Of a stretch of 64,000 nt of DNA, positions 1 through 64,000 are shown piece by piece. Position numbers and translations under genes: made by a program. The notes below the pieces were generated by a model. The model was not told the origin of the DNA. It made no database searches and saw only the letters and a program-made list of their open reading frames with translations. The stretch comes from Bacteroidota bacterium (lineage in GTDB: Bacteria; Bacteroidota; Bacteroidia; Flavobacteriales; Flavobacteriaceae): assembly GCA_023434025.1 (NCBI GenBank), contig JAEYTL010000045.1:1892-65891 (forward strand), given 5' to 3'. Each line of letters starts with the position of its first letter. Positions within the stretch are counted from its first letter, which is position 1.

Positions 1-143
1 ACCTGAAATATTTTGTTTGAAAGCGATAAAATGGGAGTGGTTTTTCATCGCTGCAAAGCTATAAAAGGAAATTGGAATTTGGTGGATTTTGGATTTATTC
101 CTTCTTTAAAATCATGTTTTCAAAGAAAAAAATATTCATCTCA

Positions 144-725
144 TTATTTTGTTTTGATAAATTTATTCTTTTCCAAAAGATAAGTTCCGCTTTCAATACA
201 ACTTAGTCCGTCTTCTTTTGTTTTTGAACTTTTGATTGCCAAACGATTATCTTTTAGTTGAAATGTTGCTTTACAAACGGAGCTTTTTCCATCATAACAA
301 TCAAATTCATTAAAACTAAAGAAACTGATATACTGATTTTTAGCAACATCAAATAAACAAATAATTCGATACAAACTTGAACATGTTCCTGAGGGTGAAC
401 GAGAAAATTCAATACTTATAAAACGATTGTTTTCTTCGGTTACAGTAGTTAGATGAGTATTTGGTCCGAAATGAAGCGATAGTTCAAAATCATAAATGAG
501 CCATTTCTCTTTTTCTTTTTTCACAAAAAACAGTCCTTCATTTTCTTTATATGTTTTAGTGAAGAAAAAATCTGCATTAGATAAATGATCAACTTTTACC
601 AATTTTTTTACTTCGTCAGCAGAAACGTTTTCTACGAATTTTACCGGATTAAATTCAAGTATGTCATTTTGACTCCGGGAAGTTGAACTTATCAGAAATG
701 TAATTAGTACTAAAACAATTTTCAT
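144..725 (-). CDS. hypothetical secreted protein (N-terminal signal peptide)
   Basis: 193-aa ORF with a hydrophobic N-terminus (MKIVLVLITFLISSTSRSQ). No competing ORF. No family recognised. Confidence 0.6.
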   Translation of the reverse strand: MKIVLVLITFLISSTSRSQNDILEFNPVKFVENVSADEVKKLVKVDHLSNADFFFTKTYKENEGLFFVKKEKEKWLIYDFELSLHFGPNTHLTTVTEENNRFISIEFSRSPSGTCSSLYRIICLFDVAKNQYISFFSFNEFDCYDGKSSVCKATFQLKDNRLAIKSSKTKEDGLSCIESGTYLLEKNKFIKTK

Positions 726-798
726 AGGTTGTTTTAATTATGCTGGTTTAAAATGGTTTAGATGGAATGATTTACAAGTTAAAATCAAAAACATTAAT

Positions 799-2427
799 TT
801 ATACCTGAATCACCCCCAAATTAAATTTCTTTTCAATCGGGGCATGGTTAGCGGCTTCAATCCCCATCGAGATCCAGGTTCGGGTTTCCAGCGGGTCAAT
901 GATGGCGTCTGTCCATAAACGGGAAGCAGCGTAGTAGGGGGAAACCTGCTCGTCGTAACGGGCTTTGATTTTATCGAATAATTCTTTTTCTTTGGCTTCG
1001 TCCACCACTTCACCTTTGGCTTTCAGAGAAGAAGCTTCTATCTGCATCAGTACTTTAGCGGCTTGTGTGCCACCCATTACGGCTAATTCGGCACTCGGCC
1101 AGGCAAAGATCAAACGGGGGTCGTATGCTTTTCCGCACATGGCATAATTCCCGGCTCCGTAGGAATTGCCGATCACCACCGTGAATTTCGGTACCACCGA
1201 ATTAGAAACCGCATTGACCATTTTGGCTCCGTCTTTAATAATGCCGCCATGTTCCGATTTGCTTCCCACCATAAACCCGGTAACATCCTGCAGAAAAACC
1301 AACGGAATTTTCTTCTGATTGCAATTCGCAATAAAACGGGTTGCTTTGTCTGCCGAATCAGAATAAATCACCCCGCCAAACTGAATTTCACCTTTTTTGG
1401 TTTTGGAAACCGTACGCTGATTGGCCACAATTCCCACTGCCCAACCGTCAATGCGGGCATAGCAGGTAATGATGGATTGCCCGTAACCGTCCTTATATAA
1501 ATCCATTTCAGAATTATCCACCAGACGTTTGATGACTTCCATCATATCGTACTGATCAGACCTGGATTTCGGGATAATACCGTAAACATCCGCTTCTTTC
1601 AATGCCGGCTTTTCCGCTTTGATACGATTGAAGCCTGCTTTGTCGTAATCTCCAATTTTACTGACAATGCTTTTTATTCTATCCAACGCATCTTTATCAT
1701 TTTTGGCTTTGTAGTCCGTTACCCCCGATATTTCGCAGTGCGTTGTGGCTCCACCCAGGGTTTCGTTATCTATATTTTCGCCGATAGCGGCTTTCACCAA
1801 ATAGCTCCCGGCCAAAAAGATACTGCCGGTTTTATCGACAATCATGGCTTCGTCACTCATAATCGGCAGGTAGGCACCACCGGCTACACAACTACCCATA
1901 ACAGCAGCAATCTGGGTGATGCCCATACTGCTCATCACGGCATTGTTTCTGAAAATACGTCCGAAATGTTCTTTATCCGGAAAAATTTCGTCCTGCATCG
2001 GCAGGTAAACCCCGGCACTGTCTACCAGGTAAATGATCGGCAAACGGTTTTCAATGGCAATTTCCTGAGCCCGCAGGTTTTTCTTTCCGGTAATCGGAAA
2101 CCAGGCTCCGGCTTTTACAGTAGCATCATTGGCCACCACGATGCATTGTTTTCCTTTGATGTAGCCTATTTTTACGACCACACCTCCGGAGGGGCAACCG
2201 CCGTGTGCGGCATACATTCCTTCTCCGGCAAAAGCACCGATTTCTATACTTTTGGCTTTATCATCCAACAAATAATCAATGCGTTCCCGGGCTGTCATTT
2301 TTCCTTCGGCATGTAGTTTTTCAATTCTTTTTTCGCCGCCTCCCAATTTAACAAGGGTAAAACGTCTTTTTAATTCGGCTAACAACAGTTTATTGTGATC
2401 TTCGTTTTTGTTGAAGTTTAAATCCAT
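799..2427 (-). CDS. acyl-CoA carboxylase carboxyltransferase (beta) subunit, MccB/PccB-like
   Basis: 542 aa. N-terminus GGGEKRIEKLHAEGKMTARERIDYLLDD and two carboxyltransferase halves (VVANDATVKAGAW, FLQDVTGFMVG) are typical of methylcrotonyl-/propionyl-CoA carboxylase beta chains. Confidence 0.9.
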   Translation of the reverse strand: MDLNFNKNEDHNKLLLAELKRRFTLVKLGGGEKRIEKLHAEGKMTARERIDYLLDDKAKSIEIGAFAGEGMYAAHGGCPSGGVVVKIGYIKGKQCIVVANDATVKAGAWFPITGKKNLRAQEIAIENRLPIIYLVDSAGVYLPMQDEIFPDKEHFGRIFRNNAVMSSMGITQIAAVMGSCVAGGAYLPIMSDEAMIVDKTGSIFLAGSYLVKAAIGENIDNETLGGATTHCEISGVTDYKAKNDKDALDRIKSIVSKIGDYDKAGFNRIKAEKPALKEADVYGIIPKSRSDQYDMMEVIKRLVDNSEMDLYKDGYGQSIITCYARIDGWAVGIVANQRTVSKTKKGEIQFGGVIYSDSADKATRFIANCNQKKIPLVFLQDVTGFMVGSKSEHGGIIKDGAKMVNAVSNSVVPKFTVVIGNSYGAGNYAMCGKAYDPRLIFAWPSAELAVMGGTQAAKVLMQIEASSLKAKGEVVDEAKEKELFDKIKARYDEQVSPYYAASRLWTDAIIDPLETRTWISMGIEAANHAPIEKKFNLGVIQV

Positions 2428-2649
2428 TGGAGTATTTTTTTGTATTCGGACGCTAAAATACGAAAACGTTTTAGAAGTTGGAAATTTGTTGAGGTAGATG
2501 GGAAGTTAGGAGGTTTTTAGTTTGAAAATAACGTATGATTAAGGGTTTAAAATTATATAAGTCATAATTTTTAACTGTTAAAATTGTGATATATCAATTT
2601 TGTGCTATCATTTGCAAAAAATGTGCTATTTTAAAAAAGAGGTTAGAAC

Positions 2650-2657
2650 TATTTTTG
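2650..2657 (+). promoter_or_regulatory. candidate Bacteroidota -7 promoter box (TATTTTTG)
   Basis: Matches TAnnTTTG, 23 nt upstream of the aldehyde dehydrogenase ATG. I found no well-spaced -33 TTTG. Confidence 0.3.
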
Positions 2658-2679
2658 AGTAAACCAAAAAAGTAAAATT

Positions 2680-4182
2680 ATGAGTTTAATTGAAAGACCG
2701 CATTTAAAAGAAAAGTACGATAACTACATCAACGGAAAATGGACAGCACCTTCTACCGGGCAATACTTTGAAGTATTATCGCCTGTTGACGGGAAATTAA
2801 TGGCCAAAGCGGCACATTCTGCCAAAATGGATATTGAAATGGCTGTGAATGCTGCTCATGAGGCTTTTAAGAGCTGGGGACAAACGTCTGCCACCGAACG
2901 AAGTATTATTTTGAATAAAATAGCCGACCGCATGGAAGCGAATTTACAGTATTTAGCGGCTGTAGAAACGCTGGATAACGGTAAGGCTATCAGAGAAACC
3001 ATGGCGGCTGATTTGCCTCTGGCCATTGATCATTTCCGCTATTTTGCCGGAGTAATCCGGGCCGAAGAAGGTTCGATAAGCGAACTGGACAAAGATACAG
3101 TTTCAATTATTGTGCACGAGCCGATCGGGGTGGTTGCTCAGATAATCCCCTGGAATTTCCCTATTTTAATGGCTGTATGGAAATTAGCACCTGCTTTGGC
3201 CGCCGGGAATTGTGTGGTGCTGAAACCGGCCGAAAGCACTCCGGTTTCGATAATGGTGTTGATGGAGCTGATCGAAGATTTGCTTCCGGCCGGCGTTGTG
3301 AATATTGTCAACGGTTTTGGAGCCGAATTGGGCAGAACCCTGGTCACGAATCCGAAAGTGTCCAAAGCAGCTTTTACCGGTTCTACGGCTACCGGAAGAA
3401 TGGTCATGCAGTATGCTACGGAAAATATCATTCCGGTTACGTTGGAATTGGGAGGTAAATCACCGAATATTTTCTTTCCGTCGGTTATGGATGCCGATGA
3501 CGAATTTTTAGATAAGGCTCTGGAGGGAGTTGTCCTCTTTGCCCTGAATCAGGGTGAAGTTTGTACCTGTCCGTCAAGACTGTTGATCCACGAGTCCATT
3601 TATGATAAATTCATTGAAAGAGTCCTGGAACGTGTAAAAGCCGTTAAAACGGGAAACCCTTTTGATCCCACGGTCATGATGGGTGCACAGGCTTCGCAGA
3701 TCCAAAAAGATAAAATTCTTTCCTACATTAAATTAGGAAAAGAAGAAGGAGCTGAATTACTGTGCGGAGGTGATGTGAATCATTTGGGCGGAGAATTGGA
3801 AGGCGGTTATTATATTCAGCCTACTCTGTTCAAAGGTCACAACAAGATGCGGATCTTTCAGGAGGAAATCTTCGGACCGGTATTGGCTGTAACGACCTTT
3901 AAATCTACCGAAGAAGCTATTGCCATTGCCAACGATACGATGTATGGATTAGGAGCAGGAGTTTGGACGCGTGACGCACACGAGCTGTATCAGGTGCCCA
4001 GAGCCATTCAGGCAGGCAGGGTTTGGGTGAACCAATACCATGCCTATCCGGCCGGAGCACCGTTCGGAGGCTATAAACAGTCCGGAATCGGCCGGGAAAA
4101 CCATAAAATGATGTTGGGACATTACCGTCAAAGTAAAAATATGCTGATTTCCTACAACAAAAATAAATTAGGTTTCTTTTAA
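2680..4182 (+). CDS. NAD(P)+-dependent aldehyde dehydrogenase (AcoD/AldB-like)
   Basis: 500 aa. Contains ALDH motifs [15 protein letters not shown] (catalytic Glu region), EVCTCPSR (catalytic Cys) and EEIFGPV. Confidence 0.92.
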
Positions 4183-4202
4183 TTGTTTGGTTGAACCGGG
4201 TG

Positions 4203-4251
4203 AACCGCAAATTCACAAATGATTACATTTGAAGGATTTGCGGTTTTTTTT
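4203..4251 (+). terminator. hairpin plus T-run between the aldehyde dehydrogenase and DUF779 genes (terminator or attenuator)
   Basis: AACCGCAAAT (4203-4212) pairs with ATTTGCGGTT (4236-4245), followed by a T-run to 4251. The 23-nt loop is long. Confidence 0.45.
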
Positions 4252-4256
4252 GATGG

Positions 4257-4664
4257 ATGAGCAGTAAGTTAAATCATAAGGATATGGAAAAAATAAAGCG
4301 ACTGGAAGCCACTGAAAAGGCGTTGGATCTGATTGCAATGCTGCAGGAAAAGTTTGGAGACCTGATGTTTTACCAAGCGGGCGGATGCTGTGAAGGCACA
4401 CAGCCACAGTGTTTTGAAAAAGGTGGTTTTTACCTGCGTTATGGCGATGTTTGTATCGGGACGGTTCGGGGGGCTGAATTTTGGGTGGACAAGGATTTGT
4501 TTGAATATTGGAAACACGCTCATTTTACCTTAGATGTCACCGATTGGATAGGAGCGGGTGGCTTTTCGCTGGAAACTCCTTTCGGAAAAACGTTTAAAAT
4601 CAATTACCGGTTGTTTACGGAAGAAGAAGCTGCCTGCCTTGAAGAGATCAGACGAAACGAATAA
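4257..4664 (+). CDS. DUF779 family protein
   Basis: 135 aa with the MFYQAGGCCEGTQPQCF motif typical of DUF779. Sits directly downstream of an aldehyde dehydrogenase, the usual genomic partner. The true start may be the ATG at 4284 (MEKIKRLE), since 4257 lies only 6 nt after the T-run. Confidence 0.8.
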   Translation: MSSKLNHKDMEKIKRLEATEKALDLIAMLQEKFGDLMFYQAGGCCEGTQPQCFEKGGFYLRYGDVCIGTVRGAEFWVDKDLFEYWKHAHFTLDVTDWIGAGGFSLETPFGKTFKINYRLFTEEEAACLEEIRRNE

Positions 4665-4672
4665 CGGAATCA

Positions 4673-5599
4673 TTAACCGTTTACATTCATCAGTTGGTAT
4701 TGTTTGGGGGTTACCCCTTCGTATTTTTTAAACACACGGATAAAGTAATTGGCGTCTTCAAAGCCTGTAGCATAAGACACCTCAGAAATATTTATTTTGG
4801 GGTTGTTCAGCAGATTTTTAGCGAACTTTATCTTTTCATTTAAAATGAATTCGATCGGACTCATTCCCAATTCCCGTTTAAAATACCGGTAAAAAGAGGT
4901 GGTACTCATACAGGCTTTATCACTCAGTTCTTTCAGGCTGACCGGGTTTTGAATATTCTGGCGGATGTATTCCACCGCAACGGCAATCGGACTGTTATAA
5001 TCTGAGAACTGATTATGATCAATCGCTTTGACGGTTTGCGACTGAATGATTCGTACCAGTAATTCCTGTAAGGTTAAATCGGCCAGAGCATCTTTGGTTA
5101 TCGACGTACTCATGCATTCCTTGATGAGTTTGTTGATGGTAGTGGCCAGTTCCAGGTTGTTGTAAAAAAAATAATTTTCATAATCCAGTTTCCAGAATTG
5201 CCCGTCACCTTCTTTGGGATAACGCTCGTTTAAAAAATCCAGTGTTTCTTTAATTTTGAACTGATCGATGGCTAAGGCCAGGCATTGAGTGGGATTCTGC
5301 TGGGTAGCTTCCGGAAAATCAATTTTCATCTCTACGTTAGAAGGGATGATGACTGTTTCGCCCGGCAGATAATCAAATTCAGGGTCTTCAAAAAGATGCA
5401 TTACTTTTTTACCCCGCAACATACTGGTTACTACCAGGTCATTAAATTTCAACGGAACTTTTATACTTTGCTGATATGTTTCAAATAAATTTAACTCACA
5501 GTTATTCAAAGAATAAACGGTTCTGTTCTCCACTAACGTTTTAAGTGATTTTTCATGTGTTAAAGCCGGAGTTTGAAGCGAAACTTTGGAAGGGTTCAT
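4673..5599 (-). CDS. AraC family transcriptional regulator
   Basis: 308 aa. The C-terminal double HTH (LKELSDKACMSTTSFYRYFKRELGMSPIEF ... ISEVSYATGFEDANYFIRVFKKYEGVTPKQY) is canonical AraC/XylS. The N-terminus is a cupin-like sensor region. Confidence 0.88.
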   Translation of the reverse strand: MNPSKVSLQTPALTHEKSLKTLVENRTVYSLNNCELNLFETYQQSIKVPLKFNDLVVTSMLRGKKVMHLFEDPEFDYLPGETVIIPSNVEMKIDFPEATQQNPTQCLALAIDQFKIKETLDFLNERYPKEGDGQFWKLDYENYFFYNNLELATTINKLIKECMSTSITKDALADLTLQELLVRIIQSQTVKAIDHNQFSDYNSPIAVAVEYIRQNIQNPVSLKELSDKACMSTTSFYRYFKRELGMSPIEFILNEKIKFAKNLLNNPKINISEVSYATGFEDANYFIRVFKKYEGVTPKQYQLMNVNG

Positions 5600-5691
5600 G
5601 TTGAATTATTTGTTTAAAAATACTAAAAAAATATTCAAAGGCGGCAGGGTTTCTGATTTTTTTAACTTGGTTCCCGTTTATAAAAAAAAGC

Positions 5692-5722
5692 TTGCCAATG
5701 ACGACAAGCTTTCTCAGTTTAA
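5692..5722 (-). terminator. rho-independent terminator of prfB
   Basis: The minus strand reads AAAGCTTGTC-loop-GGCAAGCTTT followed by TTTTTTTT, immediately after the prfB stop at 5733. Confidence 0.6.
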
Positions 5723-5732
5723 GTTAAAACGT

Positions 5733-6828
5733 TTATTCTTCTTTTTGTCCCATCATCATCAGGTAAGCTTTAAGGAACGGGTCAATTTCACCATTCATTA
5801 CGCTTTCTACGTCGCTGGTTTCGTGGTTGGTTCTTACGTCTTTAACCAGTTTATACGGATGCATCACATAGTTCCGGATTTGCGAACCCCATTCAATTTT
5901 CATTTTTCCGGCTTCGATGTCGGCCCGTTGAGCCATACGTTTTTTGAGTTCGATCTCATAAAGCTGCGAACGGAGCATTTGCATGGCACGAACACGGTTG
6001 TCCTGTTGCGAACGGGTTTCTGAACATTGAATCTGAATACCGGTAGGTTTGTGAAACAGCTGAACCTTTGTTTCAACTTTATTCACATTCTGTCCACCTG
6101 CACCACTCGAACGGGACGTGATGATTTCCAGATCGGCCGGATTGATTTCAATCTCAATCGTGTCATCCACCAACGGATATACATAAACCGAAGCAAAAGA
6201 CGTATGCCGTTTGGCATTGCTGTCAAACGGGGAAATCCGCACCAAACGATGCACACCGTTTTCACCTTTCAGGTAACCAAAGGCATAATCACCTTCAATT
6301 TCGAGAGTGACGGTTTTTATTCCGGCAACGTCGCCTTCCTGAAAGTTGAGTTCTTTTACTTTGTAGCCTTCTTTTTCGGCCCACATCAGATACATGCGCA
6401 TCAGCATCGAAGCCCAGTCACAACTTTCCGTACCACCGGCTCCGGCAGTAATCTGTAACACGGCACTCATGCTGTCTCCTTCTTCGGAAAGCATGTTTTT
6501 GAACTCCAAGTTTTCAATTAAGGCACTGGTTTGTTCAAAAACAGTATCCACTTCTTCCTCGGTGGCGTCACCGTCTTTGTAGAATTCGAAAACAAGCTGA
6601 AGTTCTTCGGCCAGGCCGACCCCTTTTTGATAATCTTCTACCCATTTTTTCTTTGAACGGAGATCACGGACCACGATTTCAGCTTCTTTGGGATTGTTCC
6701 AGAAATCCGGATCAAAGGTTTTCTCTTCTTCGTTGGTAATTTCAATTAACTTCTTATCGATGTCAAAGATACCTCCTCAACGCACCAAGACGTTCTACAA
6801 TACCTTTAATTTGTTCGGTATTTGTCAT
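5733..6828 (-). CDS. prfB: peptide chain release factor 2, expressed through a programmed +1 ribosomal frameshift
   Basis: Frame 0 encodes [21 protein letters not shown] then TGA (stop at 6763-6765). The +1 frame continues [24 protein letters not shown]... into the 313-aa tracked ORF, which carries SPF and GGQ motifs ([18 protein letters not shown]). Total length is 1096 nt, which is 3n+1. Confidence 0.93.
6762..6777 (-). promoter_or_regulatory. RF2 autoregulatory frameshift site (AGGAGG TAT CTT TGA C)
   Basis: The minus strand reads AGG AGG TAT CTT TGA C: an SD-like stimulator, 3-nt spacer, CTT slippery codon and an in-frame TGA followed by C. It is identical in layout to the E. coli prfB site. 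Confidence 0.9.
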
Positions 6829-6961
6829 AATTATTGTAGTTTTGTTTTGGCAAAGGTAGGGACAAGTCGTGATTTGTCCTAATGTGTAGTTTAATAATTT
6901 GTCAAACCACATAGAGACAGGTAGCGGCCAGCTCCGGCAGAAAAAATAAAAATAAAAAACA

Positions 6962-7987
6962 ATGGAAATCAATTTAGTAAGCGATACAGTCACCAAACCA
7001 ACCCCTGATATGCTGAGGGCAATGTTTACCGCCAAAGTAGGGGATGATGTGTTTAAACAAGATCCGGCTGTCAACGAATTAGAGGCTTACACAGCTGCTT
7101 TTTTCGGGATGGATAAGGCTTTGTTCTTTCCGTCAGGAACCATGGCTAACCAGACAGCCATCAAATTGCATACACAGCCGGGCGAGCAGTTGATCGCTGA
7201 TAAATATGCCCATATTTTTAATTATGAAGGGGGCGGAGTGTCTTTTAACAGCGGTGTTTCCTGTAGGTTGCTGGATGGAAACAGAGGGATGATCACCGCT
7301 CAACAAGTGGAAGAAGCTATTAATCCGCCGGATTTTTACCACAGTCCGTTAACCACTTTGGTTGCCCTGGAGAATACAACCAACAAAGGAGGTGGTGCGT
7401 GTTATGATATGGATGACCTGATTGAAATAAAAAAGGTCTGTGATCAGCACGGGTTAAAATACCATTTAGACGGTGCCCGTTTATGGAATGCTCTGATGGC
7501 TAAAAACCAGGATCCGTTACAGTACGGAAGGCTGTTTGATACTATTTCCGTTTGTTTTTCAAAAGGAATGGGAGCTCCGGTTGGTTCAGTGTTGCTGATG
7601 AATGAATGTGATTACCAGAAAGCATTGCGGATCAGAAAAGTGCTGGGCGGAGGAATGCGTCAGGCAGGCTATCTGGCTGCGGCGGCCATCTTTGCATTGG
7701 AACACAACATTGAGCGGCTGACAGAAGACCACCGGAGAGCAAAAGAATTGGGCAATGCACTTATCAAAGCCGACTGGGTGCAATCAGTAGAACCGGTAGA
7801 AACCAATATTGTAATCTTCTCTGTGAAATCAACTATCCGGGATGCTGAAGTTATTGAAAAATTAAAACAAAAAAATATTGCCATCAGCTCTTTAGGTAAA
7901 GGAAAACTGCGTATGGTTACCCATTTAGACTACAAAGAAGTAATGCATACTTATGTGTTAGAAGCGATAGCAAAGATGGTTTTTTAG
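6962..7987 (+). CDS. ltaE: low-specificity L-threonine aldolase (PLP-dependent)
   Basis: 341 aa. SDTVTKPTPDMLRAM, GDDVFKQDP, FPSGTMANQ and CFSKGMGAPVGS (PLP lysine region) match the beta-eliminating lyase/threonine aldolase family. Confidence 0.85.
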   Translation: MEINLVSDTVTKPTPDMLRAMFTAKVGDDVFKQDPAVNELEAYTAAFFGMDKALFFPSGTMANQTAIKLHTQPGEQLIADKYAHIFNYEGGGVSFNSGVSCRLLDGNRGMITAQQVEEAINPPDFYHSPLTTLVALENTTNKGGGACYDMDDLIEIKKVCDQHGLKYHLDGARLWNALMAKNQDPLQYGRLFDTISVCFSKGMGAPVGSVLLMNECDYQKALRIRKVLGGGMRQAGYLAAAAIFALEHNIERLTEDHRRAKELGNALIKADWVQSVEPVETNIVIFSVKSTIRDAEVIEKLKQKNIAISSLGKGKLRMVTHLDYKEVMHTYVLEAIAKMVF

Positions 7988-8040
7988 TTGCCACAGTTTA
8001 TGGTTGAAAAACGGTTTCTGCACCGGATTTCTTTTCAGCA

Positions 8041-8084
8041 GTATCTTTTTGTGGCAACCCAAACTGGTTGCCACAAAAAGATAC
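8041..8084. terminator. 18-bp perfect hairpin between convergent genes (bidirectional terminator candidate)
   Basis: GTATCTTTTTGTGGCAAC (8041-8058), loop CCAAACTG, GTTGCCACAAAAAGATAC (8067-8084). It lies between ltaE (+) and ybaB (-). Confidence 0.6.
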
Positions 8085-8145
8085 GAAAAGGGTTGACTAA
8101 AGAACCTGTACATTCCCGGCTATAAACCTTCTTTGACAAATAGTT

Positions 8146-8472
8146 TTATCGGCCAAACATATCCATTCCGGGAATGTTTGGCATGCCTTCTTTGGCTACG
8201 GCAGCCAATTCAGTTTCGTTCACGTCGGTTGCTTTGGCAATTGCCTTGTTCATAACCAAAATTAAATAATCCTCCAATTGTTCTTTATCTTCCAGTAAAA
8301 CCGGATCAATTTCGATAGATTTTACGGTGCGATTAGCGGTTAAAGTTACTTTTAAAAGCCCGTCATTGCTCTGTTCATCAATTAAAACAGTATCTAAACG
8401 TTTCTTGGTATCTTCTATTTTTTGTTGGGTTTCTTTTAATTTACCCATCATTCCCATCAGGTCTCCAAACAT
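8146..8472 (-). CDS. ybaB: YbaB/EbfC family nucleoid-associated protein
   Basis: 108 aa. [26 protein letters not shown] ... [20 protein letters not shown] is the conserved YbaB pattern. Confidence 0.9.
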
Positions 8473-8541
8473 GTTGATAATTTTTATAATTTGTAAGTTA
8501 CAAATGTAGTATATTGCATAGTTTTGATTAACTATTTTTTT

Positions 8542-10674
8542 ATGAATTATAAAGTAAGCATAAGTTTTATTTGTGTTATTTTTGCAACCTCTTGCGAAAA
8601 AAAAGAAACACCCATGTCAGATAATATTATACCTCCCGTTGCGGCCAAAAGGGATACCGTTTTGGAAAAGCACGGAGATAAGAGAGTCGATTCGTATTAT
8701 TGGTTAAACGATCGTGAAAATCCGGAGGTCATTCAGTACCTGAAAGATGAAAATACCTATTATCAAAAAATGACGGCTCATACGCAGCCCCTGCAAAAAG
8801 AGTTGTTTGAAGAGATGAAATCACGTATAAAGGAAGATGATGAGTCGGTTCCCTATTTATACAACGGCTACTATTATATTACCCGCTATGAAAAAGGGAA
8901 AGAATATCCGGTTTATGCCCGGAAAAAGGGAAGTCTTGAAGCCAGGGAAGAAGTGCTTTTTGATTGCAATGAAATGGCTAAAGGACAGCCTTATTTTAAA
9001 TTAAGCGGATTAAATATCAGCGAAGACAACAAATTGGCTTCCTTTTCGACGGATTTAGTGGGGAGAAGGATTTATACCCTTCAGGTTAAAAACCTTGAAA
9101 CCGGTGAAATTCTGCCGGATAAGATTGAAAATGTAACCGGATCTGCTGTCTGGGCAAATGACAATAAAACATTGTTTTATACCAGCAAAGATAAAATGAC
9201 ACTGCGTTCTGATAAGATCCATAAGCATGTTTTGGGCACAGATGTAAAAAAAGACGAACTGGTTTTTCATGAAAAAGATGAAACGTTCACGATTTATATT
9301 GCCAAAACAAAATCCAAAAAATTTCTGGTTATTAACAGCAGCAGTACACTAACATCCGAATACCAGATTCTGAATGCTGACAAACCGAATGATCAATTCA
9401 AGGTTTTTCAACCGAGAACAAGAGGCTTGGAATATAGTATTTCACATTACAAGGATCATTTTTATATTGTGACAAACAAAGACAAGGCGACTAATTTTAA
9501 AGTAATGAAAACGCCTGATCATGCCACAACCAAAGAAAACTGGACAGATGTTATTCCGCACAACGAAGATGTTCTGGTAGAAGGAATTGAAATTTTTAAA
9601 AACTACCTGGTAGTTGAAGAGCGGTCTAACGGTTTGAATAAAATCAGAATTATGCCCTGGGATAAAAGCGGTGATTATTATTTGCCGTTTGACATAGAAA
9701 CTTATTCCGCTTTTGTAGGAACCAATGTTGATTTTGATACAGATATCCTGCGGTATGGTTATCAGTCGTTGGCAACACCTTATTCGGTCATCGATTTTAA
9801 TATGAAAACCAGAACCAAGGAAGTAAAAAAGGAACAGGCTGTTTTGGGCGGAAAGTTTGATAAGAACAATTACAGCGAAGAGCGGGTTTGGGCTACAGCT
9901 ACAGACGGTACAAAAATTCCGATTTCGATGGTTTACCGCAAAGAAATGAAAAAAGACGGTAAGAACCCGTTGTTGCTTTATGCGTATGGCTCTTACGGAA
10001 ATTCGATGGAGCCTAATTTTGATTCTACTATTCTAAGCCTTTTAGACCGGGGTTTTGTATATGCGATAGCTCATATAAGAGGCGGAGAAGAAATGGGACG
10101 CAAATGGTATGAAGACGGAAAGCTGTTAAAAAAGAAAAATACGTTTACGGATTTTATTGATTGTTCAAAATTTGTGATTGAGCAGCGGTTTACAAGCTCC
10201 GAACATTTATATGCCCAGGGCGGTTCTGCCGGCGGGTTATTGATGGGAGCTGTTGTGAATATGGCTCCGGAATTATACAAGGGGGTTATAGCCGGTGTTC
10301 CTTTTGTGGATGTGGTAACAACCATGCTGGACGAAACCATACCGTTGACCACCGGAGAATATGACGAATGGGGAAACCCGAATGACAAGGTTTATTACGA
10401 TTACATGAAGTCTTATTCACCCTACGACAATGTTAAAGCCCAGAATTATCCTAATATGCTGGTCACAACGGGTTTACATGATTCACAGGTTCAATATTGG
10501 GAACCTGCTAAATGGGTAGCTAAATTGAGAACGTTAAAAACAGATAAAAATTTATTATTTTTAGATACAAACATGGATGCAGGTCATGGTGGGGCTTCAG
10601 GGCGATTTGAAGCGTTAAAAGAGCTTGCAAAAGAGTTTAGTTTCCTATTAGATTTGGAAGGAATTGAAAAGTAA
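8542..10674 (+). CDS. ptrB: S9A serine peptidase, oligopeptidase B (protease II)-like lipoprotein
   Basis: Contains the prolyl-oligopeptidase N-terminal propeller region plus catalytic [10 protein letters not shown] (Ser) and the C-terminal D/H region (GLHDSQV, DAGHGG). I moved the start to the ATG at 8542 because the tracked start is TTG. Lipobox is FATSC. Confidence 0.86.
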
Positions 10675-10686
10675 AAATTTTTTTTA

Positions 10687-10694
10687 TAAATTTG
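10687..10694 (+). promoter_or_regulatory. candidate -7 promoter box (TAAATTTG)
   Basis: Matches TAnnTTTG, 57 nt upstream of the ATG at 10751. Confidence 0.35.
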
Positions 10695-10750
10695 CAAGGT
10701 TTTAAGGTTTCCAAAAACAAGAGAAGTTTGCCTTGACTAACATATTTTTT

Positions 10751-11791
10751 ATGAAAGAACAGATAAAAGCTTACAATAGTGTATTGGATTTAATTGGGAA
10801 TACACCGTTAATTAAACTCAATAGGATTACAGAGAATTTAGAAGGTAATTTTTATGCAAAGGTTGAATCGTTCAACCCCGGTCATTCTACCAAAGACAGA
10901 ATTGCTCTCTATATTATTGAAGAAGCTGAAAGGCAAGGAATACTTTCTCCGGGAGACACTATTATTGAAACCACTTCCGGTAACACGGGCTTTAGTCTGG
11001 CGATGGTGAGCATTATCAAAGGTTATAACTGTATCTTAGCCGTGAGTTCCAAATCATCACGTGACAAAATTGATATGTTGCGAAGCATGGGAGCCAAGGT
11101 CTATGTTTGTCCCGCTCACGTATCAGCTGACGATGAACGTTCTTATTATAACGTAGCCAAACGCTTGCACGAAGAAACAAAAGGTTCCATTTATATCAAT
11201 CAATATTTTAACCAGCTTAATATTGATGCCCACTACAAAACTACCGGACCCGAAATCTGGGAACAGACCAATGGACAGATTACGCACTTGATTGCCTGTA
11301 GCGGAACGGGTGGTACTTTGTCCGGAGCCGCAAAATTTTTAAAAGAAAAAAACCCGAATATCAGAATCTTAGGCGTTGATGCTTATGGTTCGGTATTGAA
11401 AAAATACCACGAAACCAAGGAATTTGACAGCGAAGAGATTTACCCGTATCGTATAGAAGGGTTGGGTAAAAACCTGATCCCCACCGCTACTGATTTTGAT
11501 GTGATTGATAAATTTATCAAAGTGACAGACGAAGAAAGTGCTCATACTACCCGCGAAATAGCTGTTAAAGAAGGTTTGTTTGTTGGTTATACTTCCGGTG
11601 CAGTAGTACAGGCTATCCGACAATTTGCGGAAGAAGGTGAGTTTACGGCTGATTCAAACGTAATCGCTATTTTTCCGGATCACGGATCACGCTATATGAG
11701 CAAGGTATTCAGCGATGACTGGATGAATGAACAAGGGTTCTTTGACAGTGTGAATCTGGAAGAAGTTCAGAAGATAGAATTTATAAAATAA
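10751..11791 (+). CDS. PLP-dependent cysteine synthase/cystathionine beta-synthase family enzyme
   Basis: PLP-lysine motif [17 protein letters not shown] loop and GTGGTLSG glycine loop. There is no C-terminal CBS pair. I moved the start to the ATG at 10751. Confidence 0.85.
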
Positions 11792-11794
11792 AAT

Positions 11795-11822
11795 AAAAGC
11801 CCGGTTCATCCGGGTTTTTTTA
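11795..11822 (+). terminator. rho-independent terminator
   Basis: AAAAGCCCGG-TTCAT-CCGGGTTTTTTT immediately after the stop at 11791. It may also serve the convergent gene that ends at 11894. Confidence 0.65.
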
Positions 11823-11893
11823 TTGAAAATATTTCTGAATTTTTCAGAAGCAAGAGTGAATTTTTTCTGTAAGTTGTTTTCAGCTTTAATATG

Positions 11894-12835
11894 TCAGTTT
11901 AAAAAATCGATTATTTTTTGATTGACCTTTTCCGGCTGATCTATTGTTAAAAAGTGTCCGGCATTTTCAACAATCAGGGTTTCTCCTTTTGGCAGAAGTT
12001 TATCTCCTTTTTCAAGGCTTTTTTCCGAATTAACAATGTCATGATCACCAATCATGATTAGGACTGGGATATTGATTTTTTCAATTTCTTCTTTCGAAAA
12101 AGGCTGCATCTGGAGAAAGCTCATATTCGTTTTGGCAAATTTGTTTGCCAGATAAAATTGATTCCTATAAACCATGTCTATTTTCTCCGGATAATAAGCA
12201 AAAGCATTTAATGTTTTGGCCAGCTTTTTTTTATTCGGAAAAAGTTTGAACAGGAGGGCAGAAGATGCCTTGTGCATTTTATCTAAATTTTCAAGGGTTT
12301 GTGCCGGACTTAGCAAGACCATTTTGCGAATAATGCTGTTTTCCTGTGTGGCGAGCAGGGTTGCCAGCCAACCGCCACGGGAAGCTCCCACTACCTTGAT
12401 GTCTTTTAGGTTGTAATGCTTGAAAATTTCATTGTACCACACAACGGTTTGCTCTTTTGATATTGTTTCTCCGCAGGAAACAGATTTGCCGGGTTCCATT
12501 AAAAAATCGATAGCATACACACGGTGGTTTTTGGCCAGTGCCTTAATATTAGGGTACCACATAGTTGAACTGGCATCCATGCCGTGTAACAGAATAAGCG
12601 GTTCGGCATTTTTAGGTCCGCAAAGAATAACATGAGCAGTGCCGTAGCTTGTTTTGATGTTTTCTTCTTCAAAAGGAACTTTCCAAAGTTTTAACGTTTC
12701 ATTGTAGGCTTTGATATAACGGGCACGTTCCTCTTTTTTCCGGAATACATAATCATCTATGCGGGTGCTTTTTTGGCTGTTACAGCCGCACAAGATAATG
12801 ATTGCGGGTAGTAAAAAAACAAAAGATTTAAACAT
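11894..12835 (-). CDS. alpha/beta hydrolase fold lipoprotein
   Basis: 313 aa. Lipobox IILCGC, HG oxyanion motif (LILLHGMDAS), nucleophile elbow GASRGG, and a late GDHD and GH (NAGHF). Confidence 0.8.
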   Translation of the reverse strand: MFKSFVFLLPAIIILCGCNSQKSTRIDDYVFRKKEERARYIKAYNETLKLWKVPFEEENIKTSYGTAHVILCGPKNAEPLILLHGMDASSTMWYPNIKALAKNHRVYAIDFLMEPGKSVSCGETISKEQTVVWYNEIFKHYNLKDIKVVGASRGGWLATLLATQENSIIRKMVLLSPAQTLENLDKMHKASSALLFKLFPNKKKLAKTLNAFAYYPEKIDMVYRNQFYLANKFAKTNMSFLQMQPFSKEEIEKINIPVLIMIGDHDIVNSEKSLEKGDKLLPKGETLIVENAGHFLTIDQPEKVNQKIIDFLN

Positions 12836-12955
12836 ACGGTTGAATTTGAGTTGTAAATTAAGAAATTTAATGGTTGTTTGTACATTTTAATGAAAAATGA
12901 CTCCAATAAAAAACTCCCTTTTTCAAGAGAGTCTTTATGTTTAACGTAATGATTC

Positions 12956-13666
12956 TTATTCCTGCATGGTGTGATACACATTCATCACATCGTCATCTTC
13001 TTCAATCTTTTCCAGTAATTTTTCCACATCAGCCACTTGTTCAGCAGTTAGTTCCTTGGTAATTTGCGGAATTCTTTCGAAACCGGATGATAAAATTTCA
13101 ATATTTCTGTTTTCCAGTTCTTTTTGAATCGCCCCAAAGCTTTCAAATGGAGCATACATCACGATACCGTCTTCGTCGGCAAAAATTTCTTCGACGCCAA
13201 AATCAATCATTTCCAGTTCCAGGTCATCTACATTCTGGCCTTCTGCCGGGATTCTGAAATTACAGGTGTGGTCAAACATGAATTCAACCGAACCCTGTGT
13301 TCCCAGGGCACCGTTACATTTGTTAAAGTAACTTCTGATGTTGGCCACCGTACGGTTGTTGTTATCGGTAGCAGTTTCAATCAGAACAGCAATACCATGC
13401 GGAGCATAACCTTCAAATAAAACTTCTTTAAAGTTGGCCGTGTCTTTGTCTGATGCTTTTTTAATAGCCCTTTCCACGTTGTCCTTCGGCATATTGGCTG
13501 CCTTGGCATTCTGAATAACGGCTCTTAACCGCGAGTTGGTTTCAGGGTTTGGTCCGCCTTCTTTCACGGCCATAACGATATCTTTTCCAATTCGGGTAAA
13601 TGTTTTGGCCATGGCTGACCAACGTTTCATTTTACGTGCTTTTCTAAATTCAAACGCTCTTCCCAT
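12956..13666 (-). CDS. YebC/PmpR family DNA-binding transcriptional regulator
   Basis: 236 aa. MGRAFEFRKARKMKRWSAMAKTFTRIGKDI and NLRAVIQNAKAANMPKDNVERAIKKA are near-invariant YebC signatures. Confidence 0.92.
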   Translation of the reverse strand: MGRAFEFRKARKMKRWSAMAKTFTRIGKDIVMAVKEGGPNPETNSRLRAVIQNAKAANMPKDNVERAIKKASDKDTANFKEVLFEGYAPHGIAVLIETATDNNNRTVANIRSYFNKCNGALGTQGSVEFMFDHTCNFRIPAEGQNVDDLELEMIDFGVEEIFADEDGIVMYAPFESFGAIQKELENRNIEILSSGFERIPQITKELTAEQVADVEKLLEKIEEDDDVMNVYHTMQE

Positions 13667-13754
13667 TTCTACTTTATTTCAATATTATAAGTTCGTTGTT
13701 CAATGCTCAAATTGTTGTGCAAAAATAAGATTTAAACCATTATTTCAAAATCTT

Positions 13755-14837
13755 TTACTTTTTATAAAACGGCATTTTTACCACTTTTGCGGCTACTTTA
13801 TTGTTTCTGATCTGAATAAAGATTTCAGAATCAACGGCAGAAAATGCGGTTTTTACATAGCCCATACCAATTCCTTTTCCCAAAGACGGAGCCATGGTCC
13901 CGGAAGTTACGATGCCAATGTTGTTTCCGTCGGCATCAACAATTTCATAATCATGACGCGGGATACCTCTTTCCAACAGTTCAAAACCTACCAACTTTCT
14001 GGAAACACCCTCTTCTTTTTGTTTTTTCAGGTTTGCGGAATTAACGAAATCCTTGGTGAATTTTGTGATCCATCCCAATCCGGCTTCAATAGGCGAAGTA
14101 GTATCGTTAATGTCGTTTCCGTACAGGCAAAAGCCCATCTCCAGACGCAATGTATCGCGGGCAGCTAAGCCGATTGGTTTGATACCGAATGAGGCTCCGG
14201 CTTCAAATACCTTGTTCCACACTTGTTCTACTTCTGAATTTTTACAATAGATTTCAAATCCGCCGGAGCCGGTGTAGCCCGTAGCCGAAATAATGACATG
14301 TTCAATTCCGGCAAAATCAGCCACCTCAAAATGATAATACTTGATTGCCGATAAATCAACAGAGGTTAACGGCTGCATAGCCTCAACTGCTTTAGGTCCC
14401 TGAATGGCCAGAAGTGAATAATCATCAGAAAGGTTCTTCATTTCTACTCCCAAATCATTGTATGATGAGATCCAGTTCCAGTCTTTTTCAATATTGGAAG
14501 CATTTACAACCAACAAGTACTGCTCGTCTTTGATTTTATAAATAATTAAATCATCCACAATACCGCCTTCATTGTTGGGTAAACAGGAATATTGTGCCTT
14601 GCCTGCCGTTAACACAGCAGCGTCATTTGAGGTTACTTTTTGAATGAGGGCAAGGGCATCAGGGCCGGTTAATAAAAATTCGCCCATGTGCGACACGTCA
14701 AAAACGCCTACGCCATTGCGAACCGTTTCATGTTCTGCGGTTACTCCTTCATACTGTACCGGCATATTGTATCCGGCAAAGGGAACCATTTTTGCTCCCA
14801 GACTTTCGTGAATGTGCGATAACGCTGTATTTTTCAT
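13755..14837 (-). CDS. gcvT: glycine cleavage system aminomethyltransferase (T protein)
   Basis: 360 aa. [40 protein letters not shown] and [10 protein letters not shown] are classical GcvT motifs. Confidence 0.93.
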
Positions 14838-15053
14838 TGGTATGCTGTGTGAAATTTGAAGTGGCTAATTTATTAAAAATAATGCGATTTTTGATTTAAA
14901 AAAAGCGTATAAATTAGCTATTCGTTAAAAAAACATTCCATAACTCATTATTCTTGTATTAATCGAATTTAGGCTAAAAAATATTTTTAATCACAATCCA
15001 AAAACCTATATTTACTTTTTAATATTAATATTGATTACGATTTAACCGATTGC

Positions 15054-16193
15054 ATGAAGCCAGCTGAAAATACAATACCACAACAGCCAGAAAAAGATAT
15101 CATTGAACCTCAGCTTAATTTACTTTTAACGACCGATGAAGAGGATGACAGACCCGTGTATATTGCAGGGAATTTTAACAACTGGGTTACGCAGGACAGA
15201 GCCTTTCAGATGGAAAAAGTAGGAAAAGGGCTGTATCATTTTAAATTTCCAGCCGATTTTAGCTATCCTGATGAATTGTTGTATAAATTTACAAGAGGCG
15301 ATTGGAGTGAAGTAGAGATTGACAAATACGGAAACAGAACCGAAAACAGGTCATGCCGTCAGCACAATGGCGTGCGGAAAGAGCATGTGGCAAAGTGGCG
15401 ACGGAACTGGTTGCCGTTTAAACCCAATTTTTTGCCTAAAGTACATTTGATTTCCAGTGAGTTTGAAATCCCGCAGCTGAACAAAACCCGCAAGGTATGG
15501 GCTTTGCTGCCGCATGATTATGAAACCTCTGCCGAACGTTATCCGGTGATGTACTTACAGGATGCCCAAAACCTGTTTAATGAGCAGGCAAAATACGGCA
15601 ATTGGGAAATAGATAAAAAGCTGGCCGTTATGGCAGAGTACAATATTGGTAAAATCATCGTCATTGCTGTTGAGCATGCGGATAATGAACGTATATTGGA
15701 ATACAATGTGGGCAATACAGTTTTAGGAGCCGGACAAGGCAAGAAATACATCCGGTTTCTGACCGATACCTTAAAACCTTTTGTGGACGAAAATTTCCGG
15801 ACAAAACCGGATCGTGAATTTACAGGTATCGGAGGCAGTTCGATGGGCGGACTGGTCAGTATTTTTAGTGGGATTATGTATCCGGAAGTATTTGGTAAAC
15901 TGATGGTGTTTTCCCCTTCGCTTTGGGTAGTTCCCAAGATCAAACTGTCGTTTTTAGATATGGAAGAACCGCAGAACACCCGGATTTACCTGTATGCCGG
16001 TGGAGATGAAAGTGTTACGATGATTGATCATGTAAAGAATTTCAGAAAACGATTGCTTAAAAAAGATGCACTGAATGATAAAATGAAAGTACGGCTGAGT
16101 ATTAATGAACAAGGCAAACACAATGAAATATATTGGAGCGACGAATTTCCGAAAGCGATAGAATGGTTGTTTTTCAGTTCAAAAGAAGATTAG
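15054..16193 (+). CDS. esterase-D-like alpha/beta hydrolase with an N-terminal CBM48/AMPK-beta-like carbohydrate-binding module
   Basis: The N-terminus (VYIAGNFNNWV ... LYKFTRGDWSEVE) resembles glycogen-binding modules. The C-terminus (YPVMYLQDAQNLF ... GIGGSSMGGL) matches the putative esterase family. Confidence 0.72.
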   Translation: MKPAENTIPQQPEKDIIEPQLNLLLTTDEEDDRPVYIAGNFNNWVTQDRAFQMEKVGKGLYHFKFPADFSYPDELLYKFTRGDWSEVEIDKYGNRTENRSCRQHNGVRKEHVAKWRRNWLPFKPNFLPKVHLISSEFEIPQLNKTRKVWALLPHDYETSAERYPVMYLQDAQNLFNEQAKYGNWEIDKKLAVMAEYNIGKIIVIAVEHADNERILEYNVGNTVLGAGQGKKYIRFLTDTLKPFVDENFRTKPDREFTGIGGSSMGGLVSIFSGIMYPEVFGKLMVFSPSLWVVPKIKLSFLDMEEPQNTRIYLYAGGDESVTMIDHVKNFRKRLLKKDALNDKMKVRLSINEQGKHNEIYWSDEFPKAIEWLFFSSKED

Positions 16194-16201
16194 AAAAATA
16201 T

Positions 16202-17614
16202 ATGATAATTAATTATTTACAAAAGGTTACTTCAACAGAAAATTTAGTATTGGTTCCGGTAACAGAAACGGATGAAACCGTCCAGTTTTTATCCATAGCG
16301 GTTTCCAATGCTGTATTTTCCGGAAAAAAAGAAACGACCTATGCGATAGAAAAAGTAGGAGTTGTTTATTTATTCATCGGATTGGGAAAAACACCTGATT
16401 TCAGCAGTGTTAAAAAAATATTCAGACGTATTGCCCATCAGCAAATGAACTTTTTTAAAAAGGAAACGTCGTTATGCCTGCCTGATTTTTTTACGGATGA
16501 ATGGGTTACCGCTGCTGTAAACGGATTAACCTTAGGAACGTATCAGGTGGGGCATTATAAAAAAGAAAAGAAAGTACATCCGTTGCTGGATGAAGCAAAC
16601 TGTTTAAATATTATTTCAGCAAGATCAATTGAAAAAGCGGTTGAACGCGGTTTAAAAATAGCCTCAGCCCAACTGGAAACATTTCTTCTGGTCGATTTGC
16701 CGCCTAATACCGTTACGCCAAAGTATCTGGCTGACTGGGCTGTTGAAAAGGGAAAGAAATATGGCTTTACAGTAGAAGTTTTTGACCGGAAAAAGGCAAA
16801 GGAGATGGGTTTGGATGCGTTTGTAGCCGTTGGAAAAGGTAGTGCCAATGAACCGCAGTTTATCGTGATGGATTACCATCCGGAAAAGGCTCAGAAGCAT
16901 ATTGGTCTGGTCGGAAAAGGTATTACGTTTGATACGGGTGGACTTAACATTAAAACAGCCGGAATGGTACACATGAAATGTGATATGGCCGGAGGCGGTG
17001 CTGTTTTGGGAGCCATGCAGTTAATCGCCGATTTAAAATTGCCTTATCGTGTAACGGCTGTTGTGCCTGCCTGTGAAAATTCGGTTGATGCCCATTCGTT
17101 TTTACCCAGTGATGTAATCGGCAGCTACAGTGGTCATTCGATTGAAATTATTGACACGGATGCCGAAGGACGGTTGATTCTGGCTGATGGTCTGTCCTAT
17201 CTGATTAAAAACTATCAACCGGAAACCATCATTGATATTGCTACTTTGACAGGCAGCAGTGTGGCAACTTTTGGGTATGAATGCGGAGCATTATTTACGA
17301 ACAACGAATCACTTTCTAAAAAGATTCAGGAGACGGGGATGAAGATCGGGGAGCGGTTATGGCCTTTGCCTTTGTGGGACAGCTATAAAACAGATATAGA
17401 GAGTGAAATAGCCGATGTAAAAAATTTTTCAGGCAAACCCGTAGCCGGAGCAATATCTGCGGCAAAGTTCTTAGAGTTTTTTACGGAAAATCACCCTGCC
17501 TGGGCACACTTGGATATTGCCGGAGTCTCATTTACGGACGATGAATTTGCCAAAACCAAGCATGCCTCAGCCTTTGGGGTGCATTTGATTACTAATTTTA
17601 TCGAAAACCAATAA
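16202..17614 (+). CDS. pepA: M17 leucyl aminopeptidase
   Basis: VGKGITFDTGGLNIKT, MKCDMAGGGAV, NTDAEGRL-type motif (IIDTDAEGRLILAD) and ATLTGS. I set the start at the ATG at 16202, after the upstream stop at 16193, not the overlapping tracked start at 16133. Confidence 0.88.
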   Translation: MIINYLQKVTSTENLVLVPVTETDETVQFLSIAVSNAVFSGKKETTYAIEKVGVVYLFIGLGKTPDFSSVKKIFRRIAHQQMNFFKKETSLCLPDFFTDEWVTAAVNGLTLGTYQVGHYKKEKKVHPLLDEANCLNIISARSIEKAVERGLKIASAQLETFLLVDLPPNTVTPKYLADWAVEKGKKYGFTVEVFDRKKAKEMGLDAFVAVGKGSANEPQFIVMDYHPEKAQKHIGLVGKGITFDTGGLNIKTAGMVHMKCDMAGGGAVLGAMQLIADLKLPYRVTAVVPACENSVDAHSFLPSDVIGSYSGHSIEIIDTDAEGRLILADGLSYLIKNYQPETIIDIATLTGSSVATFGYECGALFTNNESLSKKIQETGMKIGERLWPLPLWDSYKTDIESEIADVKNFSGKPVAGAISAAKFLEFFTENHPAWAHLDIAGVSFTDDEFAKTKHASAFGVHLITNFIENQ

Positions 17615-17617
17615 TTT

Positions 17618-18835
17618 ATGGAGAATAATACCAAAACCTTCATTTGTATTTCCAATTATTTTAAAGGAAACGACTTTCTGGTTAATATGAAGCAGTTAGG
17701 CAATAGAGTTTTTTTGATTACTTCGGAGAAACTGCGGGATAAACCCTGGGCTTTTGATGCGATTGATGAAATCTATTACATGCCCGGCCAGGATATAGAC
17801 TGGGATCTGGATATGCTTCTGCACGGGGTAGCCGGATTGATGCGTAAAGAAAAGATCGATGCCATTGTAGCTTTGGATGATTTTGACGTGGAAAAAGCCA
17901 CATTTTTACGAGAAAACCTCAGAATGGACGGAATGGGACAAACCACCGGCAGGTATTTCAGGGACAAGCTGGCCATGCGTGTCAAAGCTCAGTCTGAAGG
18001 AGTTCCGGTACCGGCCTTCAGTGCCTTGTTTAATGATGATTACATCAATCATTTTGCCGATACCGTTTCGCCTCCCTGGGTTTTAAAACCACGTTCAGAA
18101 GCTTCTGCTTCCGGAATCATGAAAGTGCATTCTAAAGAAGAACTATGGCATAAAATCCATGAGTTGGGAGACAACCGCATTAAGTACCTGGTGGAGCAAT
18201 TTAAACCCGGAGCAGTTTATCATTGTGACGGATTGAATTTTAACGGAAAAGTTTTATTCAGCATAACATCGCAGTACCTGGCTACACCGATGGAAATTTC
18301 ACAAGGTGGCGGAATTTTCAGAAGTGCCAATATTCCGTATAATTCTGCTGATGACAAAGCGATTAAGAAAGTGAACGAGCAGGTGATGAAAGCGTTTGGC
18401 ATGAAACACGGAGCCACACACACCGAATTTATCAAATGCAATGAAGACGGAAAGATTTACTTTTTAGAAACCTCTTCCCGTGTGGGCGGTGCTCACCTGG
18501 CGGAAATGGTGGAAGCCGCTTCCGGAATTAATCTGTGGGGCGGATGGGCAAAAATTGAAGATGCACTGGTGAGGGGAGAAGTATACAACGTTCCTTTACA
18601 AAAAAAACAATTTGCCGGTATTGTGTTGACGTTGTCTAAATTTGAGCATCCGGATCTGAGTGGGTTTAACGATAGTGAAGTGTGTTTCCGTGTCCCGCTG
18701 GAATACCATGCCGGATTGATTGTAAAATCAGAAAAACATGAGCGGGTTAGGGAATTATTAGATGATTATGCAGAACGGCTGGTAAAGGATTTTGCTACGG
18801 TTGCACAGCAAGAGAAGGTAAAAAAGTTGCATTAA
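17618..18835 (+). CDS. ATP-grasp domain ligase (unknown substrate)
   Basis: 405 aa, starting 4 nt after the pepA stop. ATP-grasp pattern: PWVLKPRSEASASGI (K-loop), LVEQF, GATHTEF, YFLETSSRVGGAH. Confidence 0.78.
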   Translation: MENNTKTFICISNYFKGNDFLVNMKQLGNRVFLITSEKLRDKPWAFDAIDEIYYMPGQDIDWDLDMLLHGVAGLMRKEKIDAIVALDDFDVEKATFLRENLRMDGMGQTTGRYFRDKLAMRVKAQSEGVPVPAFSALFNDDYINHFADTVSPPWVLKPRSEASASGIMKVHSKEELWHKIHELGDNRIKYLVEQFKPGAVYHCDGLNFNGKVLFSITSQYLATPMEISQGGGIFRSANIPYNSADDKAIKKVNEQVMKAFGMKHGATHTEFIKCNEDGKIYFLETSSRVGGAHLAEMVEAASGINLWGGWAKIEDALVRGEVYNVPLQKKQFAGIVLTLSKFEHPDLSGFNDSEVCFRVPLEYHAGLIVKSEKHERVRELLDDYAERLVKDFATVAQQEKVKKLH

Positions 18836-18853
18836 CATATACTATTTTTATTT

Positions 18854-18908
18854 ACCATATAAGTCATATAAGTTTTTATTGTTTTTAAACTTATATGACT
18901 TATATGGT
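18854..18908. repeat. 22-bp perfect inverted repeat built from a duplicated 9-mer (CATATAAGT x2 / ACTTATATG x2)
   Basis: ACCATATAAGTCATATAAGTTT (18854-18875), about 11-nt loop, AAACTTATATGACTTATATGGT (18887-18908). There is no clear T-run after it. Confidence 0.7.
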
Positions 18909-18922
18909 TTAAAATATTTGAT

Positions 18923-19471
18923 TTGAAGAAATATAATTCATATAACTTCCACAAACACACCTTTTGTCTTTGGACAGAAATTTCTCAAACGGATTTTGAG
19001 TTACAGAAACCCCAGTTCAAAAGTAAATCGGGCAGTGAATATTTTTTTACAGAAGAAGGCGTTTATCGCATTTCTAACCATTGGGGACGGGTTGCCAATT
19101 GCCGTTGGCGGTTGTTACCGTTGGCCGACTATAAAAGCCAATATACCAAAATAGGTTTTGCTCAATGGACCGGTTTTTATCCGAATAACGAAACCGCCAA
19201 TTTATTCTTTATTCAAGTGGACTTTGAACAGAAAACAGTTGATTTTTTTCATAAAGAGATGCCGTTTTATGATGGAAAGGCTACTTTGCGAAATGCCTCG
19301 GAAACTGCCAAAACAATAAAAAGGATTAAACAAGTTTTAAATGAAGAGAACTGGGCAAAGTATCTTGAGCATGTAGATTTGGATAGTTTACGGAGAGAAG
19401 TGGTTGAAAAAATTATAAATTCGGAACTAAGTTTTAATGAAATTAAAAGAAAATACGGTTATATTTTTTAA
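18923..19471 (+). CDS. hypothetical protein
   Basis: 182-aa ORF with a TTG start and no recognisable family. It fills an otherwise non-coding gap between two convergent operons. Confidence 0.5.
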   Translation: MKKYNSYNFHKHTFCLWTEISQTDFELQKPQFKSKSGSEYFFTEEGVYRISNHWGRVANCRWRLLPLADYKSQYTKIGFAQWTGFYPNNETANLFFIQVDFEQKTVDFFHKEMPFYDGKATLRNASETAKTIKRIKQVLNEENWAKYLEHVDLDSLRREVVEKIINSELSFNEIKRKYGYIF

Positions 19472-19563
19472 CATTAAGTAGTTAAGAATGATTAAGGTCT
19501 TTCATTAAGACTAAAAACATAGTGAAATTATCTTAACGTCTTAAAGGTTTAAAAATATAAATA

Positions 19564-20781
19564 CTATCTCTCAAACATTCCCACCGTTCCACCAACCCAA
19601 TCTTTATCTTTATTGAATTTCACACCAATCATTTCACCACGGCTCAGTCGGACTAAATTGGTTACCGGAATGGGAGCAGGGGCATTTTTAGGCCAGACAC
19701 ATAAAATCCGGACTTCTGTTTTTACTTTGCCGTCCGGTGATTGAATGACGGGCAGGTAGTTTACTTTTTTCTGTAGAATGTATAAGTCTTTTTCAGTAAC
19801 AGCTTCGATGTCTTCTTTTTTAACGTGGAAGATGACACCGCTTCCGGAGAAGGAAAACAAGGGTTTGAGAACGTAATTTTCTAAATCGGCCGGAATTTCG
19901 TTTAAATCGCTTAATAAGGAGGTTTCAATAAAATAATTACCTTTTAAATATGGCAAAATAAATTTACTGATGCGGAAAAACCAATTCGGATGCCCGGCCC
20001 ATTCTACGTCTAAATCGGCAGAAAAATCAAAGTTGAGCTGCAGATCGGTACGCAAATCCAGTTCGTCAAAAATAACCCGGTTATAAATGCGTTTTACTTC
20101 AGTTTCAACGCCTTTATTGTTGGTATAAAACAGTTTTCTTCCTTTTTGAATTAACTCTGTCACACAAACTACCGGAATACCAATATCGCGTTTACAATAG
20201 TAAAAATCAATCTTGGTATTTTGCTTTTCGGGTTCAATTTCCAGCAGAATAACATTTTCTTTCGGATGATTATTACAGATTACGTCTTCGATCAACTTCA
20301 GATATGACTCGTTATCCAATCCGTTCAGGTAAGGCGTCAATTTGTCTAGAAAAGGGTAGAGGGCCGCAAACTTCTGATACAAATGATTCTGAAAATTAAA
20401 CAGCGAGGGGAAGCCTTGGACTTCTATTAATTTCGGTATAATTTTTCCATCTTCTTCGCAAATCCCGAAATCAATGGCTAAAAATGTGGTGTGAATATCT
20501 TCGTTAGGAACTTTTCTGTTTAGTTCTAATGCTTTGTTTGTTAGTTCTTTGAATGTGCTTTGCTGAATGAATTTTATAACTTCATCGCAACCTTCCAACA
20601 ATTGATTTTTCAGCTCGTTTGGAATAAAAAAAGGCGTTTCTCCAATTCTGAACGTTGGTTTATAATCAAAATCGGCGGTAATCGAATTGATTAACCGGTT
20701 ATATTTTTCGGGAGAGAATTCCTCGTTAAATTGTTTTCGGAAAGCTGGATTCATAAGAGCATTATTTTTTAAAAAAGGCAC
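19564..20781 (-). CDS. hypothetical protein, possible divergent ATP-grasp/GspS-like amidoligase
   Basis: 405 aa. YVLKPLFSFSGSGVIF resembles the ATP-grasp Lys-loop and LIEVQGFPSL resembles the Mg/ATP E-x-N/Q strand. The order of these motifs is atypical. The gene call is solid but the function is tentative. Confidence 0.5.
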   Translation of the reverse strand: MPFLKNNALMNPAFRKQFNEEFSPEKYNRLINSITADFDYKPTFRIGETPFFIPNELKNQLLEGCDEVIKFIQQSTFKELTNKALELNRKVPNEDIHTTFLAIDFGICEEDGKIIPKLIEVQGFPSLFNFQNHLYQKFAALYPFLDKLTPYLNGLDNESYLKLIEDVICNNHPKENVILLEIEPEKQNTKIDFYYCKRDIGIPVVCVTELIQKGRKLFYTNNKGVETEVKRIYNRVIFDELDLRTDLQLNFDFSADLDVEWAGHPNWFFRISKFILPYLKGNYFIETSLLSDLNEIPADLENYVLKPLFSFSGSGVIFHVKKEDIEAVTEKDLYILQKKVNYLPVIQSPDGKVKTEVRILCVWPKNAPAPIPVTNLVRLSRGEMIGVKFNKDKDWVGGTVGMFER

Positions 20782-20826
20782 AAAAGAAAATACCAGTGTG
20801 CCTTTTAGAAATTTAAAATTTGAAAC

Positions 20827-21654
20827 TTAGTTAGAGAGTATTTTTTTATGCTTCAGCAAATCATTGATGGCGATACGGAGAAAATTCGGAATGATGGTTT
20901 CATTTGTTTTGTAGATTTTCTCTTCATCCACCAAATCTTCCAGCATTTTCAGGAACTTCGGACGACCTTTCATCGTGATTATCTTTTCTTTAAAGGTTTT
21001 GTTTTTCATGTGTGCCAGGAAACTCAACGGGTCGGCCTCCGGATGAAATTGTAAGCCGACAAATTCTTTTGAAAAACGAATTCCCATAATCGCCCGTTCA
21101 TACTGCACGTGATCACGGATTTTTTCTAACGCAATAATTTGTGCCCCCATTTTTTTGAGGTTCTTCAGTTTGGGTTGAACGACCTGAAAATCACGGCTGT
21201 CTATGGTGTAAAACGGATTTTCCAATCCTTCAAACAAGGGATCGGTTAAGCCTTCGTTAACTTTATGGGTTGTCATCACACCGAAAGAAGTATCTTTCCG
21301 CTTATTGATTTCTGCCAGACCAAAATGTTTACAGGCCATCTGAAAGGAATGGCAAATGAATAACACATGTTTCTTCATTTCATTTTCACGGTTCCAGTTC
21401 CACAGGGAATCAATTAAATTGAAATAATTGACATCCCATTTCCCGTCACCTTCCAGCGGATTTCCGGGACCACCGGTTGAAATAAAAATATCAAACTTTT
21501 TGATGTCCGGAAATTCATTTTTTCCGCGGACATCAAAAACCTGAAAGGAAACCATTTGATTAAACCGGTTGATGATGTCAAAAATACAACGCATTCCCTG
21601 ATTGGGCTCGCCGTCATACATATCTAAAACCGCTATTTTTATTTGTCCGTTCAT
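20827..21654 (-). CDS. class I glutamine amidotransferase-like protein
   Basis: 275 aa. Nucleophile elbow VLFICHSFQM (Cys) and LQFHPE (His-Glu) form the triad-type GATase1 signature. Confidence 0.85.
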   Translation of the reverse strand: MNGQIKIAVLDMYDGEPNQGMRCIFDIINRFNQMVSFQVFDVRGKNEFPDIKKFDIFISTGGPGNPLEGDGKWDVNYFNLIDSLWNWNRENEMKKHVLFICHSFQMACKHFGLAEINKRKDTSFGVMTTHKVNEGLTDPLFEGLENPFYTIDSRDFQVVQPKLKNLKKMGAQIIALEKIRDHVQYERAIMGIRFSKEFVGLQFHPEADPLSFLAHMKNKTFKEKIITMKGRPKFLKMLEDLVDEEKIYKTNETIIPNFLRIAINDLLKHKKILSN

Positions 21655-21942
21655 AGTAACTGTTTAATAATGCAAAGATAACTTTTTTGATTTACTTGGC
21701 TGATAAGGTTTTATTGTTGTTTATTCAATAGAAATTAACAATTTTAATTAAAAACGAATCACTCGGATTAATCATTTTTACATAATGGAATTGACCTGCA
21801 ATCGGAGCAGATAGCGTTCAGCAGTCATTTTTACCCACCAGATGAGCGTTTGCTATCGCTTGTATTTTCTTTTGACTTCGTCATCTTTCAACATAACAAA
21901 AATGTTCCTAACTCCGAATTTCTGATTTCTAAACTCTAACTT

Positions 21943-23055
21943 CTAAATTCCCTTTGTAAACTCACTCGTAATAAAATCAACAACTTTGGTCAGATCCTGT
22001 GTTTTTTCAAAAACCGCCAGTTGTTTGGCTGCTCCTGTTCCTTCACGCAGAATGGTGTGTACGTAATTAATTTCGTCACGGCTTCCTAATTCATCCACCA
22101 CATCGTCTATAAATTCCAATAATTCAAGAATCAGTTCTTTGGTAGGTACTTCTTTTTGCAAACCAAAATCGATCATATTTCCCTGTACACCGTAACGGGC
22201 GGCACGGAATTTATTTTCTTTAATCAAGGCCAACCGGTACACATTAAAACTGATGTTTGCCGTATTTAATTTATACAGCTTTGCCACAATAGCCTGGATA
22301 ATGGCCACAATACAAATGGTTTCATCTACCGTTAAGCTCATGTCGCAGATGCGGAATTCGATCGTGTTATAGAAAGGGTGCAACCGCAGATCCCACCATA
22401 TTTTCTTCGGATTATCGATGCAATTGGTTTTAACCAGTGTTTCCAGAAAATTATCATATGACTGTACGGAATCAAAATATTCCGGCAGACCTGTTCGCGG
22501 GAACTTATCAAAAACTTTGGTTCTGAATGATTTGTAACCGGTATTTCTTCCTTCCCAAAAAGGGGAGTTGGTTGACAGTGAAAAAATATGTGGCAAAAAA
22601 TAGCACGCCTGATTGATTAATTGCAGTCCCACTTCCCGGCTTTCGATTCCCACATGGCAGTGCATACCAAAAATAAGATTGGAACGGGCGGCATCCTGTA
22701 ATTCGTTGACAATGTTATGGTAACGGGGATCGTCCGTAATCGGTTGATCCTGCCATTTGGAAAAAGGATGTGTTCCGGCAGCCCCGACAACCAGTCCTTG
22801 ATTAGCCGCTAATTCAACAATTTTTTTGCGTAAAAAAGTGATTTCCTCCCGTGCTTCTTTTACGTTTTTACAGATATTGGTGCCTACTTCTACCACGGAT
22901 TGATGCATTTCGGCTTTCACCTGTTCCTGTAAAATGATTTTGGCACCATCTACAATTTTAGACATGTGCGAACGCAAGTCTCTTGTTTCCGGATCAATGA
23001 TCAGGTATTCTTCTTCTACGCCCAGTGTAAAAACAGGCAATGCTTTCTTCATCAT
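21943..23055 (-). CDS. carboxylate-amine ligase, glutamate-cysteine ligase family 2 (YbdK-like)
   Basis: 370 aa. FTLGVEEEYLIIDP, AAGTHPF, GMHCHVG and WWDLRLHP are GCS2/YbdK hallmarks. Confidence 0.88.
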   Translation of the reverse strand: MMKKALPVFTLGVEEEYLIIDPETRDLRSHMSKIVDGAKIILQEQVKAEMHQSVVEVGTNICKNVKEAREEITFLRKKIVELAANQGLVVGAAGTHPFSKWQDQPITDDPRYHNIVNELQDAARSNLIFGMHCHVGIESREVGLQLINQACYFLPHIFSLSTNSPFWEGRNTGYKSFRTKVFDKFPRTGLPEYFDSVQSYDNFLETLVKTNCIDNPKKIWWDLRLHPFYNTIEFRICDMSLTVDETICIVAIIQAIVAKLYKLNTANISFNVYRLALIKENKFRAARYGVQGNMIDFGLQKEVPTKELILELLEFIDDVVDELGSRDEINYVHTILREGTGAAKQLAVFEKTQDLTKVVDFITSEFTKGI

Positions 23056-23087
23056 TTTTATTAAGCTATATTTTCAAAAGAATCATA

Positions 23088-24044
23088 TTAAAATCGTTTG
23101 GCATCGTTAACAGAACCTTTCATAAAAGTTCCCCAGGTAAGGTTCATCTGGCCGTCTTTGTGTTTTTTAGCGTATTCAATGGCCATTTTAGCAGCTTCTT
23201 CTACGACCCATTCAAAATTTTCTTTTCCGACAGAGGTCAGTTCTGCATCAGGAGCCGGATTGCCAAAATCGATGGCATACGGAATCCCGTCACGTACGGC
23301 AAATTCAACCGTGTTAAAATCATAACCTAATCCTTTGCATAAACGAAGGGTATAATCTTTTACGGTTGCCAGAAGTTTTTTATCTGCCGGCGGACCGTCA
23401 ACCACATAGCGTAAATGATGCGGATTACGCGGTTCATAGGGCATGATGCGAACCGCTTTACCTCCTAAACAATATACGCGGAAGTACTGATCAAATACAA
23501 TTTCTTCCTGTAACAGCATCACTAATTGTCCGGTTTCACGGTGAATATCCCAAAACATATCACGGTTTTCCAGGCGGTAAACGTTTTTCCATCCGCCACC
23601 GGCATAGGGTTTCATGTAGGCGGGGAATTTTACATACTCAAAAATAGCTTCCCAATCCATCGGGTATTTAAGGTTCCGGAATGATTTACTGGTAGTATCG
23701 GTCGGATGTTCTGCCGAAGGAAGAATTACCGTGTTCGGAAGGGGAACACCCAGCACATCGGCCAGACAGTTGTTGAAAAATTTGTCATCGGCACTCCACC
23801 AGAACGGATTGTTAATGACGGCTGTTCCGGTTAAAGCAGCATTTTTTAAATAAGCCCTGTAAAACGGCACATCTTGTGAAATACGGTCGATAATGACAGC
23901 ATATTCGGTGGCTTTGTTCTGAATAACCTTGTCAATAGATACGGCTTCGGCTATAATGCCTTTTTCGTTTTTAGCGTTAACACGATCAATAAAGGCTTGC
24001 GGGAAGGTATCTTCCATACCAAATAAAATTCCAATTTTTTTCAT
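23088..24044 (-). CDS. ATP-grasp domain protein (RimK/glutathione-synthetase-like fold)
   Basis: 318 aa. AYMKPYAGGGWKNVY (Lys-loop), LLQEEI, and EFAVRDGIPYAIDFGNPAPD (E-x-N-type strand). Confidence 0.78.
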   Translation of the reverse strand: MKKIGILFGMEDTFPQAFIDRVNAKNEKGIIAEAVSIDKVIQNKATEYAVIIDRISQDVPFYRAYLKNAALTGTAVINNPFWWSADDKFFNNCLADVLGVPLPNTVILPSAEHPTDTTSKSFRNLKYPMDWEAIFEYVKFPAYMKPYAGGGWKNVYRLENRDMFWDIHRETGQLVMLLQEEIVFDQYFRVYCLGGKAVRIMPYEPRNPHHLRYVVDGPPADKKLLATVKDYTLRLCKGLGYDFNTVEFAVRDGIPYAIDFGNPAPDAELTSVGKENFEWVVEEAAKMAIEYAKKHKDGQMNLTWGTFMKGSVNDAKRF

Positions 24045-24066
24045 AGTTCAGGATGCGTTATTTTGT

Positions 24067-24780
24067 TTAAAAAAATTTAATTCTGGATAAATAATGCGGA
24101 AACATTTCCCGCCAGACCGGCCAGTCATGTTCCCGGTCTTGTCTTACATCCAGCCAATGCGGGATATCCCGATGGGCTAAAATCCGGCTCAGCTTGAGGT
24201 TTGCATCAAAGCAGATGTCCCAGTTAGATGTCCCTAACACGATGTCCATATTCCATAATTCATGATCATTCAATCCGTGTAAATAATCTTCCGGACTGTT
24301 GTAAAACACATTGTCGTCATGAAAACCGTCCATAAAACTTTTAATACTGAAGGCTCCGCTCATCGAAAACAGGTGACTTACATAACCCGGATGGCGAAAA
24401 GCGAAATTGGCGGCATGATAGCCACCGAAACTGCACCCGGCTACGGCAACTTTACCGGAATAGGTGTTGTTTTTTACCCGTTCTACAATTTCATGGCAAA
24501 TCATTTTATCATACCAGACATGGTTTTGGATCCGGTGTACGGGGTGAATTTTTTTATTATAAAAACTGTCCTTGTCAATACTGTCCGGACAAAAGATTTG
24601 AATCAGACCTTGTTCAAGATACCACCGGGCAGAAGCAATCAATCCCTGGTCTTTATTTTCATGATAGCTTCCCATGGAAGTGGGGAATAAAATAACGGGA
24701 TAACCGGCATGACCAAAAACCAACATCTGAATTTCTCTGCCGAGGTTAGGGGAGTGCCATTTAAAGTACTCTTCTTTCAT
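24067..24780 (-). CDS. esterase-D-like alpha/beta hydrolase
   Basis: 237 aa. VAVAGCSFGGYHA nucleophile elbow (GxSxG variant) and a late His region (DREHDWPVW), similar to the putative esterase family. Confidence 0.78.
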   Translation of the reverse strand: MKEEYFKWHSPNLGREIQMLVFGHAGYPVILFPTSMGSYHENKDQGLIASARWYLEQGLIQIFCPDSIDKDSFYNKKIHPVHRIQNHVWYDKMICHEIVERVKNNTYSGKVAVAGCSFGGYHAANFAFRHPGYVSHLFSMSGAFSIKSFMDGFHDDNVFYNSPEDYLHGLNDHELWNMDIVLGTSNWDICFDANLKLSRILAHRDIPHWLDVRQDREHDWPVWREMFPHYLSRIKFF

Positions 24781-25087
24781 AGTATTCGTTTTAACAATAA
24801 TAATGAAAATATATTATAAATAGTGATAAAATATTGTATTTTGATTATTTTTGTCATATAGTCTTTCACAATTTGGATTGCCTGTAAAAAACTCAAAAAA
24901 AGCCCGGATTTTAAGGATTCGATTTAAGTATTTGCAAAAAAATGTATTCTTTTTAACAAGCTAAAACCATCCTTGTGTTTGAAATCGTCGTTCATTTTAC
25001 TGAAAAGCACAGCACTTTTAAACAAAAGTGTGAAAAGCCTTAATTAAAAGTTGTAAATTTAAGGTTGAAATACGAATACTTCCCGAG

Positions 25088-25855
25088 ATGAAAAATATGC
25101 TTTACTTAGTTGTAACCTGCTTGTTGACAGGATGTGTGGTTAAGAAGGATCTGCTTCAAAAAGCTACTCCCGAAGCCCCGCTATTAAAATCAAAACCAGA
25201 AGGCTATTTTAAAGCAGTTGGTACGGAACCATTTTGGTATTTGGAAATTTCTGAGGAAAGGATACGTTTTCAGGGCACAGAGCCGGAAGATGAGTTCACG
25301 GCAACCCATGTGGAACCTGTTTTGGCCATGGATGCTGACGTGAAAGCATACAGGATGAATTCAGATAACGGAGAAATGATTATTACAATTTACAGGCAAA
25401 ACTGTTCGGATCAGATGTCTGATCAATTATACGGCTACCACGTTGATCTTGAGGTAAGAAAGAGGACTCAGAAGGAAAAGGTGCATTATTCCGGTTGCGG
25501 AAATTATACAGCAGATTACCGTTTGTTTGATCTATGGCTTTTGGAAGAAGTGGAAGGCAGGAAAGTCAGTGCTGAAAATTTTGCCGGAGAAATACCGTTG
25601 TTGGAAATAAACGCATCCGAGAAAAAATTTAGCGGCTATGGCGGATGCAACCGCATTTCAGGAACCCTTTTTCAGGAGAGAGAACGTTTGCGGTTTACCG
25701 ACATTATATCAACAAAAAGGGCTTGCGGTTCCGAGAATATGGAAAATATATTTCTGAAAGCTTTGCAAAGCTCTACGGGCTATAAAATCAAACATAACCG
25801 TCTGTATTTGATTAACCCCGACGGTATCAAAGTAATTCTTAAAAAAGTGGATTAA
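25088..25855 (+). CDS. lipoprotein with a C-terminal META (HslJ-like) domain
   Basis: Lipobox LLTGC. The C-terminal half (FSGYGGCNRISGTLF ... LRFTDIISTKRACG ... YKIKHNRLYL) matches the META domain. Confidence 0.72.
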   Translation: MKNMLYLVVTCLLTGCVVKKDLLQKATPEAPLLKSKPEGYFKAVGTEPFWYLEISEERIRFQGTEPEDEFTATHVEPVLAMDADVKAYRMNSDNGEMIITIYRQNCSDQMSDQLYGYHVDLEVRKRTQKEKVHYSGCGNYTADYRLFDLWLLEEVEGRKVSAENFAGEIPLLEINASEKKFSGYGGCNRISGTLFQERERLRFTDIISTKRACGSENMENIFLKALQSSTGYKIKHNRLYLINPDGIKVILKKVD

Positions 25856-26256
25856 GAGGCTTGTTGTGAGTCAAACAGCATAATGTTGCTTTTTAACCGT
25901 TCAATCAGCATATTCATCATGCGTTTATTCAGGTTGGAAGAGTTTTTAATGTACTCCGCATACTCATTGATGGTAAATAAACCGATGACCATTCCTTTTA
26001 AAGAATTTCTGAATTTAATGTCTTTTTGAATGGAGTTCTCAATAAACAGTAATTTTTTTTCGGTGGAATAGGTATAAAAATCATTCTTGTATTTTGAGAT
26101 ATAATTTTTAAAAACATCTACAAATAAGTCGTTCTGTAGTTTCAGTATAGGGCGGATGGTTATGTTTTGAAACCGTTCTTCGGCAGAAGATTGTTCTGTT
26201 ACGATGCCCAATGCTTCTCCTCTGTTTTCGATAATATAAAAATCCCGGGTTGTCAT
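25852..26256 (-). CDS. hypothetical protein
   Basis: 134-aa ORF with no competing frame and a 4-nt overlap with the convergent gene's stop. No family recognised. Confidence 0.55.
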   Translation of the reverse strand: MTTRDFYIIENRGEALGIVTEQSSAEERFQNITIRPILKLQNDLFVDVFKNYISKYKNDFYTYSTEKKLLFIENSIQKDIKFRNSLKGMVIGLFTINEYAEYIKNSSNLNKRMMNMLIERLKSNIMLFDSQQAS

Positions 26257-26276
26257 GATTTTTTATTTTAAAGTTA

Positions 26277-26306
26277 TAAAAAAACCTCTGTCGTGAAACA
26301 GAGGTT
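26277..26306 (-). terminator. rho-independent terminator of the OmpA-like gene
   Basis: The minus strand reads AACCTCTGT-TTCACG-ACAGAGGTT followed by TTTTTTT. Confidence 0.65.
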
Positions 26307-26336
26307 GATTTATAGTTATTAAGAATCGATTGTTAA

Positions 26337-27641
26337 TTATTTCACTCTGAAAGTTACTCTTCTTACCAATTTTCTTGCTCCGGCAGAATTCTTATCTACA
26401 GAAGTGTCTTCACCTTGCGAAATAACATTTAATCTTTCGGCAGTGATTCCGGCTTTCATCAGGATGCTTTTAACATTAGCAGCTCTGTCGTTAGCTAATT
26501 TGTTGTTGTATGGCGTGTTTCCGATTTCATCTGCATGTCCGATGATGTCAACAGAAGATTCCGGATTGTTTCTCAAGTAGGTCAGGATAAAATCGATACC
26601 TTCAGTAGAAACATTGGTTGGTTGTTTTTTGTTGAAATCAAAGTAAGTAGCTACATAACCGTCGTTGATGAATTTTTTCATCATTTCAGATCGATTGCTG
26701 TCTGAATTGTAAGTTTCATTGGTTACATACGTATTGTTCAGGTATTTCTCCAATTCATCCGGCACACCGTTTTGGTTGATGTCGATCATTCTTCCTTTCG
26801 TGTCAACAGCTACGCCGGCGATGGAGTTTGGTTCTGCATCTAAATAATCCGGCACACCATCCTGATCACTGTCGCTCATGTTATTTTCGATTTCGCCAAC
26901 ACGTTTTTCAAGGGCGTTGATTTCTTCCTGTTGTTTACTTGTGATGGTAGCCCAGTCTCCGTGTACTTTGTGAGACCCGAACGAATAGGAAAGACCAATT
27001 GAAGTGGTATACATACTTCCGGCTAAGTTGTTACTGTCTTCCGAATAATCAGCACCATCCCAGTTGAAGTGCTGTCTTACATTTGAAAGCAAAGTAAAAT
27101 CAGCCGTTAACGCTAAGTTTTTAGTAATTCTGAATTCAGGTGTAAAACCGACCATAATACCACCATTCCATTCGCTTCTGCCGTCAAGAGGTCCCATTTG
27201 GGGAGTCATCTGAGCAACCTGAATACCGCCATGAAACAACATGCCGAACCGGCCTAATTTCTCCTGTATATCAAAAAGTCGGGCTGCATTTACTACCCCC
27301 TGAAGACCGATACGAATTTGCTGTAATTCAAAATCATTACTCTCTTTACTCAGGTTTTCAAGTCTGTCCAAAGCCCCGTCTAATTTTAAACCGAAAGTCG
27401 GACTGAACATGTAGCGAACACCAAGTTCATAATGATTCAGGGTAAAGCTACCCAACACTTTATTTCTGTCGCTGGCAAAATAACCATTCGTATAAGGTTT
27501 GATACCTTTACTTTGTCCGGCATTTAATTCAATAGACCATTTATTATACTCATCAACTTTGGATGCTTCCGTTGAATCTTGTGCAAAGGTATTTACACAG
27601 GCAAAGACTGACAGGGAAAAAATAAGTAGGTTTTTCTTCAT
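26337..27641 (-). CDS. OmpA family outer-membrane protein with thrombospondin type 3 (calcium-binding) repeats
   Basis: Signal peptide, beta-barrel-like N-terminal half, DSDQDGVPDYLDAEPNS and DINQNGVPDELE TSP3 repeats, and a C-terminal OmpA domain (IIGHADEIGNTPYNNKLANDRAANV). Confidence 0.88.
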   Translation of the reverse strand: MKKNLLIFSLSVFACVNTFAQDSTEASKVDEYNKWSIELNAGQSKGIKPYTNGYFASDRNKVLGSFTLNHYELGVRYMFSPTFGLKLDGALDRLENLSKESNDFELQQIRIGLQGVVNAARLFDIQEKLGRFGMLFHGGIQVAQMTPQMGPLDGRSEWNGGIMVGFTPEFRITKNLALTADFTLLSNVRQHFNWDGADYSEDSNNLAGSMYTTSIGLSYSFGSHKVHGDWATITSKQQEEINALEKRVGEIENNMSDSDQDGVPDYLDAEPNSIAGVAVDTKGRMIDINQNGVPDELEKYLNNTYVTNETYNSDSNRSEMMKKFINDGYVATYFDFNKKQPTNVSTEGIDFILTYLRNNPESSVDIIGHADEIGNTPYNNKLANDRAANVKSILMKAGITAERLNVISQGEDTSVDKNSAGARKLVRRVTFRVK

Positions 27642-27879
27642 TTTCTGGTGTTTATTTTGTTATAAATAGAAATTTTATACGGGTGCAAAGATAGTTCAAA
27701 AGTTGAGATATTCAACTTTTTTGTTAAAAAAGATAAAAAATAATCTCTTAATTTAAAAGTAGTTAGCGATGAAATGCATGGTGCAGGCTTACCTAATAAC
27801 ATAAAAATGATGTAGTTGAATTGCGAAAAGCTTTTCGGTTAATCTGTTAAAGATTGTCCGGATTTAGCGTATTTAAGCT

Positions 27880-27887
27880 TAAATTTG
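27880..27887 (+). promoter_or_regulatory. candidate -7 promoter box (TAAATTTG)
   Basis: Matches TAnnTTTG, 24 nt upstream of the ATG at 27911. Confidence 0.35.
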
Positions 27888-27910
27888 CAGCAAATTAATA
27901 TTCTTTGATT

Positions 27911-28300
27911 ATGAGATTTCACACCAGAAAATGGGTAAAACCGGAAGATTTGAATCCGAACGGAACGCTGTTTGGCGGCAGGTTACTGGCATGGATTGAC
28001 GAAGAGGTTGCTTTGTATTCTATAATCCAGCTTGAAAATGCCAAAGTGGTCACTAAACACATGTCTGAAATAAACTTCAGAAGTTCAGCCAAACCGGGTG
28101 ATATTGTTGAAATTGGTATTGATGTGGTGAAGTTTGGAAAAACATCAATCACGCTTACCTGCGAAGTGCGGAACATTATGACGCGTGAAACAATAATCTC
28201 GGTTGACACCATCACGATGGTTAACTTAGGAGAAGACGGAAAGCCGCTTGCTCACGGAAAAACACAAATAGAGTTTGTGAAAGACAGGCTTGGAAAATAG
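27911..28300 (+). CDS. hotdog-fold acyl-CoA thioesterase (YciA-like)
   Basis: NPNGTLFGGRLLAWIDE is the typical 4HBT/acyl-CoA thioesterase active-site helix. I moved the start to the ATG at 27911. Confidence 0.85.
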   Translation: MRFHTRKWVKPEDLNPNGTLFGGRLLAWIDEEVALYSIIQLENAKVVTKHMSEINFRSSAKPGDIVEIGIDVVKFGKTSITLTCEVRNIMTRETIISVDTITMVNLGEDGKPLAHGKTQIEFVKDRLGK

Positions 28301-28301
28301 G

Positions 28302-28574
28302 CTATGCCAAATATTTTTTTTCCACGTAAAAGGTGCCAAAGGGTATCACAGAGGCCAGACATATTATGATGAATTGTCGGGTATTCCAATTCAGGGAAAA
28401 CTTGAGTATTACGGCCATTACGATATAGGCTATAAAAAGAATTCCATGTGCCATCCCGATGGTTCTTACATATATTTCCTGACCGGCAAAATATTTCATC
28501 GGCATGGCAAAAAACAAAAGAGCTAACAACGAGAGTCCTTCTAAAAGAGCTGTTTTTTTAAAAAAATCCAACAT
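28302..28574 (-). CDS. DUF3817 small membrane protein
   Basis: 90 aa with 3 predicted TM helices. ALLEGLSLLALLFFAMPMKY ... GMAHGILF matches the DUF3817 pattern. Confidence 0.72.
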   Translation of the reverse strand: MLDFFKKTALLEGLSLLALLFFAMPMKYFAGQEIYVRTIGMAHGILFIAYIVMAVILKFSLNWNTRQFIIICLASVIPFGTFYVEKKYLA

Positions 28575-28576
28575 AA

Positions 28577-29188
28577 TTATAACATTTGATAAATGGCAAA
28601 TCCGTAAACCACAAAACGAAGAAAACGCAACAAGGCAAACAGCAGGAAATTTTTAAAATTAAATTTTATCATTCCGGCAGCCATTGATGCCATGGCAAAC
28701 GGCAATGGTAAAAGGGCTCCGACAGCAATTAACAAACCTCCCCATTTTCGCATGTTGGTTATGTGCTTTCTCATTTTATTGAACATAAAATGGTTTACAG
28801 AAGGGATGATCAGCATGGCCTTTCCTAACAAATAAGAAACGACTCCTCCCAAATAGGATAAAGTTGCCAGTAACGAAAGGTAAAGAATCGGGTACTCTGT
28901 ATTTTTGGTCCAGGCAATAAATATATCAGGCGGAATCAGGCCGAGAATTGATTCGGAGGCAAAGAATACCGAAAAGATGGTCAGGTCGCTGTATCGCTGT
29001 GTGAGTATGGTCAGTGCTTCGTTGATGTCGATCACATAATAATGAACATATAATAATGCTCCGACGATAAGGACTGTAGGCAAAAAAGCACTTTTTAAGC
29101 CGTCAAGGATGAACTTATAGAAACCGGTATAGGTGTAATACATGTGGAGTTGTCTCCATTTATTTTTTTTAATTCTTTCGCGTTGCAT
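28577..29188 (-). CDS. polytopic membrane protein (DedA/VTT/YqaA-like, tentative)
   Basis: 203 aa, about 5 hydrophobic helices, 2-nt spacing to the downstream gene. The family assignment is weak. Confidence 0.6.
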   Translation of the reverse strand: MQRERIKKNKWRQLHMYYTYTGFYKFILDGLKSAFLPTVLIVGALLYVHYYVIDINEALTILTQRYSDLTIFSVFFASESILGLIPPDIFIAWTKNTEYPILYLSLLATLSYLGGVVSYLLGKAMLIIPSVNHFMFNKMRKHITNMRKWGGLLIAVGALLPLPFAMASMAAGMIKFNFKNFLLFALLRFLRFVVYGFAIYQML

Positions 29189-29192
29189 AATT

Positions 29193-30554
29193 TTAAGGAA
29201 TATCAGTTTCTGTAATGTTTATTGTTGATTTGTTGTTTGTGAAATATAAAAAAAGGAATCCGACCGTACCACCAATTAAAGAGGCAATAAGGATTCCGAT
29301 TTTGGCTTGTTGAATTAACTCCGGACTGGTAAACGCTAAATTGGCGATGAACAATGACATTGTAAAACCAATGGAAGCCAGTAAACCAACGCCGATTAAA
29401 TGTTTAAATGTCATGCCGATGGGAAGGTTTGCTAATTTTAGTTTGATAAAGAGCGATGTGGTGCCTACGATACCGATAAATTTACCCAATAGCAAGCCAA
29501 ACATAACCCCGACGGCTACATAACTCATCCCGGAGCTGGTGGAATCAGAGGTAATGGTAACGCCTGCATTTGCCAGGGCAAAGATGGGCATCACAATAAA
29601 GGTTACAAAAGGATGCATACCGTGTTCTAACCTTTGTAAGGGCGTCATCGCTTGTTTGGACAGTGTTCGCATATCTTCCAAAATATGAAGCTGCTCCGGT
29701 GTTACGGTCGGAACATCATTAGGGTCAGCATTTTTGAATTTATGAAGATAGTTTTTCATTTTTTCAATAAAGACAAATTCATCTACCTTTACGTTGGCCG
29801 GAATTGTAAAAGCGGCTAAAACTCCTGCAATGGTAGCATGCACACCGGATAATAAAAATGCCATCCAGACACCGCCAACACCTAAAATACCGTAATAAAA
29901 TGTATTGCGAACGCCGAGCAGGTTAGACAAAATCAATAAAAGCAGAAAAACAGAACCTACGATCAGGCTTGTAAATGAAATATCTGAGGTGTAAAAAAAG
30001 GCAATGACCAATACGGCTCCCAGGTCATCTGCAATGGCTAAAACGGTGAGGAAAATCTTTAACGAAGAGGGAACTCTTTTGCCTAACAGAAAAAGTACAC
30101 CCAACGCAAAGGCAATGTCTGTTGCCATCGGAATTCCCCAACCGTTGTGAGCTTCGCCGGACGGATTGAACAGCAGGTAAATTATTGCCGGAAAGATCAT
30201 GCCGCCAAAACCGGCTACAATCGGGAGTATAGCTTTTTTAACATTAGACAATTCACCGCCAATGATTTCACGTTTTAATTCTAAACCGATCACAAAAAAG
30301 AAAACAGCCATTAAGCCATCATTAATCCAATGATGAAGCGTTTTGTCAAGCATGAAATTATTGTCGATTCCGAAACTGATTTTATGTTCCCAAAGGTGAT
30401 GATAAGCATCTTTCCAGGGCGAATTAGCTAAAATTAAAGCGACAACTGCCGAAAGGAATAAAACAATTCCGCCCGTAGTTGATTTTCCGATAAAACGATT
30501 AACGGGATCAATTACCCATTTGTCTATCGGTGTAATTTTAATTTTATACTTCAT
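29193..30554 (-). CDS. nhaA: Na+/H+ antiporter NhaA
   Basis: 453 aa. WINDGLMAVFFF, GIPMATDIAFALGV and AIADDLGAVLVIAFFY are NhaA signatures. Confidence 0.92.
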   Translation of the reverse strand: MKYKIKITPIDKWVIDPVNRFIGKSTTGGIVLFLSAVVALILANSPWKDAYHHLWEHKISFGIDNNFMLDKTLHHWINDGLMAVFFFVIGLELKREIIGGELSNVKKAILPIVAGFGGMIFPAIIYLLFNPSGEAHNGWGIPMATDIAFALGVLFLLGKRVPSSLKIFLTVLAIADDLGAVLVIAFFYTSDISFTSLIVGSVFLLLLILSNLLGVRNTFYYGILGVGGVWMAFLLSGVHATIAGVLAAFTIPANVKVDEFVFIEKMKNYLHKFKNADPNDVPTVTPEQLHILEDMRTLSKQAMTPLQRLEHGMHPFVTFIVMPIFALANAGVTITSDSTSSGMSYVAVGVMFGLLLGKFIGIVGTTSLFIKLKLANLPIGMTFKHLIGVGLLASIGFTMSLFIANLAFTSPELIQQAKIGILIASLIGGTVGFLFLYFTNNKSTINITETDIP

Positions 30555-30728
30555 ACGGATTTTAAAGGCTTTTTAAAAGGGCTGTAAAATTAAGAATATT
30601 CGTTGAATGTGGAGTGTGCGGAAACTGTTTTTAATTAATTTTATATTTAATTTAACCTTTTGGCAATCATGCAACTGATTTTTAAAAATTTATTAACCTT
30701 AAAATGGAATAATAGGACTTTATCTGCT

Positions 30729-30736
30729 TATTTTTG
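30729..30736 (+). promoter_or_regulatory. candidate -7 promoter box (TATTTTTG)
   Basis: Matches TAnnTTTG, 28 nt upstream of the helicase ATG. Confidence 0.35.
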
Positions 30737-30763
30737 CAAAAATTGAATTTTTAAATTTTCAGA

Positions 30764-32302
30764 ATGTCAAAAAAAGATATATTACTTGAAATTGAGGCAA
30801 AGAAAAAGCTCTACAGCTATCAGTTGGGTGATATTGATCTGATTTTTGATAAGATTCAGAATGCCCCGCACAATTATCATTTGCTTTATCAATTACCAAC
30901 CGGTGGAGGAAAAACCGTCATTTTTTCTGAAATCACCCGCCGTTATCTGGAAAAGTATGATAAAAAAGTAGTTGTGCTTACCCACCGTATCGAGTTGTGC
31001 AAGCAGACTTCTAAAATGTTGAAAGGGTTTGAAGTTAAAAATAAAATTATCAACAGCATTGTCAAAGAATTGCCGGATCAGGATGAATATTCCTGTTTTG
31101 TGGCCATGGTAGAGACCTTAAAAAACCGTCTCAATGATGAAAAACTGCACATTGATAATGTGGGTTTACTGATCATTGATGAAGCTCATTTTAATTCGTT
31201 CAGAAAGTTATTCCACGCCTTTAAAAACACTTTTTTTCTCGGTGTTACCGCCACACCGCTGAGCTCAAACATCAAATTGCCGATGAACGAGAATTACCAT
31301 GAACTGATTGTAGGGAACAGTATCGGTTCGTTGATAGACAAAGGTTATCTGGCTAAAGCAACAACATATAGCTATGATGTTGGACTTACCTCATTAAAAA
31401 TTGGAATCAACGGTGATTATACAGTTAAGTCGTCTGATGAGCTTTATACCAACATGGCTATGCAGGAAAAACTGATCCATGCTTATACGGCTCATTCGTT
31501 AGGCAAGAAAACATTAATTTTTAATAATGGAATCATAACCTCTCTGGGAGTTTTAGATGTTTTTAAGGAAGCCGGTTTCAGCCATATCAGGCATTTGGAT
31601 AATACACATTCCAATGAAGAGCGAAAAGAGATTCTGAAGTGGTTCAAAGATACGCCGGATGCTATTTTAACATCTGTAGGTATCCTGACAACGGGATTTG
31701 ATGAGCCTACTGTGGAATCAATTATTTTAAACCGGGCCACTAAATCATTGACACTTTATTTTCAGATGATAGGGAGGGGATCCAGAAAACTTCCGGACAA
31801 AGATGAATTCACAATCATTGACCTGGGGAATAATGCTGCACGGTTCGGACTCTGGACGGATAAAATGGATTGGCAGCATATTTTTAAATACCCGGAACAA
31901 TACATACACAACCTGAAAGGGGATGCAGAAATCGAAATGAATTTCTTTTACAAAATGCCTCCGGAATTACAGGCGAAGTTTAGTAATACAGCCGATTTGA
32001 CATTCGATGTTGAGTCGGAATACCGGACTGCTATTGCCAATAACCTTAGGCCTAAGGTTGTGATTGACAAATCAATAGATCATCATGCATTGATGTGTGT
32101 AGACAATGCCGAGACTCTGGTTGAAGCAAAACGCTTGGCCAGAGAGTTGTCTGATGATATTGAGAGTCGCGTACGTCATTTCACTAACTGTTTAAGTAAT
32201 TCTACCAAAAATTACCGTGATTGGTTGATTGATGATTACAAAACAAGACTTTTAATTGTCATTGGTCGAAAATTCAGAGAAAAACTGTTTTCGGACGAAT
32301 AA
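30764..32302 (+). CDS. SF2 DEAD/DEAH-box helicase (ResIII/SSL2-like) with a C-terminal extension
   Basis: Walker A PTGGGKT, motif II LLIIDEAHF, motif III-like GVTATP and motif VI QMIGRGSR. Confidence 0.85.
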   Translation: MSKKDILLEIEAKKKLYSYQLGDIDLIFDKIQNAPHNYHLLYQLPTGGGKTVIFSEITRRYLEKYDKKVVVLTHRIELCKQTSKMLKGFEVKNKIINSIVKELPDQDEYSCFVAMVETLKNRLNDEKLHIDNVGLLIIDEAHFNSFRKLFHAFKNTFFLGVTATPLSSNIKLPMNENYHELIVGNSIGSLIDKGYLAKATTYSYDVGLTSLKIGINGDYTVKSSDELYTNMAMQEKLIHAYTAHSLGKKTLIFNNGIITSLGVLDVFKEAGFSHIRHLDNTHSNEERKEILKWFKDTPDAILTSVGILTTGFDEPTVESIILNRATKSLTLYFQMIGRGSRKLPDKDEFTIIDLGNNAARFGLWTDKMDWQHIFKYPEQYIHNLKGDAEIEMNFFYKMPPELQAKFSNTADLTFDVESEYRTAIANNLRPKVVIDKSIDHHALMCVDNAETLVEAKRLARELSDDIESRVRHFTNCLSNSTKNYRDWLIDDYKTRLLIVIGRKFREKLFSDE

Positions 32303-32403
32303 TTTCACTGTTTTTAGTGGTTAAAATATCACCTTTTTTCATTCTCTTTTAAAATTGATTTGCCGTTAATCGGTAATATAAGTTACTCATCTATAAGGGT
32401 ATG

Positions 32404-32421
32404 CATTTCATCGATGAAATG
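32404..32421. promoter_or_regulatory. 18-bp perfect palindrome CATTTCATCGATGAAATG (candidate operator upstream of the EPS operon)
   Basis: Perfectly self-complementary, 265 nt upstream of the ATG at 32686. The half-site recurs three times at 44432-44497. Confidence 0.5.
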
Positions 32422-32685
32422 AGTGTTTTCAACAGATTTCAAAGGATTTATTTTGTGCTGTTTAGATTTAACTCTACTTTTGAATCGTCTTTTAACCGTG
32501 TAAAGTTTTATTAATTATATGTTAATATCGTTTTATTAAGTTAAAAAACTTTTTAGAAGTCGTCCCCAAAAGCCGGCGTTCCAAAAAATACCACAAAACC
32601 ACCCTAAGATTGTTAAAGTGCACCAACTTGTCTGGTTCTGCATAGGCAGATTCATCGACGAACGGAATTTTATTATGTAAAAGTT

Positions 32686-34236
32686 ATGAGCAAAAAGCAC
32701 GACGTAATGTTAATTTTAGAAGGAACCTATCCTTTTAATGGCGGTGGAGTTTCTACTTGGGCACACATGCTTTGCAATGAAGTTAAAAATTCAAATTTTA
32801 CACTTTATTCCATCAATGCTGAGTTTGAATCTAAAACAAAATACAAGCTGAGTGATAATGTAAAAAACCTTATTCAGGTACCTTTATGGTCTCCTATGGA
32901 GCCCCAGGAGATGATTGATTACGGTAAAAAATATTATAAAATTATCTCTCTTAAAGAGAAAAATGACCTGGACAAAATTAACCAGGTTTTCATTCCTGTT
33001 TTTCAGGATTTACTGAGACATATTTTCTCTGCAAACAGAGATGTAAGGGCTTTTGATGAAACAATCCATAAAATGTGGCGTTATTTTCAAAAGCACGACT
33101 ACAAAAAAACAATGAAGAGCGAACCGGTTTGGCGTACATTCTGCTATATGGTTTCGGATCTGAATGCTGAACAGGAGAATGAGAAGGTGTCACTATTTGA
33201 CTTGACCTCCGGTATGCGTTGGATTTACCGATTTCTTATACCGCTTTCAGTTGATGTTCCGCGGGTTGATGTTTCTCATTTAACATTGTCCGGCTTTCCG
33301 GTAATTCCGGCTTTAGTATTGAAATACAAATACGGTACACCAATGATTGTAACGGAACATGGTGTTTTTATCCGTGAGCGTTTATTGGCAATCAATTCTT
33401 CTGAGTATTCTTTTTTCCTGAAAAAAATGTTGATTAAGTTTTCAGAATGTGTAACGGAACTGGTTTATTACAAAGCAGATAAAATATTGTCTGTGAACAA
33501 ATTCAACATTAAATGGGAAAAAATGTACGGAGCAGATCCGAACAAAATAGAGATCATTTACAATGGTATTGATCACAATGTATTTAAACCATTGCCAAAG
33601 CCGGAACATTTAAAAAATATTCCTACTGTTGTGGCGGCTGCCCGTATTTTTGATCTGAAAGATATTATCACGATGATAAAATCCTGTGCTGTGGCCAAAC
33701 GGCAGATACCTGCTATTCAGTATCTGGTCTATGGTGACAATAATGCCGTACCGGAATATACCGCTGCCTGTGAACGGTTAATCGATGAACTGGATTTGAG
33801 AGATAATTTCAAGTTAGCCGGCTACCATGAGAAACCCAGTGAACTTTTTTCAGAAGGTGATATTTCGATTTTAACCTCTATTTCGGAAGGATTTCCCTAT
33901 ACTGTTTTAGAATCAATGAGTTGCGGAATCCCGGTCGTAGCCACTGACGTTGGTGGTGTTACCGAGGCATTGGATGAATCATGCGGTTTTATCTGCAAAC
34001 CAAAAGACGCTGAAGAAATAGGAAATAGGGTAGTAGAGCTTCTTAATAACAAAGCGTTAAGAGAGCAAATGGGAATTAATGCCCGCAAAAAAGTAATAGA
34101 TAACTTTACGATTGGTAAATTTGTCAACGCTTATGAAGCTGTCTATGAAAGAATAGTAACCCGTGAAGTTAAAGAAGTACAAATGCCAATTTTAATCCCG
34201 TCTTTAAATGAAGTAGAATCTGTAAAAGCCTCATAA
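32686..34236 (+). CDS. PelF-like GT4 glycosyltransferase with an N-terminal DUF3492-type domain
   Basis: 516 aa. N-terminus ILEGTYPFNGGGVSTWAHML (DUF3492/PelF-type). GT4 catalytic core with an E-x7-E region: TSISEGFPYTVLESMSCGIPVVATDVGG. Confidence 0.8.
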   Translation: MSKKHDVMLILEGTYPFNGGGVSTWAHMLCNEVKNSNFTLYSINAEFESKTKYKLSDNVKNLIQVPLWSPMEPQEMIDYGKKYYKIISLKEKNDLDKINQVFIPVFQDLLRHIFSANRDVRAFDETIHKMWRYFQKHDYKKTMKSEPVWRTFCYMVSDLNAEQENEKVSLFDLTSGMRWIYRFLIPLSVDVPRVDVSHLTLSGFPVIPALVLKYKYGTPMIVTEHGVFIRERLLAINSSEYSFFLKKMLIKFSECVTELVYYKADKILSVNKFNIKWEKMYGADPNKIEIIYNGIDHNVFKPLPKPEHLKNIPTVVAAARIFDLKDIITMIKSCAVAKRQIPAIQYLVYGDNNAVPEYTAACERLIDELDLRDNFKLAGYHEKPSELFSEGDISILTSISEGFPYTVLESMSCGIPVVATDVGGVTEALDESCGFICKPKDAEEIGNRVVELLNNKALREQMGINARKKVIDNFTIGKFVNAYEAVYERIVTREVKEVQMPILIPSLNEVESVKAS

Positions 34237-34309
34237 AACCCCTCCCAAATTTACATCTGAATCTCAAACCTAACCAAAATAGAATATATATGTGTTCTAC
34301 TAATGCAAA

Positions 34310-35923
34310 ATGGAAAAGCATAGTGAAAATATAAAAATATTAATTGATAATGTAAAAGATAAAATAGGTAAGCCGGTCAGCAGCAGGGTTGTTGCCGCTA
34401 CTATCGAATCTTTTGGCATCAGGGATATTGATACGGAAGCCGATTACGGTGTTTCAGATATTCAGGACTTGGCTAATTATATTTACCGGCAACTCACGAC
34501 CTCTCTGGAGCATAAAGAGAGTTTGAATGCCAGGGAGCGTGAATATATTGAAACTAATCCGAAAACGATTCAGTTGTCGGATTACATGGCTGTCAAAGCT
34601 AAAATCTTTGCCCAATATTATCCGTTGGGAATTTTTCACTTACTTCCGGTTTTTCTTCAAATTGCGGCAATTGTTGTTTTTGGTTATTCGTTATGGACAC
34701 ACGTTCACTTTAACCACTTACAATCCACAGCCGTTGTTTTGGGGGTAATAATTGGTATTGTCTCTACCGGTGGATTTGTACAGGTTATTGGTCGTCAGGC
34801 TACTTTTTACTGGAATTACCACGATTATTCCATGACCAAAAAAACCATTGATTATTTATTAAAGTTGGGAATTAAGACACTTTTCACTGTTTTTGCAGTT
34901 ATTCTGTTTATTAATTTCTTTATTCATATTTACCCTTACAAAGTATTATTCATTGTTTTTACCTATGCCTTTCTGATTGGTGTACTTTTACTGGTTTTAG
35001 CACCATTGCATACTATCAGACAACGATGGATGATTACCATTTCGGTTATTTTAGGAACGCTGGTTACGGTGTTGCTAAACAAATTTTCTTCGTTACTAAT
35101 TTATTATACGCACTGGTTCGGAATCAGTATTGCTGTGATATCGGCTAAAACGTATTTGTATTTTTTCTTCCGTGGGCTTTTAAAGAAACATCCGCCTAAA
35201 GCAGATTTAAAAATTAAAACATCCGTTTTTATTTATCAGAATCACCGGTATTTTTTATACGGTGTTTGTATTTACCTGTTTATTTTTATCGACAGAATAC
35301 TGGCTTGGTCAACCACCAGTAAGGGACAGCTTCCTTTTCTGGTCTATTTTGAAAAAGATTATGAGTTGGGTATGGATATGGCTATTTTGGTTTTCTTACT
35401 GTTATCCGGTGTTTTAGAGTTCAGCATTGCTTCTTTTACACGCTTTCTGGACATTACGCAAAAATTAGTGCAGTTTGAAAACGCAAAGCTTTTTAACAAA
35501 GAGCTGTATAAATTATACTGGCAGAATATTCTTATTTTATTGGCTACTGCTACAGTTATTCTTGTCATTATCTATCAATTAATGTTTGCTCCATGGGGCT
35601 ACAAAGGCCAGTTTCATGAAGAACTGGCAACTTTGAGTGTAAAAGTAACTTATCTTGGAGGGCTGGGGTATTTTTTTCTGGCTTGGGGAATGCTTAATAC
35701 TTTATATTTGTTTACCTTGGGTCAAACAGAACAACCTTTGAAAGGAATCATTTATGCTATTGTGATTAACCTGACCATCGGGTTTGTTTTGAGCCGGTTT
35801 GTCAGTTTTGAATACAGTGTTGTGGGCATGTTGGCCGGAGCCTTGTTTTTTATGCTTTATACATTAAAACATATTTTCCGCTTTTTCAAAAAACTTGATT
35901 ATCACTATTATGCGTCGTTTTAA
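34310..35923 (+). CDS. polytopic membrane protein (about 12 TM) with an approximately 100-aa soluble N-terminal domain; candidate PelG-like exporter
   Basis: 537 aa. Hydrophobic helices run from about residue 100 to the end. It occupies the position immediately after the PelF-like gene, as pelG does in pel operons. The gene is confident; the PelG assignment rests on position and topology only. Confidence 0.55.
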   Translation: MEKHSENIKILIDNVKDKIGKPVSSRVVAATIESFGIRDIDTEADYGVSDIQDLANYIYRQLTTSLEHKESLNAREREYIETNPKTIQLSDYMAVKAKIFAQYYPLGIFHLLPVFLQIAAIVVFGYSLWTHVHFNHLQSTAVVLGVIIGIVSTGGFVQVIGRQATFYWNYHDYSMTKKTIDYLLKLGIKTLFTVFAVILFINFFIHIYPYKVLFIVFTYAFLIGVLLLVLAPLHTIRQRWMITISVILGTLVTVLLNKFSSLLIYYTHWFGISIAVISAKTYLYFFFRGLLKKHPPKADLKIKTSVFIYQNHRYFLYGVCIYLFIFIDRILAWSTTSKGQLPFLVYFEKDYELGMDMAILVFLLLSGVLEFSIASFTRFLDITQKLVQFENAKLFNKELYKLYWQNILILLATATVILVIIYQLMFAPWGYKGQFHEELATLSVKVTYLGGLGYFFLAWGMLNTLYLFTLGQTEQPLKGIIYAIVINLTIGFVLSRFVSFEYSVVGMLAGALFFMLYTLKHIFRFFKKLDYHYYASF

Positions 35924-36719
35924 TTTGTTTTTATGGCTTTTGCCGTCATTGTTAGCTACGCCTGTTTTCAGTAATACTGCAAATAAGAGTACTGTTTTGG
36001 TCTGTTACGGCAGACTGAACCCTGCTGCAATCAAAGGCTATAATTACGTTATTTTAGAAGAAAAAAACTTCAGGAAAGAAGAAATTCAGCAAATCAAGAA
36101 ACAGAATAAGAACGTTCTGGCCTACATCAGCTTAGGCGAAGTAAACAGTAATGCCAGACATTACAAGTTGTTAAAAAACAGGACATTAGGAAAAAACAAC
36201 AATTGGGACAGCCATTATCTGAATTTAAAGGATAGCACTACGTCGGTTGTCCTGATGACCTTGATAAAAAAAGTATTAGAAAAAGGTTTTGATGGTTTGT
36301 TTTTAGATAATATCGATAATTATTCGTCTTTTGGGCCTCAGGCTGCTCAGCGTAATGAGCTGGTTGACCTGATACAAAGAATTAAAAAGCAATATCCCAA
36401 TCATGTATTGGTTCAAAATGCCGGTTTAGAGTTGATTCCGGATACTAAAAATTATATCGAATCGGTTATGTTTGAATCGGTTGCAACAGATTATAGTTTT
36501 AAAGACAACACTTATAAGCTTCGGGAAAGTAATGATTTTAACGAACGGTTAAAGCGTATCAAAGCAGTTAATGACCAATATAAAATTCCCGTTCTGCTGA
36601 TTGAATATGCCAACAGTAAACAGCTTTTTGAGCACATCGTGAAACGGTTATCTGCTACCCGTTTTGAGTATTTTATAGGAAAAATAGATTTACAGTCTGT
36701 TCCCGATTTTACCAGATAA
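35910..36719 (+). CDS. secreted GH114/TM1410-like TIM-barrel glycosidase (endo-alpha-1,4-polygalactosaminidase / PelA-hydrolase / Ega3-like)
   Basis: Signal peptide MRRFNLFLWLLPSLLATPVFS. YISLGEV and GFDGLFLDNIDNY motifs are characteristic of the GH114/TM1410 family. The start at 35910 overlaps the upstream stop by 14 nt. Confidence 0.68.
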   Translation: MRRFNLFLWLLPSLLATPVFSNTANKSTVLVCYGRLNPAAIKGYNYVILEEKNFRKEEIQQIKKQNKNVLAYISLGEVNSNARHYKLLKNRTLGKNNNWDSHYLNLKDSTTSVVLMTLIKKVLEKGFDGLFLDNIDNYSSFGPQAAQRNELVDLIQRIKKQYPNHVLVQNAGLELIPDTKNYIESVMFESVATDYSFKDNTYKLRESNDFNERLKRIKAVNDQYKIPVLLIEYANSKQLFEHIVKRLSATRFEYFIGKIDLQSVPDFTR

Positions 36720-36721
36720 CC

Positions 36722-38692
36722 ATGATACTTTCCAGCTCCATATTAGTAGGTTTTATACGGCTCGTTTTGCTGCTGATGTTCTTGTATTATTGCAACAACA
36801 AGTTGGTCAAACGGGAGTATAGTCATAACCTGTTGCAATTTATTGTAAATGAATGGTTTAAGTACGGTAGTTTATCGTTGGTTGTTGTTTTTGTACTCAT
36901 TCAGTTCAGTGCTTACAGCCTCATCAACTATGTGCTTATTATGTCTTTTATCATAGTGGTAGATGTGGTGGGGATTAAAAACTTTAAAAACCCTGTCCGT
37001 TATTTTAAAGATACCGCAAAGTCACGCTTTTTTGAATTCCTGAAAAACAGTGAAAACAGAAAACCTGTTCGGGAACTTCTTCAGATGGAAAGACCTAAAA
37101 AGATAAAAGATGATCGTGTATTTATTTTTTATGCCGTATTGATTTTAATTATTATGGCCTTTGTTGGACGGTATTATTTTTATATTTATGATACATACCT
37201 GCTTTCAGATTTATGGGTGGCAAACCTGAATAAACTCATACTTTTTGATGAGAATACTTGGTTTGATGGTACTGTTTCGGTTGAAGGAGAGCTGGCTGTC
37301 AGCAACTTATATTCCAAATTAGTGGATGTTAGCCCGGAAGTAGGTTTGCAAAGTTTAGCAATTTTAGAAGATATCATACTGAGCCTGGTTGTTTTCTGGA
37401 CAATACGCAAGATTACTCCCTCCAGGGTTCTGGCTCCCATGATCGCTTTTCTTACCTATGTTTTTCTATACACCTTTTCACCTGTTGAAATTCATTACCT
37501 ATTGCAGAATGAACCTGTTTTGATGGGACTGACATTTGCAATACCTTGTATGGTCTATACCCTTAAACCGGATGCCATAAACTTTAAAAAGACCAATTAT
37601 TTCATCAGTTTAACCATTTGCTTTTTTGCCATTGGTTTAATCGATTTGTTTACCTTATTAATTCTGATGCCGCCGTTTTTCATCATCGCATTGGTGTTTG
37701 TAAACAAACATTATCTCTCATTCAAATGGCTTGCTCTTTCAGCCTATGTTATTGGAACAGGTAGTGTCTTGGCGATGTATTATATGATGTGTGATTATTA
37801 TCAGAATGATTTTTTAATCTTTCTGCAATCGAGTTTAATTTCGGTGACATCTTTTACCTATATGCCTAATTTGATTATACCGTTTGATGAATTGATTACG
37901 TATTACCAGTATGGGTCACTGTTCAGTATTATCATTTTGCCTTTTTTAATTTGGTATAAAAAAGAACCATGGAAACCTTCTTTGGTCTTTATGTTGTATT
38001 TTAATCTATTGGTAACCTTGAGTTTTATGCATGTGGAATGGATTGATACAGATTTGCTTCGTTTGGCACTGTCTGTTTTAATTCCGGTTTGTTTCGGAAT
38101 AACAGTAGCGGTTTTGCTGAGATTGCTGCAGCCGGCCTACAGGAAAGTACTTCAGTTTAAAATACCGATTGCCGTAGTGGTTTCATTGCTCGTCTTTGGC
38201 GGAATTTTATATTCACAAAAGGAACCGCTGAGCAATGTTAAAACCTCAGACAAAACCCCGCGGATGGTGTTGGATGCCTATGATGAAATTTTACACGAAT
38301 ATTTTCCATACAGTTATGCCGTGGTCAATGACAATATTGCTCAAACCATGAGTATAAATAAACATTTCTTTATCAATTATGAAGATTTTTTATTCAGCTA
38401 CCTGGAAAGTGATTCTATTTATCACCATAACAAGAAGAAGCCGAGGTTTTTTATTGAAAATCCGCAGTATGTAATCCCTAAGAGTGTTTTGGTGTTTGTG
38501 TACCATGACAATTCCGAAAAAGAAAATTATTTTGCCGATCAGAATCAGTTAGAACCGTTGCTGAAGGAGCATATCCAAACGTTGGAAAAAAGGGGGAGAA
38601 AGGTTTCGCTGTATTATGAAAGCCCCTTTGTAAACGTATATGAAATTGAAAACGAACCCAAATCAAGTAAGATTGATGACCTAATCTATTAA
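36722..38692 (+). CDS. large polytopic membrane protein with an approximately 150-aa C-terminal soluble domain, family unknown
   Basis: 656 aa, more than 12 hydrophobic segments, translationally coupled on both sides (2-nt gaps). No motif recognised. Confidence 0.75.
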   Translation: MILSSSILVGFIRLVLLLMFLYYCNNKLVKREYSHNLLQFIVNEWFKYGSLSLVVVFVLIQFSAYSLINYVLIMSFIIVVDVVGIKNFKNPVRYFKDTAKSRFFEFLKNSENRKPVRELLQMERPKKIKDDRVFIFYAVLILIIMAFVGRYYFYIYDTYLLSDLWVANLNKLILFDENTWFDGTVSVEGELAVSNLYSKLVDVSPEVGLQSLAILEDIILSLVVFWTIRKITPSRVLAPMIAFLTYVFLYTFSPVEIHYLLQNEPVLMGLTFAIPCMVYTLKPDAINFKKTNYFISLTICFFAIGLIDLFTLLILMPPFFIIALVFVNKHYLSFKWLALSAYVIGTGSVLAMYYMMCDYYQNDFLIFLQSSLISVTSFTYMPNLIIPFDELITYYQYGSLFSIIILPFLIWYKKEPWKPSLVFMLYFNLLVTLSFMHVEWIDTDLLRLALSVLIPVCFGITVAVLLRLLQPAYRKVLQFKIPIAVVVSLLVFGGILYSQKEPLSNVKTSDKTPRMVLDAYDEILHEYFPYSYAVVNDNIAQTMSINKHFFINYEDFLFSYLESDSIYHHNKKKPRFFIENPQYVIPKSVLVFVYHDNSEKENYFADQNQLEPLLKEHIQTLEKRGRKVSLYYESPFVNVYEIENEPKSSKIDDLIY

Positions 38693-38694
38693 GT

Positions 38695-41600
38695 ATGAAA
38701 ACCCGTGCTACCCTAAATCGATTAGCCATATGCAGCCTGATGGCCTTTGTGTTGATTTTTTCAAGCTGTGCCGACTTTGATGCGATAATAAACCCTGATA
38801 ATATTGATTTATTTTCAAAAGATCAGGCCGGAAAAAATGCATTATTAAAACACTACTCGGATACTGATTTAAATCTTCCGCCTTTGGTAGAATACATTGT
38901 AGATTTTGAAAATCCGATGAGTGTTAAGTACAGTAACCACCTCAAAAAGGTGTGTAATTATACCAAGATACCATTTAAGAACATCAACATCAAAGCATGG
39001 AATGCCAATCTGGAAATAGCTCCGTCCACCCGAGTCCTTTGTGTGCTGGAAACGAAGAAGCTAAATGATGCTTCTGTGGCAAAGCTTTTGAAATTTGTTT
39101 CAGACGGCGGTACACTTTACCTGCCGTATGCCTGTGAAGACAAGCGTTTTGGTTTTATGATCGGGATGAAAACAAATTCAGATTATGTAACCGATGTTAC
39201 TTCTGTGGGAATCCGTTTTAAGGAAAATTTTATTCCGACCCTGGCCGGAACTTCAACCCGGAAATCAATCATTCATTTTGGAATGAGCGGTGAAAATTTT
39301 GATATGACAAAGATTAAAGTTTATGCCACTTCCATTAATAATACGTCTTATCCATCTATTTTAGAGTGTCGGACAGGAAAAGGGAGGGTGATTAACCTGA
39401 ACTCGACGTTTGAACTGGAAAAAATGGACAGAGGTATACTGTTTTCAGGCATGATGATGGGATTAGAGGGAATCCCTTATCCGATAGCCAATACCAGTAC
39501 TGTTTTTTTAGACGATTTTCCTTCTCCGCTTTATGATACAAAAATGGAGCCTATTAAATCCGAAATGAACCTTTCTATCTCTGATTTTGTAAAAAATGTA
39601 TGGTGGCCCGATATGAAGGATTTGGCCAAAAAATACCAGATCAGTTATACGGCTGTTCCGGCTTTTGACTACAATGCCAAGACAGATCCGCCGTTTCTTT
39701 TCAGTCAATGGGATGCCAAAAAAATTTCAAGTGGCGGTAAGGTAGAACCCATCAGCAGTTGGTTGATGCGGGATTGTATTAAAAACGGGCACGAGCTGGG
39801 ATTTCATGGTTATAACCACGTTTCTTTGGTAAAAAGAGACTGGAAGAAGCCTGAATTTATTGTGACGGCACTCGAAGGCGTTCAGAAAAAATGGAAAGTG
39901 AGTAATTTTGGTAATTTACCGGTTTCCTATGTACCTCCGTCAAATTATATCGATCAGATGGGATTGAAAAGGCTTAAAGAAGGGTTGCCCTCTATTAGTT
40001 TTATGTGCAGCTTGTATTTGGGAGAAACCTATGATGGCGGAAACAGGGAATTTGATTTTGATCCCTATCATCACGGCATGTTTGATTATCCACGGATTTC
40101 AAGCGGATTTGAAATAGATGATGATTCAAAATACAACATTCAATCGATGTATCTGTACACCGGTATCTGGAATCATTTTGTGCACCCGGATGATGTATAC
40201 CAGATTCCGAGTCCGTTTAACAAAAGTGCCGGTGATTTCGACCTTCGGAATGCAAAAGGATTGGGCTGGCGTAAAACAAAAGGGAAGTCCGGAGGCTTAT
40301 TGGCAGAACTGGATAAATATTTTAAAGAATTTACCACGGCTTTTCCGCAATCAAGGTTTTTAAATGCCGGAGAAGGAGGGTTTATCGCCTTAGACTGGAG
40401 AGCGTCAAAATTCAACCATAAAACAAATGACGGAAAATATATTGTAGAAGAACTGAATCCTGATAATTCAATGTCCAACAGCCAGTACTGGTTTCTTTAC
40501 GGATCAGCTGAAAATGCAGAAAATATTGAATACCAGTTAAAATCAATTGCCGTAATTTATTCAAAGACAAGCTATTTAAACGGATTTTTATACTCTGTTT
40601 ACACCAATGAACCCGTTATTAAAATTAAAGATTACCGCGAATACAGAAACAAAGAGCTGGATTTTATTTTCAGTAAAGTACAAAATGATTACTACACTTA
40701 TCTAGTGAAAGTTAAAGAATTTGAACAAGGGGAGGAGAGTAGTGAGAATTATGAAGAGCAGATCCGGTTGGAAAAAGCGGCCTTGAAACAGCGTATGCTT
40801 TCCGAAGCTGTAATTGATTATCCTACCTGGAACAAATATGCCGAATACATGTCATGGGAAAGCAAAGAAAATGAGGTCTGGACCATGCTTGAAAAGCATT
40901 GTGCCAAATACCCGACCAAACATAATGTGATGTATGCCCAGGAATTAGACAAAATAATCGGTTATCCGAATGATCTCGCCATGGAAAAGTGGATGAGTGC
41001 CCAATTATTGGTTAACCCGAGAGATAAAGATTTGTTAAACAGCTATGTGGCGAATTTTAATACCCCGGAGAACAACGAAAAAATCAAACAGGCATTAATT
41101 GCACTTTTGGGTGTTGACACCGGTAAGCAAAGTATGTTTAACTATCTTCAGCACCTGTTATGGTATGAACCTCAAAATGCATTGACAGAACTGGAAAAGA
41201 TAGAGCCGTCTGATGATTACAGGGAATTGGCAACCAACATTACGTGGCTTTATGCCAACGAAAAAAATTATCAGAAAGCGTATGACTGGTCATTTTACAG
41301 CAACGAAATTGATATAGCCAGTAAAATGGAATGGCTTTTTCAGTTGAAGCAATATGATAACCTGATCGGGGAATACAATTCGTATATTGAAAAAAATCCT
41401 GACGATTATAAAACAAAGGCTTTGATGGCTAATTATTACCACGATATGGGTAAATTTAAAGAAGCATGGATTTTGGCCGGCGAATTGCCGGAATCAAAAG
41501 AAAAAGAATCACTCAGAAAGGCCCTTAATGCAGATGTAATTTACCAGGATGATTTTCTGCAACAGGATTTACTGGCTAATTATCCGGAATTGTTTTTAGA

Positions 41601-42618
41601 CAATGTCCGAATGGCTGTTACCAAAACCAACCGCTTAAAATACGGTAATTTTATTGAATCTGAGAACGAGATTCAAACTAACAGAGACAGGACAGCCTCT
41701 TTAACAACTCGGCATTCGTATAATTTTTATGATAAGAAAAAGAACCTGCACCGTTTTGCGGCCACCTACTCAGAATTTTTCCCGCTCATCCGGTCAACGG
41801 TTGATACCATCGTGATTGACCTGCGTATGCAAAACAGGGAGGAGAATGAAGCATTAATCATCTCGGATGACAATAAATTCACAAGAGTATATGGGGTTGA
41901 ATACCAATATAAAAACCCGTTTTCATTTGAAAAGTTTCAGTATTGGTCAAGAATCAGGTTTGAAATGGACAATTATCAGCAGGCTTATTTTCAATTTGGA
42001 GCCGGTGTAAACAAAACATTCAGAAAAAATTTCAGTTCCGCTCAGGTAAATGTATTTCCGGTGCAAACAGCACCCGGTCATGCCAAAGAAATTTACCACG
42101 TTCAATCTGTTTTGTACCAGAGTGTTTATTGGATGAAAAAAATCAATATTACTTTGGGGATTGAATCTAATTATTACACGAAAAGCAAGTATAATACCGA
42201 TTTTATTACGGATAATAACATTGATATTTCTGCTACTTTACGGGTTGGCTGGGATGATGGCGAAGAGAAGAAATCCAGGTTCATACCGTTTCTGGAATCG
42301 TCTGTTCAGACAGGTTCTGCCGACTTGAGTGACGGTTACCCGTATTGGATGCTGGATAAACGTTTATTTGGCGGGGGCGGACTAAGCTATAGCTACGGTC
42401 TGGAAGCCAATGATTTTAAAGCAAAATTAGAAGCAGCCTATTTTTTTGATGATTATGCCGATCAGTTTCAGCGTTTTTCCGGTACCGTTTCTTACCGGTT
42501 GTTCAATTATACTGCTTTAGTTGCTGCATTTGAAATTTTCAATCAGGATAAATTCTACTCAAACACAGTTCAGTTCGGGTTAAAGCACAGTTTTAAAGAA
42601 AAAAACAGAGTTAAATAA
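38695..42618 (+). CDS. 1307-aa lipoprotein fusing a DUF2194/CE4-CE18-like polysaccharide deacetylase region, TPR-like repeats and a C-terminal beta-barrel-like region
   Basis: Lipobox IFSSC. Deacetylase-like metal triad candidates FLDDFPSP and GHELGFHGYNH. Middle helical repeats (for example EYNSYIEKNPDDYKTKALMANYYHDMGKFKEAW). The last approximately 330 aa have alternating hydrophobic and aromatic beta-strand patterns (VSYRLFNYTALVAAFEIF, TVQFGLKHSF). Confidence 0.72.
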   Translation: MKTRATLNRLAICSLMAFVLIFSSCADFDAIINPDNIDLFSKDQAGKNALLKHYSDTDLNLPPLVEYIVDFENPMSVKYSNHLKKVCNYTKIPFKNINIKAWNANLEIAPSTRVLCVLETKKLNDASVAKLLKFVSDGGTLYLPYACEDKRFGFMIGMKTNSDYVTDVTSVGIRFKENFIPTLAGTSTRKSIIHFGMSGENFDMTKIKVYATSINNTSYPSILECRTGKGRVINLNSTFELEKMDRGILFSGMMMGLEGIPYPIANTSTVFLDDFPSPLYDTKMEPIKSEMNLSISDFVKNVWWPDMKDLAKKYQISYTAVPAFDYNAKTDPPFLFSQWDAKKISSGGKVEPISSWLMRDCIKNGHELGFHGYNHVSLVKRDWKKPEFIVTALEGVQKKWKVSNFGNLPVSYVPPSNYIDQMGLKRLKEGLPSISFMCSLYLGETYDGGNREFDFDPYHHGMFDYPRISSGFEIDDDSKYNIQSMYLYTGIWNHFVHPDDVYQIPSPFNKSAGDFDLRNAKGLGWRKTKGKSGGLLAELDKYFKEFTTAFPQSRFLNAGEGGFIALDWRASKFNHKTNDGKYIVEELNPDNSMSNSQYWFLYGSAENAENIEYQLKSIAVIYSKTSYLNGFLYSVYTNEPVIKIKDYREYRNKELDFIFSKVQNDYYTYLVKVKEFEQGEESSENYEEQIRLEKAALKQRMLSEAVIDYPTWNKYAEYMSWESKENEVWTMLEKHCAKYPTKHNVMYAQELDKIIGYPNDLAMEKWMSAQLLVNPRDKDLLNSYVANFNTPENNEKIKQALIALLGVDTGKQSMFNYLQHLLWYEPQNALTELEKIEPSDDYRELATNITWLYANEKNYQKAYDWSFYSNEIDIASKMEWLFQLKQYDNLIGEYNSYIEKNPDDYKTKALMANYYHDMGKFKEAWILAGELPESKEKESLRKALNADVIYQDDFLQQDLLANYPELFLDNVRMAVTKTNRLKYGNFIESENEIQTNRDRTASLTTRHSYNFYDKKKNLHRFAATYSEFFPLIRSTVDTIVIDLRMQNREENEALIISDDNKFTRVYGVEYQYKNPFSFEKFQYWSRIRFEMDNYQQAYFQFGAGVNKTFRKNFSSAQVNVFPVQTAPGHAKEIYHVQSVLYQSVYWMKKINITLGIESNYYTKSKYNTDFITDNNIDISATLRVGWDDGEEKKSRFIPFLESSVQTGSADLSDGYPYWMLDKRLFGGGGLSYSYGLEANDFKAKLEAAYFFDDYADQFQRFSGTVSYRLFNYTALVAAFEIFNQDKFYSNTVQFGLKHSFKEKNRVK

Positions 42619-42619
42619 A

Positions 42620-42656
42620 AAATGATGAAGTACTCATGATATGTACTTCATCATTT
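42620..42656. terminator. bidirectional rho-independent terminator
   Basis: AAATGATGAAGTAC-TCATGATAT-GTACTTCATCATTT followed by ATTTTTTTT. It lies between convergent genes that end at 42618 and 42680. Confidence 0.75.
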
Positions 42657-42679
42657 ATTTTTTTAGATGATGCTTAAGA

Positions 42680-44326
42680 TTAATGTTTTACAATAAATCT
42701 TCTGGAATCATGTATTTGCCCGTTATCAAACTGAATAAAATAAACACCGTTTGTCAGGGCCTGTGTATCAAAAATTACTTTATTGCCGTTTTGGTTCATA
42801 CTTAGTTTGATCTGCTGACCCAATGAGTTGTAAACGGCAAAGTTGTATGCAGAGGCATCATCCATTTCAACCATCAGTTCATGATCTGCCGGAACCGGAT
42901 GAAGCACAACTTTTAACCGGTTGGCATCTGCTATACCGAGTGTTTCGCTGATAATCAGTTTATGGTTCAGGCGGTTGTATCCTGTTGAAGATTCCCACAC
43001 GTTGTTATTGGCAAAACGAATAGCATATTCCGGTTTGTTGGCCAGCGATTCATAGATATCCGGTAAATGCAGATACATGTCATACGTTCCGGGAATGATT
43101 CCTTCCGGCAGGCTGAGGTTTTCGGTAACCGTAAATTCATCCTGCCAATTTCTAGGGTCAGATTCCATCATTATCGAGAATACTTGGTTTGTGGCCGTAT
43201 TTTTTAAAACGATATAGGCATTTCGTTCGTTAAACGGAGCGGCATAACCGACATTGTTTATATTTAACGTTACGGATAATTGACTGTTCAGGGGAATACT
43301 TTGCGGAAGAACGGCACTGGTAAGCTGAAAACGGTAACCTAAATTCTTCTGAATTTCCTGATAGCAATCGCCGGTCTGCCAACCGTTAATAACACTCGGA
43401 TGATAATCTAAATTAAGATAGGACCAATGAAATTTAGCCATTTCAAATTGAGCTGTTGCACAGTTTGTTCTCGATTCAAAAACCGCACAGGTCTCGCCAC
43501 CCATAGGTACATAGCGGGTTTCCTGATCAAGGTAAGGATATTCGGTGTTTACGTTGGTGTAGGTACCCACATCGGTATTGCTCGATAAAAAGCAATCGTT
43601 ATGGTGGCCAATTCTGGCCAGGCTGGTGTTGGTATACGCCTGACTTGGCGGCAGAGGAGCGGCAGTATTATACATTTGCTGCTTCATTTTCGGATAACGT
43701 ATCTGCAGAGATCTTGAACTCGGCAATGCGTTCAGAATAGCATCTGTAATATCTTTCCGATGGGCATAATTTGCAGAAGTCAGGTTGGTCTGGTTGTAGC
43801 CCCAGCCTCCAAATTCCGACTGGCCGGTGTAATACCATTCTCCCCAAGCTCCTATAAAGCCGGCCTGCATTACGGCAATAACATCCGCATTGGCAATTAA
43901 CAAAGGTTTGATCTGATTAATGTGTTCAAGCATTCTTGTTTTGGTTGCATCTAAAACAACCCCGCTTCCATAGTCATCAGAATAAGCAAACCGGATAACA
44001 GCTTTTAAACCGGCATTACGGATCCTGTTAAAATCAGTCTGCATATTATTCAGATAAGATTGCGAAATGGAAGTATTAATAAAATCTTTTAAATAAAAAT
44101 ACCTGAAAATCAATGTAATGTTCTGATTGACACGGTAGTTTGTTAATGATGACTGGTTTAAAAGATTGTAACTACTCGAAGAGGATGATTCGGTATCACT
44201 GTACTTATAAAATCCGCGTTCAGGATTTGGAAAGTTAGCACTCGATGCGGTGTAAGTCACTGTAGTCGTCTGTGCACCCCCGTATAGAAACAGAAGAGCA
44301 CCCAAAAAGGTAAATACTTTTCTCAT
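42680..44326 (-). CDS. T9SS-secreted DUF4874/DUF4832-like putative glycoside hydrolase
   Basis: 548 aa with a signal peptide. TIM-barrel-like core with GFIGAWGEWYYTG and HHNDCF. The C-terminal approximately 80 aa resemble a T9SS sorting domain (HPVPADHELMVEM ... NGVYFIQFDNG ... RRFIVKH). Confidence 0.72.
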   Translation of the reverse strand: MRKVFTFLGALLFLYGGAQTTTVTYTASSANFPNPERGFYKYSDTESSSSSSYNLLNQSSLTNYRVNQNITLIFRYFYLKDFINTSISQSYLNNMQTDFNRIRNAGLKAVIRFAYSDDYGSGVVLDATKTRMLEHINQIKPLLIANADVIAVMQAGFIGAWGEWYYTGQSEFGGWGYNQTNLTSANYAHRKDITDAILNALPSSRSLQIRYPKMKQQMYNTAAPLPPSQAYTNTSLARIGHHNDCFLSSNTDVGTYTNVNTEYPYLDQETRYVPMGGETCAVFESRTNCATAQFEMAKFHWSYLNLDYHPSVINGWQTGDCYQEIQKNLGYRFQLTSAVLPQSIPLNSQLSVTLNINNVGYAAPFNERNAYIVLKNTATNQVFSIMMESDPRNWQDEFTVTENLSLPEGIIPGTYDMYLHLPDIYESLANKPEYAIRFANNNVWESSTGYNRLNHKLIISETLGIADANRLKVVLHPVPADHELMVEMDDASAYNFAVYNSLGQQIKLSMNQNGNKVIFDTQALTNGVYFIQFDNGQIHDSRRFIVKH

Positions 44327-44431
44327 AGTAGTAGGTTAGTTTTTGCTAAATTTGGGTTTAGCGGATTAAACGTTTTAGTTTTATTAGCCTAATACAATGT
44401 TGTGGCTCATTGTATTACGATGTCAAATATA

Positions 44432-44497
44432 GATGAAATGTGTTTTTTTATCGATGAAATGCGTTAAAAAAATACATAAATAATCGATAAAATGCAT
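44432..44497. promoter_or_regulatory. three phased direct copies of the GATGAAATG half-site (candidate operator array)
   Basis: GATGAAATG at 44432-44440, ATCGATGAAATGC at 44450-44462, ATCGATAAAATGCAT at 44483-44497. Spacing is 21 and 33 nt. The array lies 106-171 nt upstream of the start at 44326 (minus strand). Confidence 0.45.
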
Positions 44498-44809
44498 ATT
44501 TTGGATTTTATTGTAAGAATTAAACTATTATTTAACATAAATTTATGTAGGTTTTGATTCACTTTTTTTACAGATTTGTGTGAATTATTAATCTCTAATT
44601 TTCAGTTAGTTAAGAAAATATTTACGAAATTATTTTTTTATCTGTGCTGATTGTTCCCTTGACTCAAAGTTTCTTTAAACGGATGAATTTTATTTTTAAA
44701 GATTTATTTTATATAATGTGCGGCATCGGAACGGATTACAAAAATCAGGAGTAGCATTGCTTGTGATGATCTCACTTTTTTTGAATACCTTTATTACAAA
44801 TAGTTAAGT

Positions 44810-45274
44810 ATGCAAAATAAAATGATTTTTCAGTTTATCTCTGAACCGGGAGATGTTAATTATGGAGGAAACGTTCACGGAGGGAGCGTGATGAAGTGGA
44901 TTGATCAGGCGGGTTATGCGTGTGCCAGTGCCTATAGTTCCTGTTATTGTGTCACTGTTTATGTAGGAGGAATTCGTTTTTACTCTCCTATAAAAATCGG
45001 ACATCTTATCAAAGTAGAAGCCGAAGTTATTTATACAGGCAAAACGAGTATGCATATTGCGATCAATGTTTATTCCCGTAACATTAAACGAAACGATTTT
45101 GAGAAGAAAACACATTGTGTTATTGTGTTTGTTGCTGTAGATGACGAAGGACAGCCTGTTGTTGTACCCAAATTTGAACCTCAAACCGAACAGGCCAAAA
45201 AAATGGAACAATATGCCATAAAACTAATGGATTTGAGACGGAATATTGAAGACGAAATGAAACCGTTTTTTTAG
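44810..45274 (+). CDS. hotdog-fold acyl-CoA thioesterase
   Basis: 154 aa. NYGGNVHGGSVMKWIDQAGYACA is the conserved 4HBT-type motif. Confidence 0.85.
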   Translation: MQNKMIFQFISEPGDVNYGGNVHGGSVMKWIDQAGYACASAYSSCYCVTVYVGGIRFYSPIKIGHLIKVEAEVIYTGKTSMHIAINVYSRNIKRNDFEKKTHCVIVFVAVDDEGQPVVVPKFEPQTEQAKKMEQYAIKLMDLRRNIEDEMKPFF

Positions 45275-45307
45275 GATTTTATCAGTACATGATTCTTATT
45301 ATTTGGT

Positions 45308-45415
45308 TAGCCACAGATGCACAGATAATTAAAAAATAAGTTTAAACCACTTTATGGAATCTGCAAAATATATTTTAACAGATAAAAGCATAAAAAGTCT
45401 GTGTATCTGTGGCTA
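45308..45415. repeat. 18-bp inverted repeat (17/18 match) separated by 72 nt
   Basis: TAGCCACAGATGCACAGA (45308-45325) and TCTGTGTATCTGTGGCTA (45398-45415). The single mismatch would be a G:U pair in RNA. Confidence 0.6.
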
Positions 45416-45519
45416 AAATAATTATCCGAAGCACAGCATTTTTTAAAATGTCGCAGAGCAATTTTTTTTATCAGGGGATCATAACCATCAGGTGTGTAAC
45501 CTATTTGAATTTTCAATAC

Positions 45520-45945
45520 ATGAAGAAAAACATTGAACAAAAATTAATAGATAAACATACTAAACCAACCAGTATGCGGATTCTGGTTTATGATTACCTG
45601 AACTCTCAAAAGGTAGCTTTATCTTTATCTGAAATCGAAAATCATTTTGAATATGCAGATCGAATAACAATTTATCGAACCCTTAAAACATTCGAAGAAA
45701 AAGGAATTGTTCATAGCATTCAGGAAAATAATACCTCAAAATATATTTTGTGTCACGACGGATGTGATGAAAAAACACATAAAGACTGGCATTTACATTT
45801 TTATTGTAAAATCTGTAAACAAACCACTTGTAAAGAAGATATTTCGCTGCCTGACCATTTGAAAGCTAATTTCAGAATTGATGAAGTCCGGCTTTTTGCA
45901 AAAGGAATTTGTGAGAATTGTTTAAAGGAAGAAGAATTGCAATAG
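45520..45945 (+). CDS. Fur family metal-responsive transcriptional regulator (Zur/Fur-like)
   Basis: I moved the start to the ATG at 45520 (MKKNIEQ). Winged helix KPTSMRILVYDYL ... ITIYRTLKTFEEKGIVHSI. Structural zinc cysteines CKICK and CENC. Confidence 0.85.
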   Translation: MKKNIEQKLIDKHTKPTSMRILVYDYLNSQKVALSLSEIENHFEYADRITIYRTLKTFEEKGIVHSIQENNTSKYILCHDGCDEKTHKDWHLHFYCKICKQTTCKEDISLPDHLKANFRIDEVRLFAKGICENCLKEEELQ

Positions 45946-45965
45946 TGTTGCACCTTTTTTGACTG

Positions 45966-45973
45966 TAATTTTG
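45966..45973 (+). promoter_or_regulatory. candidate -7 promoter box (TAATTTTG)
   Basis: Matches TAnnTTTG, 21 nt upstream of the ATPase ATG at 45994. Confidence 0.35.
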
Positions 45974-45993
45974 CCTCAAATAAATTCAAAGTT

Positions 45994-48033
45994 ATGACAC
46001 ATCAACATACATATGACAAAGACGGGAAACAGCTTTGCTGTACTCAGGAGGAAAAAATCTATACCCGGGCAGGAGCCGAAAATCTTTTGAAAGGAAATCA
46101 TGAGCACGATGGACACGATCATTCGCACAGTAATGATGACGGACATGATCACGATCATTCCGGCTTTGAAGGAAATGCTTTCAAATTGTTTTTACCTTCG
46201 GTTATTTCACTTGTTTTATTGTTGCTGGGAATTGCTTTTGACAACTGGATTCCTCAGGAATGGTTCTCAGGTTGGATACGAATTGTCTGGTATGTTTTAG
46301 CTTATATTCCGGTTGGAATTCCCGTTCTGAAAGAAGCTCTTGAAAGCATCCGAAAAGGAGATGTTTTCTCGGAATTTTTCCTGATGGGAATAGCAACCAT
46401 CGGAGCTTTTGCTATCGGAGAATATCCCGAAGCTGTTGCGGTAATGTTGTTTTATGCAGTAGGAGAGGTGTTCCAAACGTTGGCTGTTTCAAGGGCTAAA
46501 TCAAATATTAAATCATTACTTGACCAAAGGCCGGATGAAGTAATAATTTTAGAAAATGATAATCCAAAAACAGTAAAAGCTGAATCGGTAAATATCGGAG
46601 ATATCATTCAACTCAAACCGGGAGAAAAACTGGGATTAGACGGAGAACTATTATCCGAAAACGCATCGTTCAATACTTCAGCACTTACAGGAGAAAGCAA
46701 GCCTGATACCAAACAAAAAGGAGAAACGGTTTTAGCAGGAATGATAAACCTGAATACCGTAAGTCAGGTAAAAGTAACAACAGCTTATCAGGATAGTAAA
46801 TTGAGTAAAATTTTGGAATTGGTTCAGAATGCGACTTCTCAAAAAGCACCAACCGAATTATTCATCCGAAAATTTGCCCGAATTTACACTCCGATTGTAG
46901 TGATTTTAGCCGTTGGAATCTGTTTGTTACCTTATTTTTTTGTAGCAGAATATTCGTTTACTACTTGGTTGTACAGAGCACTTATTTTCTTGGTAATTTC
47001 GTGTCCTTGTGCTTTGGTAATTTCGATTCCATTAGGATATTTCGGAGGAATTGGAGCTGCTTCACGAAACGGAATTCTATTCAAAGGAAGTAACTTTTTA
47101 GATGTTTTAGCTAATATCCAAAATGTGGTAATGGATAAAACAGGAACAATGACCGAGGGTGTTTTTCAGGTTCAGGAAGTGAATTTCGGTTCGGAATTCG
47201 ATAAAGATGAAATCCTGAAAATGGTGAATAGTTTAGAAAGTCATAGTACGCATCCTGTAGCTACTGCAATCCATCATTTTGTTGGAGAAATCAACCATTC
47301 TGTCGAACTTAAAAATACCGAAGAAATTGCAGGACACGGACTTAAATCGACCATAAACGGAAAAAATTTATTAGTAGGAAATTTCAAATTAATAGATAAA
47401 TTCGGAATTAAATATGATCTGGATCCGAATGATATTGTGTACACAATCATTGCAGTTGCTTATGACAACAAGTTTGTGGGATACATAACTATTGCAGACA
47501 ACATCAAAGAAGATTCGCAACGTACCATTGATAAACTGAAATCTTTGAATGTAAAGCCAACCATGTTAAGCGGAGATAAAAGTACGGTTGTCAAACACAT
47601 AGCAGAAATATTGGAAATTCCGACTGCTTTTGGAGATTTGCTTCCGGAAGATAAAGTCAATAAGGTAAAAGAAATCAAAGCCAAAGGAGAAAGCGTAGCT
47701 TTTGTGGGAGATGGAGTGAATGATGCACCGGTTGTAGCATTAAGTGATGTCGGGATTGCCATGGGAGGATTAGGAAGCGATGCAACTATTGAAACAGCAG
47801 ATGTGGTGATTCAGGATGACAAACCAAGTAAAATACCGATGGCTATCCATATTGGAAAACAAACTAAAAAGATTGTCTGGCAAAATATTGGACTGGCTTT
47901 TGGAGTAAAAGCCATTGTTTTAGTTCTAGGAGCCGGAGGATTAGCTACCATGTGGGAAGCTGTTTTTGCAGATGTCGGAGTGGCACTTTTAGCCATTATG
48001 AATGCGGTCAGAATTCAGCGAATGAAGTTTTAA
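45994..48033 (+). CDS. P1B-type heavy-metal-translocating ATPase (Zn/Cd/Co-type) with a His-rich N-terminus
   Basis: CPC in a TM helix (VISCPCALVIS), DKTGTMTEG, SHSTHP, GDGVNDAP. The N-terminus HEHDGHDHSHSNDDGHDHDH plus a CC pair replaces a classical CxxC HMA domain. Confidence 0.92.
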   Translation: MTHQHTYDKDGKQLCCTQEEKIYTRAGAENLLKGNHEHDGHDHSHSNDDGHDHDHSGFEGNAFKLFLPSVISLVLLLLGIAFDNWIPQEWFSGWIRIVWYVLAYIPVGIPVLKEALESIRKGDVFSEFFLMGIATIGAFAIGEYPEAVAVMLFYAVGEVFQTLAVSRAKSNIKSLLDQRPDEVIILENDNPKTVKAESVNIGDIIQLKPGEKLGLDGELLSENASFNTSALTGESKPDTKQKGETVLAGMINLNTVSQVKVTTAYQDSKLSKILELVQNATSQKAPTELFIRKFARIYTPIVVILAVGICLLPYFFVAEYSFTTWLYRALIFLVISCPCALVISIPLGYFGGIGAASRNGILFKGSNFLDVLANIQNVVMDKTGTMTEGVFQVQEVNFGSEFDKDEILKMVNSLESHSTHPVATAIHHFVGEINHSVELKNTEEIAGHGLKSTINGKNLLVGNFKLIDKFGIKYDLDPNDIVYTIIAVAYDNKFVGYITIADNIKEDSQRTIDKLKSLNVKPTMLSGDKSTVVKHIAEILEIPTAFGDLLPEDKVNKVKEIKAKGESVAFVGDGVNDAPVVALSDVGIAMGGLGSDATIETADVVIQDDKPSKIPMAIHIGKQTKKIVWQNIGLAFGVKAIVLVLGAGGLATMWEAVFADVGVALLAIMNAVRIQRMKF

Positions 48034-48081
48034 TTATAATTTCCCGTTTTAAAGTATAAGGTTATTATACTAACTTTAAAA

Positions 48082-48130
48082 TTTTCTTTATCAGGCTTTT
48101 ATTTATAGCATAATAACCTGATAAAGAAAA
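48082..48130. terminator. 14-bp perfect hairpin after the ATPase gene
   Basis: TTTTCTTTATCAGG (48082-48095), 21-nt loop, CCTGATAAAGAAAA (48117-48130). AT-rich stem and large loop. Confidence 0.45.
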
Positions 48131-48315
48131 TATATTGAGAATGATTTTTCTATAAGTTTTTAATTTTTCATTGATAGACCCGTCATACAACAGATCTATT
48201 GTAATGATCATAAAATGATATTTTTAAAGAAATGTAAACAATTCATTTTCAAATAAATGAAATGTATTTTTTGAATTATAATTTATATTATGTAAAATAG
48301 AAAAAATAAAAAGAC

Positions 48316-48927
48316 CTAAATCCTTCTATTGTTTATGAATATAAATAATAGTGACACCAGAACAAAAGCTGCTGTAACGCCTAAACTATTTATAAATACA
48401 TTTAAATAACCGATTTGATTTGCATCTAAAAAAGGATACGGATAATGATCTGAAAAACGCCCGATCAATAAAACGGAAACCAGATAAACGAACGGAAAAA
48501 TTAAAATTTTAAAAGTAAACCGGTATGCTAAAGACATTTTTATTTGAATCATATACCAGTACAATACAAAAATGAACGGATTTACCACGTGCAATAATTC
48601 ATCTATAAGGCGTTGCAAACCAGTTGGCTCCCAAATAAAACGCAAAACAGAATTATAAACAATGGCAACAATACTGATATAAACCGCAATAGCGGTCTGG
48701 ACTTTAAAAGAACTGAAAAAAGGAGAAAAATTAAATAAAGATGCGGTAAACGATAAAGCGGTTAACCCATTAGACAAAATCGTGAAATAAGTAAAAAAAC
48801 GAATAATTGAGTCAGTTACACCCGTTACCCCGCTTTGCATCATAATGATAAACTGTACTGTCAAAGCAAACCAGGTCAAGGCAAAGCCTGCCGCTAAAAC
48901 TAATTTTTTATAATCCATTTGGCTCAA
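48316..48927 (-). CDS. polytopic membrane protein (Pr6Pr/FAR-17a-like, tentative)
   Basis: 203 aa with 6 hydrophobic helices. The family guess rests on size and topology. Confidence 0.6.
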   Translation of the reverse strand: MSQMDYKKLVLAAGFALTWFALTVQFIIMMQSGVTGVTDSIIRFFTYFTILSNGLTALSFTASLFNFSPFFSSFKVQTAIAVYISIVAIVYNSVLRFIWEPTGLQRLIDELLHVVNPFIFVLYWYMIQIKMSLAYRFTFKILIFPFVYLVSVLLIGRFSDHYPYPFLDANQIGYLNVFINSLGVTAAFVLVSLLFIFINNRRI

Positions 48928-49012
48928 TTTTCTATAAAGTTAACAATTCTGAAGATAAATTTTAAATCAACTCTCAGAATTTATGTAACTTTAGCTTTTA
49001 ATTTATAAGGCC

Positions 49013-50932
49013 ATGAAAAACTCAATTGCGGAACGAATAGCAGATTTTTTGAAGAATTTCCCCCCTTTTTTCAGTCTTACTTATGCTGAATTGGTTCATA
49101 TAGCCAGTGAAGTTCAGGTTGTTCATGTAGAAAAAAACCATATTCTATTTAAAATAGGCGATAAAACACACCCTTTCTTTTATGTTGTTAAAGAAGGTGC
49201 AATCGGACTTTCCGTAACCTCTGATGCCGAAGAGACCCTGATTGATAAATGTGATGAAGGTGATATTCTCGGCCTTCGCCCCTTTTTTGCCAAAGACAAT
49301 TACCTGATGACAGCCAAAGCACGGGAAGAAAGTCTTTTGTATGCCATACCGATCGATGTTTTTAAGCCTTATGTGAGCCAAAATGCCGAAGTATTGAGTT
49401 TTTTACTGGAAAGTTTTGCCTCCAACACCCGTAATCCTTACGACAAGGAAAATAAAGGCAAATTAGTGTCTGAAAACGTAATTTATACCGAGCAAAATGC
49501 CGAAATACAGTATTTTCAACCCATAGCCTACACAAAAAGTCCGGTAACAGCTTCCCGGAAAGATGTTGTAAAGTTCGTGGCCCAAACCATGACGCAAAGT
49601 AAAATTGGCAGCGTAATTATCCAGGATAACAACTTACCGGTGGGTATTGTTACCGACAAAGACCTGCGTTCAAAAATAGCCACGGGTCTTTTTCCTATTG
49701 ATGTTACGGTCGATCAAATCATGTCGGCTCCCGTAATTACAGTAGCCGAAAATATTTCAATTGCCGAAACCCAGATGATGATGCTTAAACACAATGTCGG
49801 TCACCTTTGTGTAACGGCCGACGGAACCAATAAATCTAAAATCATGGGGATTATTTCGGAGCACGATGTGGTGGCTGCCCAGGCCAATAACCCCGGAGTG
49901 TTGCTCAAACAGACCAAAAGAGCTACCCGTTCCAAAGAATTAAAAACGGTTCGTGAAAAATTGAATGACCTGATTCAGAATTCATTAGATAAAAACATAC
50001 CGATTCAGCATATCGCTAATATTGTTGGCGAAATCAATATTGCCATCACTAAACGGGCGGTTGAACTGGCCATTGAAAAAATGGATGAGCAGCCCCCTGC
50101 CCGATTTGCCTGGATGAACATCGGCAGCCAGGGACGCAAAGAGCAGTTGCTGATGACCGATCAGGACAATGCCCTGGTTTTTGAGGATGTGGAAGAAGAA
50201 CGTTATGATGATGTGAAAAAATATTTTCTGGAACTGGCCGAAAAAGTAACCAAAACACTCAATAAGATTGGCTACGAATATTGTCCGGCCGAAATGATGG
50301 CCAGCAATCCGATGTGGTGTAAATCGGTAACAGACTGGAACAAGCAATATAATGCATGGATTAACAAGCCCGGTGAAAAAGGAATTTTAATGTGCTCCAT
50401 CTTCTTTGATTATGATTTTATTTATGGCGATGAAAAGCTGATCGATCTGATGACGGAAAACATTTTTCACCATGTAAATAACAACCAGTTATTTTTGGCT
50501 TATCTGGGCACAGATGCTTTAAAGAATCCTCCTCCATTAGGTTTCTTCCGCCAGTTTTTAGTAGAAGATGACGGTGAACACAAAGATACGTTTGACATTA
50601 AAAGCCGTGCGTTAATGCCTCTGATTGATGCTGCCCGTTTGTTGGTTTTAAGCCAGGGCATCAGAGGGATTAATAATACCTACCAGCGTTATAAAAAAAT
50701 GGCTGAATCAGAACCGCAGAATGCTGATTTATTTGAAAGTTGTGCAGAAGCCTTCTCAATCCTTTCTTTCTTTAGAACAGAAGAAGGATTGCTAAACAAT
50801 AACAATGGCAGGTATCTGAATTTGAATGAGTTGTCAAAATCAGATAAAGTAAAGCTTAAAAATGCATTCCAGCCGATCCGGGATGTACAGGACGCTATTA
50901 AAAATCGTTTTCAACTCACTTATTTTACCTAA
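49013..50932 (+). CDS. signal-transduction protein with cNMP-binding, tandem CBS and DUF294 nucleotidyltransferase domains
   Basis: 639 aa. N-terminal cNMP-like beta-roll (FKIGDKTHPFFYVVKEGAI), CBS pair (GSVIIQDNNLPVGIVTDKDL, GHLCVT ... IMGIISEHDV), and NTase motif NIGSQGRKEQLLMTDQDNALVF. Confidence 0.85.
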   Translation: MKNSIAERIADFLKNFPPFFSLTYAELVHIASEVQVVHVEKNHILFKIGDKTHPFFYVVKEGAIGLSVTSDAEETLIDKCDEGDILGLRPFFAKDNYLMTAKAREESLLYAIPIDVFKPYVSQNAEVLSFLLESFASNTRNPYDKENKGKLVSENVIYTEQNAEIQYFQPIAYTKSPVTASRKDVVKFVAQTMTQSKIGSVIIQDNNLPVGIVTDKDLRSKIATGLFPIDVTVDQIMSAPVITVAENISIAETQMMMLKHNVGHLCVTADGTNKSKIMGIISEHDVVAAQANNPGVLLKQTKRATRSKELKTVREKLNDLIQNSLDKNIPIQHIANIVGEINIAITKRAVELAIEKMDEQPPARFAWMNIGSQGRKEQLLMTDQDNALVFEDVEEERYDDVKKYFLELAEKVTKTLNKIGYEYCPAEMMASNPMWCKSVTDWNKQYNAWINKPGEKGILMCSIFFDYDFIYGDEKLIDLMTENIFHHVNNNQLFLAYLGTDALKNPPPLGFFRQFLVEDDGEHKDTFDIKSRALMPLIDAARLLVLSQGIRGINNTYQRYKKMAESEPQNADLFESCAEAFSILSFFRTEEGLLNNNNGRYLNLNELSKSDKVKLKNAFQPIRDVQDAIKNRFQLTYFT

Positions 50933-50938
50933 AAAATT

Positions 50939-51553
50939 ATGGTGTTTGATTGGTTTAAAAAAGTCAGTAAAGATTATCCTAAATTCTGGGAAAACTACCT
51001 CGCATACTTTGAGCAGGAACCGGATGAATCAAAGCCTAAGCGTTATGTGGTCTTTGATTGCGAAACAACCGGATTGGATTTCCGCAAGGATGTTATTCTG
51101 TCAATTGGAGCTGTCGCTGTGATAGACAGTGCCGTGATTGTAAATGATTCACTCGAACTTTTTTTACGACAAGATGTCTATAATGCGGAAACGGCATCCA
51201 TACACGGCATTTTAAAAGAAGGTAAAGAAGAAAAAATTGTTGAAGCCGAAGCAATTATCCGTTTTCTGGAATTTATCAAAGATGCAACCCTGATTGGTCA
51301 TCACGTAAATTTTGATATCGAAATGATTAACCAGGCTCTGAAGCGTTTAGAAGTTGGAAAGCTCAGGAACGACAGTATGGATACCGATGCCATGTATCAA
51401 AAATTCAGAAGGTTACAGGAAGATGAACATACCAGTCTGGATGAACTTTGCAAAATTTTAAAAATAGAAAAAAGCGACCGGCATACCGCATCGGGAGATG
51501 CTTTTATCACTGCTTTGATCTTTTTAAAATTAAAGAGACGGCTTTTGATTTAA
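50939..51553 (+). CDS. DEDDh 3'-5' exonuclease (DnaQ/epsilon-like)
   Basis: ExoI YVVFDCETTGLD, ExoII IGHHVNFDIEM, ExoIII HTASGDAFITA. Starts 6 nt after the upstream stop. Confidence 0.88.
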   Translation: MVFDWFKKVSKDYPKFWENYLAYFEQEPDESKPKRYVVFDCETTGLDFRKDVILSIGAVAVIDSAVIVNDSLELFLRQDVYNAETASIHGILKEGKEEKIVEAEAIIRFLEFIKDATLIGHHVNFDIEMINQALKRLEVGKLRNDSMDTDAMYQKFRRLQEDEHTSLDELCKILKIEKSDRHTASGDAFITALIFLKLKRRLLI

Positions 51554-51570
51554 ATATAATTTTTATACGT

Positions 51571-52335
51571 TTATTTCAAATAATTGGCTAACGGCAATCG
51601 TTGTTTTTGCAATTCGCCTGCAAACAACCGGCAGATTTCTGTAGCTCCCAATACAGATAAATGCGTATTGTCTGTAATTCCTTCGGGGAAATATGGGTGT
51701 TCTCCCGGTGCAAAATGCAGGTGCAGCTTTTTGGATTCCTCTACACCATAGTTAATTTCCATCTGTTCAGTAAGGTATTGCAGATCAATGAACAGAACGT
51801 TCATTTCCTGTGCTACTAAACGGGCTTGCAGCGTATAGTTTCCATGTGCATCCAGCAAAACACCTTCGGGGTTAAATTTTCTCCGGGCAATGGAAGAAAA
51901 CAAAACAGGAATGGCTCCCTTTGCTCTCGTTTCTTCAATATAGCGGATTAAATTATAACGATAGGCCGTCTGTGGGTTGGTATAACGGGCAGGATCCGTT
52001 TCTTTACCGTCGTTATGACCAAACTGAATGAAGACATAATTTCCGGGTTTCAGCAAATCCAATACCGGTTGCCAATGGTTCAGTTCTCTGAAACTTTTGG
52101 TGCTTCTGCCGTTCACGGCATGATTCCGGATGGTTACTTTATCATTAAAAAACTGCGGTAAAACCTGTCCCCATCCTCTTTCCGGATTTTCATCGGGATT
52201 CTTCTTGTCCGCCATCGTTGAGTCGCCAATCATGAAAATGGTTACCGGCGATTGAAAAGTTTCGCTGGTTTGGGCACTTTTGCATCCCAAAATAACGATG
52301 AACAGTGCTCCCACGATAATTTTATAAATTCTCAT
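51571..52335 (-). CDS. SGNH/GDSL hydrolase, rhamnogalacturonan acetylesterase (CE12-like) lipoprotein
   Basis: Block I IFMIGDSTMAD, block III QFGHNDG, block V DNTHLS. Lipobox ILGC. I chose the start at 52335 (MRIYKII); the tracked start at 52383 is possible. Confidence 0.82.
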   Translation of the reverse strand: MRIYKIIVGALFIVILGCKSAQTSETFQSPVTIFMIGDSTMADKKNPDENPERGWGQVLPQFFNDKVTIRNHAVNGRSTKSFRELNHWQPVLDLLKPGNYVFIQFGHNDGKETDPARYTNPQTAYRYNLIRYIEETRAKGAIPVLFSSIARRKFNPEGVLLDAHGNYTLQARLVAQEMNVLFIDLQYLTEQMEINYGVEESKKLHLHFAPGEHPYFPEGITDNTHLSVLGATEICRLFAGELQKQRLPLANYLK

Positions 52336-53422
52336 ACCACTTTTTCTTGCTTTCATTTTCAGATAAAACAGTTTGTATAGCATATTTTTCAGCTTGTTTT
52401 TTGGTTAATTGATGTGACCAGGCTACTCTTTTCGTTGCCTTCGCTCCTTCTCCACGGTTTTGATATTCGCCGTAGAAAGTTGTTTTTTCCGCCTCGGGTT
52501 TAGACCAATTGTGCCAGCCTTCCGGTAAAATGTGAGCACCCAGGACACAATTTATAAAAACCGTTTTTGCATGCAAACGCCAGGGACGGCCAAGATATAC
52601 TTTAGAAACCGAATCAGCAGCAGTTAAGATACAATGTTTAAAAACATAGCCAAAATTTGCGTCCTCAGGAGTTGATGCTGCTGTGATATACGAATCTTTT
52701 TTGCTGTGCAGCTGACAGTTTTCAAAATAAGCTGTGGCACTGCCGAAAATAAAATCGGTGGTACCTTCCATATAGCAGTTCTTGTAATATTGTTTTCCGG
52801 TTCCGGAAGCATACAACGTGTCCTGATTGCCGAGTAAGCTGCAATTAACGACAGCTACCCGGTTGGAGGTTACTCCCAAAGCAATTGCCTGGCCTACTTC
52901 GCCGGAAGAATTTTCAATGGTCAGGTTTTTTAAGACAACATCATCAGCCTCAATCAATAAAGTGTATGTATAAAAAGTACTGTTTCGCCCCAACCCTATT
53001 TTACTGAAATAATCATCAAATGTAATGATGGTCTTTTCTTTACTTTCACCGATCAGCGAAAGATTGGTATTCCATTCGTGGATTTTTACTTTTTCTTTGT
53101 AAACACCGTTTTTGATGAAAATACGGATCTGTTCATCCGGAAATGCTTTGGACTGGTTGATGGCATCCTGAATGGTAATATAATCACCTGAGCCGTCTGA
53201 GGCTACAATAATGCTATTTATACTTTTTTCAGGTCGGTAACCTTTACTTTCCGGAGAAAATAAAGCCTGTTTACCTGTCCGTTCAGCTTTGGTTGAGCCA
53301 AGCTGGATAATATTACTTTTGTAAATCACATTTTCCCAAGATTCCTTATTTGATGACTTGAAATGAAAAAAATGGACATAAAGTAAAAATACAACGAAGT
53401 TAATTAATGTGTTATATTTCAA
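52322..53422 (-). CDS. pectin methylesterase (CE8)
   Basis: GNQDTLY, GTTDFIFG and LGRPW are the canonical pectinesterase motifs. Confidence 0.9.
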   Translation of the reverse strand: MKYNTLINFVVFLLYVHFFHFKSSNKESWENVIYKSNIIQLGSTKAERTGKQALFSPESKGYRPEKSINSIIVASDGSGDYITIQDAINQSKAFPDEQIRIFIKNGVYKEKVKIHEWNTNLSLIGESKEKTIITFDDYFSKIGLGRNSTFYTYTLLIEADDVVLKNLTIENSSGEVGQAIALGVTSNRVAVVNCSLLGNQDTLYASGTGKQYYKNCYMEGTTDFIFGSATAYFENCQLHSKKDSYITAASTPEDANFGYVFKHCILTAADSVSKVYLGRPWRLHAKTVFINCVLGAHILPEGWHNWSKPEAEKTTFYGEYQNRGEGAKATKRVAWSHQLTKKQAEKYAIQTVLSENESKKKWYENL

Positions 53423-53426
53423 AATA

Positions 53427-54653
53427 TTACCGATTTAATTCTAAAGCAGCTAATATAAAAGGTCCGGTTGCTTTAGGATCGTTATCTTTTTTCTTTTCAT
53501 TCACATAATAAGCAAAAGAACCGTCTCTGTTTTCTTTTCCGCCCAATCCGGCTACAGCACAAACTTGTGTGAGTACCGTATAGCCTTCGGGGGTTACCTG
53601 CATTAATCGGGTTGTTAGTCCGTCAAATGCTTTATGGGCATGCTCCTTAAACTTCCCGGGCAGGTAACCTTTGTTTGTACCCTTGGCAAAGGCATAGGCA
53701 AACATGGCTGAGCCGGAGGCTTCAAGATAGTTGCCTTCTCGGTTTCCATGATCAGTTACCTGATACCATAATCCGGAAGAATGCTGGTAATTGATCAAAG
53801 CTTCTGACAACCGATTTAAATAACCAATCAGCTCATTTCTTTTAGGGTGGTTTTCCGGAAAATAATCGAGCACATCAACCAAAGCCATAGCATACCAGCC
53901 TAATGAGCGTGACCAGAAGTTTGGTGAAGTGCCGGTTTTTTGATCAGCCCATGCCATCTGCCTGCTTTCATCCCAGCCGTGATAAAGTAAACCGGTTTTT
54001 GTATCGAGCAGGTTTTTCTGAATTAATTCAAACTGCCTGGCAACATCGTCTAACTGATTGCCGTTTTCAAAGGTAACATTATAGCGAGCATAAAAGGGAG
54101 CCCCCATATACAGGCCGTCTAACCACATTTGGTTCGGGTAGATTTTTTTATGCCAAAAGCCTCCTTCTGAAGTTCTTGGCTGAGCCTGCAGTTGCGAACG
54201 AAGAGTTTGCAATACTTTTAAATAGCGTGAATCCTGGGTTTTTTCATATAAATAGAACAAATGATTGCCGGCAATAACCATATCAATATTGAAGTTCTCA
54301 AATTTATAGCTCGGAATATTTCCGGAGGAGTCAATCGTTGAATCGGCATATCCCTTAACATAATTAAAATAAGCTATATTATTTGTTTCTTCATACAGTT
54401 TTTCAAAAGAGGTCATTACCAGACCATGTACATAATCCCATTTAGGAGTTGTTTTATCATCAATCTGATAGGCTTCCGGGTGTTTTATCATGAGTGTCTG
54501 TGCCATTCGCTCAGACCATTTTAATTTGCCGGAAACTTCTTTTCGGATTTCTTTATCCTGTGCCGGTCTGCAACTTACAAACAAAACGATCAGCAGGGTG
54601 ATGAAAGCAATTCCCCAGAAAATAACGCGGATTGATTTTACTCGGTCTTCCAT
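53427..54653 (-). CDS. GH105 unsaturated rhamnogalacturonyl hydrolase (YteR-like) lipoprotein
   Basis: 408 aa. (alpha/alpha)6-type repeats with WDYVHGL, WLDGLYMG, FWSRSLGW. Pectin-locus context. Confidence 0.8.
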   Translation of the reverse strand: MEDRVKSIRVIFWGIAFITLLIVLFVSCRPAQDKEIRKEVSGKLKWSERMAQTLMIKHPEAYQIDDKTTPKWDYVHGLVMTSFEKLYEETNNIAYFNYVKGYADSTIDSSGNIPSYKFENFNIDMVIAGNHLFYLYEKTQDSRYLKVLQTLRSQLQAQPRTSEGGFWHKKIYPNQMWLDGLYMGAPFYARYNVTFENGNQLDDVARQFELIQKNLLDTKTGLLYHGWDESRQMAWADQKTGTSPNFWSRSLGWYAMALVDVLDYFPENHPKRNELIGYLNRLSEALINYQHSSGLWYQVTDHGNREGNYLEASGSAMFAYAFAKGTNKGYLPGKFKEHAHKAFDGLTTRLMQVTPEGYTVLTQVCAVAGLGGKENRDGSFAYYVNEKKKDNDPKATGPFILAALELNR

Positions 54654-54655
54654 AG

Positions 54656-55630
54656 TTACTCTAATTTGTTTGATTTATTTAGTCTGTCTAATAATCCGTC
54701 AAGGTAATCAAAAAATTGTTTTTCGGTTTTAATTCCTTTTATTTCTTTCTCCCAGGCACCTAAAAAATAAAAATCCGTTTTTTGGGTTGCCGGTTTAAAC
54801 TGAATTAAATAATCATGTGGTCCCTGGTAAATTTTTTCGGCCGTATCAACCTGATAAAAGATGGCCATGCCTAAATTATCGTCAAACAAGGTTTGTTTAC
54901 CATAGGTCGCTATATAGGCCCATTTTTTATTTTTACTCTCTTTTTGCAGCATCGGAAGTTGGTACAAATTAACTATTCCGGTACAAATTCCGTCCAGGGC
55001 ATTTGAAAACTGAATCGTGTGTCTGGTGTACCTTTCGTTGGGATAAATGGTTAATTCCGATTTTAAATCTGTTTGCTGTCCGTTTGTCTTCCATCCAAAA
55101 TAATCAACACGGACAACCGACTTTCCGGTTTCGTTCTGTACCCATGCAAAAGTAGAATCTACCTCTTTAAAATGTTGCATTTCACCGTTAACCATCCTGC
55201 CGATTGAACCAATTCCAAGTCCTTTGCCCACTTTTAAAATATCAGCTCCCCAGTCGCTCATCTGATGGTATGAATCAAATCCGTCTTGTCCGACATCCGC
55301 CAGAATCATTTCTTCGGTTAATTTCCCGTAAATATCAATCGCATTCCGCCAATCCAGGTAAAGCCGATAGCCTATTTTATTGCTTTCCCAGCCCGGCCCC
55401 TCATAGCGAATGTAGAAAGAATGATCTGTATGTGATTCGGGAACCCGTAAGTAGTTTACATTGTTAAACGTTCCTCCTTCGTATTTCCGGCCGTGCCACT
55501 TCCCTCCTTCTTTTACGGATATTTCAGCATAGGTTTTAGGAGTGGTCAGCGACTCTTGCTGAGCATTGCTTTTGCAGGCCAGCAAGCTAAAAAGAGTAGA
55601 AAAAGCAAGAATTGGTTTATTGACTTTCAT
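54656..55630 (-). CDS. DUF4861-like lipoprotein associated with pectin loci
   Basis: 324 aa with lipobox LLACK. The family guess comes from size and the conserved position next to GH105 in Bacteroidota pectin loci. Confidence 0.6.
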   Translation of the reverse strand: MKVNKPILAFSTLFSLLACKSNAQQESLTTPKTYAEISVKEGGKWHGRKYEGGTFNNVNYLRVPESHTDHSFYIRYEGPGWESNKIGYRLYLDWRNAIDIYGKLTEEMILADVGQDGFDSYHQMSDWGADILKVGKGLGIGSIGRMVNGEMQHFKEVDSTFAWVQNETGKSVVRVDYFGWKTNGQQTDLKSELTIYPNERYTRHTIQFSNALDGICTGIVNLYQLPMLQKESKNKKWAYIATYGKQTLFDDNLGMAIFYQVDTAEKIYQGPHDYLIQFKPATQKTDFYFLGAWEKEIKGIKTEKQFFDYLDGLLDRLNKSNKLE

Positions 55631-55634
55631 TGTA

Positions 55635-56540
55635 TTATGATTTTAGTATTCTATCTAAAAAAGGAATTATATAACCGATAGTTGTATCAAACCATGGGTG
55701 AAATAACCAAAAGGTATGCGGACTATCTTCGATGGTTTTAACAGCCGTCTCAATCTGAAACTGCTTCATTTTTTCGGTCATTTCATCTCTGCCGGCATGA
55801 AACCGGTTAAACTGACTGTTGATAAAGAGAAATGGAGGCATGTTTTTGTGAACATGTGTTAAAGCAGAAGCGTCTTCCCATATGGCCGGCTTTTCTTCAT
55901 AATTTCCGCCTAACCAATGTGAAGCAAGATATCCTTCTTCAGATTCAGGATGATGAAAGGCCAGGATTCCATCCAGGTTAATGACCAGTTTTATACCATT
56001 TGAAAATTTTGTTCCGATCAACGAGACTATCTGGCCTCCTGAAGAGCAACCTAATAAAGCAATATTGGTAGTGTCTGTTTTGTATAGGTTTGCTTTTTCC
56101 GTAATGAATTTCTTTGCAGCCAGAATATCATCTATGGCGGCAGGATAACGTACTTCGTCTGACAACCGGTATTCAACAGCAAAGCAGTTATAACCATACG
56201 AGGCAATTTTTCTGGATATAGACTGCATCATCGATTTGTCTCCTGATTTCCAACCACCTCCGTGTACTAAAATCAGAGCCGGAAATTTGCCTTGTGCTTT
56301 AGGAATATATGAATCTAATGATAGTTTTCTCCCGTTTATGTTCTGATAAACAATATCCTTTTGTTCTTCAACAATGTTTGGGGTTGCTTTTTGAATTGCA
56401 ATTGTGATCTGCGGGTATTTTTGCCGTTGCTTATCATATTCCTTTTCTGTTGAATATGTATATTCCTTATTGATCTGTGAAAACAGACTTTGACTCAGTA
56501 TTAATACATAAAGGAGAGGATGGTTAAACCAAGATTTCAT
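55635..56540 (-). CDS. alpha/beta hydrolase, carbohydrate esterase/lipase-like (HGGG type)
   Basis: LILVHGGGW oxyanion motif, GCSSGG nucleophile elbow, late His (DSPHTF). Confidence 0.8.
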   Translation of the reverse strand: MKSWFNHPLLYVLILSQSLFSQINKEYTYSTEKEYDKQRQKYPQITIAIQKATPNIVEEQKDIVYQNINGRKLSLDSYIPKAQGKFPALILVHGGGWKSGDKSMMQSISRKIASYGYNCFAVEYRLSDEVRYPAAIDDILAAKKFITEKANLYKTDTTNIALLGCSSGGQIVSLIGTKFSNGIKLVINLDGILAFHHPESEEGYLASHWLGGNYEEKPAIWEDASALTHVHKNMPPFLFINSQFNRFHAGRDEMTEKMKQFQIETAVKTIEDSPHTFWLFHPWFDTTIGYIIPFLDRILKS

Positions 56541-56587
56541 ATAAGCTAAATTTGATTATTTTCTATTGCTTATGTGTTAATAAAAAT

Positions 56588-56601
56588 TGCAATCGATTAC
56601 A
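56588..56601. promoter_or_regulatory. LacI-type operator-like palindrome TGCAATCGATTACA
   Basis: 12/14 self-complementary around the central CG. Lies 48-61 nt upstream of the minus-strand start at 56540. Confidence 0.4.
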
Positions 56602-56934
56602 CAAACATAAGTATAAATAATGAAAAATTAAAATTATACCGCTAAATATTATAAATAATACATTTATAATGGTTTTACATTTAATTATAATCAAATAGCG
56701 GGATGATATTATGCCTAATTTAATGAGAATTTTTGAAGGAACGGATAAAAACTAACAAAAATTAATCTGTTGTAATGAGATTTTTCTTGCCGATAATTGA
56801 CATTTTAAATAATTCGCACTATATCGATGTAGTTGAAATATCCAATAAAATAAGGACTTAAAAAAATACATGTCATAAAAAATAAACAAAATTATTATAT
56901 TATTGATAATTTATTTGGAACGTAATTTATAAAT

Positions 56935-56970
56935 ATATAGTTTTGTGTAATCCATTACATAAAACTATAT
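56935..56970. promoter_or_regulatory. 36-bp near-perfect palindrome containing TGTAAT-CC-ATTACA, overlapping a TAGTTTTG -7 box
   Basis: ATATAGTTTT-G-TGTAAT-CC-ATTACA-T-AAAACTATAT. Both arm pairs are perfect. TAGTTTTG (56938-56945) matches TAnnTTTG. The ATG is at 56989. Confidence 0.5.
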
Positions 56971-56988
56971 TTAAATAAATCTACCCTT

Positions 56989-59469
56989 ATGAAAAGAATT
57001 TTATTTTTTCTGACTGTTCTTTGCTTTTCAATTCAGCTGAAAGCACAGACTATCACTATTACGCAGACCACAGGATGGTTGGAAACCGCTTATATCAACT
57101 GGGAGCCCGTTGAGGGGGCTGACAGCTACAAGGTATATTATACCGGAGGTGGATTTACCGATCGATTGATTGACACCCAGCTTATCCGTAACTACGGAAG
57201 TTATTTCAGGGCAGACATTTTAGGACTTGAAGCCGGTACATATACTTTTAAGGTTTCTTCGGTAACGGCAAATGTTGAAAGTGAACCGACTGTTTCTGAA
57301 AGTGTAACCGTTTTGGCACAGGACAGAAACGGTTTTGCACACAGTAACGGCAGAGTACCCGGCGGGTATAACCTGAACGGAACCGTTAAGTCTAATGCTG
57401 TTATTTTATACATTACCGAACAAAATAAAAATACGGTTTCCATGACGGTTACCGGTGCAACTTCCAATCCGTGTGTCGGACTGCAGACTATTCTGGACGG
57501 GTTTAAAAAGGGATTAGACAATCGCCCTTTAATTGTAAGGCTGATTGGGAACATTACCGGTTTCAGCTATATGTATAATGGTGATATTGTCATTGAAAAT
57601 AAGAATAATGTAAACGGATCGATCACATTTGAAGGCGTAGGATCTGATGCTCTGGCTAACGGTTGGGGTATCCGTATTAAAAAAGGAACAAACATTGAAA
57701 TCCGTAATTTAGGTTTTATGCTCACGGATTCTGGTGAAGGTGACAATATTGGCTTACAGCAGGATAATGAATATATCTGGGTTCATAATTGTGACTTGTT
57801 TTATGGTTTGCCCGGAAGTGCTTCCGATCAGGCAAAAGGAGACGGAGCCTTAGATGTTAAGCGATCCGGATTTGTAACTATTTCTTATAACCATTTCTGG
57901 GATACCGGAAAATCAAATCTTTTAGGAAACGGAACGGAAACACCAAGAAACATCACGTATCATCACAATTGGTATGATCATTCCGACAGCCGTCATCCCC
58001 GGGTAAGAAGCCATACGGTTCACATATACAATAATTATTTTGACGGAATTTCCAAATACGGAGCCGGATCGACCAAAGCATCGTCTTTGTTTGTCGAAGG
58101 GAACTATTTCAGAAACTGTAAATACCCTATGCTTATTTCAAAACAAGGTTCTGATATCGCCGGTGGTGCACCCGGAACATTTTCTGGTGAACATGGCGGA
58201 ATGATCAAGGCTTACAACAATGTGATTATCGGGGCCCAAAGTTTCATTCCCTATCACCCGACTACCAGTCCGGTTCAATTTGATGCCTATGTTGCATCAT
58301 CCCGAAATGAGGTTTTAGGCAATAACATCAGTGCCTTTTTAGGTGGTGCAAATTATAATAATTTTGATACCAACCCTGCTCTGTATGTCAATAGTTTAGT
58401 GATTGATGAGCCGGAAGTGGCGAGAGATAAAGTTATGCAGTATTCCGGCCGGGTTTCGGGCGGAGACATTACCTGGACATTTGATAATGCGGTTGATGAT
58501 GCTTCGTATGCCATTAATCCGGGATTATTGGCAACCTTGACCAATTATACCTCTTCATTGGTTGCCGTACAAGGTGAAACTCCTATTGTAGAGAGCAGTC
58601 AGACGCTTACTATCCCGAGTAATAATGACCAGACGGTTGCTGAAGGAACGGCGATCAGCAATATGGTTTTTACCTGGGGCGGAACAGCAACAGATGTTAC
58701 AGTGACCGGTTTACCGGCTTTCGGAATTGATTTTGTTAAAAATATGGCCAACAAAACGGTTACTGTTTCGGGTATTCCGACCGATGAAGTTGATTTCACG
58801 ATTACCACGGTCGGTTCAGCCGGAACACCGGTTTCTGCCAGTGGAAGCATCTCCATAGGCGATGGAAATATACAGGGTGAAGAGATCCACAATTTTACCG
58901 AATCTGTTTTAAACAGCTCATTTTATTCTTTTACATCTGCCAATATGAACTCTAACCCGGGTAATACCACTTATAACGGATTAACTTTAACGGCCCGTTT
59001 AAAAATTGAATCCGCTACCATTATCAGTTATACTACTTTTGCAGAATCCTCACTTACATTGGTGCTTGACCCTAATTTTAACGGAACAATTAAAGTGGAC
59101 AATGTAAACTACACCGCTTCTTCCGGTCTGGTTGTCATTCCTTCAATTGCTCCCGGAAATCACACCATAACCAAAGGAAGTGTAGCAAATTTATATTATA
59201 TCAAAACGGAATATACTACGCTGGGATTGAACCAGATTTCTAAAAACGAAGTGGCTTTATACCCTAACCCTGTCCGCCATGAGCTCAATATTAAAGTGCC
59301 TGATGAGGTAACGATTGAAAAGATTGCTGTTTATAGCATTATCGGACAACTGATTAAAAGTGAAAACGGTTCATCTATGATTAATTTAAGCGATTTAAAT
59401 AATGGCATGTACTTGGTTAAAATTCACACCAATCAGGGAATTGTAGAGAAAAAAATCATCAAGAAGTAG
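56989..59469 (+). CDS. PL1 pectate lyase with a C-terminal T9SS sorting domain
   Basis: 826 aa. Signal peptide, FN3-like N-terminus, beta-helix core with WVHNCD, GALDVKRSG, HHNWYDHSDSRHPRVR. Extra Ig/jelly-roll-like region. CTD LYPNPVRHELNIKV ... NGMYLVKIHTNQGIVEKKIIKK. Confidence 0.9.
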   Translation: MKRILFFLTVLCFSIQLKAQTITITQTTGWLETAYINWEPVEGADSYKVYYTGGGFTDRLIDTQLIRNYGSYFRADILGLEAGTYTFKVSSVTANVESEPTVSESVTVLAQDRNGFAHSNGRVPGGYNLNGTVKSNAVILYITEQNKNTVSMTVTGATSNPCVGLQTILDGFKKGLDNRPLIVRLIGNITGFSYMYNGDIVIENKNNVNGSITFEGVGSDALANGWGIRIKKGTNIEIRNLGFMLTDSGEGDNIGLQQDNEYIWVHNCDLFYGLPGSASDQAKGDGALDVKRSGFVTISYNHFWDTGKSNLLGNGTETPRNITYHHNWYDHSDSRHPRVRSHTVHIYNNYFDGISKYGAGSTKASSLFVEGNYFRNCKYPMLISKQGSDIAGGAPGTFSGEHGGMIKAYNNVIIGAQSFIPYHPTTSPVQFDAYVASSRNEVLGNNISAFLGGANYNNFDTNPALYVNSLVIDEPEVARDKVMQYSGRVSGGDITWTFDNAVDDASYAINPGLLATLTNYTSSLVAVQGETPIVESSQTLTIPSNNDQTVAEGTAISNMVFTWGGTATDVTVTGLPAFGIDFVKNMANKTVTVSGIPTDEVDFTITTVGSAGTPVSASGSISIGDGNIQGEEIHNFTESVLNSSFYSFTSANMNSNPGNTTYNGLTLTARLKIESATIISYTTFAESSLTLVLDPNFNGTIKVDNVNYTASSGLVVIPSIAPGNHTITKGSVANLYYIKTEYTTLGLNQISKNEVALYPNPVRHELNIKVPDEVTIEKIAVYSIIGQLIKSENGSSMINLSDLNNGMYLVKIHTNQGIVEKKIIKK

Positions 59470-59504
59470 TTTTTTCATATTTATTTTTATTCTGAATAAA
59501 CCGT

Positions 59505-59537
59505 CTGAAAATAGTTCAGGCGGTTTATCCTTCAATT
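59505..59537 (+). terminator. hairpin terminator after the pectate lyase gene
   Basis: ATAAACCGTCTGAA-AATAG-TTCAGGCGGTTTAT (13 Watson-Crick pairs plus 1 G:U). T-rich tract shortly downstream. Confidence 0.55.
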
Positions 59538-59658
59538 CTTTTTTTAATATAAATTTTTATAACAGCACAAGCTTATCCCCTCCCCAAATCTGAACAATAA
59601 TACCGTACTGACAATATTGCTTTTAATAGAATTACTTAATTTCTAATGACAGATAAGT

Positions 59659-60480
59659 ATGAAAAAAATATTAATTTTATTGTTCTTTTTACATTGTGTT
59701 GCTCTCTCCAGAGCCCAGGTGGGTATCAATACAACAACACCGAACAGTTCATCGGTTTTAGACTTAAACAGTCATCTTGGCGGTTCAAATTTTGGCGGTT
59801 TTATGCCTCCGCGGGTCACCTTGGCTCAACGGGATTTAATTCCGGTAACAGCTTCAGAAGACGGATTGATCGTATATGTTTCATTTCCAAGTGGATTGAG
59901 ATGTTTACAACTTTTTAATGGTTCTACACTAACCTGGGAAAATATAACCTGTTTTGGAATTCCGCCGGTTATAGGAACGGTATTTTTTGAATCGATGGGC
60001 AATGTAACTTCCAACACCAATATTTCAACACACTGGGCTAATGGCGGATTTGATAACTCGGCTACCTGTACGTATGGTTCAACCACCTCAACACAGCCGC
60101 AAATAAGAAACACACTGCCTTCAACAGCCGTTTTTCCATCTGCATCCGGATCCGGAAATCTCTACTTGGCCAATGCAAACAGGGATTTTATCATCAGCGG
60201 TATTGATGTAACGGCACATTCCGGTCCATTGACCTTACAATTGTTAATCCATAAAAGTACAACTGCCTCTAACGGCTCCGAATTAACCATTGATTATTTT
60301 AACGGAACGTCGTGGGTTGATGTCACTATTTCAGATTTACCTACCGGAACAGGAACGGCAACATGGTACCAACGGGTTTTATCAACCAATGTCCCTAATA
60401 CGATACAGAGCATCAGGTTCAGCAGAGCTACGTCAGGACCTGAATTCAGGATTGATGATATTGAAATAATTAACCCATAA
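59659..60480 (+). CDS. hypothetical secreted protein
   Basis: 273 aa. Signal peptide ending LSRAQ, then VGINTTTPNSSSVLDLNS. The C-terminus (IQSIRFSRATSGPEFRIDDIEIINP) resembles the end of a jelly-roll/choice-of-anchor-type domain. Confidence 0.6.
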   Translation: MKKILILLFFLHCVALSRAQVGINTTTPNSSSVLDLNSHLGGSNFGGFMPPRVTLAQRDLIPVTASEDGLIVYVSFPSGLRCLQLFNGSTLTWENITCFGIPPVIGTVFFESMGNVTSNTNISTHWANGGFDNSATCTYGSTTSTQPQIRNTLPSTAVFPSASGSGNLYLANANRDFIISGIDVTAHSGPLTLQLLIHKSTTASNGSELTIDYFNGTSWVDVTISDLPTGTGTATWYQRVLSTNVPNTIQSIRFSRATSGPEFRIDDIEIINP

Positions 60481-60596
60481 TATTATTTCCCCCAAACCTA
60501 TAATTTTCAATAACTTATTAATAGCCGGTGTGTTTTTTCAGAAACAGGCCTGTCTTGTTTTTGGCTGACAAAAATTAACTAAACAAACAAAATCAA

Positions 60597-63500
60597 ATGA
60601 GTATGAAAAAAAGTATCACTTTTTACTTGATCTTTATGTGGATAGGGTTTTATTCCTATTCACAGGTAACAGAACTTCGTATAGGAAGTAACTTTGTTAA
60701 CGGTCTCTCACAGTACACCTTCTCTGAATCAAATGACATTATGTTCAGAAATGAAACCGGAGGAACATTTGCCAATCGAAACACCGGTGCGGTTTGTTCC
60801 GGTGCGGTTTACAGAACCGAACTGAATTCGGTTGTTTTCTATTTGCAGAGCTCTGCCATTTCGGAAATTGCGATACATGGAGCCAGTAGCGGTTCTACAC
60901 TGCGGACATTGTCTTCTATCCAGACAGCAAGTTCATTAAACGGAACATATACACCGTTAACAGGCTATTCAACCAGTTCAACGGTTGACGGAACTTGCGG
61001 AACAATAAACGTATCGGGTATTCTGATTCCTGAAAATACTTATATCAGCTTTGTATTCAGTGGAAACATCAGGCTAAGTGGTTTTGATATTACCCCTGTC
61101 AATCTTATCAGTACACCGTCTGAACAGGCTGGTAATATATCGTTCAGTAGCGTATTATCTGATTCTTTCGTAATAAATTGGGCTAATGGAGACGGAACAA
61201 ACCGGGCTGTTTTTGTTAGAGAAGATGATCAGGGAAGTATAAACGATCCTGAAGACGGAGCGGATTATCCGGCAAACAGCAATTGGAATAACGGTACACC
61301 TTCCGGGACTCAGCTGGGAACTTCCGGCTATTATTGTGTTTATAACGGAAACGGTTCTTCGGTTTCGGTTACAAACTTAAATCCTTTTACAACCTATTGG
61401 GTCAGGATATACGAATATAACGGATCGGAAGATACTACACTTTATCTGACAGATACGGGAGTTAATAATCCCAATCATCAAATAACACTCGCCTCCCCTA
61501 TTCCGGCTGGTATGTCCGGCTTATTAAATACCGGAGAAACGTTAACAGGTAATTATGATTATGATGAGTTTCCCGGCGATGAAGAAGGGGAATCTCTTTT
61601 TCAATGGTATGTGGCAGACAATAGTTCAGGTCTGAATCAAACAGCAATTTCGGGTGCTTCGGCCTTGACGTATGTGATTCAGTTAGCCGACGAAGGAAAA
61701 TACCTGCGGTTCGGAGTGACTCCTGTAGATGTGAACGGACTTCAGGGAGAAGCTTCTTTTAGTGAGTGGCAATTAGTGAACGCAAGACCTGTAGCTTCTG
61801 ACGTTGTCGTATCGGGCTTATTAAATGTAACGGAAGTGCTAGCCGCCGCTTATTTATTTACAGATGTTGACAGCGATGATGAAGGGGTTTCTGTATATCA
61901 ATGGTACCGGGCAGATGACGAAGAAGGTACAAACAGCGAGGCAATTCCCGGAGCAAACGGACTCGCCTATTCATTGGGTATTGATGATTTATCAAAATAT
62001 ATTCGTTTTGGCGTGACTCCGTTTGCCTTATCGGGCTCATCACCCGGTGAGGAAGCTACCGGCGAATGGATTGGTCCGGTACTTTCGCAGGATGCCCCGG
62101 CTGTTACTGCAACCGGAAATTTATCGGAAGATAGTTTAAATACCGCTACTGTTACACTAACCCTTGTTAATGACTCTTTTACAACCAATTCTTTAGCGAT
62201 TGAAAATTTCTCACTAAACAATGCTCCTTCCGGATTGACCATAAATCAGGTTGTATGGATAAATTCAACCGAAGCAAGCGTGGGGTTTTTATATAATGAC
62301 GAAGATTTTGATACGGATATAACGAACTTTTCAATAGCAATTGATCCGGTAATTTTAGTTTCAAATACAGCATTATTATCTAACGATTTAACCATCAATG
62401 CCGTTGAAGAGATACTGACACTCTCGGGTGAATTATATTTTGACGAAGTTTGTACAGGTCAGGAAAGCGAAACCGGTGAATTTATAATTTCGGGCATCAA
62501 TCTCAAATCCGGAAATATTTCCATAGCCTCATTAGAAGGCTTTACCTATTCTGAATCAATAGACGGAGCATATGCTGCAACACTTGATTTTGTTCATGCT
62601 GGAGGGGATTTAACGGCTAAAACGGTCTTTGTAAAGTTTTCGCCTGTTATGGTAACCGACTACAGTGACAGTATTGAAATTTCTGGTGGCGGTGCTCCTG
62701 TTGTTTATCAGAATACAACGGCATCGGGAGTTAATTTTCCTTCATCTGTAACCGCTCCAGCCAGTTCAGCGGTTAATGCTACACAGGCATTTTTAGGAGG
62801 AAACCTGACTCAGACAGGTTGTAATGATATTATTGAACGGGGAGTTTTTTACAGTACTGTTAGCGGTTTTGAAGATGGTGATGGTATTAAAGTTTCTGAA
62901 ACGGCCGATTTTTTCAATGCAGGAGCATTTAATATAAATGTCACCGGATTAGCAACCGGTACAACATACTATTTCAAAGCGTTTGTTCTAGGAACAGATG
63001 ATGTGTATTTTTACACTGCACAAGCTTCTTTTACCACGTTGCCGATTGCTGAGCCAATAGCAGTTGATGCTTCTGATATAACAGTGAATAGTTTTTCGGC
63101 TAATTGGGAAGCCGTAACAGGAGCTGTTTCTTATCAATTAGATGTGAGTACTTTTCCCGATTTTGGATCATATACCGTGAATCCGAACCAAACCCTATTA
63201 TCCAACACGGGTGTTTTGGGTATGCCAAACTGGTCAGAAACAGCCGTTACCGTATCGTCGGGAGCTTTATCAATGATTAGTCCGGCTTCTCAATTAATTA
63301 CAGCTCCTTTTAATCTGGTTTCTTATTCAGGAGTTGAGCTAAGTTTTTTAATCAGAACTTTTGGAGGCGTAACCGGAAACAGTAACCAGGTAGTTATTTC
63401 TATATCAACAGACAACGGACAGAATTGGGCTGTGTTAGGAACAACAACTGCGGCAGGTTCCAGTTTAAATCCAGTTACGCCCTACAGTCTGGATGCTTAT

Positions 63501-64000
63501 TCAGGAACTCAGGTTCGCCTGCGTTTTGAAACTCCTGATGCAACCGGAGCAAGGGGAATTGGTCTGGATAATATTACCGTTACAGGAGATCAAAATATTT
63601 TTACATCCAGTTTTGTGGAGAACTATGAAAATGTTTCTGTTTCCGGAACATCTTATGACGTTACGGGATTAAACCCGGGGACTGCTTATTATTACAGGGT
63701 TCGTTCGGCAGATGCCACATCCGTTTCCGTAAACTCCAATGTGATAACCGTATTAACGGCTACTCCTTCCCTATGGTATGCCGATAACGACGACGATGGT
63801 TTTGGTGATGATGACAATACTCTTTTAGCCGTTGAACAACCGGTTGGCTATGTAGCCGTTGGCGGTGATTGTAATGACGATGACGATACAATCTACCCCG
63901 GAGCCGTTGAAATCTGTTACGACGGTATCCTTCAAAACTGTAATGGTGATCTGAATGACGGTTGTCCGGTTGTGTTAGCCCGATTGCGTAATGACAATTG
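60597..64000 (+). CDS. large secreted multidomain surface protein, 3'-truncated by the window edge (more than 1134 aa)
   Basis: I hand-translated from the ATG at 60597 (MSMKKSITFYLIFMWIGFYSYSQ...) to 64000 and met no stop codon. It is absent from the ORF track, presumably because no stop lies in the window. Contains FN3-like modules (NLNPFTTYWVRIYEYNG, TGLNPGTAYYYRVRS), two tandem approximately 99-aa repeats and a Cys-rich MopE-like repeat at the end. Confidence 0.85.
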   Translation, partial: MSMKKSITFYLIFMWIGFYSYSQVTELRIGSNFVNGLSQYTFSESNDIMFRNETGGTFANRNTGAVCSGAVYRTELNSVVFYLQSSAISEIAIHGASSGSTLRTLSSIQTASSLNGTYTPLTGYSTSSTVDGTCGTINVSGILIPENTYISFVFSGNIRLSGFDITPVNLISTPSEQAGNISFSSVLSDSFVINWANGDGTNRAVFVREDDQGSINDPEDGADYPANSNWNNGTPSGTQLGTSGYYCVYNGNGSSVSVTNLNPFTTYWVRIYEYNGSEDTTLYLTDTGVNNPNHQITLASPIPAGMSGLLNTGETLTGNYDYDEFPGDEEGESLFQWYVADNSSGLNQTAISGASALTYVIQLADEGKYLRFGVTPVDVNGLQGEASFSEWQLVNARPVASDVVVSGLLNVTEVLAAAYLFTDVDSDDEGVSVYQWYRADDEEGTNSEAIPGANGLAYSLGIDDLSKYIRFGVTPFALSGSSPGEEATGEWIGPVLSQDAPAVTATGNLSEDSLNTATVTLTLVNDSFTTNSLAIENFSLNNAPSGLTINQVVWINSTEASVGFLYNDEDFDTDITNFSIAIDPVILVSNTALLSNDLTINAVEEILTLSGELYFDEVCTGQESETGEFIISGINLKSGNISIASLEGFTYSESIDGAYAATLDFVHAGGDLTAKTVFVKFSPVMVTDYSDSIEISGGGAPVVYQNTTASGVNFPSSVTAPASSAVNATQAFLGGNLTQTGCNDIIERGVFYSTVSGFEDGDGIKVSETADFFNAGAFNINVTGLATGTTYYFKAFVLGTDDVYFYTAQASFTTLPIAEPIAVDASDITVNSFSANWEAVTGAVSYQLDVSTFPDFGSYTVNPNQTLLSNTGVLGMPNWSETAVTVSSGALSMISPASQLITAPFNLVSYSGVELSFLIRTFGGVTGNSNQVVISISTDNGQNWAVLGTTTAAGSSLNPVTPYSLDAYSGTQVRLRFETPDATGARGIGLDNITVTGDQNIFTSSFVENYENVSVSGTSYDVTGLNPGTAYYYRVRSADATSVSVNSNVITVLTATPSLWYADNDDDGFGDDDNTLLAVEQPVGYVAVGGDCNDDDDTIYPGAVEICYDGILQNCNGDLNDGCPVVLARLRNDN

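Follow-up and report, generated by a model that had tools for sequence, protein, structure and literature searches.

A candidate pathway for a glutathione-like peptide in an amide-ligase gene cluster conserved across Bacteroidota

Gene content and layout

In the Flavobacterium genome considered here, eight enzyme genes lie in two facing operons and encode four ATP-dependent amide-bond ligases, one glutamine-amidotransferase-type enzyme and three hydrolases. This raises the question of what these enzymes would make, or break down, together. A sequence-only reading of the window (the whole stretch of DNA analysed, 64,000 nucleotides) had proposed the synthesis and turnover of a small, possibly thiol-like, peptide. 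Open reading frames, Pfam, profile searches and Foldseek place all eight genes at the positions and in the families claimed by that reading and, as it also stated, neither the ORF list nor Pfam reveals an NRPS, a transporter or a precursor ORF within the cluster. Searches of the cluster with PADLOC and Rfam returned no defence match and no element, respectively. The features are:

15054-16193, plus strand: PF00756 esterase, 379 aa (Pfam E=2.6e-27)
16202-17614, plus strand: M17 leucyl aminopeptidase, 470 aa (PF00883 E=2e-109)
17618-18835, plus strand: AG405, L-amino-acid-ligase-type ATP-grasp protein, 405 aa (ATP-grasp_4)
18854-18908, plus strand: 22-bp perfect hairpin, likely terminator of the plus operon (folding energy against shuffles)
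18923-19471, plus strand: hypothetical gene, 182 aa
19564-20754, minus strand: circularly permuted ATP-grasp ligase, 396 aa, last gene of the minus operon (fold model)
20827-21654, minus strand: class I GATase-fold protein, 275 aa (PF00117)
21673-21680, minus strand: candidate Bacteroidetes-type -7 promoter motif, TATCTTTG, of the form TAnnTTTG (motif scan)
21943-23055, minus strand: GCS2/YbdK-family carboxylate-amine ligase, 370 aa (PF04107 E=3e-59)
23088-24044, minus strand: AG318, divergent ATP-grasp ligase, 318 aa (Ddl profile match, Foldseek)
24067-24780, minus strand: abH237, alpha/beta serine hydrolase, 237 aa, first gene of the minus operon (weak PF00756)

In the plus operon, the esterase comes first and carries an N-terminal domain of ~130 aa. 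The "CBM" label once attached to it derives from an AGNFNNW motif only and is not upheld, as the N-terminal 135 aa match no Pfam family. For the catalytic part alone, the closest PDB structures are CE1/feruloyl-esterase-like and IroE-like hydrolases; the enzyme looks most like CE1 carbohydrate esterases, a point against a peptide product. The M17 gene, opened mechanically at TTG 16133, has an ATG at 16202 that agrees with a 469-aa orthologue. Its product carries the DTDAEGRL motif and scores 400 bits with the best NCBIfam LAP model, under the 468 cut-off. Three bases separate its stop from the start of AG405, which exceeds the ATP-grasp_4 cut-off (37.5 against 27 bits) and has L-amino acid ligases 4wd3 (E=1.3e-17) and 3vot (1.5e-7) as its PDB matches; these similarities assign AG405 to the L-amino-acid ligase family. 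The hairpin that follows (dG -29.6 kcal/mol, z=-9.3; 0 of 200 shuffles equally stable) is likely the operon's terminator. The 182-aa gene had been counted within the plus operon, but falls outside the unit because it lies behind this hairpin and, in the locus comparison, is restricted to the nearest Flavobacterium relatives.

The minus operon contains the genes attributed to it, but may not form a single transcription unit in this strain. Here, GCS2 and the GATase are separated by 288 nt, with TATCTTTG positioned 26 nt before the GATase ATG, where it may act as a promoter and so split the "operon" into two units. Across genomes, this spacer has a median of 51 nt (range -4 to 1622). A hairpin with a T-run behind it also separates the GATase from the last ligase in this strain, and both this and the promoter-like spacer count against the peptide reading. 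That last ligase, described earlier as a 405-aa ATP-grasp-like protein, retains its fold assignment but not its length: the ORF spans 19564-20781, and orthologues begin at Met10, giving 396 aa.

Conservation across Bacteroidota

Lack of synteny in related genomes had been named beforehand as grounds for refutation; the genes are in fact syntenic across Bacteroidota families. The comparison covers 81 loci, with the 396-aa ligase as anchor (identity 47-91%), from Flavobacteriaceae, Cyclobacteriaceae, Saprospiraceae, Hymenobacteraceae, Spirosomataceae, Cryomorphaceae and others. Upstream of the anchor on the same strand are the GATase (74 loci), AG318 (65), GCS2 (59) and abH237 (57), and in locus L085 the five genes are packed with 4-nt overlaps. 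The flanking gcvT, yebC, META and ompA are retained only in near relatives. Freshwater, soil and marine taxa all carry the cluster, which is best read as a vertically inherited Bacteroidota gene system.

The genes fall into three modules: A (abH237, AG318 and GCS2), B (the GATase and the 396-aa ligase, the invariant core) and C (esterase, M17 and AG405). Module C lies within 10 kb of the ligase operon in several independent lineages, in rearranged forms, and at least 9 of 41 distant loci have it. Taken singly, esterases clustering with the plus-operon gene accompany the ligase operon in 33 of the 81 loci, some divergent and upstream of abH237; M17 is convergent to it in 22; and AG405 occurs in 25, among them loci of Saprospiraceae, Gelidibacter and Cryomorphaceae, where identity is 44-59%. 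Most Cyclobacteriaceae loci have no module C within 10 kb, GCS2 was not found adjoining the ligase genes in Saprospiraceae loci, and in Sediminibacterium the GATase and the 396-aa ligase are accompanied only by an M42/M20 peptidase. The modules are separable in these groups, and therefore no one fixed pathway operates everywhere, a further point against the peptide reading.

Module A and the question of a protein substrate

The GCS2 ligase scores 525 bits with NF010039 (cut-off 371) and matches E. coli YbdK (1r8g) at E=6e-52, whereas all glutamate-cysteine ligase equivalogs in NCBIfam fall under their cut-offs. This similarity is that of a YbdK-family enzyme. Identity is 59-66% in distant families. 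The abH237 hydrolase narrowly exceeds the PF00756 cut-off (24.2 against 22 bits), and its catalytic residues are intact, with G-x-S117-x-G, D188 and H218 invariant or nearly so among 23 orthologues.

AG318, as the window encodes it, matches no Pfam family; a profile matches Ddl 3r23 (E=3e-3). Its AF2 model (pLDDT 75.6) finds Ddl, LysX/ArgX, RimK and PsnB/MdnC by Foldseek at TM 0.54-0.65, the best scores being RimK 0.65/0.72 and LysX/ArgX 0.64/0.73. R2K_2 is matched by 19 of 28 orthologues, all under the gathering score (best 23.5 against 26.2 bits). By profile and model, AG318 is a divergent ATP-grasp protein with a RimK/LysX/Ddl-like fold, weakly R2K-like. It is 63-74% identical between classes, with K145 and K153 invariant; for comparison, the housekeeping protein YebC is 73% identical in locus L048. 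Such conservation favours a core physiological role over a sporadic secondary metabolite.

The likeness to RimK, LysX and, weakly, R2K points toward protein substrates and against the peptide reading. RimK modifies ribosomal protein bS6, and LysX/ArgX modify LysW. By analogy, AG318 and possibly other ligases would attach amino acids to a conserved protein, at its C-terminus or on a side chain, and the GATase, esterases and M17 would trim or remove this tag. The R2K clade is predicted to tag proteins (PMC4431377), and the invariant lysines, the housekeeping-like conservation and the lack of a transporter for a small product are consistent with such a role. However, AG318 reaches just 26 bits with the RimK family model TIGR00768 (cut-off 143), the 81 loci share no conserved neighbouring gene for a small carrier or target, and characterised relatives of the GCS2/YbdK, GS/GspS-like and L-amino-acid ligases use small molecules. 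Protein tagging is the strongest of the alternatives, though an unlikely one. Nor do the ligases as a group map to RimK/S6 modification or cyanophycin synthetase (TIGR02068, 15 bits against 850), since all fall under cut-offs, and no ligase reaches the threshold of GshB, BacD, DdaF or any other named equivalog in NCBIfam.

The GATase and its partner ligase

The 396-aa ligase matches nothing in Pfam or NCBIfam. Its family profile matches YgiC 7uk8 (E=3e-4) and 3n6x (1.8e-3), and its AF2 model (pLDDT 89.6, pTM 0.90) retrieves 34 PDB entries by Foldseek at E<=4e-6, all of them glutathione/homoglutathione synthetases, 3n6x, YgiC/YjfC, GspS, trypanothione synthetase or Cp1B. The modelled fold belongs to the eukaryotic-GS/GspS/YgiC group, and invariant residues include K297, E347, R349 and R369. 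Known members of this group convert the carboxylate of a peptide or acid to an acyl-phosphate, which is then coupled to an amine. YgiC and YjfC have been described as peptidylpolyamine synthetases (PMC12568646).

The GATase (PF00117, 37.6 bits against 22.8) has a conserved C-terminal helical extension and an intact Cys-His-Glu triad, with Cys101, His204 and Glu206 invariant in the orthologue alignment. In the 74 loci noted above its gene immediately precedes that of the ligase; the median distance is 15 nt, and in 15 of these loci the two genes overlap by 1-4 nt. Judged from gene order, the GATase is an obligate, translationally coupled partner of the 396-aa ligase, and the pair would form the core of the system. 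Its earlier description as gamma-glutamyl-hydrolase-type is less favoured: as the GATase pairs most tightly with the GS-like ligase, glutamine-dependent amidation or a synthetase/amidase couple is indicated.

The same observation bears on a catabolic or salvage role of the kind known from gamma-glutamylation in the Puu (PuuA/PuuD) and Ipu pathways. The ligases would gamma-glutamylate or conjugate amines, polyamines or peptides taken up from outside, and the GATase-type hydrolase, together with the esterases and aminopeptidases, would set them free later. A GS-fold GCS2 alongside a GATase-fold enzyme with a Cys-His-Glu triad recalls the pairing of PuuA and PuuD, peptidases recur near the core (M17, M1 in some Flavobacterium loci, M42/M20 in Sediminibacterium), and 6 loci have a class III aminotransferase downstream. 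Yet it is the GS-like ligase, not GCS2, to which the GATase is coupled, and GATase orthologues match PF00117 (29 of 29) and never Peptidase_C26, the PuuD family (0 of 29). Oxidase or dehydrogenase steps are not conserved in the cluster, and four ATP-consuming ligases would be excessive for catabolism. This role is somewhat less probable than protein tagging.

An amidation step would also suit an amidated di- or tripeptide that protects against stress or acts as a compatible solute. An ATP-grasp ligase and an amidotransferase make N-acetylglutaminylglutamine amide, and by this analogy the tight GATase-ligase coupling and the co-occurrence of ATP-grasp ligases, glutamine amidotransferase and peptidase could be accommodated. 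This is less probable again, as Pfam and NCBIfam detect neither an N-acetyltransferase nor a class II AsnO-type amidotransferase, the cluster's habitats include freshwater and soil as well as the sea, and the present analysis gives no link to osmotic regulation. Accidental adjacency of unrelated housekeeping genes, for which this strain's promoter-like spacer and the many loci lacking module C would speak, is very improbable given order and orientation held in 57-74 of 81 loci from several families while true flanking genes are not, gene overlaps in many genomes and the recurrence of module C; for modules A and B, the synteny analysis rejects it.

Proposed pathway

The favoured reading, at a probability of roughly 0.55, is that a vertically inherited Bacteroidota system builds and turns over a small glutathione-like peptide or pseudopeptide, using ATP and no NRPS. 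The small-peptide proposal thus stands in part: it survives the synteny and known-pathway comparisons, while its thiol option is weakened. Its "glutathione-like" flavour is strengthened because the 396-aa model matches only the GS/GspS/TryS/YgiC group and has a GCS2 neighbour. Bacteroidetes are reported to make bacillithiol or N-methyl-bacillithiol and to lack gshA-B (PMC6282198), so a thiol becomes just one product option. Every enzyme family involved is chemically broad, which counts against the peptide reading.

In this proposal, module A would make the peptide backbone, for example through a gamma-glutamyl-X bond formed by GCS2 and extension by AG318. The module B ligase would then join the carboxylate of a peptide or acid to an amine via an acyl-phosphate. 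The GATase could contribute in either of two ways. It may supply ammonia from glutamine, giving a product ending in a carboxamide; this would resemble the logic of carbamoyl-phosphate synthetase or MurT/GatD and is the chemistry needed for glutathione amide. Alternatively, it may be the cognate amidase of the ligase product, comparable in function to the CHAP amidase that is fused to GspS. Module C, where present, may serve dipeptide supply or recycling.

New here are the fold placement of the Pfam-less 396-aa ligase, its coupling to a triad-bearing GATase, and the recognition of AG318 as a divergent ATP-grasp enzyme with housekeeping-like conservation. For the Bacteroidota that carry these genes, they are best read as encoding an uncharacterised pathway with its own turnover, whose candidate product is a glutathione-like peptide or peptide-amide.

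Organization of the facing operons

The feature at 15054-24780 consists of two convergent operons, defined by their open reading frames and family matches:

15054-18835, plus strand: a PF00756 esterase, an M17 aminopeptidase and a 405-aa ATP-grasp protein of the L-amino-acid ligase (LAL) type, AG405
24780-19564, minus strand: the 237-aa alpha/beta hydrolase abH237, the 318-aa ATP-grasp protein AG318, a GCS2 protein, a GATase and a 396-aa ligase

The eight enzymes, with their positions and families, stand as the sequence-only reading described them; its single minus-strand transcript may in this strain be two, and two further attributions, discussed where they arise, did not hold.

In the plus operon, three bases lie between the stop of the M17 gene and the start of AG405. 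Sequence comparison indicates that the M17 gene most likely starts at ATG 16202, giving 470 aa where the orthologue in F. azooxidireducens has 469 aa. Directly 3' of AG405, a 22-bp perfect inverted repeat (18854-18908, plus strand; dG -29.6 kcal/mol, z -9.3) probably terminates the operon. Rfam searches of 14500-25500 gave chance-level matches only, and the 'MIR7127' match is this same hairpin. The hairpin cuts off a 182-aa gene (18923-19471, plus strand; weak HTH match only) that had been read as the last member of the operon. Among the 81 loci compared (the best 80 of at least 585, plus one), this gene is found only in the closest Flavobacterium relatives. As F. azooxidireducens holds three small genes in the slot between the operons, the slot is a variable region.

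On the minus strand, the 396-aa ligase is encoded at 19564-20754 and begins at Met10 of a 405-aa open reading frame, as in its orthologues. The longer frame has no exact match in the protein collection, which lacks this strain and in which its closest relative is 99% identical; the best matches are Flavobacterium proteins of 79-99% identity, which assigns the window to a Flavobacterium. The 288-nt spacer 5' of the GATase gene holds a Bacteroidetes-type TAnnTTTG motif, so that the minus cluster may be two transcripts in this strain. Between genomes, the spacer from GCS2 to GATase ranges from -4 to 1622 nt and contains no conserved small ORF or precursor peptide, in agreement with the earlier statement that no ribosomal precursor is evident. 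Comparison of the three upstream regions gave no common operator-like motif; scanning for sigma-70 promoters says little in Bacteroidota.

The GATase stop and the ligase Met10 are separated by a GC-rich hairpin with a T-run behind it (20773-20806, minus strand; dG -14.1, z -3.35), whereas the two genes overlap in many other genomes. The hairpin could serve this lineage alone as an attenuator or a partial terminator.

Conservation across Bacteroidota

Relatives of the 396-aa ligase, used as the anchor, were sought in one genome per GTDB species with a 15-sequence alignment as query. This gave at least 585 relatives, of which the loci of the best 80 were compared together with that of one complete Flavobacterium genome. 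Anchor identity across these 81 loci is 47-91%, and the set includes Flavobacteriaceae, Cyclobacteriaceae, Saprospiraceae, Chitinophagales, Hymenobacteraceae, Spirosomataceae, Cryomorphaceae and others.

Genes accompanying the anchor in the 81 loci (best 80 of at least 585, plus one)
GATase: 74/81, same strand and order, upstream of the anchor
318-aa ATP-grasp: 65/81, same strand and order, upstream of the anchor
GCS2: 59/81, same strand and order, upstream of the anchor
237-aa hydrolase: 57/81, same strand and order, upstream of the anchor
Esterase cluster: 33/81, within 10 kb of the anchor
LAL-type ATP-grasp (AG405): 25/81, within 10 kb of the anchor
M17: 22/81, within 10 kb of the anchor

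The sequence-only reading had staked its proposal on synteny in related genomes, and order and strand are kept in 57-74 of the 81 loci. The window's real flanks, gcvT, yebC, META and ompA, are kept only in near relatives within the same set. In the 74 loci with GATase (from the best 80 of at least 585, plus one), the median gap from GATase to ligase is 15 nt, and 15 genomes show an overlap of 1-4 nt instead; in one metagenomic locus, all five genes are packed with 4-nt overlaps. For the minus operon, chance adjacency is thereby refuted.

The plus trio is a looser partner. Its linkage extends to at least nine distant loci, in Saprospiraceae, Gelidibacter, Cryomorphaceae and unclassified Bacteroidota, some of them rearranged or with the esterase divergently upstream of the 237-aa hydrolase. 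This recurrence is far above chance placement in a genome of several Mb, making coincidence an unlikely explanation here also. The conserved unit is modular: Sediminibacterium keeps a peptidase, the GATase and the ligase alone, and in Saprospiraceae loci GCS2 is not beside the other genes. The system is vertically conserved in Bacteroidota, phylum-wide, and the two operons very probably constitute one functional system.

Several other neighbours recur around these loci. An M1 peptidase lies between the two operons in several Flavobacterium loci (L011, L015, L017, L019, L025), and an M42/M20 peptidase lies directly upstream of GATase in two Sediminibacterium loci (L082/L083, 7024-8151). Linkage of a peptidase to the core pair is thus recurrent, and the peptidase family is interchangeable. 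The M1 peptidase itself, like a class III aminotransferase, DUF4240, a methyltransferase, RibD, transhydrogenase and RecJ, is lineage-specific and was rejected as a part of the system. In 25 loci (among the best 80 of at least 585, plus one), all of a Flavobacterium-like group, the hydrolase gene is immediately preceded on its own strand by a gene for a 134-aa protein (25852-26256, minus strand) with no significant Pfam match; a META-domain gene (25088-25855, plus strand) intervenes on the opposite strand in the window and in its nearest relatives. One locus binned as Pseudanabaena (L037; CALRVY020000229.1, 3.4 kb) carries a GATase-ligase pair 65-69% identical to the Flavobacterium genes and is probably a mis-binned Bacteroidota contig, not a cyanobacterial one.

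Elsewhere in the window, the stretch 3-8 kb upstream of the cluster (6962-11791) encodes a threonine-aldolase-like PLP enzyme, an S9 prolyl oligopeptidase and a PLP enzyme of the PALP family; they match no recurrent neighbour cluster examined and are therefore not counted as system parts. At 32686-35923 (plus strand), a gene for a DUF3492 and GT4 glycosyltransferase with the architecture of PelF precedes one whose product matches PelG weakly, and the two may represent a Pel-type exopolysaccharide locus.

Enzymes of the minus operon

No Pfam or NCBIfam model matches the 396-aa ligase. Its AlphaFold2 model, built on a 69-sequence alignment (pLDDT 89.6, pTM 0.90), gave 34 Foldseek matches in the PDB (E<=4e-6, TM 0.44-0.64), all of one fold group: eukaryotic-type glutathione/homoglutathione synthetases, the circularly permuted ATP-grasp 3n6x, YgiC/YjfC, glutathionylspermidine synthetase (GspS), trypanothione synthetase and the E-64 ligase Cp1B. 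The model thus places the protein among the circularly permuted ATP-grasp enzymes of the eukaryotic glutathione synthetase (GS), GspS and YgiC group. In this group, a peptide or acid is activated at its carboxylate and then coupled to an amino acid or a polyamine. YgiC and YjfC are described as peptidylpolyamine synthetases (PMC12568646); YgiC itself is not a Gsp synthase.

At the level of sequence, the family profile matches E. coli YgiC (E=3e-4) and 3n6x weakly. PF03738 scores 11.9 bits on the window protein, below its gathering threshold of 29.3, and PF03917 has no match there; across the family, weak matches to GSP_synth occur in 20/56 members and to GSH_synth_ATP in 2/56. Judged in this way, the protein is a new sequence family within the fold group. 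It is a single domain with no fused N-terminal CHAP amidase, so it is not of the GspSA/trypanothione synthetase-amidase type. The family has at least 8000 candidates in the protein collection and at least 1137 representatives at 50% identity.

Five distant relatives (P0143, P0154, P0173, P0192 and P0127) carry signal-peptide-like, Ala-rich N-terminal extensions of 160-190 aa, and in P0127 a sodium:solute symporter (SSF) is joined on, either by true fusion or by a gene-calling error. These may represent a secreted or membrane-associated subfamily outside Bacteroidota. As the extensions of the longer relatives are not GATase fusions, they provide no Rosetta-stone evidence.

The GATase (275 aa) is predicted to be a class I glutamine amidotransferase, with PF00117 at 37.6 bits against a threshold of 22.8. 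Its Cys101-His204-Glu206 triad is invariant in 29 orthologues, all of which match PF00117 and nine of which also match the homoserine O-succinyltransferase (HTS) family; its nearest solved relatives are remote. An amidotransferase and a gamma-glutamyl-hydrolase-type enzyme had both been entertained. Peptidase_C26 (PF07722, the PuuD type) matches 0/29 orthologues at E<=0.1, and the similarities lean to an amidotransferase, not decisively. The coupling of GATase to the 396-aa ligase is genetic only, the genes being adjacent in 74/81 loci (best 80 of at least 585, plus one).

AG318 has no Pfam match in the window protein, and modelling identifies it as an ATP-grasp enzyme (pLDDT 75.6), with Foldseek matches to Ddl, LysX/ArgX, RimK and graspetide cyclases at TM 0.54-0.65. 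Its likeness to RimK is one of fold only (TM 0.65), with TIGR00768 at 26 bits against a cut-off of 143.4. Assignment to R2K would take a Pfam score above gathering together with a pair of conserved lysines around the RAGNYA strand. R2K_2 matches 19/28 orthologues at 12.7-23.5 bits against a gathering score of 26.2 and does not match the window protein, R2K_3 gives further recurrent sub-threshold matches among the orthologues, and K145 and K153 are invariant. More than 130 positions are invariant, and identity between classes is 63-74%; for comparison, one of these distant genomes has a YebC of 73% identity. The AG318 family has at least 8000 candidates in the protein collection and is, like that of the 396-aa ligase, as conserved across Bacteroidota as housekeeping genes.

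The GCS2 protein is assigned by sequence to the GCS2/YbdK carboxylate-amine ligase family (PF04107, E=3.4e-59; NF010039, 525.1 bits against a cut-off of 371; YbdK 1r8g, E=5.8e-52). It was rejected as a glutamate-cysteine ligase equivalog of the GshA/EgtA type, as no such model reaches its cut-off (best NF010043, 333.5 against 409; TIGR02048, 61.9 against 249). The hydrolase abH237 keeps Ser117, Asp188 and His218. Single-sequence PDB searches with AG318, GATase and abH237 returned nothing useful.

Enzymes of the plus operon

AG405 is predicted to belong to the L-amino acid ligase family, with ATP-grasp_4 at 37.5 bits against 27 and PDB matches to 4wd3 (E=1.3e-17) and 3vot (1.5e-7). It falls below the equivalog cut-offs for BacD (20.8 against 850) and DdaF (20.7 against 840), and is the only cluster protein matched by the cyanophycin synthetase model TIGR02068 (15.2 bits against 850). 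Pfam detects no Mur-ligase domain in the cluster. Neither of the known pathways to which the ligases might have mapped, RimK modification and cyanophycin synthesis, is therefore reached on these scores.

The M17 protein has the features expected of a leucyl aminopeptidase of that family (PF00883, E=2.2e-109; DTDAEGRL, an NTDAEGRL-type motif), and all NCBIfam equivalogs are below cut-off (best 400 against 468). The first esterase (PF00756, 379 aa) resembles CE1 and IroE-type hydrolases, with PDB matches covering residues 133-298 only. Its N-terminal 135 aa have no Pfam match at E<=0.1, and hence no match to a CBM family such as CBM48, so the "CBM" label given to this gene found no support.

A proposed peptide-ligation pathway

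Taken in aggregate, the cluster holds four intact ATP-dependent carboxylate-amine ligases of three different folds or subfamilies, at the upper end of the three or four originally counted. A triad GATase is genetically coupled to one of these ligases, three hydrolases accompany them, and the whole set is inherited as a unit. This content suggests, with a probability of about 0.55, that the system serves the synthesis or turnover of a small peptide-like metabolite.

If so, successive acyl-phosphate ligations would build a short peptide. GCS2 would form a gamma-glutamyl-type bond, AG318 and AG405 would add or provide residues, and the terminal carboxylate would be the target of the GS/GspS-like ligase. 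For the GATase, one possibility is the supply of ammonia from glutamine to yield a C-terminal amide, following the logic of ammonia delivery in carbamoyl-phosphate synthetase and MurT/GatD, which is the chemistry needed for glutathione amide. Another is a cognate amidase, taking the part that the CHAP domain plays in GspSA. Turnover of the product would fall to the esterases and M17.

More tentatively, GATase and the GS-like ligase could form an unrecognised two-subunit, glutamine-dependent peptide-carboxylate amidoligase, or a synthetase/amidase switch, which with GCS2 and the R2K-like ATP-grasp would produce a core metabolite of many Bacteroidota, a peptide or peptide-amide resembling glutathione. 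A thiol product, as had also been suggested, is unlikely, since bacillithiol or N-methyl-bacillithiol is the thiol reported from Bacteroidetes, which reportedly lack gshA-B (PMC6282198).

Among the alternatives, the ligases might tag proteins. The similarity of AG318 to RimK, LysX and R2K and the housekeeping-like conservation are consistent with this, but there is no conserved target gene and the other ligase families are small-molecule in character, which leaves tagging rather improbable. Still harder to sustain is a catabolic route by gamma-glutamylation as in Puu: redox enzymes and the C26 signature (0/29 GATase orthologues) are both missing, and the ligase to which the GATase is coupled is not the one such a route calls for. 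Direct assignments to GshB and Puu were ruled out on scores. An amidated compatible solute is a possible product with nothing specific in its favour.

Comparison with characterized systems

The preferred peptide-ligation pathway shares several features with glutathione biosynthesis. The GCS2/YbdK carboxylate-amine ligase, itself GS-fold, shares an operon with a ligase modelled like the yeast, human and plant (homo)glutathione synthetases, and the chemistry would be stepwise acyl-phosphate activation with no NRPS. An M17 peptidase and PF00756 esterases lie nearby, families that include Cys-Gly dipeptidases and S-formylglutathione hydrolase. In contrast to glutathione biosynthesis, the glutamate-cysteine ligase equivalogs are all below cut-off, the 396-aa ligase lacks PF03917 and matches the synthetases at TM 0.5-0.64 with 12-15% identity, and the cluster adds a GATase and another two ligases.

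The GspSA, trypanothione synthetase-amidase and YgiC/YjfC systems share the fold group of the 396-aa ligase, whose conserved VLKPlfsfaGxGV segment can be aligned to its YgiC counterpart, and likewise pair a synthetase with a Cys-based hydrolase. Here, however, that partner is a separate protein of the class I GATase fold, not a fused CHAP amidase, and no polyamine genes are linked. As in the two-subunit glutamine-dependent amidoligases carbamoyl-phosphate synthetase (GATase plus ATP-grasp) and MurT/GatD, a triad GATase lies immediately upstream of, and often overlaps, an ATP-dependent carboxylate activator, and its orthologues match PF00117, not peptidase C26; neither sequence could be related to CarA/CarB or MurT/GatD.

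AG405 resembles the L-amino acid ligases RizA, BL00235 and BacD in its 4wd3, 3vot and ATP-grasp_4 matches, but differs in lying below the equivalog cut-offs and in its coupling to M17 instead of an antibiotic gene cluster. AG318 approaches the R2K clade through its sub-threshold R2K_2 and R2K_3 matches; R2K families are described as sporadic and conflict-associated, whereas this system is vertically conserved and 0/9 cluster proteins match PADLOC defence models.

Mixed amidoligase neighbourhoods as a class were reportedly predicted by comparative genomics by Iyer et al. in 2009. The combination of unrelated ligase folds (ATP-grasp and COOH-NH2 ligase) with peptidases in one operon fits that description, and PMC4431377 takes linked ligases of several folds to imply successive peptide ligations. 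Literature searches yielded no later study of these operon genes, and this work found no characterised GATase coupled to a GS-fold ligase. RimK, cyanophycin synthetase, the GshA equivalogs, GspS and eukaryotic GS (as sequence families), PuuD, BacD and DdaF are all below threshold. On these comparisons, the system appears to resemble the glutathione, glutathionylspermidine and LAL pathways in its working and to be a member of no characterised one.

Significance

The cluster is rated an uncharacterised, phylum-wide multi-ligase pathway, distinguished by a GATase coupled to a GS-fold ligase, the chemistry expected for peptide C-terminal amides such as glutathione amide. Such a system is unsurprising in principle; it is well defined, widely conserved and experimentally tractable. 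The GS/GspS-like ligase and AG318 represent two enzyme families that no Pfam or NCBIfam model catches. The operon also provides a testable context for the long-unexplained YbdK/GCS2 family and, if the proposal is true, its first physiological pathway context. Identification of the product could provide new standalone amide-bond-forming enzymes for biocatalysis. It could also bring to light a new and widespread metabolite of Bacteroidota that matter in the environment and in medicine, be it a polyamine conjugate, a stress protectant or a redox buffer.

Follow-up and report, generated by a model that had tools for sequence, protein, structure and literature searches.

The question raised by this locus is what a Flavobacterium cell makes with a set of six genes that resembles the Pel machinery and that lacks its usual c-di-GMP sensor proteins. 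The cluster is read here, with good though not complete confidence, as a Pel-type synthase-dependent exopolysaccharide system, a 'Gram-positive' Pel toolkit adapted to the two-membrane Flavobacterium cell, and its most likely job is the synthesis, trimming and export of a sticky Pel-type sugar polymer of the cell surface. Its parts list has not been described before, comprising a fusion of deacetylase and outer-membrane pore and a GT-C-fold protein in place of the sensor proteins. The cationic GalNAc/GalN chemistry and the role in biofilms are inferred, and no experiment has addressed the product.

Gene organization and conservation

Positions 32686−44326 of the window (the whole 64-kb stretch of DNA that was analysed) hold a five-gene operon on the forward strand, g1−g5, and a convergent sixth gene, g6, the six open reading frames being found at the coordinates and lengths originally predicted. 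The intergenic gaps of 73 nt (g1−g2), 2 nt (g3−g4) and 2 nt (g4−g5) also stood, whereas the predicted 274-residue g3 and the predicted 14-nt overlap between g2 and g3 proved to belong to different start codons. The TTG at 35895 gives 274 aa and a 29-nt overlap, and the ATG at 35910 (MRRFNLFLW...) gives 269 aa and the 14-nt overlap; the latter is probably the true start, since a typical signal peptide opens there and the orthologue in locus L001 has 269 aa. Translational coupling, which had been claimed for the whole operon, is an inference from spacing, reasonable at the three tight junctions but not at the 73-nt gap.

Genes g1−g5 were colinear on one strand in all 58 related genome loci that extended far enough to be informative, followed by a convergent g6 in 52 of them, and three of the six exceptions were contig ends. 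Because of this colinearity and the recurrence of g6, the arrangement is far beyond chance, and g1−g6 is confirmed as a conserved six-gene Flavobacterium cluster.

Polymerase, exporter and outer-membrane pore

The product of g1 (32686−34236, forward strand, 516 aa) is predicted to be a cytoplasmic GT4 glycosyltransferase, the polymerase of the system. It matched the Pfam families DUF3492 (9e-58, 196 bits) and Glycos_transf_1 (4e-30) and, over its full length, the NCBIfam equivalog PelF (NF038011, 173.3 bits against a curated cutoff of 100 bits), with the E-x7-E core at E401−E409. On these profile matches g1 is a PelF equivalog, as the earlier assignment to a DUF3492-GT4 transferase had anticipated. 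The following gene, g2 (34310−35923, forward strand, 537 aa), encodes a putative MOP-superfamily exporter with about 11−12 hydrophobic segments and a conserved additional cytoplasmic segment of about 100 aa at its N-terminus. On its own g2 stayed under the Pfam and NCBIfam thresholds, its match to Pfam PelG being weak yet end-to-end (E 0.016, residues 113−534 against positions 34−452 of a 452-position model). It was assigned as a divergent PelG not by its own score but because 16 of the 33 members of its family matched PF16933 (best 1.5e-8) and because homologues at 59−61% identity are named PelG by NCBI.

The largest gene, g5 (38695−42618, forward strand, 1307 aa), had been predicted to encode a deacetylase-TPR-barrel lipoprotein, and each part of this description was borne out. 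The lipobox cysteine, Cys25, was invariant among the relatives aligned. A CBM114-like domain followed by a CE26 deacetylase domain (38878−40209, forward strand, residues ~62−505) gave a Pfam DUF2194 match of 2.5e-65 and aligned over residues 62−502 with PelA_DA of Bacillus cereus (PDB 9ZAU, CBM114+CE26; E 3.9e-38, profile E 1.2e-58), an experimentally characterised alpha-1,4-GalNAc de-N-acetylase (PMC13254593). The residues D273, D274, H371, H375, P414/P415, R467 and H497 were invariant and D500 was kept in at least 90% of 31 sequences; these correspond to D262, D263, HxxxH, P405, R458, H488 and D491 of PelA_DA. By homology, then, g5 carries in its N-terminal half an orthologue of PelA_DA with the catalytic and metal residues intact. 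Assignment of this deacetylase to the Agd3/CE18 type was rejected, as no Agd3/CE18 match was obtained and CBM114+CE26 was found instead. For residues 591−1307 the AF2 model (pLDDT 86.8) and Foldseek placed a TPR-like helical repeat domain at residues ~686−983 (40750−41643, forward strand) and a 16-strand outer-membrane beta-barrel, the presumed export pore, at residues ~986−1299 (41650−42591, forward strand). The repeats matched BcsC with TPR, PelBC and consensus TPR proteins, and the barrel matched BcsC (9B8A, 3e-11; 6TZK, 7e-9), PelBC (9H80_M, 6e-6) and PgaA (4Y25, TM-score 0.71 on the target). The C-terminal half thus models as a TPR plus 16-strand barrel, like the exopolysaccharide secretins BcsC, PgaA and PelB. 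Full-length relatives of about 1300 aa were common in Flavobacterium.

Two putative glycosidases

A secreted TIM-barrel glycosidase of the GH166/GH114 clan is predicted for g3 (35895−36719, forward strand, 274 aa as annotated). It scored 80 bits against Pfam GH114 (cutoff 27), in agreement with the expected GH114 likeness, and contains the GFDGLFLDNIDNY motif. Among solved structures its best matches were 5TCB, the hydrolase domain of PelA (E 1e-15), and 9CGY, PelA at full length (9e-14), against only 5e-3 for fungal Ega3, so that by sequence g3 sits closer to the hydrolase domain of PelA than to Ega3. Its catalytic glutamate, E194, aligns with E218 of PelA, the position altered in 5TSY. In g6 (42680−44326, reverse strand, 548 aa) the predicted DUF4874 (TIM-barrel) and DUF4832 domains and the T9SS signal were all recovered (Pfam DUF4874 2.5e-46, DUF4832 4.8e-65, Por_Secre_tail 4.7e-9), the C-terminus carrying a type A sorting domain (TIGR04183, NCBIfam) that matched PDB 8GLJ. 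The suggestion that T9SS serves an accessory enzyme is borne out by this sorting domain, and DUF4832 proteins are already known as Pel accessory hydrolases in streptococci: genes combining a TIM barrel and DUF4832 accompany streptococcal and clostridial pel loci (PMC7112168, PMC12345266), and SIR_1591 of Streptococcus intermedius is an active hydrolase of the DUF4832 class that disperses Pel aggregates (PMC12345266). By analogy, g6 is probably an extracellular Pel-type glycoside hydrolase.

The inner-membrane protein g4

The predicted lack of PelC, PelD and PelE held for the cluster and for the window, where no PelC, PelD, PelE, GGDEF or GAF domain was found among 39 ORFs scanned; PelD and PelE may still be encoded elsewhere in the genome, since this search covered 64 kb only. 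The different inner-membrane platform that had been proposed was traced to g4 (36722−38692, forward strand, 656 aa), a polytopic membrane protein for which profile searches gave no Pfam family and no NCBIfam match. Its AF2 model (pLDDT 82.9, pTM 0.84) confidently supports a GT-C fold, and the top 24 Foldseek matches in the PDB were all GT-C transferases (STT3, DPY19, ArnT, ALG9, PglB and AftA/D), with modest TM-scores of 0.3−0.48. The C-terminal alpha/beta domain is inferred to be periplasmic. The family is small, with 206 representatives among 1.84 billion proteins; distant relatives, apparently from more than one phylum to judge from the neighbouring genes, adjoined PelF- and PelG-like genes in all eight cases checked. 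We propose g4 as an inner-membrane partner of PelF and PelG, a role that remains inferred because only fold and synteny bear on it, be it as an enzyme or as a scaffold.

Proposed mechanism and alternative explanations

The fold and family assignments are results of the analysis; the succession of steps given below and the nature of the polymer are inferences. PelF (g1) would polymerise a hexosamine in the cytoplasm from a UDP-sugar, most likely to alpha-1,4-GalNAc, and the chain would cross the inner membrane through PelG (g2) working with g4, which would substitute for PelD and PelE, the c-di-GMP receptor and scaffold pair. In the periplasm, partial de-N-acetylation would fall to the N-terminal CBM114-CE26 module of g5, an outer-membrane lipoprotein, the TPR repeats of g5 would pass the polymer to the protein's own barrel for export, and the two glycosidases, g3 with its signal peptide and the T9SS-secreted g6, would trim or release it.

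Within a Pel-type system, g4 could be an active GT-C glycosyltransferase instead of a passive scaffold. It would then either add sugars to the growing chain on the periplasmic side, with an undecaprenyl-phosphate-sugar as donor, or ligate the polymer to an acceptor, in the manner of ArnT, YfhO/GtrC-type enzymes and WaaL. This is a serious possibility, though we lean against it. The 24 structural matches are all polyprenyl-phosphate-dependent, and the C-terminal domain is inferred to face the periplasm, like that of PglB, STT3 and ArnT. Of the candidate catalytic acidic residues, D157 and D442 were invariant and D308 and D444 were kept in at least 90% of 36 Flavobacterium-clade sequences, E206 likewise being invariant in the clade; D157, D308, D442 and D444 were placed at loops inferred to be periplasmic from the arrangement of helices and charges in the model and from the sequence. 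These five acidic residues were not kept across the wider family, however: in distant members Ala-Pro replaces D157 and the D442/D444 motif is lost, and family-wide conservation is best in the soluble C-terminal domain, not in the membrane active-site region. Extracytoplasmic glycosylation systems of the three-component kind comprise, besides the GT-C enzyme, a GT2 and a flippase; two Firmicutes-like loci (L082 and L084) do pair a g4 homologue with a small GT2 and a MurJ/MatE flippase (L082 additionally has DUF2304), but neither a GT2 (Und-P-sugar synthase) nor a GtrA-like flippase was present in the Flavobacterium cluster or window.

The polymer itself may have been misassigned, since GalNAc is inferred from the specificities of homologues, and Pel-like machinery could make a chemically different product such as a GlcNAc-based or mixed hexosamine. 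No UDP-GlcNAc 4-epimerase (PelX/GalE) was found in the cluster, the g1 match to PelF is only moderate, g3, g5 and g6 are at best 25−35% identical to characterised enzymes, and a lipoprotein deacetylase with a TPR-porin recalls the PNAG proteins PgaB and PgaA. This was nevertheless judged rather unlikely: the characterised relatives, PelA_DA and the PelA hydrolase domain, both act on alpha-1,4-GalNAc, the DUF4832 class disperses Pel aggregates, and the synthase is of the GT4 PelF type, not the GT2 PgaC type. A generic Wzx/Wzy-dependent capsule or O-antigen cluster, with g2 as the Wzx flippase, g4 as a Wzy polymerase or WaaL-like ligase and g1 as an ordinary GT4, is given little credence. Wzx shares the MOP superfamily with g2, and the broad GT-C class of g4 includes Wzy and WaaL, but the cluster holds no initiating phosphoglycosyltransferase, no Wzz/Wza/Wzc and no nucleotide-sugar genes; g1 scores above the equivalog threshold for PelF and has DUF3492, a domain specific to PelF; the deacetylase, PelA-like hydrolase and TPR-porin are hallmarks of synthase-dependent systems; and the gene set is invariant between species, as against the hypervariable O-antigen and capsule loci. 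Hardly credible is a catabolic locus that serves to feed on Pel or galactosaminogalactan of foreign origin, a reading which could draw on the two glycosidases, the deacetylase and the T9SS secretion of g6, shared with many degradative enzymes of Bacteroidota: a SusC/SusD pair, a sugar kinase and catabolic enzymes are all missing, and a polymerase (PelF), an exporter (PelG) and a deacetylase joined to an outward-facing TPR-porin fit only biosynthesis and export. The Pel-type reading is retained, and with the refinements given here the original prediction is supported; the findings that would have refuted it did not materialise, as DUF3492/PelF, GH114 and deacetylase homology were all present and the cluster shows nothing typical of capsule or O-antigen loci.

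Comparison with known systems

The cluster shares PelF, PelG, a separate gene for a PelA-like hydrolase and a DUF2194-type deacetylase (CBM114+CE26) with identical catalytic motifs with pelDEA_DAFG and the accessory pelA_H of Bacillus cereus ATCC 10987 (Whitfield 2020, PMC7112168; Subramanian 2026, PMC13254593). It differs in lacking PelD and PelE, in adding the GT-C-fold protein and in its two-membrane host; the deacetylase, which stands alone behind an N-terminal transmembrane helix in B. cereus, has in g5 a lipid anchor and a fusion to the TPR and barrel. With pelABCDEFG of Pseudomonas aeruginosa it shares the PelF polymerase, PelG, a PelA-hydrolase-like domain (g3, best PDB match 5TCB) and a PelB-like TPR-porin export module (Foldseek PelBC, 9H80), periplasmic deacetylation being coupled to the TPR-porin. 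The P. aeruginosa deacetylase is CE4-like (CE21) and fused to the hydrolase in PelA, whereas the CE26 domain of g5 is fused to the porin; the Flavobacterium cluster also lacks the PelC lipoprotein ring, the PelD c-di-GMP receptor and PelE, and adds the GT-C-fold protein and the T9SS hydrolase. Streptococcus intermedius (SIR_1591) and other streptococcal and clostridial pel loci likewise have a TIM-barrel and DUF4832 glycosidase beside the pel genes, and c-di-GMP independence is a further likeness, the streptococcal PelD lacking the GGDEF receptor (PMC12345266). The DUF4832 enzyme has an N-terminal membrane anchor in those loci and a T9SS C-terminal sorting domain in g6, and no CotH, polyphosphate polymerase or DUF4956 accessory gene accompanies the Flavobacterium cluster.

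In PgaABCD of Escherichia coli, which makes PNAG, the outer-membrane lipoprotein deacetylase PgaB and the TPR/16-strand porin PgaA are two proteins, joined as one polypeptide in g5; E. coli uses the GT2 PgaC/PgaD and a CE4 deacetylase, in contrast to GT4 PelF, the MOP exporter PelG and CE26. The galactosaminogalactan cluster of Aspergillus fumigatus (Gtb3, Agd3, Ega3, Sph3 and Uge3) follows a common logic of synthase, partial de-N-acetylation and endo-alpha-1,4-galactosaminidase, and the three-domain layout of the deacetylase is reminiscent of Agd3 (PMC13254593). Agd3 (CE18) was nevertheless undetectable by sequence, Ega3 marginal (E 5e-3), Sph3 (GH135) and Uge3 missing, and the synthase of a different type. 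Of the predicted kinship with Pel and galactosaminogalactan, the Pel part stands; the locus is much closer to Gram-positive Pel, and its likeness to the fungal cluster is one of analogy or remote kinship and does not make it a member of that system.

Promoter elements and terminator

Control of the cluster appears to be transcriptional: a TCGATRAAATG operator before both transcription units would act instead of PelD-mediated activation by c-di-GMP. A perfect 18-bp palindrome, CATTTCATCGATGAAATG, composed of two inverted TCGATGAAATG half-sites, lies at 32404−32421, about 270 nt upstream of g1, and three (TC)GATRAAATG half-site repeats lie at 44432−44494, 106−168 nt upstream of the g6 start codon. 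Four copies of TCGATRAAATG occur in the 64 kb, confined to the g1 and g6 promoter regions (0.10 expected; none of 100 shuffles reached four). In 48 of 59 related loci pelF was preceded by a site of the ATTTCRTCGA type, and in 48 of 61 a matching site lay 104−276 nt upstream of g6 (no farther than 205 nt in 47 of these 48), the latter against a chance level of 8% of random 300-nt segments. The palindrome is a candidate operator and the g6 repeats a candidate operator in common with the pelF promoter, in both cases without an identified transcription factor. Directly 3' of the palindrome, a 21-nt element, GAGTGTTTTCAACAGATTTCA (32421−32441, forward strand; its exact sequence unique in the window), was kept at about 80% identity upstream of pelF where the proteins were only 45−70% identical; it may be a promoter or a second binding site, and its function is unknown. 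Between the convergent g5 and g6, a 14-bp hairpin flanked by A-runs and T-runs (42620−42656; MFE −18.2 kcal/mol, z −4.4, with none of 200 shuffles equally stable) is a probable bidirectional terminator.

Organization and Conservation of the Gene Cluster

The six open reading frames of the cluster (32686–44326) were recovered at exactly the positions given in the original prediction. They encode, on the plus strand, a PelF-type GT4 glycosyltransferase (g1, 32686–34236, 516 aa), a divergent, likely PelG (g2, 34310–35923, 537 aa), a PelA-hydrolase-like glycosidase with a signal peptide (g3, 35895–36719, 274 aa from a TTG start), a membrane protein with a predicted GT-C fold (g4, 36722–38692, 656 aa) and a predicted deacetylase-TPR-barrel lipoprotein (g5, 38695–42618, 1307 aa), followed on the minus strand by a T9SS-tagged DUF4874/DUF4832 protein (g6, 42680–44326, 548 aa). 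The predicted gaps of 73, 2 and 2 nt were reproduced. The 14-nt overlap between g2 and g3 holds only if g3 starts at the ATG at 35910; the product is then 269 aa long, as is the orthologue in the related locus L001, and begins with the signal peptide. The 274 aa also predicted requires the TTG start and a 29-nt overlap. A stable hairpin (42620–42656, −18.2 kcal/mol, z −4.4) lies between the convergent g5 and g6. With an even G+C content throughout, the composition of the region does not point to recent transfer, and the neighbours of the cluster in the window are housekeeping genes.

A pattern and tblastn scan, with one genome per species, detected a g5 relative in 384 stretches. Nearly all of the 80 best came from Flavobacterium or unclassified Flavobacteriaceae, plus Aureibaculum flavum, the nearest being Flavobacterium sp. 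UBA2787 (g5 identity 91%) and F. lacus (87%). Among these best 80 of 384 loci, 58 had enough flanking DNA, and g1–g5 were colinear on a single strand in all 58, with a convergent g6 downstream in 52 (contig ends explain three of the six exceptions). Since the neighbours outside the cluster vary among species, the six genes form a conserved unit, and no conserved neighbour is available to supply PelC, PelD or PelE. Median identities to the window proteins were 70% for PelF, 59% for g2, 52% for g6, 49% for g3, 47% for g5 and 41% for g4. Cultured carriers include F. lacus CGMCC 1.12504, F. filum DSM 17961, F. enshiense DK69, F. saliperosum and F. caeni, and CP109998.1 is an example of a complete genome with the cluster. 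The cluster represents a compact Pel-type machine that is highly conserved within a large genus of environmental and fish-associated bacteria.

Contigs labelled Variovorax paradoxus (g5 identity 76%), Sphingobacterium thalpophilum (47%) and Burkholderiales MAGs also carry a Flavobacterium-type cluster (loci L005 and L029; protein P0231); the Variovorax paradoxus and Burkholderiales labels probably stem from misbinning in public MAGs. A gene for a cNMP-binding/CBS/DUF294 nucleotidyltransferase followed by one for an RNase T-like exonuclease is found a few kb downstream of the cluster both in the window (49013–51553) and in L001, a 48%-identity relative (17036–19568), with different intervening genes, and probably reflects synteny at the genus level, not linkage. 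The GDSL lipase/acylhydrolase and pectinesterase genes at 51571–53422 suggest a neighbouring pectin-degradation cluster unrelated to the Pel-like one.

Glycosyltransferase, PelG-Like Protein and Hydrolase

The assignment of g1 as a PelF-type DUF3492-GT4 transferase was confirmed by an N-terminal DUF3492 (Pfam, 196 bits) with GT4/GT1 domains and by a score above the NCBIfam PelF equivalog cutoff (173.3 versus 100 bits) in an end-to-end alignment. The match of g2 to Pfam PelG (PF16933) was below the cutoff (E = 0.016; 14.6 versus 29 bits), yet extended end to end; the same model was matched by 16 of 33 members of the g2 family (best E = 1.5e-8), and relatives at 59–61% identity carry the NCBI/UniRef names PelG or EPS-E. 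On this sequence evidence, g2 likely belongs to PelG at the family level. Ahead of its first hydrophobic segment, g2 carries some 100 additional N-terminal residues that are conserved, and PDB sequence and profile searches with the protein returned nothing.

The GH114/TM1410-like character proposed for g3 was upheld in part. The protein meets the Pfam GH114 threshold, but its nearest solved structures are the hydrolase domain of Pseudomonas aeruginosa PelA (5TCB, E = 1e-15) and full-length PelA (9CGY), with TM1410 and the fungal Ega3 far weaker (E = 1e-3 to 6e-3; for Ega3 6OJ1, E = 5e-3 across 94 residues). Residue E194 of g3 is aligned with the PelA glutamate that is mutated in 5TSY.

A Predicted Fusion of Deacetylase and Export Pore

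The N-terminal part of g5 matched PDB 9ZAU, the Bacillus cereus PelA_DA, with an E value of 3.9e-38 over residues 62–502 (1.2e-58 with a family profile; overall reach, residues 39–509). PelA_DA removes N-acetyl groups from alpha-1,4-GalNAc oligosaccharides in a metal-dependent reaction and is needed for Pel biosynthesis (PMC13254593, JBC 2026), and the depositors of 9ZAU place it in a distinct family, CE26. Residues D273, D274, H371/H375, P414, R467, H497 and D500 of g5 correspond to B. cereus D262, D263, the HxxxH motif, P405, R458, H488 and D491; across 31 g5 relatives all of these are fully or almost fully conserved, with D273, D274, H371, H375, R467 and H497 unchanged throughout and D500 kept in at least 90%. 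The CE18/Agd3-type deacetylase of the original prediction had to be abandoned, since Agd3 (6NWZ) was absent from PDB sequence and profile searches with g5 at E values up to 1, and CE26 takes its place.

Neither g4 nor the C-terminal half of g5 had a match in Pfam or NCBIfam; for these parts, and for g2 without PDB matches, structure prediction was needed. In an AlphaFold2 model of residues 591–1307 of g5 (pLDDT 86.8), a domain of helical repeats precedes 16 beta-strands, and the closest Foldseek matches were exopolysaccharide secretins, namely BcsC (E = 3e-11), PgaA (TM-score 0.71 on the target) and, in the structural comparison with PelB that had been proposed, PelBC 9H80_M (E = 6e-6). No sequence-level match to PelB was found in PDB sequence or profile searches, and the resemblance is structural only. 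Together with the 9ZAU homology, the catalytic residues and a lipoprotein signal peptide with an invariant lipobox Cys25, the model supports the deacetylase-TPR-barrel lipoprotein originally inferred, and g5 is thus predicted to join a Pel deacetylase and a PelB/PgaA-type TPR-porin in a single lipoprotein. Such a physical fusion supports a coupling of deacetylation and export. No deacetylase-porin fusion of this kind was found described in the literature searched, and the PelA_DA paper treats only the membrane-anchored monoderm form (PMC13254593).

In the related locus L083 (10431–14261), the g5 counterpart is spread over three successive ORFs (365, 440 and 481 aa) spanning g5 residues 82–370, 387–767 and 813–1231, which may be either a real split into deacetylase and porin or frameshifts in a MAG.

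A Proposed GT-C-Fold Partner of PelF and PelG

To our knowledge, all described forms of Pel rely on the PelD/PelE c-di-GMP module. In the present cluster, this module appears to be replaced by g4, an orphan protein with no match in Pfam, NCBIfam or PDB sequences. Its family is small, with 57 clusters from a word-indexed search and, out of 1.84 billion proteins, 206 representatives at E ≤ 1e-3. Its AlphaFold2 model (pLDDT 82.9, pTM 0.84) retrieved only GT-C-fold glycosyltransferases among the top 24 Foldseek matches, including STT3/OST, DPY19, ArnT, ALG9/12, PglB and AftA/B/D (E = 6.5e-5 to 0.45, TM-scores 0.3–0.48), with which the model shares the multi-pass fold and an extracytoplasmic C-terminal domain. 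The pattern of helices and positive charges suggests that this alpha/beta domain would be periplasmic, with D157, D308, D442 and D444 at the ends of periplasmic loops. These residues are conserved within the Flavobacterium clade, D157 being invariant, but are not kept in the wider family, where D157 is replaced by Ala-Pro in distant members and conservation is highest in the soluble C-terminal domain; catalysis is therefore uncertain. GT-C enzymes are marked by an acidic catalytic residue in the first extracytoplasmic loop, kept throughout the family, and by polyprenyl-phosphate-linked donors. Distant relatives gave no credible Pfam match, only marginal ones below cutoff, so no sequence bridge leads from g4 to a named GT-C family.

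The strongest evidence on g4 is its genomic association with PelF and PelG. The distant homologues, some just 15–20% identical, adjoin a DUF3492-GT4 gene and a PelG-like gene in 8/8 cases (loci L001 and L082–L089), usually with GH114 and DUF2194 genes nearby, and in both Bacteroidota-like and Firmicutes-like contexts. No PelD or PelE was found in these loci. On these grounds g4, whose function is inferred, seems to have accompanied PelF and PelG for a long time and to define a PelD/E-less branch of Pel-like systems. As it travels with PelF and PelG in loci of more than one phylum, judged from the neighbouring genes, it offers a new handle on the inner-membrane step, and as far as we know the route of Pel across the inner membrane is still unclear.

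The recurrence of a PelF, PelG and GT-C-fold triad in Flavobacterium, other Bacteroidota-like and Firmicutes-like genomes, without PelD/PelE in the loci, also allows a more far-reaching idea, namely that the triad marks a branch that is not truly synthase-dependent, in which PelG would flip a polyprenyl-linked oligosaccharide and the GT-C protein would polymerise it or transfer it to a chain or anchor at the periplasmic face. Wzx and MurJ are characterised polysaccharide exporters of the MOP family and provide the basis for the flippase analogy. This lipid-linked scheme is considered improbable and is put forward only as speculation; if true, it would give a testable answer on how Pel crosses the inner membrane and on the role of PelG.

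Two Firmicutes-like loci, L082 (15148–18465) and L084 (14213–22079), have two tandem g4-like genes, accompanied by a small GT2, a CE4 deacetylase, an ATP-grasp enzyme and a MurJ/MatE flippase, with DUF2304 in L082, which is flanked by spore-germination and spore-coat genes; this gene set would fit a lipid-linked extracytoplasmic glycosylation route. Several distant loci have other regulators (STAS, anti-sigma kinase, SpoIIE and GAF-HD proteins). The HATPase_c_2 anti-sigma kinase, STAS, GAF-SpoIIE phosphatase, GAF-HD_5 and response regulator genes at L087 5060–5473 and L088 5098–5520 and 11983–16768, partner-switching and signalling genes in the absence of PelD, suggest an alternative post-translational control in those lineages. 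A 1036-aa product with DUF3492 and GT1 domains in L088 (6841–9951) is long enough for a PelF-PelG fusion, and an extra short DUF3492 paralogue (about 400 aa) recurs in L083, L086, L087, L088 and L089.

The Predicted Secreted DUF4874/DUF4832 Protein

The sequence features expected of a T9SS-secreted protein were found in g6: besides DUF4874 and DUF4832 it carries a signal peptide at the N-terminus and a T9SS sorting domain of type A at the C-terminus (Por_Secre_tail 36.8 bits, Pfam cutoff 27; TIGR04183 37.2 bits, cutoff 23), the latter also matching the CTD of PDB 8GLJ (E = 2.5e-5). DUF4832 genes are associated with the pel loci of streptococci and clostridia (PMC7112168), and in Streptococcus intermedius the protein SIR_1591, which combines a TIM barrel with DUF4832, has been shown to act as a glycosidase and to dissolve aggregates that depend on Pel (PMC12345266). 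Judged from its homologous domain content, g6 is probably a second Pel-active hydrolase, delivered by T9SS to the cell surface or medium, and the cluster would connect T9SS with matrix remodelling.

Upstream Elements and Regulation

A perfect 18-bp palindrome, CATTTCATCGATGAAATG (TCGATGAAATG), is located 265–282 nt upstream of g1 (32404–32421), directly followed by a conserved 21-nt element (32421–32441). Four copies of its half-site, TCGATRAAATG, are present in the 64-kb window against an expectation of 0.10: two in this palindrome and two 125–168 nt upstream of g6; four copies were reached by 0/100 shuffles. Related sites were present upstream of pelF in 48/59 loci and 104–276 nt upstream of g6 in 48/61 (47 of them no more than 205 nt away), compared with 8% of random 300-nt segments. 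The half-site common to both promoter regions ties g6 and the operon as one regulon and suggests transcriptional control of the cluster by a DNA-binding protein, although no regulator was identified; the half-site and palindrome, a putative operator, provide a defined motif for finding it.

A 37-codon ORF (MHFIDEMSVFNRFQ..., 32401–32514, plus strand) overlaps the conserved upstream element, and species differences within it look synonymous in the plus-strand frame, as would be seen for a leader peptide. However, both strands of the palindrome encode an identical peptide, conservation does not extend to the start codon and the half-site repeats as DNA, also upstream of g6. These points favour a DNA operator over a leader peptide, which is not excluded. 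A known riboswitch in the 383-nt pelF leader is not supported, as no credible Rfam family was found in the whole window at the gathering threshold or in the leader at E ≤ 10. A scan for sigma-70 promoters and terminators was of no use: it detected fewer promoter-like sites than in shuffled sequences, and Bacteroidota promoters deviate from its consensus. The sole other near-match in the window to the 21-nt element GAGTGTTTWCAACAGATTTCA (14236–14256, three mismatches) is inside a glycine-cleavage T-protein gene (13755–14837, minus strand) and is probably due to chance.

Comparison with Described Systems

Pel is among the most widespread biofilm polysaccharides. Its Gram-negative operon, pelABCDEFG, encodes a periplasmic PelA combining a GH166 hydrolase with a CE4-like (CE21) deacetylase, PelB with TPRs and a C-terminal outer-membrane beta-barrel, the lipoprotein PelC, PelD as a c-di-GMP receptor with GAF and degenerate GGDEF domains, PelE, the cytoplasmic GT4 PelF with DUF3492 at its N-terminus, and PelG, a 12-TM MOP exporter. 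The Flavobacterium cluster shares PelF (g1) and, by structural similarity only, the TPR and barrel of PelB (g5), but has no bifunctional PelA: the hydrolase is separate (g3, 269/274 aa) and the deacetylase is of the CE26/DUF2194 type within g5. PelC, PelD and PelE are missing from the cluster, as had been predicted, and none of the 39 ORFs scanned in the 64-kb window, which is not the whole genome, contained a GGDEF, GAF or PelD_GGDEF domain (Pfam). With the Gram-positive type of system (pelDEA_DAFG operon) it has in common PelF, a likely PelG, a CE26 deacetylase, a separate PelA-like hydrolase and a DUF4832 hydrolase, and g5 has the features of PelA_DA (DUF2194, CBM114 and CE26; D-D, HxxxH, R and H..D motifs). 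In contrast, PelD and PelE of that operon are lacking, and the deacetylase carries a lipoprotein signal peptide (Cys25) and a predicted C-terminal barrel instead of an N-terminal transmembrane helix. With PelC, PelD and PelE missing, PelA not bifunctional and the deacetylase fused to a porin, the cluster works like a Pel system but belongs to neither described operon type; polymer chemistry, biofilm role and g4 function remain inferences. It extends CE26 and CBM114, newly founded families, to two-membrane bacteria.

The likeness to fungal galactosaminogalactan synthesis, part of the original prediction, is a matter of analogy or of a distant relation. Because CE18 (Agd3) is absent, no GH135 (Sph3) or epimerase (Uge3) was found in the cluster or scanned window ORFs and the Ega3 match is marginal (E = 5e-3), this is not a galactosaminogalactan cluster. 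Readings as a capsule/O-antigen cluster or as a catabolic locus were rejected for their gene content.

NCBI models already label PelF, and sometimes PelG, in Flavobacterium genomes. Searches of the literature for DUF2194, DUF3492, DUF4832 and PelF/PelG in Flavobacterium/Bacteroidetes returned no description of the cluster, the g5 fusion or the GT-C partner, and no report of matrix polysaccharide genes for Flavobacterium; a 2024 paper states that matrix genes were unreported for Flavobacteriaceae. The epsSMASH preprint describes Pel from 14 phyla and treats Flavobacterium clusters as uncharacterised; Bacteroidota are absent from its text and the supplements searched.

DUF2194 and DUF3492 genes are also present in Fusobacterium nucleatum, a two-membrane bacterium, where they respond strongly to Porphyromonas gingivalis co-culture and to the CarSR regulon (PMC9848294, PMC12186487), and they may represent another uncharacterised Pel-like system. 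In Flavobacterium columnare, a phage-resistant isolate had lost, through a 4.7-kb deletion, a DUF3492 gene located beside gldM and gldN (bioRxiv 10.1101/2020.10.02.323337).

Follow-up and report, generated by a model that had tools for sequence, protein, structure and literature searches.

In the Pel, PNAG and cellulose systems, modification of the polysaccharide and its export are split between proteins (PelA and PelB; PgaB and PgaA), and in Pel, PNAG and alginate production both processes are efficient only when the enzyme is docked on the TPR scaffold of the porin. The barrels of PelB and PgaA, each of which carries a cationic polymer, have an anionic interior. Pel operons are of two types, pelABCDEFG in proteobacteria and pelDEA_DAFG in monoderms. 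The PelA_DA protein of Gram-positive bacteria is tethered by an N-terminal transmembrane helix to the cytoplasmic membrane and PelG. The Bacillus cereus PelA_DA (PDB 9ZAU) is the founding member of the CAZy families CE26 and CBM114, and has been shown experimentally to be an alpha-1,4-GalNAc de-N-acetylase (PMC13254593).

We analyzed a 64,000-nucleotide stretch of DNA from a Flavobacteriaceae contig (JAEYTL010000045.1), referred to here as the window. A first-pass annotation, made from the sequence alone, had noted a single 1307-aa lipoprotein with deacetylase-like, TPR-like and beta-barrel-like modules, and proposed that it joins polymer modification to export in one polypeptide. Our preferred reading, to which we give a probability of roughly three in four, is that this fusion protein would both modify and export the polymer of a Pel-type, synthase-dependent exopolysaccharide system that is specific to Bacteroidota and Balneolaceae.

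Structure of the fusion gene

The Flavobacterium gene (38695..42618) is one uninterrupted frame of 1307 amino acids with an ATG start, and the opposite strand is crowded with stop codons; this gene and all protein-coding features given below lie on the forward strand. The annotation that it is a single gene would have fallen to a sequencing frameshift. Homologues form more than 120 clusters, at 45-99% identity, and all are 1206-1328 aa long; complete fusion ORFs in 80 genomes measure 1230-1372 aa, except for a truncated copy and a form of 1630 aa. The recurrence of similar full lengths in the clusters and the 80 genomes rules out a frameshift artefact, and the gene is thus intact and encodes one polypeptide. 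It closes with a short basic C-terminal tail (KEKNRVK) and the stop codon (42592..42618).

The N-terminus bears a signal peptide with a lipobox (residues 1-25, ending IFSS-C25; 38695..38769). The only hydrophobic segment of the protein spans residues 10-28, and the lipobox cysteine picked out in the first-pass annotation falls there. Cys25 is invariant in an alignment of 45 Flavobacterium homologues (A2) and at least 90% conserved in one of 36 distant homologues (A3), and a signal peptide and cysteine are present in most of the fusion orthologues from 80 loci. The cysteine is followed by an acidic tether (residues 26-64; 38770..38886; pI 4.2) that is predicted to be disordered, with pLDDT below 50 for model residues 1-26. 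The protein is a predicted outer-membrane lipoprotein, with a putative anchor in that membrane and a putative periplasmic placement of the N-terminal unit.

The PelA_DA-like N-terminal unit

The protein was modelled with AlphaFold2 as two parts, an N-terminal unit and a TPR-plus-barrel unit, each with a mean pLDDT of 87. The N-terminal model (pTM 0.88) starts with an alpha/beta/alpha domain, which is followed by a deacetylase barrel and then by a beta-rich domain. Residues 75-585 match Pfam DUF2194 (E 2.5e-65); residues 62-502 match 9ZAU in a single-sequence comparison (E 4e-38), and a profile of the fusion family matches it over positions 29-561 (E 8e-75). Identity to the B. cereus protein is modest. 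By sequence, the unit (residues ~65-643) falls in the PelA_DA family (Pfam DUF2194; CAZy CBM114 and CE26). The relationship to polysaccharide de-N-acetylases proposed in the first-pass annotation was correct, but its CE4/CE18 label is more precisely CBM114 plus CE26. Foldseek matches for the N-terminal model include the deacetylase 3rxz and PelA 9cgy; 9ZAU is absent from these matches, the library consisting of entries released by 8 April 2026.

The first domain (residues ~65-264; 38887..39486) is CBM114-like. Its sequence aligns with that of the first domain of 9ZAU, its model has pLDDT above 90, and Foldseek relates it to the alpha/beta/alpha domain found in GH42 enzymes, a likeness already reported for the corresponding domain of PelA_DA (PMC7890745, PMC13254593). 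It is followed by a CE26-type de-N-acetylase domain (residues ~265-570; 39487..40404), supported by the DUF2194 and 9ZAU matches, residue conservation and Foldseek. Residue correspondences were taken from the alignment to 9ZAU with the numbering of PMC13254593. B. cereus D262/D263, H350/H354, R458, H488 and D491 align with D273/D274 (39511-39516), H371 (39805-39807) and H375 (39817-39819), R467 (40093-40095), H497 (40183-40185) and D500 (40192-40194), and in A2 and A3 each of these catalytic and metal residues is either invariant or shows at least 90% conservation. The Asp-Asp pair that had been singled out in FLDDFPSP is D273/D274, invariant in the homologue alignments and aligned to the catalytic aspartates. 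The H-x4-H-x3-H candidate in GHELGFHGYNH was right in part: its last two histidines, H371 and H375, correspond to the HxxxH metal-binding motif, so that the predicted ligands are D274, H371 and H375, but the first, H366, has no equivalent in the metal site of the B. cereus structure (PMC13254593). A beta-rich domain (residues ~571-643; 40405..40623; strands at model residues 549-614, pLDDT ~90 or above) closes the unit, its counterpart being the C-terminal beta-sandwich of PelA_DA (PMC13254593). The fusion is a predicted de-N-acetylase.

The helical scaffold and the barrel

The helical middle, placed at about residues 650-950 in the first-pass annotation, comprises a linker and a TPR-like scaffold (residues 644-985; 40624..41649), confidently modelled as 19 helices over residues 647-983, or ~9 repeats. 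The fusion's own sequence by itself has no match to the Pfam TPR models; the family profile matches consensus TPR proteins (E 4e-16), and Foldseek aligns the helical part with the TPR parts of BcsC and with CTPR and OGT TPR proteins.

The C-terminal stretch of ~330 residues, in which a strand pattern had been noted, is modelled as a 16-strand outer-membrane beta-barrel (residues 986-1299; 41650..42591); pLDDT exceeds 90 for most of the strands, and strands 7 and 8 are separated by a short helix. Its strand residues alternate between hydrophobic and polar. A TPR superhelix followed by a barrel of 16-18 strands had been anticipated, and the top Foldseek matches of the TPR-plus-barrel model are BcsC, PgaA and PelB, the three known TPR-porin exporters (BcsC 9b8h, E 2e-8; BcsC 6tzk, E 2e-6; PelBC 9h80_M, E 1e-4); the barrel part by itself has its highest TM-score, 0.70, against the PgaA barrel 4y25. 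Neither Pfam nor phmmer over 1.84 billion representatives detected sequence similarity to PelB, PgaA or BcsC, and the family profile matched none of the three among PDB sequences at E up to 10. The link to these exporters is thus structural only. The net lumen-facing charge is -2 by a crude phase-based estimate from strand sequences, near neutral and not clearly anionic like that of PelB.

The model suggests that polysaccharide would be exported through the C-terminal barrel. The barrel might instead merely anchor a periplasmic or surface enzyme, with the polymer leaving elsewhere or the enzyme acting on another envelope glycan, as the missing sequence homology to known exporters and the lack of PelC in the operon (see below) could be taken to indicate. 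We regard this as highly improbable: the best structural matches each consist of TPRs followed by a barrel, the operon has no further outer-membrane component, and the TPR-plus-barrel module is confined to this operon context.

The modelled scaffold also bears on the position of the lipid anchor. An anchor retained in the inner membrane would make the polypeptide a bridge across the envelope, placing the deacetylase beside PelG and the barrel in the outer membrane. The N-terminal helix of B. cereus PelA_DA has been modelled against PelG (PMC13254593), an N-terminal inner-membrane helix is now attributed to P. aeruginosa PelB (PMC12022489), and the operon shows no other periplasm-spanning component. 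Judged from the AlphaFold2 model, however, the 39-residue tether and ~9 TPR-like repeats would probably not reach across the periplasm. The LolA and LolB of Bacteroidota take lipoproteins to the outer membrane (PMC11885536), and the phylum has no known signal for retention in the inner membrane. An inner-membrane anchor thus seems quite improbable, and we retain the outer-membrane assignment.

Genome context and distribution

The fusion is the last gene of a tightly packed five-gene operon, with genes spaced by 2 nt or overlapping. The first gene (32686..34236) encodes the glycosyltransferase PelF, which exceeds the cut-off of NCBIfam equivalog NF038011 (173 bits against 100), matches Pfam DUF3492 and GT4, and is syntenic in related loci. 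It is followed by a divergent PelG-like inner-membrane protein (34310..35923) with an N-terminal extension of ~105 aa and at least 10 transmembrane segments. Its Pfam PelG match is weak (E 0.016) but covers the whole profile, and 8 of 23 orthologues match PelG, the best at E 2e-11. The third gene (35895..36719) encodes a secreted GH114-type hydrolase (Pfam GH114, E 2e-22) whose best PDB match is the PelA hydrolase domain 5tcb (E 1e-15), an endo-alpha-1,4-N-acetylgalactosaminidase. The fourth (36722..38692), with its stop 2 nt ahead of the fusion start, encodes a conserved 656-aa polytopic membrane protein that has no relative in Pfam, NCBIfam or the PDB. Among the five operon genes we found neither PelD, the c-di-GMP receptor, nor PelE (no GAF, GGDEF or TPR inner-membrane protein) and no small PelC-like lipoprotein. 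A hairpin with 12-bp arms and a T-run, read from the sequence at 42622..42665, is likely a terminator shared with the convergent gene.

This gene order is kept in every related locus with enough flanking sequence (80 loci). Carriers span several families and include Flavobacterium (F. columnare among them), Tenacibaculum, Maribacter, Roseivirga and Balneolaceae. The TPR-plus-barrel module had only 112 representatives in an exhaustive search of 1.84 billion proteins; all 36 of the full-length ones tested also carry DUF2194, and the module was found only in fusion with it. The deacetylase-TPR-barrel fusion is conserved across Bacteroidota. In databases these proteins are named "DUF2194 domain-containing". 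The first-pass annotation had not recognized the architecture as described, and we likewise found no description of it, nor any report of Pel in Bacteroidota, in the searchable literature; the fusion appears to be undescribed.

The operon context, with PelF, PelG and a PelA-hydrolase-like protein, supports the proposed joining of modification to export, in which the fusion would act as catalyst and conduit. The same context bears on the identity of the polymer. The architecture and mechanism might be as proposed while the product is another N-acetylated, Bacteroidota-specific polysaccharide rather than Pel (alpha-1,4-GalNAc/GalN): PelG is very divergent, an unrelated 656-aa membrane protein is present and PelD and PelE are not, identity to B. 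cereus PelA_DA is modest, and the barrel lumen, as estimated, has no clear anionic character. Against this, PelF lies above its equivalog threshold, the companion hydrolase best matches an enzyme domain that cleaves alpha-1,4-linked N-acetylgalactosamine, and the sole characterized CE26 enzyme acts on alpha-1,4-GalNAc (PMC13254593). We consider a non-Pel polymer unlikely, though it is the least improbable of the alternatives weighed here. Most likely, the fusion is a single-chain module that would modify and export a Pel-like polymer in a system without PelC, PelD and PelE.

Proposed pathway and significance

In the pathway that we propose, PelF would polymerize a GalNAc-rich chain in the cytoplasm, and the divergent PelG, probably together with the 656-aa membrane protein, would move it across the inner membrane. 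In the periplasm the lipid-anchored CBM114-like/CE26/beta-sandwich unit would bind the chain and partly de-N-acetylate it, with a metal at D274/H371/H375, a base (D273) positioned by R467, and an acid (H497) activated by D500. The covalently joined TPR-like superhelix would hand the now-cationic chain to the 16-strand barrel, through which it would cross the outer membrane, and the separate GH114 enzyme may trim or release the polymer. The covalent link would do here what docking without a covalent bond does for PelA on the TPRs of PelB, or for PgaB on PgaA, and the N-terminal acyl anchor would stand in for the Gram-positive transmembrane helix.

A more far-reaching proposal, for and against which we see about equal odds, is that Bacteroidota and Balneolaceae possess a third type of Pel system. 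In it a monoderm-type CE26 deacetylase would have been built covalently into its own TPR-porin, an outer-membrane lipoprotein; PelC, PelD and PelE would be dispensed with, and the 656-aa membrane protein and the N-terminal extension of PelG would take over assembly and regulation without a c-di-GMP receptor. Such a system would have been missed by current operon-mining tools though it occurs in fish pathogens, F. columnare for example, and in Tenacibaculum.

The fusion offers a natural test of the docking model, the link between enzyme and scaffold having been made covalent by evolution. A covalent link implies 1:1 stoichiometry, and would let the route from the active site through the TPR groove to the barrel be studied structurally in one polypeptide. 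The locus would also place Pel-type machinery in a new phylum, Bacteroidota; among its carriers are F. columnare and Tenacibaculum, important aquaculture pathogens with poorly known biofilm matrix genes. A Pel core without PelC, PelD and PelE raises testable questions about regulation without a c-di-GMP receptor. The deacetylase type, common to monoderm Pel systems rather than the proteobacterial one, is an evolutionary pointer.

Relation to described exopolysaccharide systems

B. cereus PelA_DA is built of an alpha/beta/alpha CBM, an esterase domain that is a distorted (beta/alpha)7 barrel, and a beta-sandwich, an arrangement that the N-terminal unit is predicted to share. The catalytic D-D, HxxxH, R, H and D residues are common to both, and in both cases pelF and pelG accompany the gene and a separate gene for a PelA-hydrolase-like protein lies nearby. 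At ~610 aa, however, it begins with a transmembrane helix and has nothing beyond the beta-sandwich, whereas the fusion has a lipoprotein signal instead of the helix, an additional ~660 aa of TPR scaffold and barrel, and an operon without pelD and pelE.

The PelA-PelB-PelC complex of P. aeruginosa follows a similar logic, its deacetylase sitting on TPRs that open into a barrel of 16 strands, and the two systems have the PelF/PelG core in common. The short helix modelled between strands 7 and 8 of the fusion lies in the same place as the Plug-I helix of PelB (PMC12141448). P. aeruginosa PelA, though, is a CE21 enzyme fused to a GH166 hydrolase, and its binding to PelB is non-covalent; PelB contains 19 TPRs and an N-terminal helix in the inner membrane, and a 12-mer ring of PelC is essential to it. 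The fusion has ~9 repeats, no detectable sequence similarity to PelB, no PelC in its operon and a separate hydrolase. In E. coli, a lipid-anchored deacetylase of the outer membrane (PgaB) stands beside a TPR-porin of similar size with a 16-strand barrel (PgaA), but these are two polypeptides, the enzyme belongs to CE4 and acts on beta-1,6-GlcNAc, and the synthase, PgaCD, is different.

The division of labor between proteins, which the first-pass annotation had extended to Pel, PNAG and cellulose alike, has an exception in cellulose systems: the BcsZ-BcsC protein of Zymomonas is a precedent for fusing a periplasmic polymer-processing enzyme to a synthase-dependent TPR-porin (Bundalovic-Torma et al. 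2020, PMC7112194). That fusion carries a hydrolase instead of a deacetylase, is part of a cellulose system, and is reported from a narrow taxon.

Integrity and conservation of the fusion gene

The ORF at 38695-42618 (+) comprises 1307 codons without interruption, and the opposite strand is rich in stop codons. The first-pass annotation regarded it as a single lipoprotein gene, and the frame bears this out: the sole hydrophobic segment of the protein (residues 10-28) ends in a lipobox, IFSS-C25. A frameshift or mis-assembly uniting two or three genes is ruled out by the constant length of the homologues over 45-99% identity and across 80 genomes.

The 120 nearest homologue clusters (45-99% identity) have lengths of 1206-1328 aa, and their source names are limited to "DUF2194 domain-containing protein" or "hypothetical protein". 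When one genome from each GTDB species was scanned, at least 568 loci contained relatives, and the best 80 were examined. These lie in Flavobacterium, including F. columnare and F. davisii, and in Tenacibaculum, Maribacter, Cellulophaga, Salegentibacter, Nonlabens, Roseivirga and the Balneolaceae (Fodinibius, Gracilimonas and others); the nearest among them are from Flavobacterium sp. AC1.7 (88%) and F. piscinae (87%). Their complete ORFs encode 1230-1372 aa, with the exception of a truncated copy of 1085 aa (locus L025) and one of 1630 aa (locus L072), and most of these orthologues have a signal peptide and Cys at the N-terminus. The fusion is thus real and conserved.

An exhaustive phmmer search with residues 630-1307 against 1.84 billion cluster representatives gave only 112 matches. 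The full-length matches are mostly 1240-1370 aa long, with a few up to 1820 aa, and are aligned after their first 600-1000 residues; DUF2194 was found in all 36 that were tested. No convincing stand-alone relatives of the TPR and barrel region were identified, and the shorter matches lack a signal peptide and look like contig-edge fragments. The TPR-barrel module is therefore known only in fusion with the deacetylase. Some distant homologues reach approximately 1580-1820 aa (P0184, P0199, P0204, P0209, P0230 and the protein of locus L072). In the tested set of distant homologues as a whole, SPOR, CarboxypepD_reg and NOMO-like domains were each matched by one protein. The 905-aa homologue P0136 retains the lipoprotein N-terminus, a CBM-like domain, TPR and barrel, with most of the esterase core apparently missing; degeneration of the copy or an artefact of assembly may account for this.

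The predicted N-terminal deacetylase unit

Pfam DUF2194 covers residues 75-585 (E 2.5e-65), and the N-terminal half shows only sub-threshold Pfam matches to DUF2334 and Polysacc_deac_1. One solved relative was identified, PDB 9ZAU, which is matched over residues 62-502 at E 4e-38, and at 8e-75 when a family profile is used. This structure is PelA_DA of Bacillus cereus. In 2026 the enzyme was shown to de-N-acetylate alpha-1,4-GalNAc oligomers in a metal-dependent reaction and to be needed for Pel biofilms; CAZy families CE26 and CBM114 were founded on it (PMC13254593).

Alignment to the 9ZAU sequence, with the numbering of PMC13254593, places the catalytic base (D262 in B. cereus) at D273 of the fusion protein, the metal ligands D263, H350 and H354 at D274, H371 and H375, the base-positioning arginine R458 at R467, the catalytic acid H488 at H497 and its activator D491 at D500. 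The Asp-Asp pair proposed earlier within FLDDFPSP is accordingly D273 and D274. The proposed H-x4-H-x3-H motif in GHELGFHGYNH stands in part: H371 and H375 belong to the metal site (D274/H371/H375), but its first histidine, H366, corresponds to no ligand in 9ZAU. In 45 Flavobacterium homologues, each of these catalytic and metal residues is either invariant or conserved at 90% or more, and likewise in 36 distant full-length homologues of 24-40% identity. The domain might have been an inactive deacetylase, a reading that we reject because all of the catalytic residues are conserved.

An AlphaFold2 model of residues 24-643 (mean pLDDT 87, pTM 0.88) divides into a disordered tether and three domains: one of alpha/beta/alpha type, a deacetylase barrel and one rich in beta structure. 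Foldseek matched it to GH42-type alpha/beta/alpha domains, deacetylase 3rxz and PelA 9cgy, in agreement with the published PelA_DA. Its sequence and catalytic residues assign the unit to CE26/CBM114, with predicted deacetylase activity.

The predicted TPR-like scaffold and barrel

Residues 630-1307 were also modelled with AlphaFold2 (mean pLDDT 87). In this model 19 helices span residues 647-983, 16 beta-strands then occupy 986-1299, and strands 7 and 8 are separated by a short helix. The helical middle and beta-strand C-terminus fall almost exactly where the first reading of the sequence had put them, and between them the two models contain a deacetylase barrel, TPR-like helices and a 16-strand barrel. 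Against solved structures, Foldseek ranked highest BcsC (9b8h at E 2e-8, 9b8a, and 6tzk at 2e-6), the barrel of PgaA (4y25, target-normalised TM-score 0.70) and PelBC (9h80_M, E 1e-4). These are exactly the known synthase-dependent polysaccharide exporters. A 16-strand barrel is common to PelB, PgaA and BcsC, and in PelB a helix termed Plug-I, which sits between strands 7 and 8, has a stabilising role (PMC12141448).

Pfam TPR models gave no match from the window sequence alone; the family profile matched consensus TPR proteins at E 4e-16. No sequence similarity of the C-terminal half to PelB, PgaA or BcsC was detected by Pfam, by phmmer against the 1.84 billion representatives or by profile search of the PDB. 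What links the C-terminal half to these exporters is therefore its fold and domain arrangement, and not a demonstrated homology. Judging from the model, the C-terminal unit would work like PelB, PgaA or BcsC while being a sequence homologue of none. The lumen-facing charge calculated from strand periodicity is net -2, a crude and uninformative estimate. We are highly confident of the domain assignments along the whole protein.

Operon organization and neighbouring genes

The fusion gene is the last of five genes on the same strand. The first (32686-34236, +) encodes PelF, with an NCBIfam equivalog score of 173 bits against a cut-off of 100 and DUF3492 and GT4 domains. The second (34310-35923, +) encodes a PelG-like multi-pass membrane protein whose Pfam PelG match is weak and covers the full profile; eight of its 23 orthologues match PelG, down to E 2e-11. 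A conserved extension of about 105 aa (34310-34624, +; consensus KIGKPVS..VV.ATIES.GIR.ID) precedes its first predicted transmembrane segment; it is unmatched in Pfam and might act as the regulatory module of a system without PelD. The third gene (35895-36719, +) encodes a secreted GH114-type hydrolase, whose best solved relatives are PelA hydrolase domains (E 1e-15). The fourth (36722-38692, +) encodes a 656-aa polytopic membrane protein, for which at least nine transmembrane segments are predicted and whose C-terminal 159 aa form a soluble domain. Searches of Pfam and NCBIfam, and single-sequence and profile searches of the PDB, found no relatives of this protein; wherever a related locus extends far enough, its gene is the immediate upstream neighbour of the fusion gene. 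No PelC, PelD or PelE gene is present in the operon, and the 656-aa protein is a candidate for a PelD/PelE replacement or a periplasm-spanning partner.

The pelF-pelG gap is 73 nt, and the next three junctions are a 29-nt overlap and two 2-nt gaps; a hairpin and T-run follow the stop codon of the fusion gene, and all of the best 80 loci with enough flanking sequence preserve the five-gene order. These features argue that the genes form an operon. G+C content is 0.32-0.44 across the region and the operon forms no distinct block, giving no signal of horizontal transfer.

In Balneolaceae operons, pelG and the GH114 gene are separated by an additional gene (5451-7076 in locus L076) for a 541-aa HD and HD_5 (HD-GYP-like) protein, and a gap of about 1.6 kb occurs at the same place in L064, L069 and L073-L080. 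This gene hints at nucleotide second-messenger control in the Balneolaceae branch. Convergent with the operon, and sharing its likely terminator, is a gene (42680-44326, -) for a DUF4874 and DUF4832 protein that ends in a sorting domain of the type IX secretion system and could act, as a secreted enzyme, on the same polymer; it adjoins the operon in the Flavobacterium clade and not in other genera. Directly upstream of pelF on the same strand, a ResIII/DEAD-type helicase gene (30764-32302, +) occupies that position in most Flavobacterium loci (70-93% identity) and is probably unrelated to the operon. A Fur-family regulator followed by a P-type (E1-E2) ATPase (45409-48033, +), some 3 kb downstream, is likely a metal-homeostasis pair.

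Comparison with known polysaccharide export systems

The three-part architecture was not found in a survey of operons for biofilm machinery (PMC7112194), in the paper and the review on Gram-positive Pel, in the articles on the structures of PelA and PelA_DA or in the epsSMASH preprint; the first-pass annotation likewise did not recognise it as described. The searched literature gave the family papers and no description of the fusion; much subscription-journal content lies outside it, and absence from it is not proof. All Flavobacterium exopolysaccharide clusters found in the epsSMASH preprint are uncharacterised pathways, and its pel-like families are those of Hyphomicrobiaceae, of Pseudomonadota, Acidobacteriota, Chlamydiota and Verrucomicrobiota, and of Verrucomicrobiales.

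The evidence best supports a synthase-dependent pathway of Pel type, in which one lipoprotein chain would carry out both partial de-N-acetylation and outer-membrane export. We put the probability that the protein is the fused deacetylase-TPR-porin of a Pel-like system at roughly 75%. The earlier proposal that modification and export are joined in one chain is supported as a model, in which we infer the catalysis, the identity of the polymer, the membrane holding the lipid anchor, the way the chain crosses the periplasm and the role of the 656-aa protein. Since an even-stranded barrel has both ends in the periplasm, the TPR and enzyme units would most simply be periplasmic.

Docking on TPRs 9-15 of PelB is required of PelA and raises its deacetylase activity (PMC12022489); PgaB and PgaA cooperate in the same manner according to published work. 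In the fusion protein, a peptide bond would take the place of this enzyme-TPR docking. Gram-positive PelA_DA has an N-terminal transmembrane helix, modelled against PelG (PMC13254593), whereas the fusion protein lacks that helix and an acyl anchor would take its place. A published precedent for joining enzyme and porin is the BcsZ-BcsC fusion of Zymomonas (PMC7112194).
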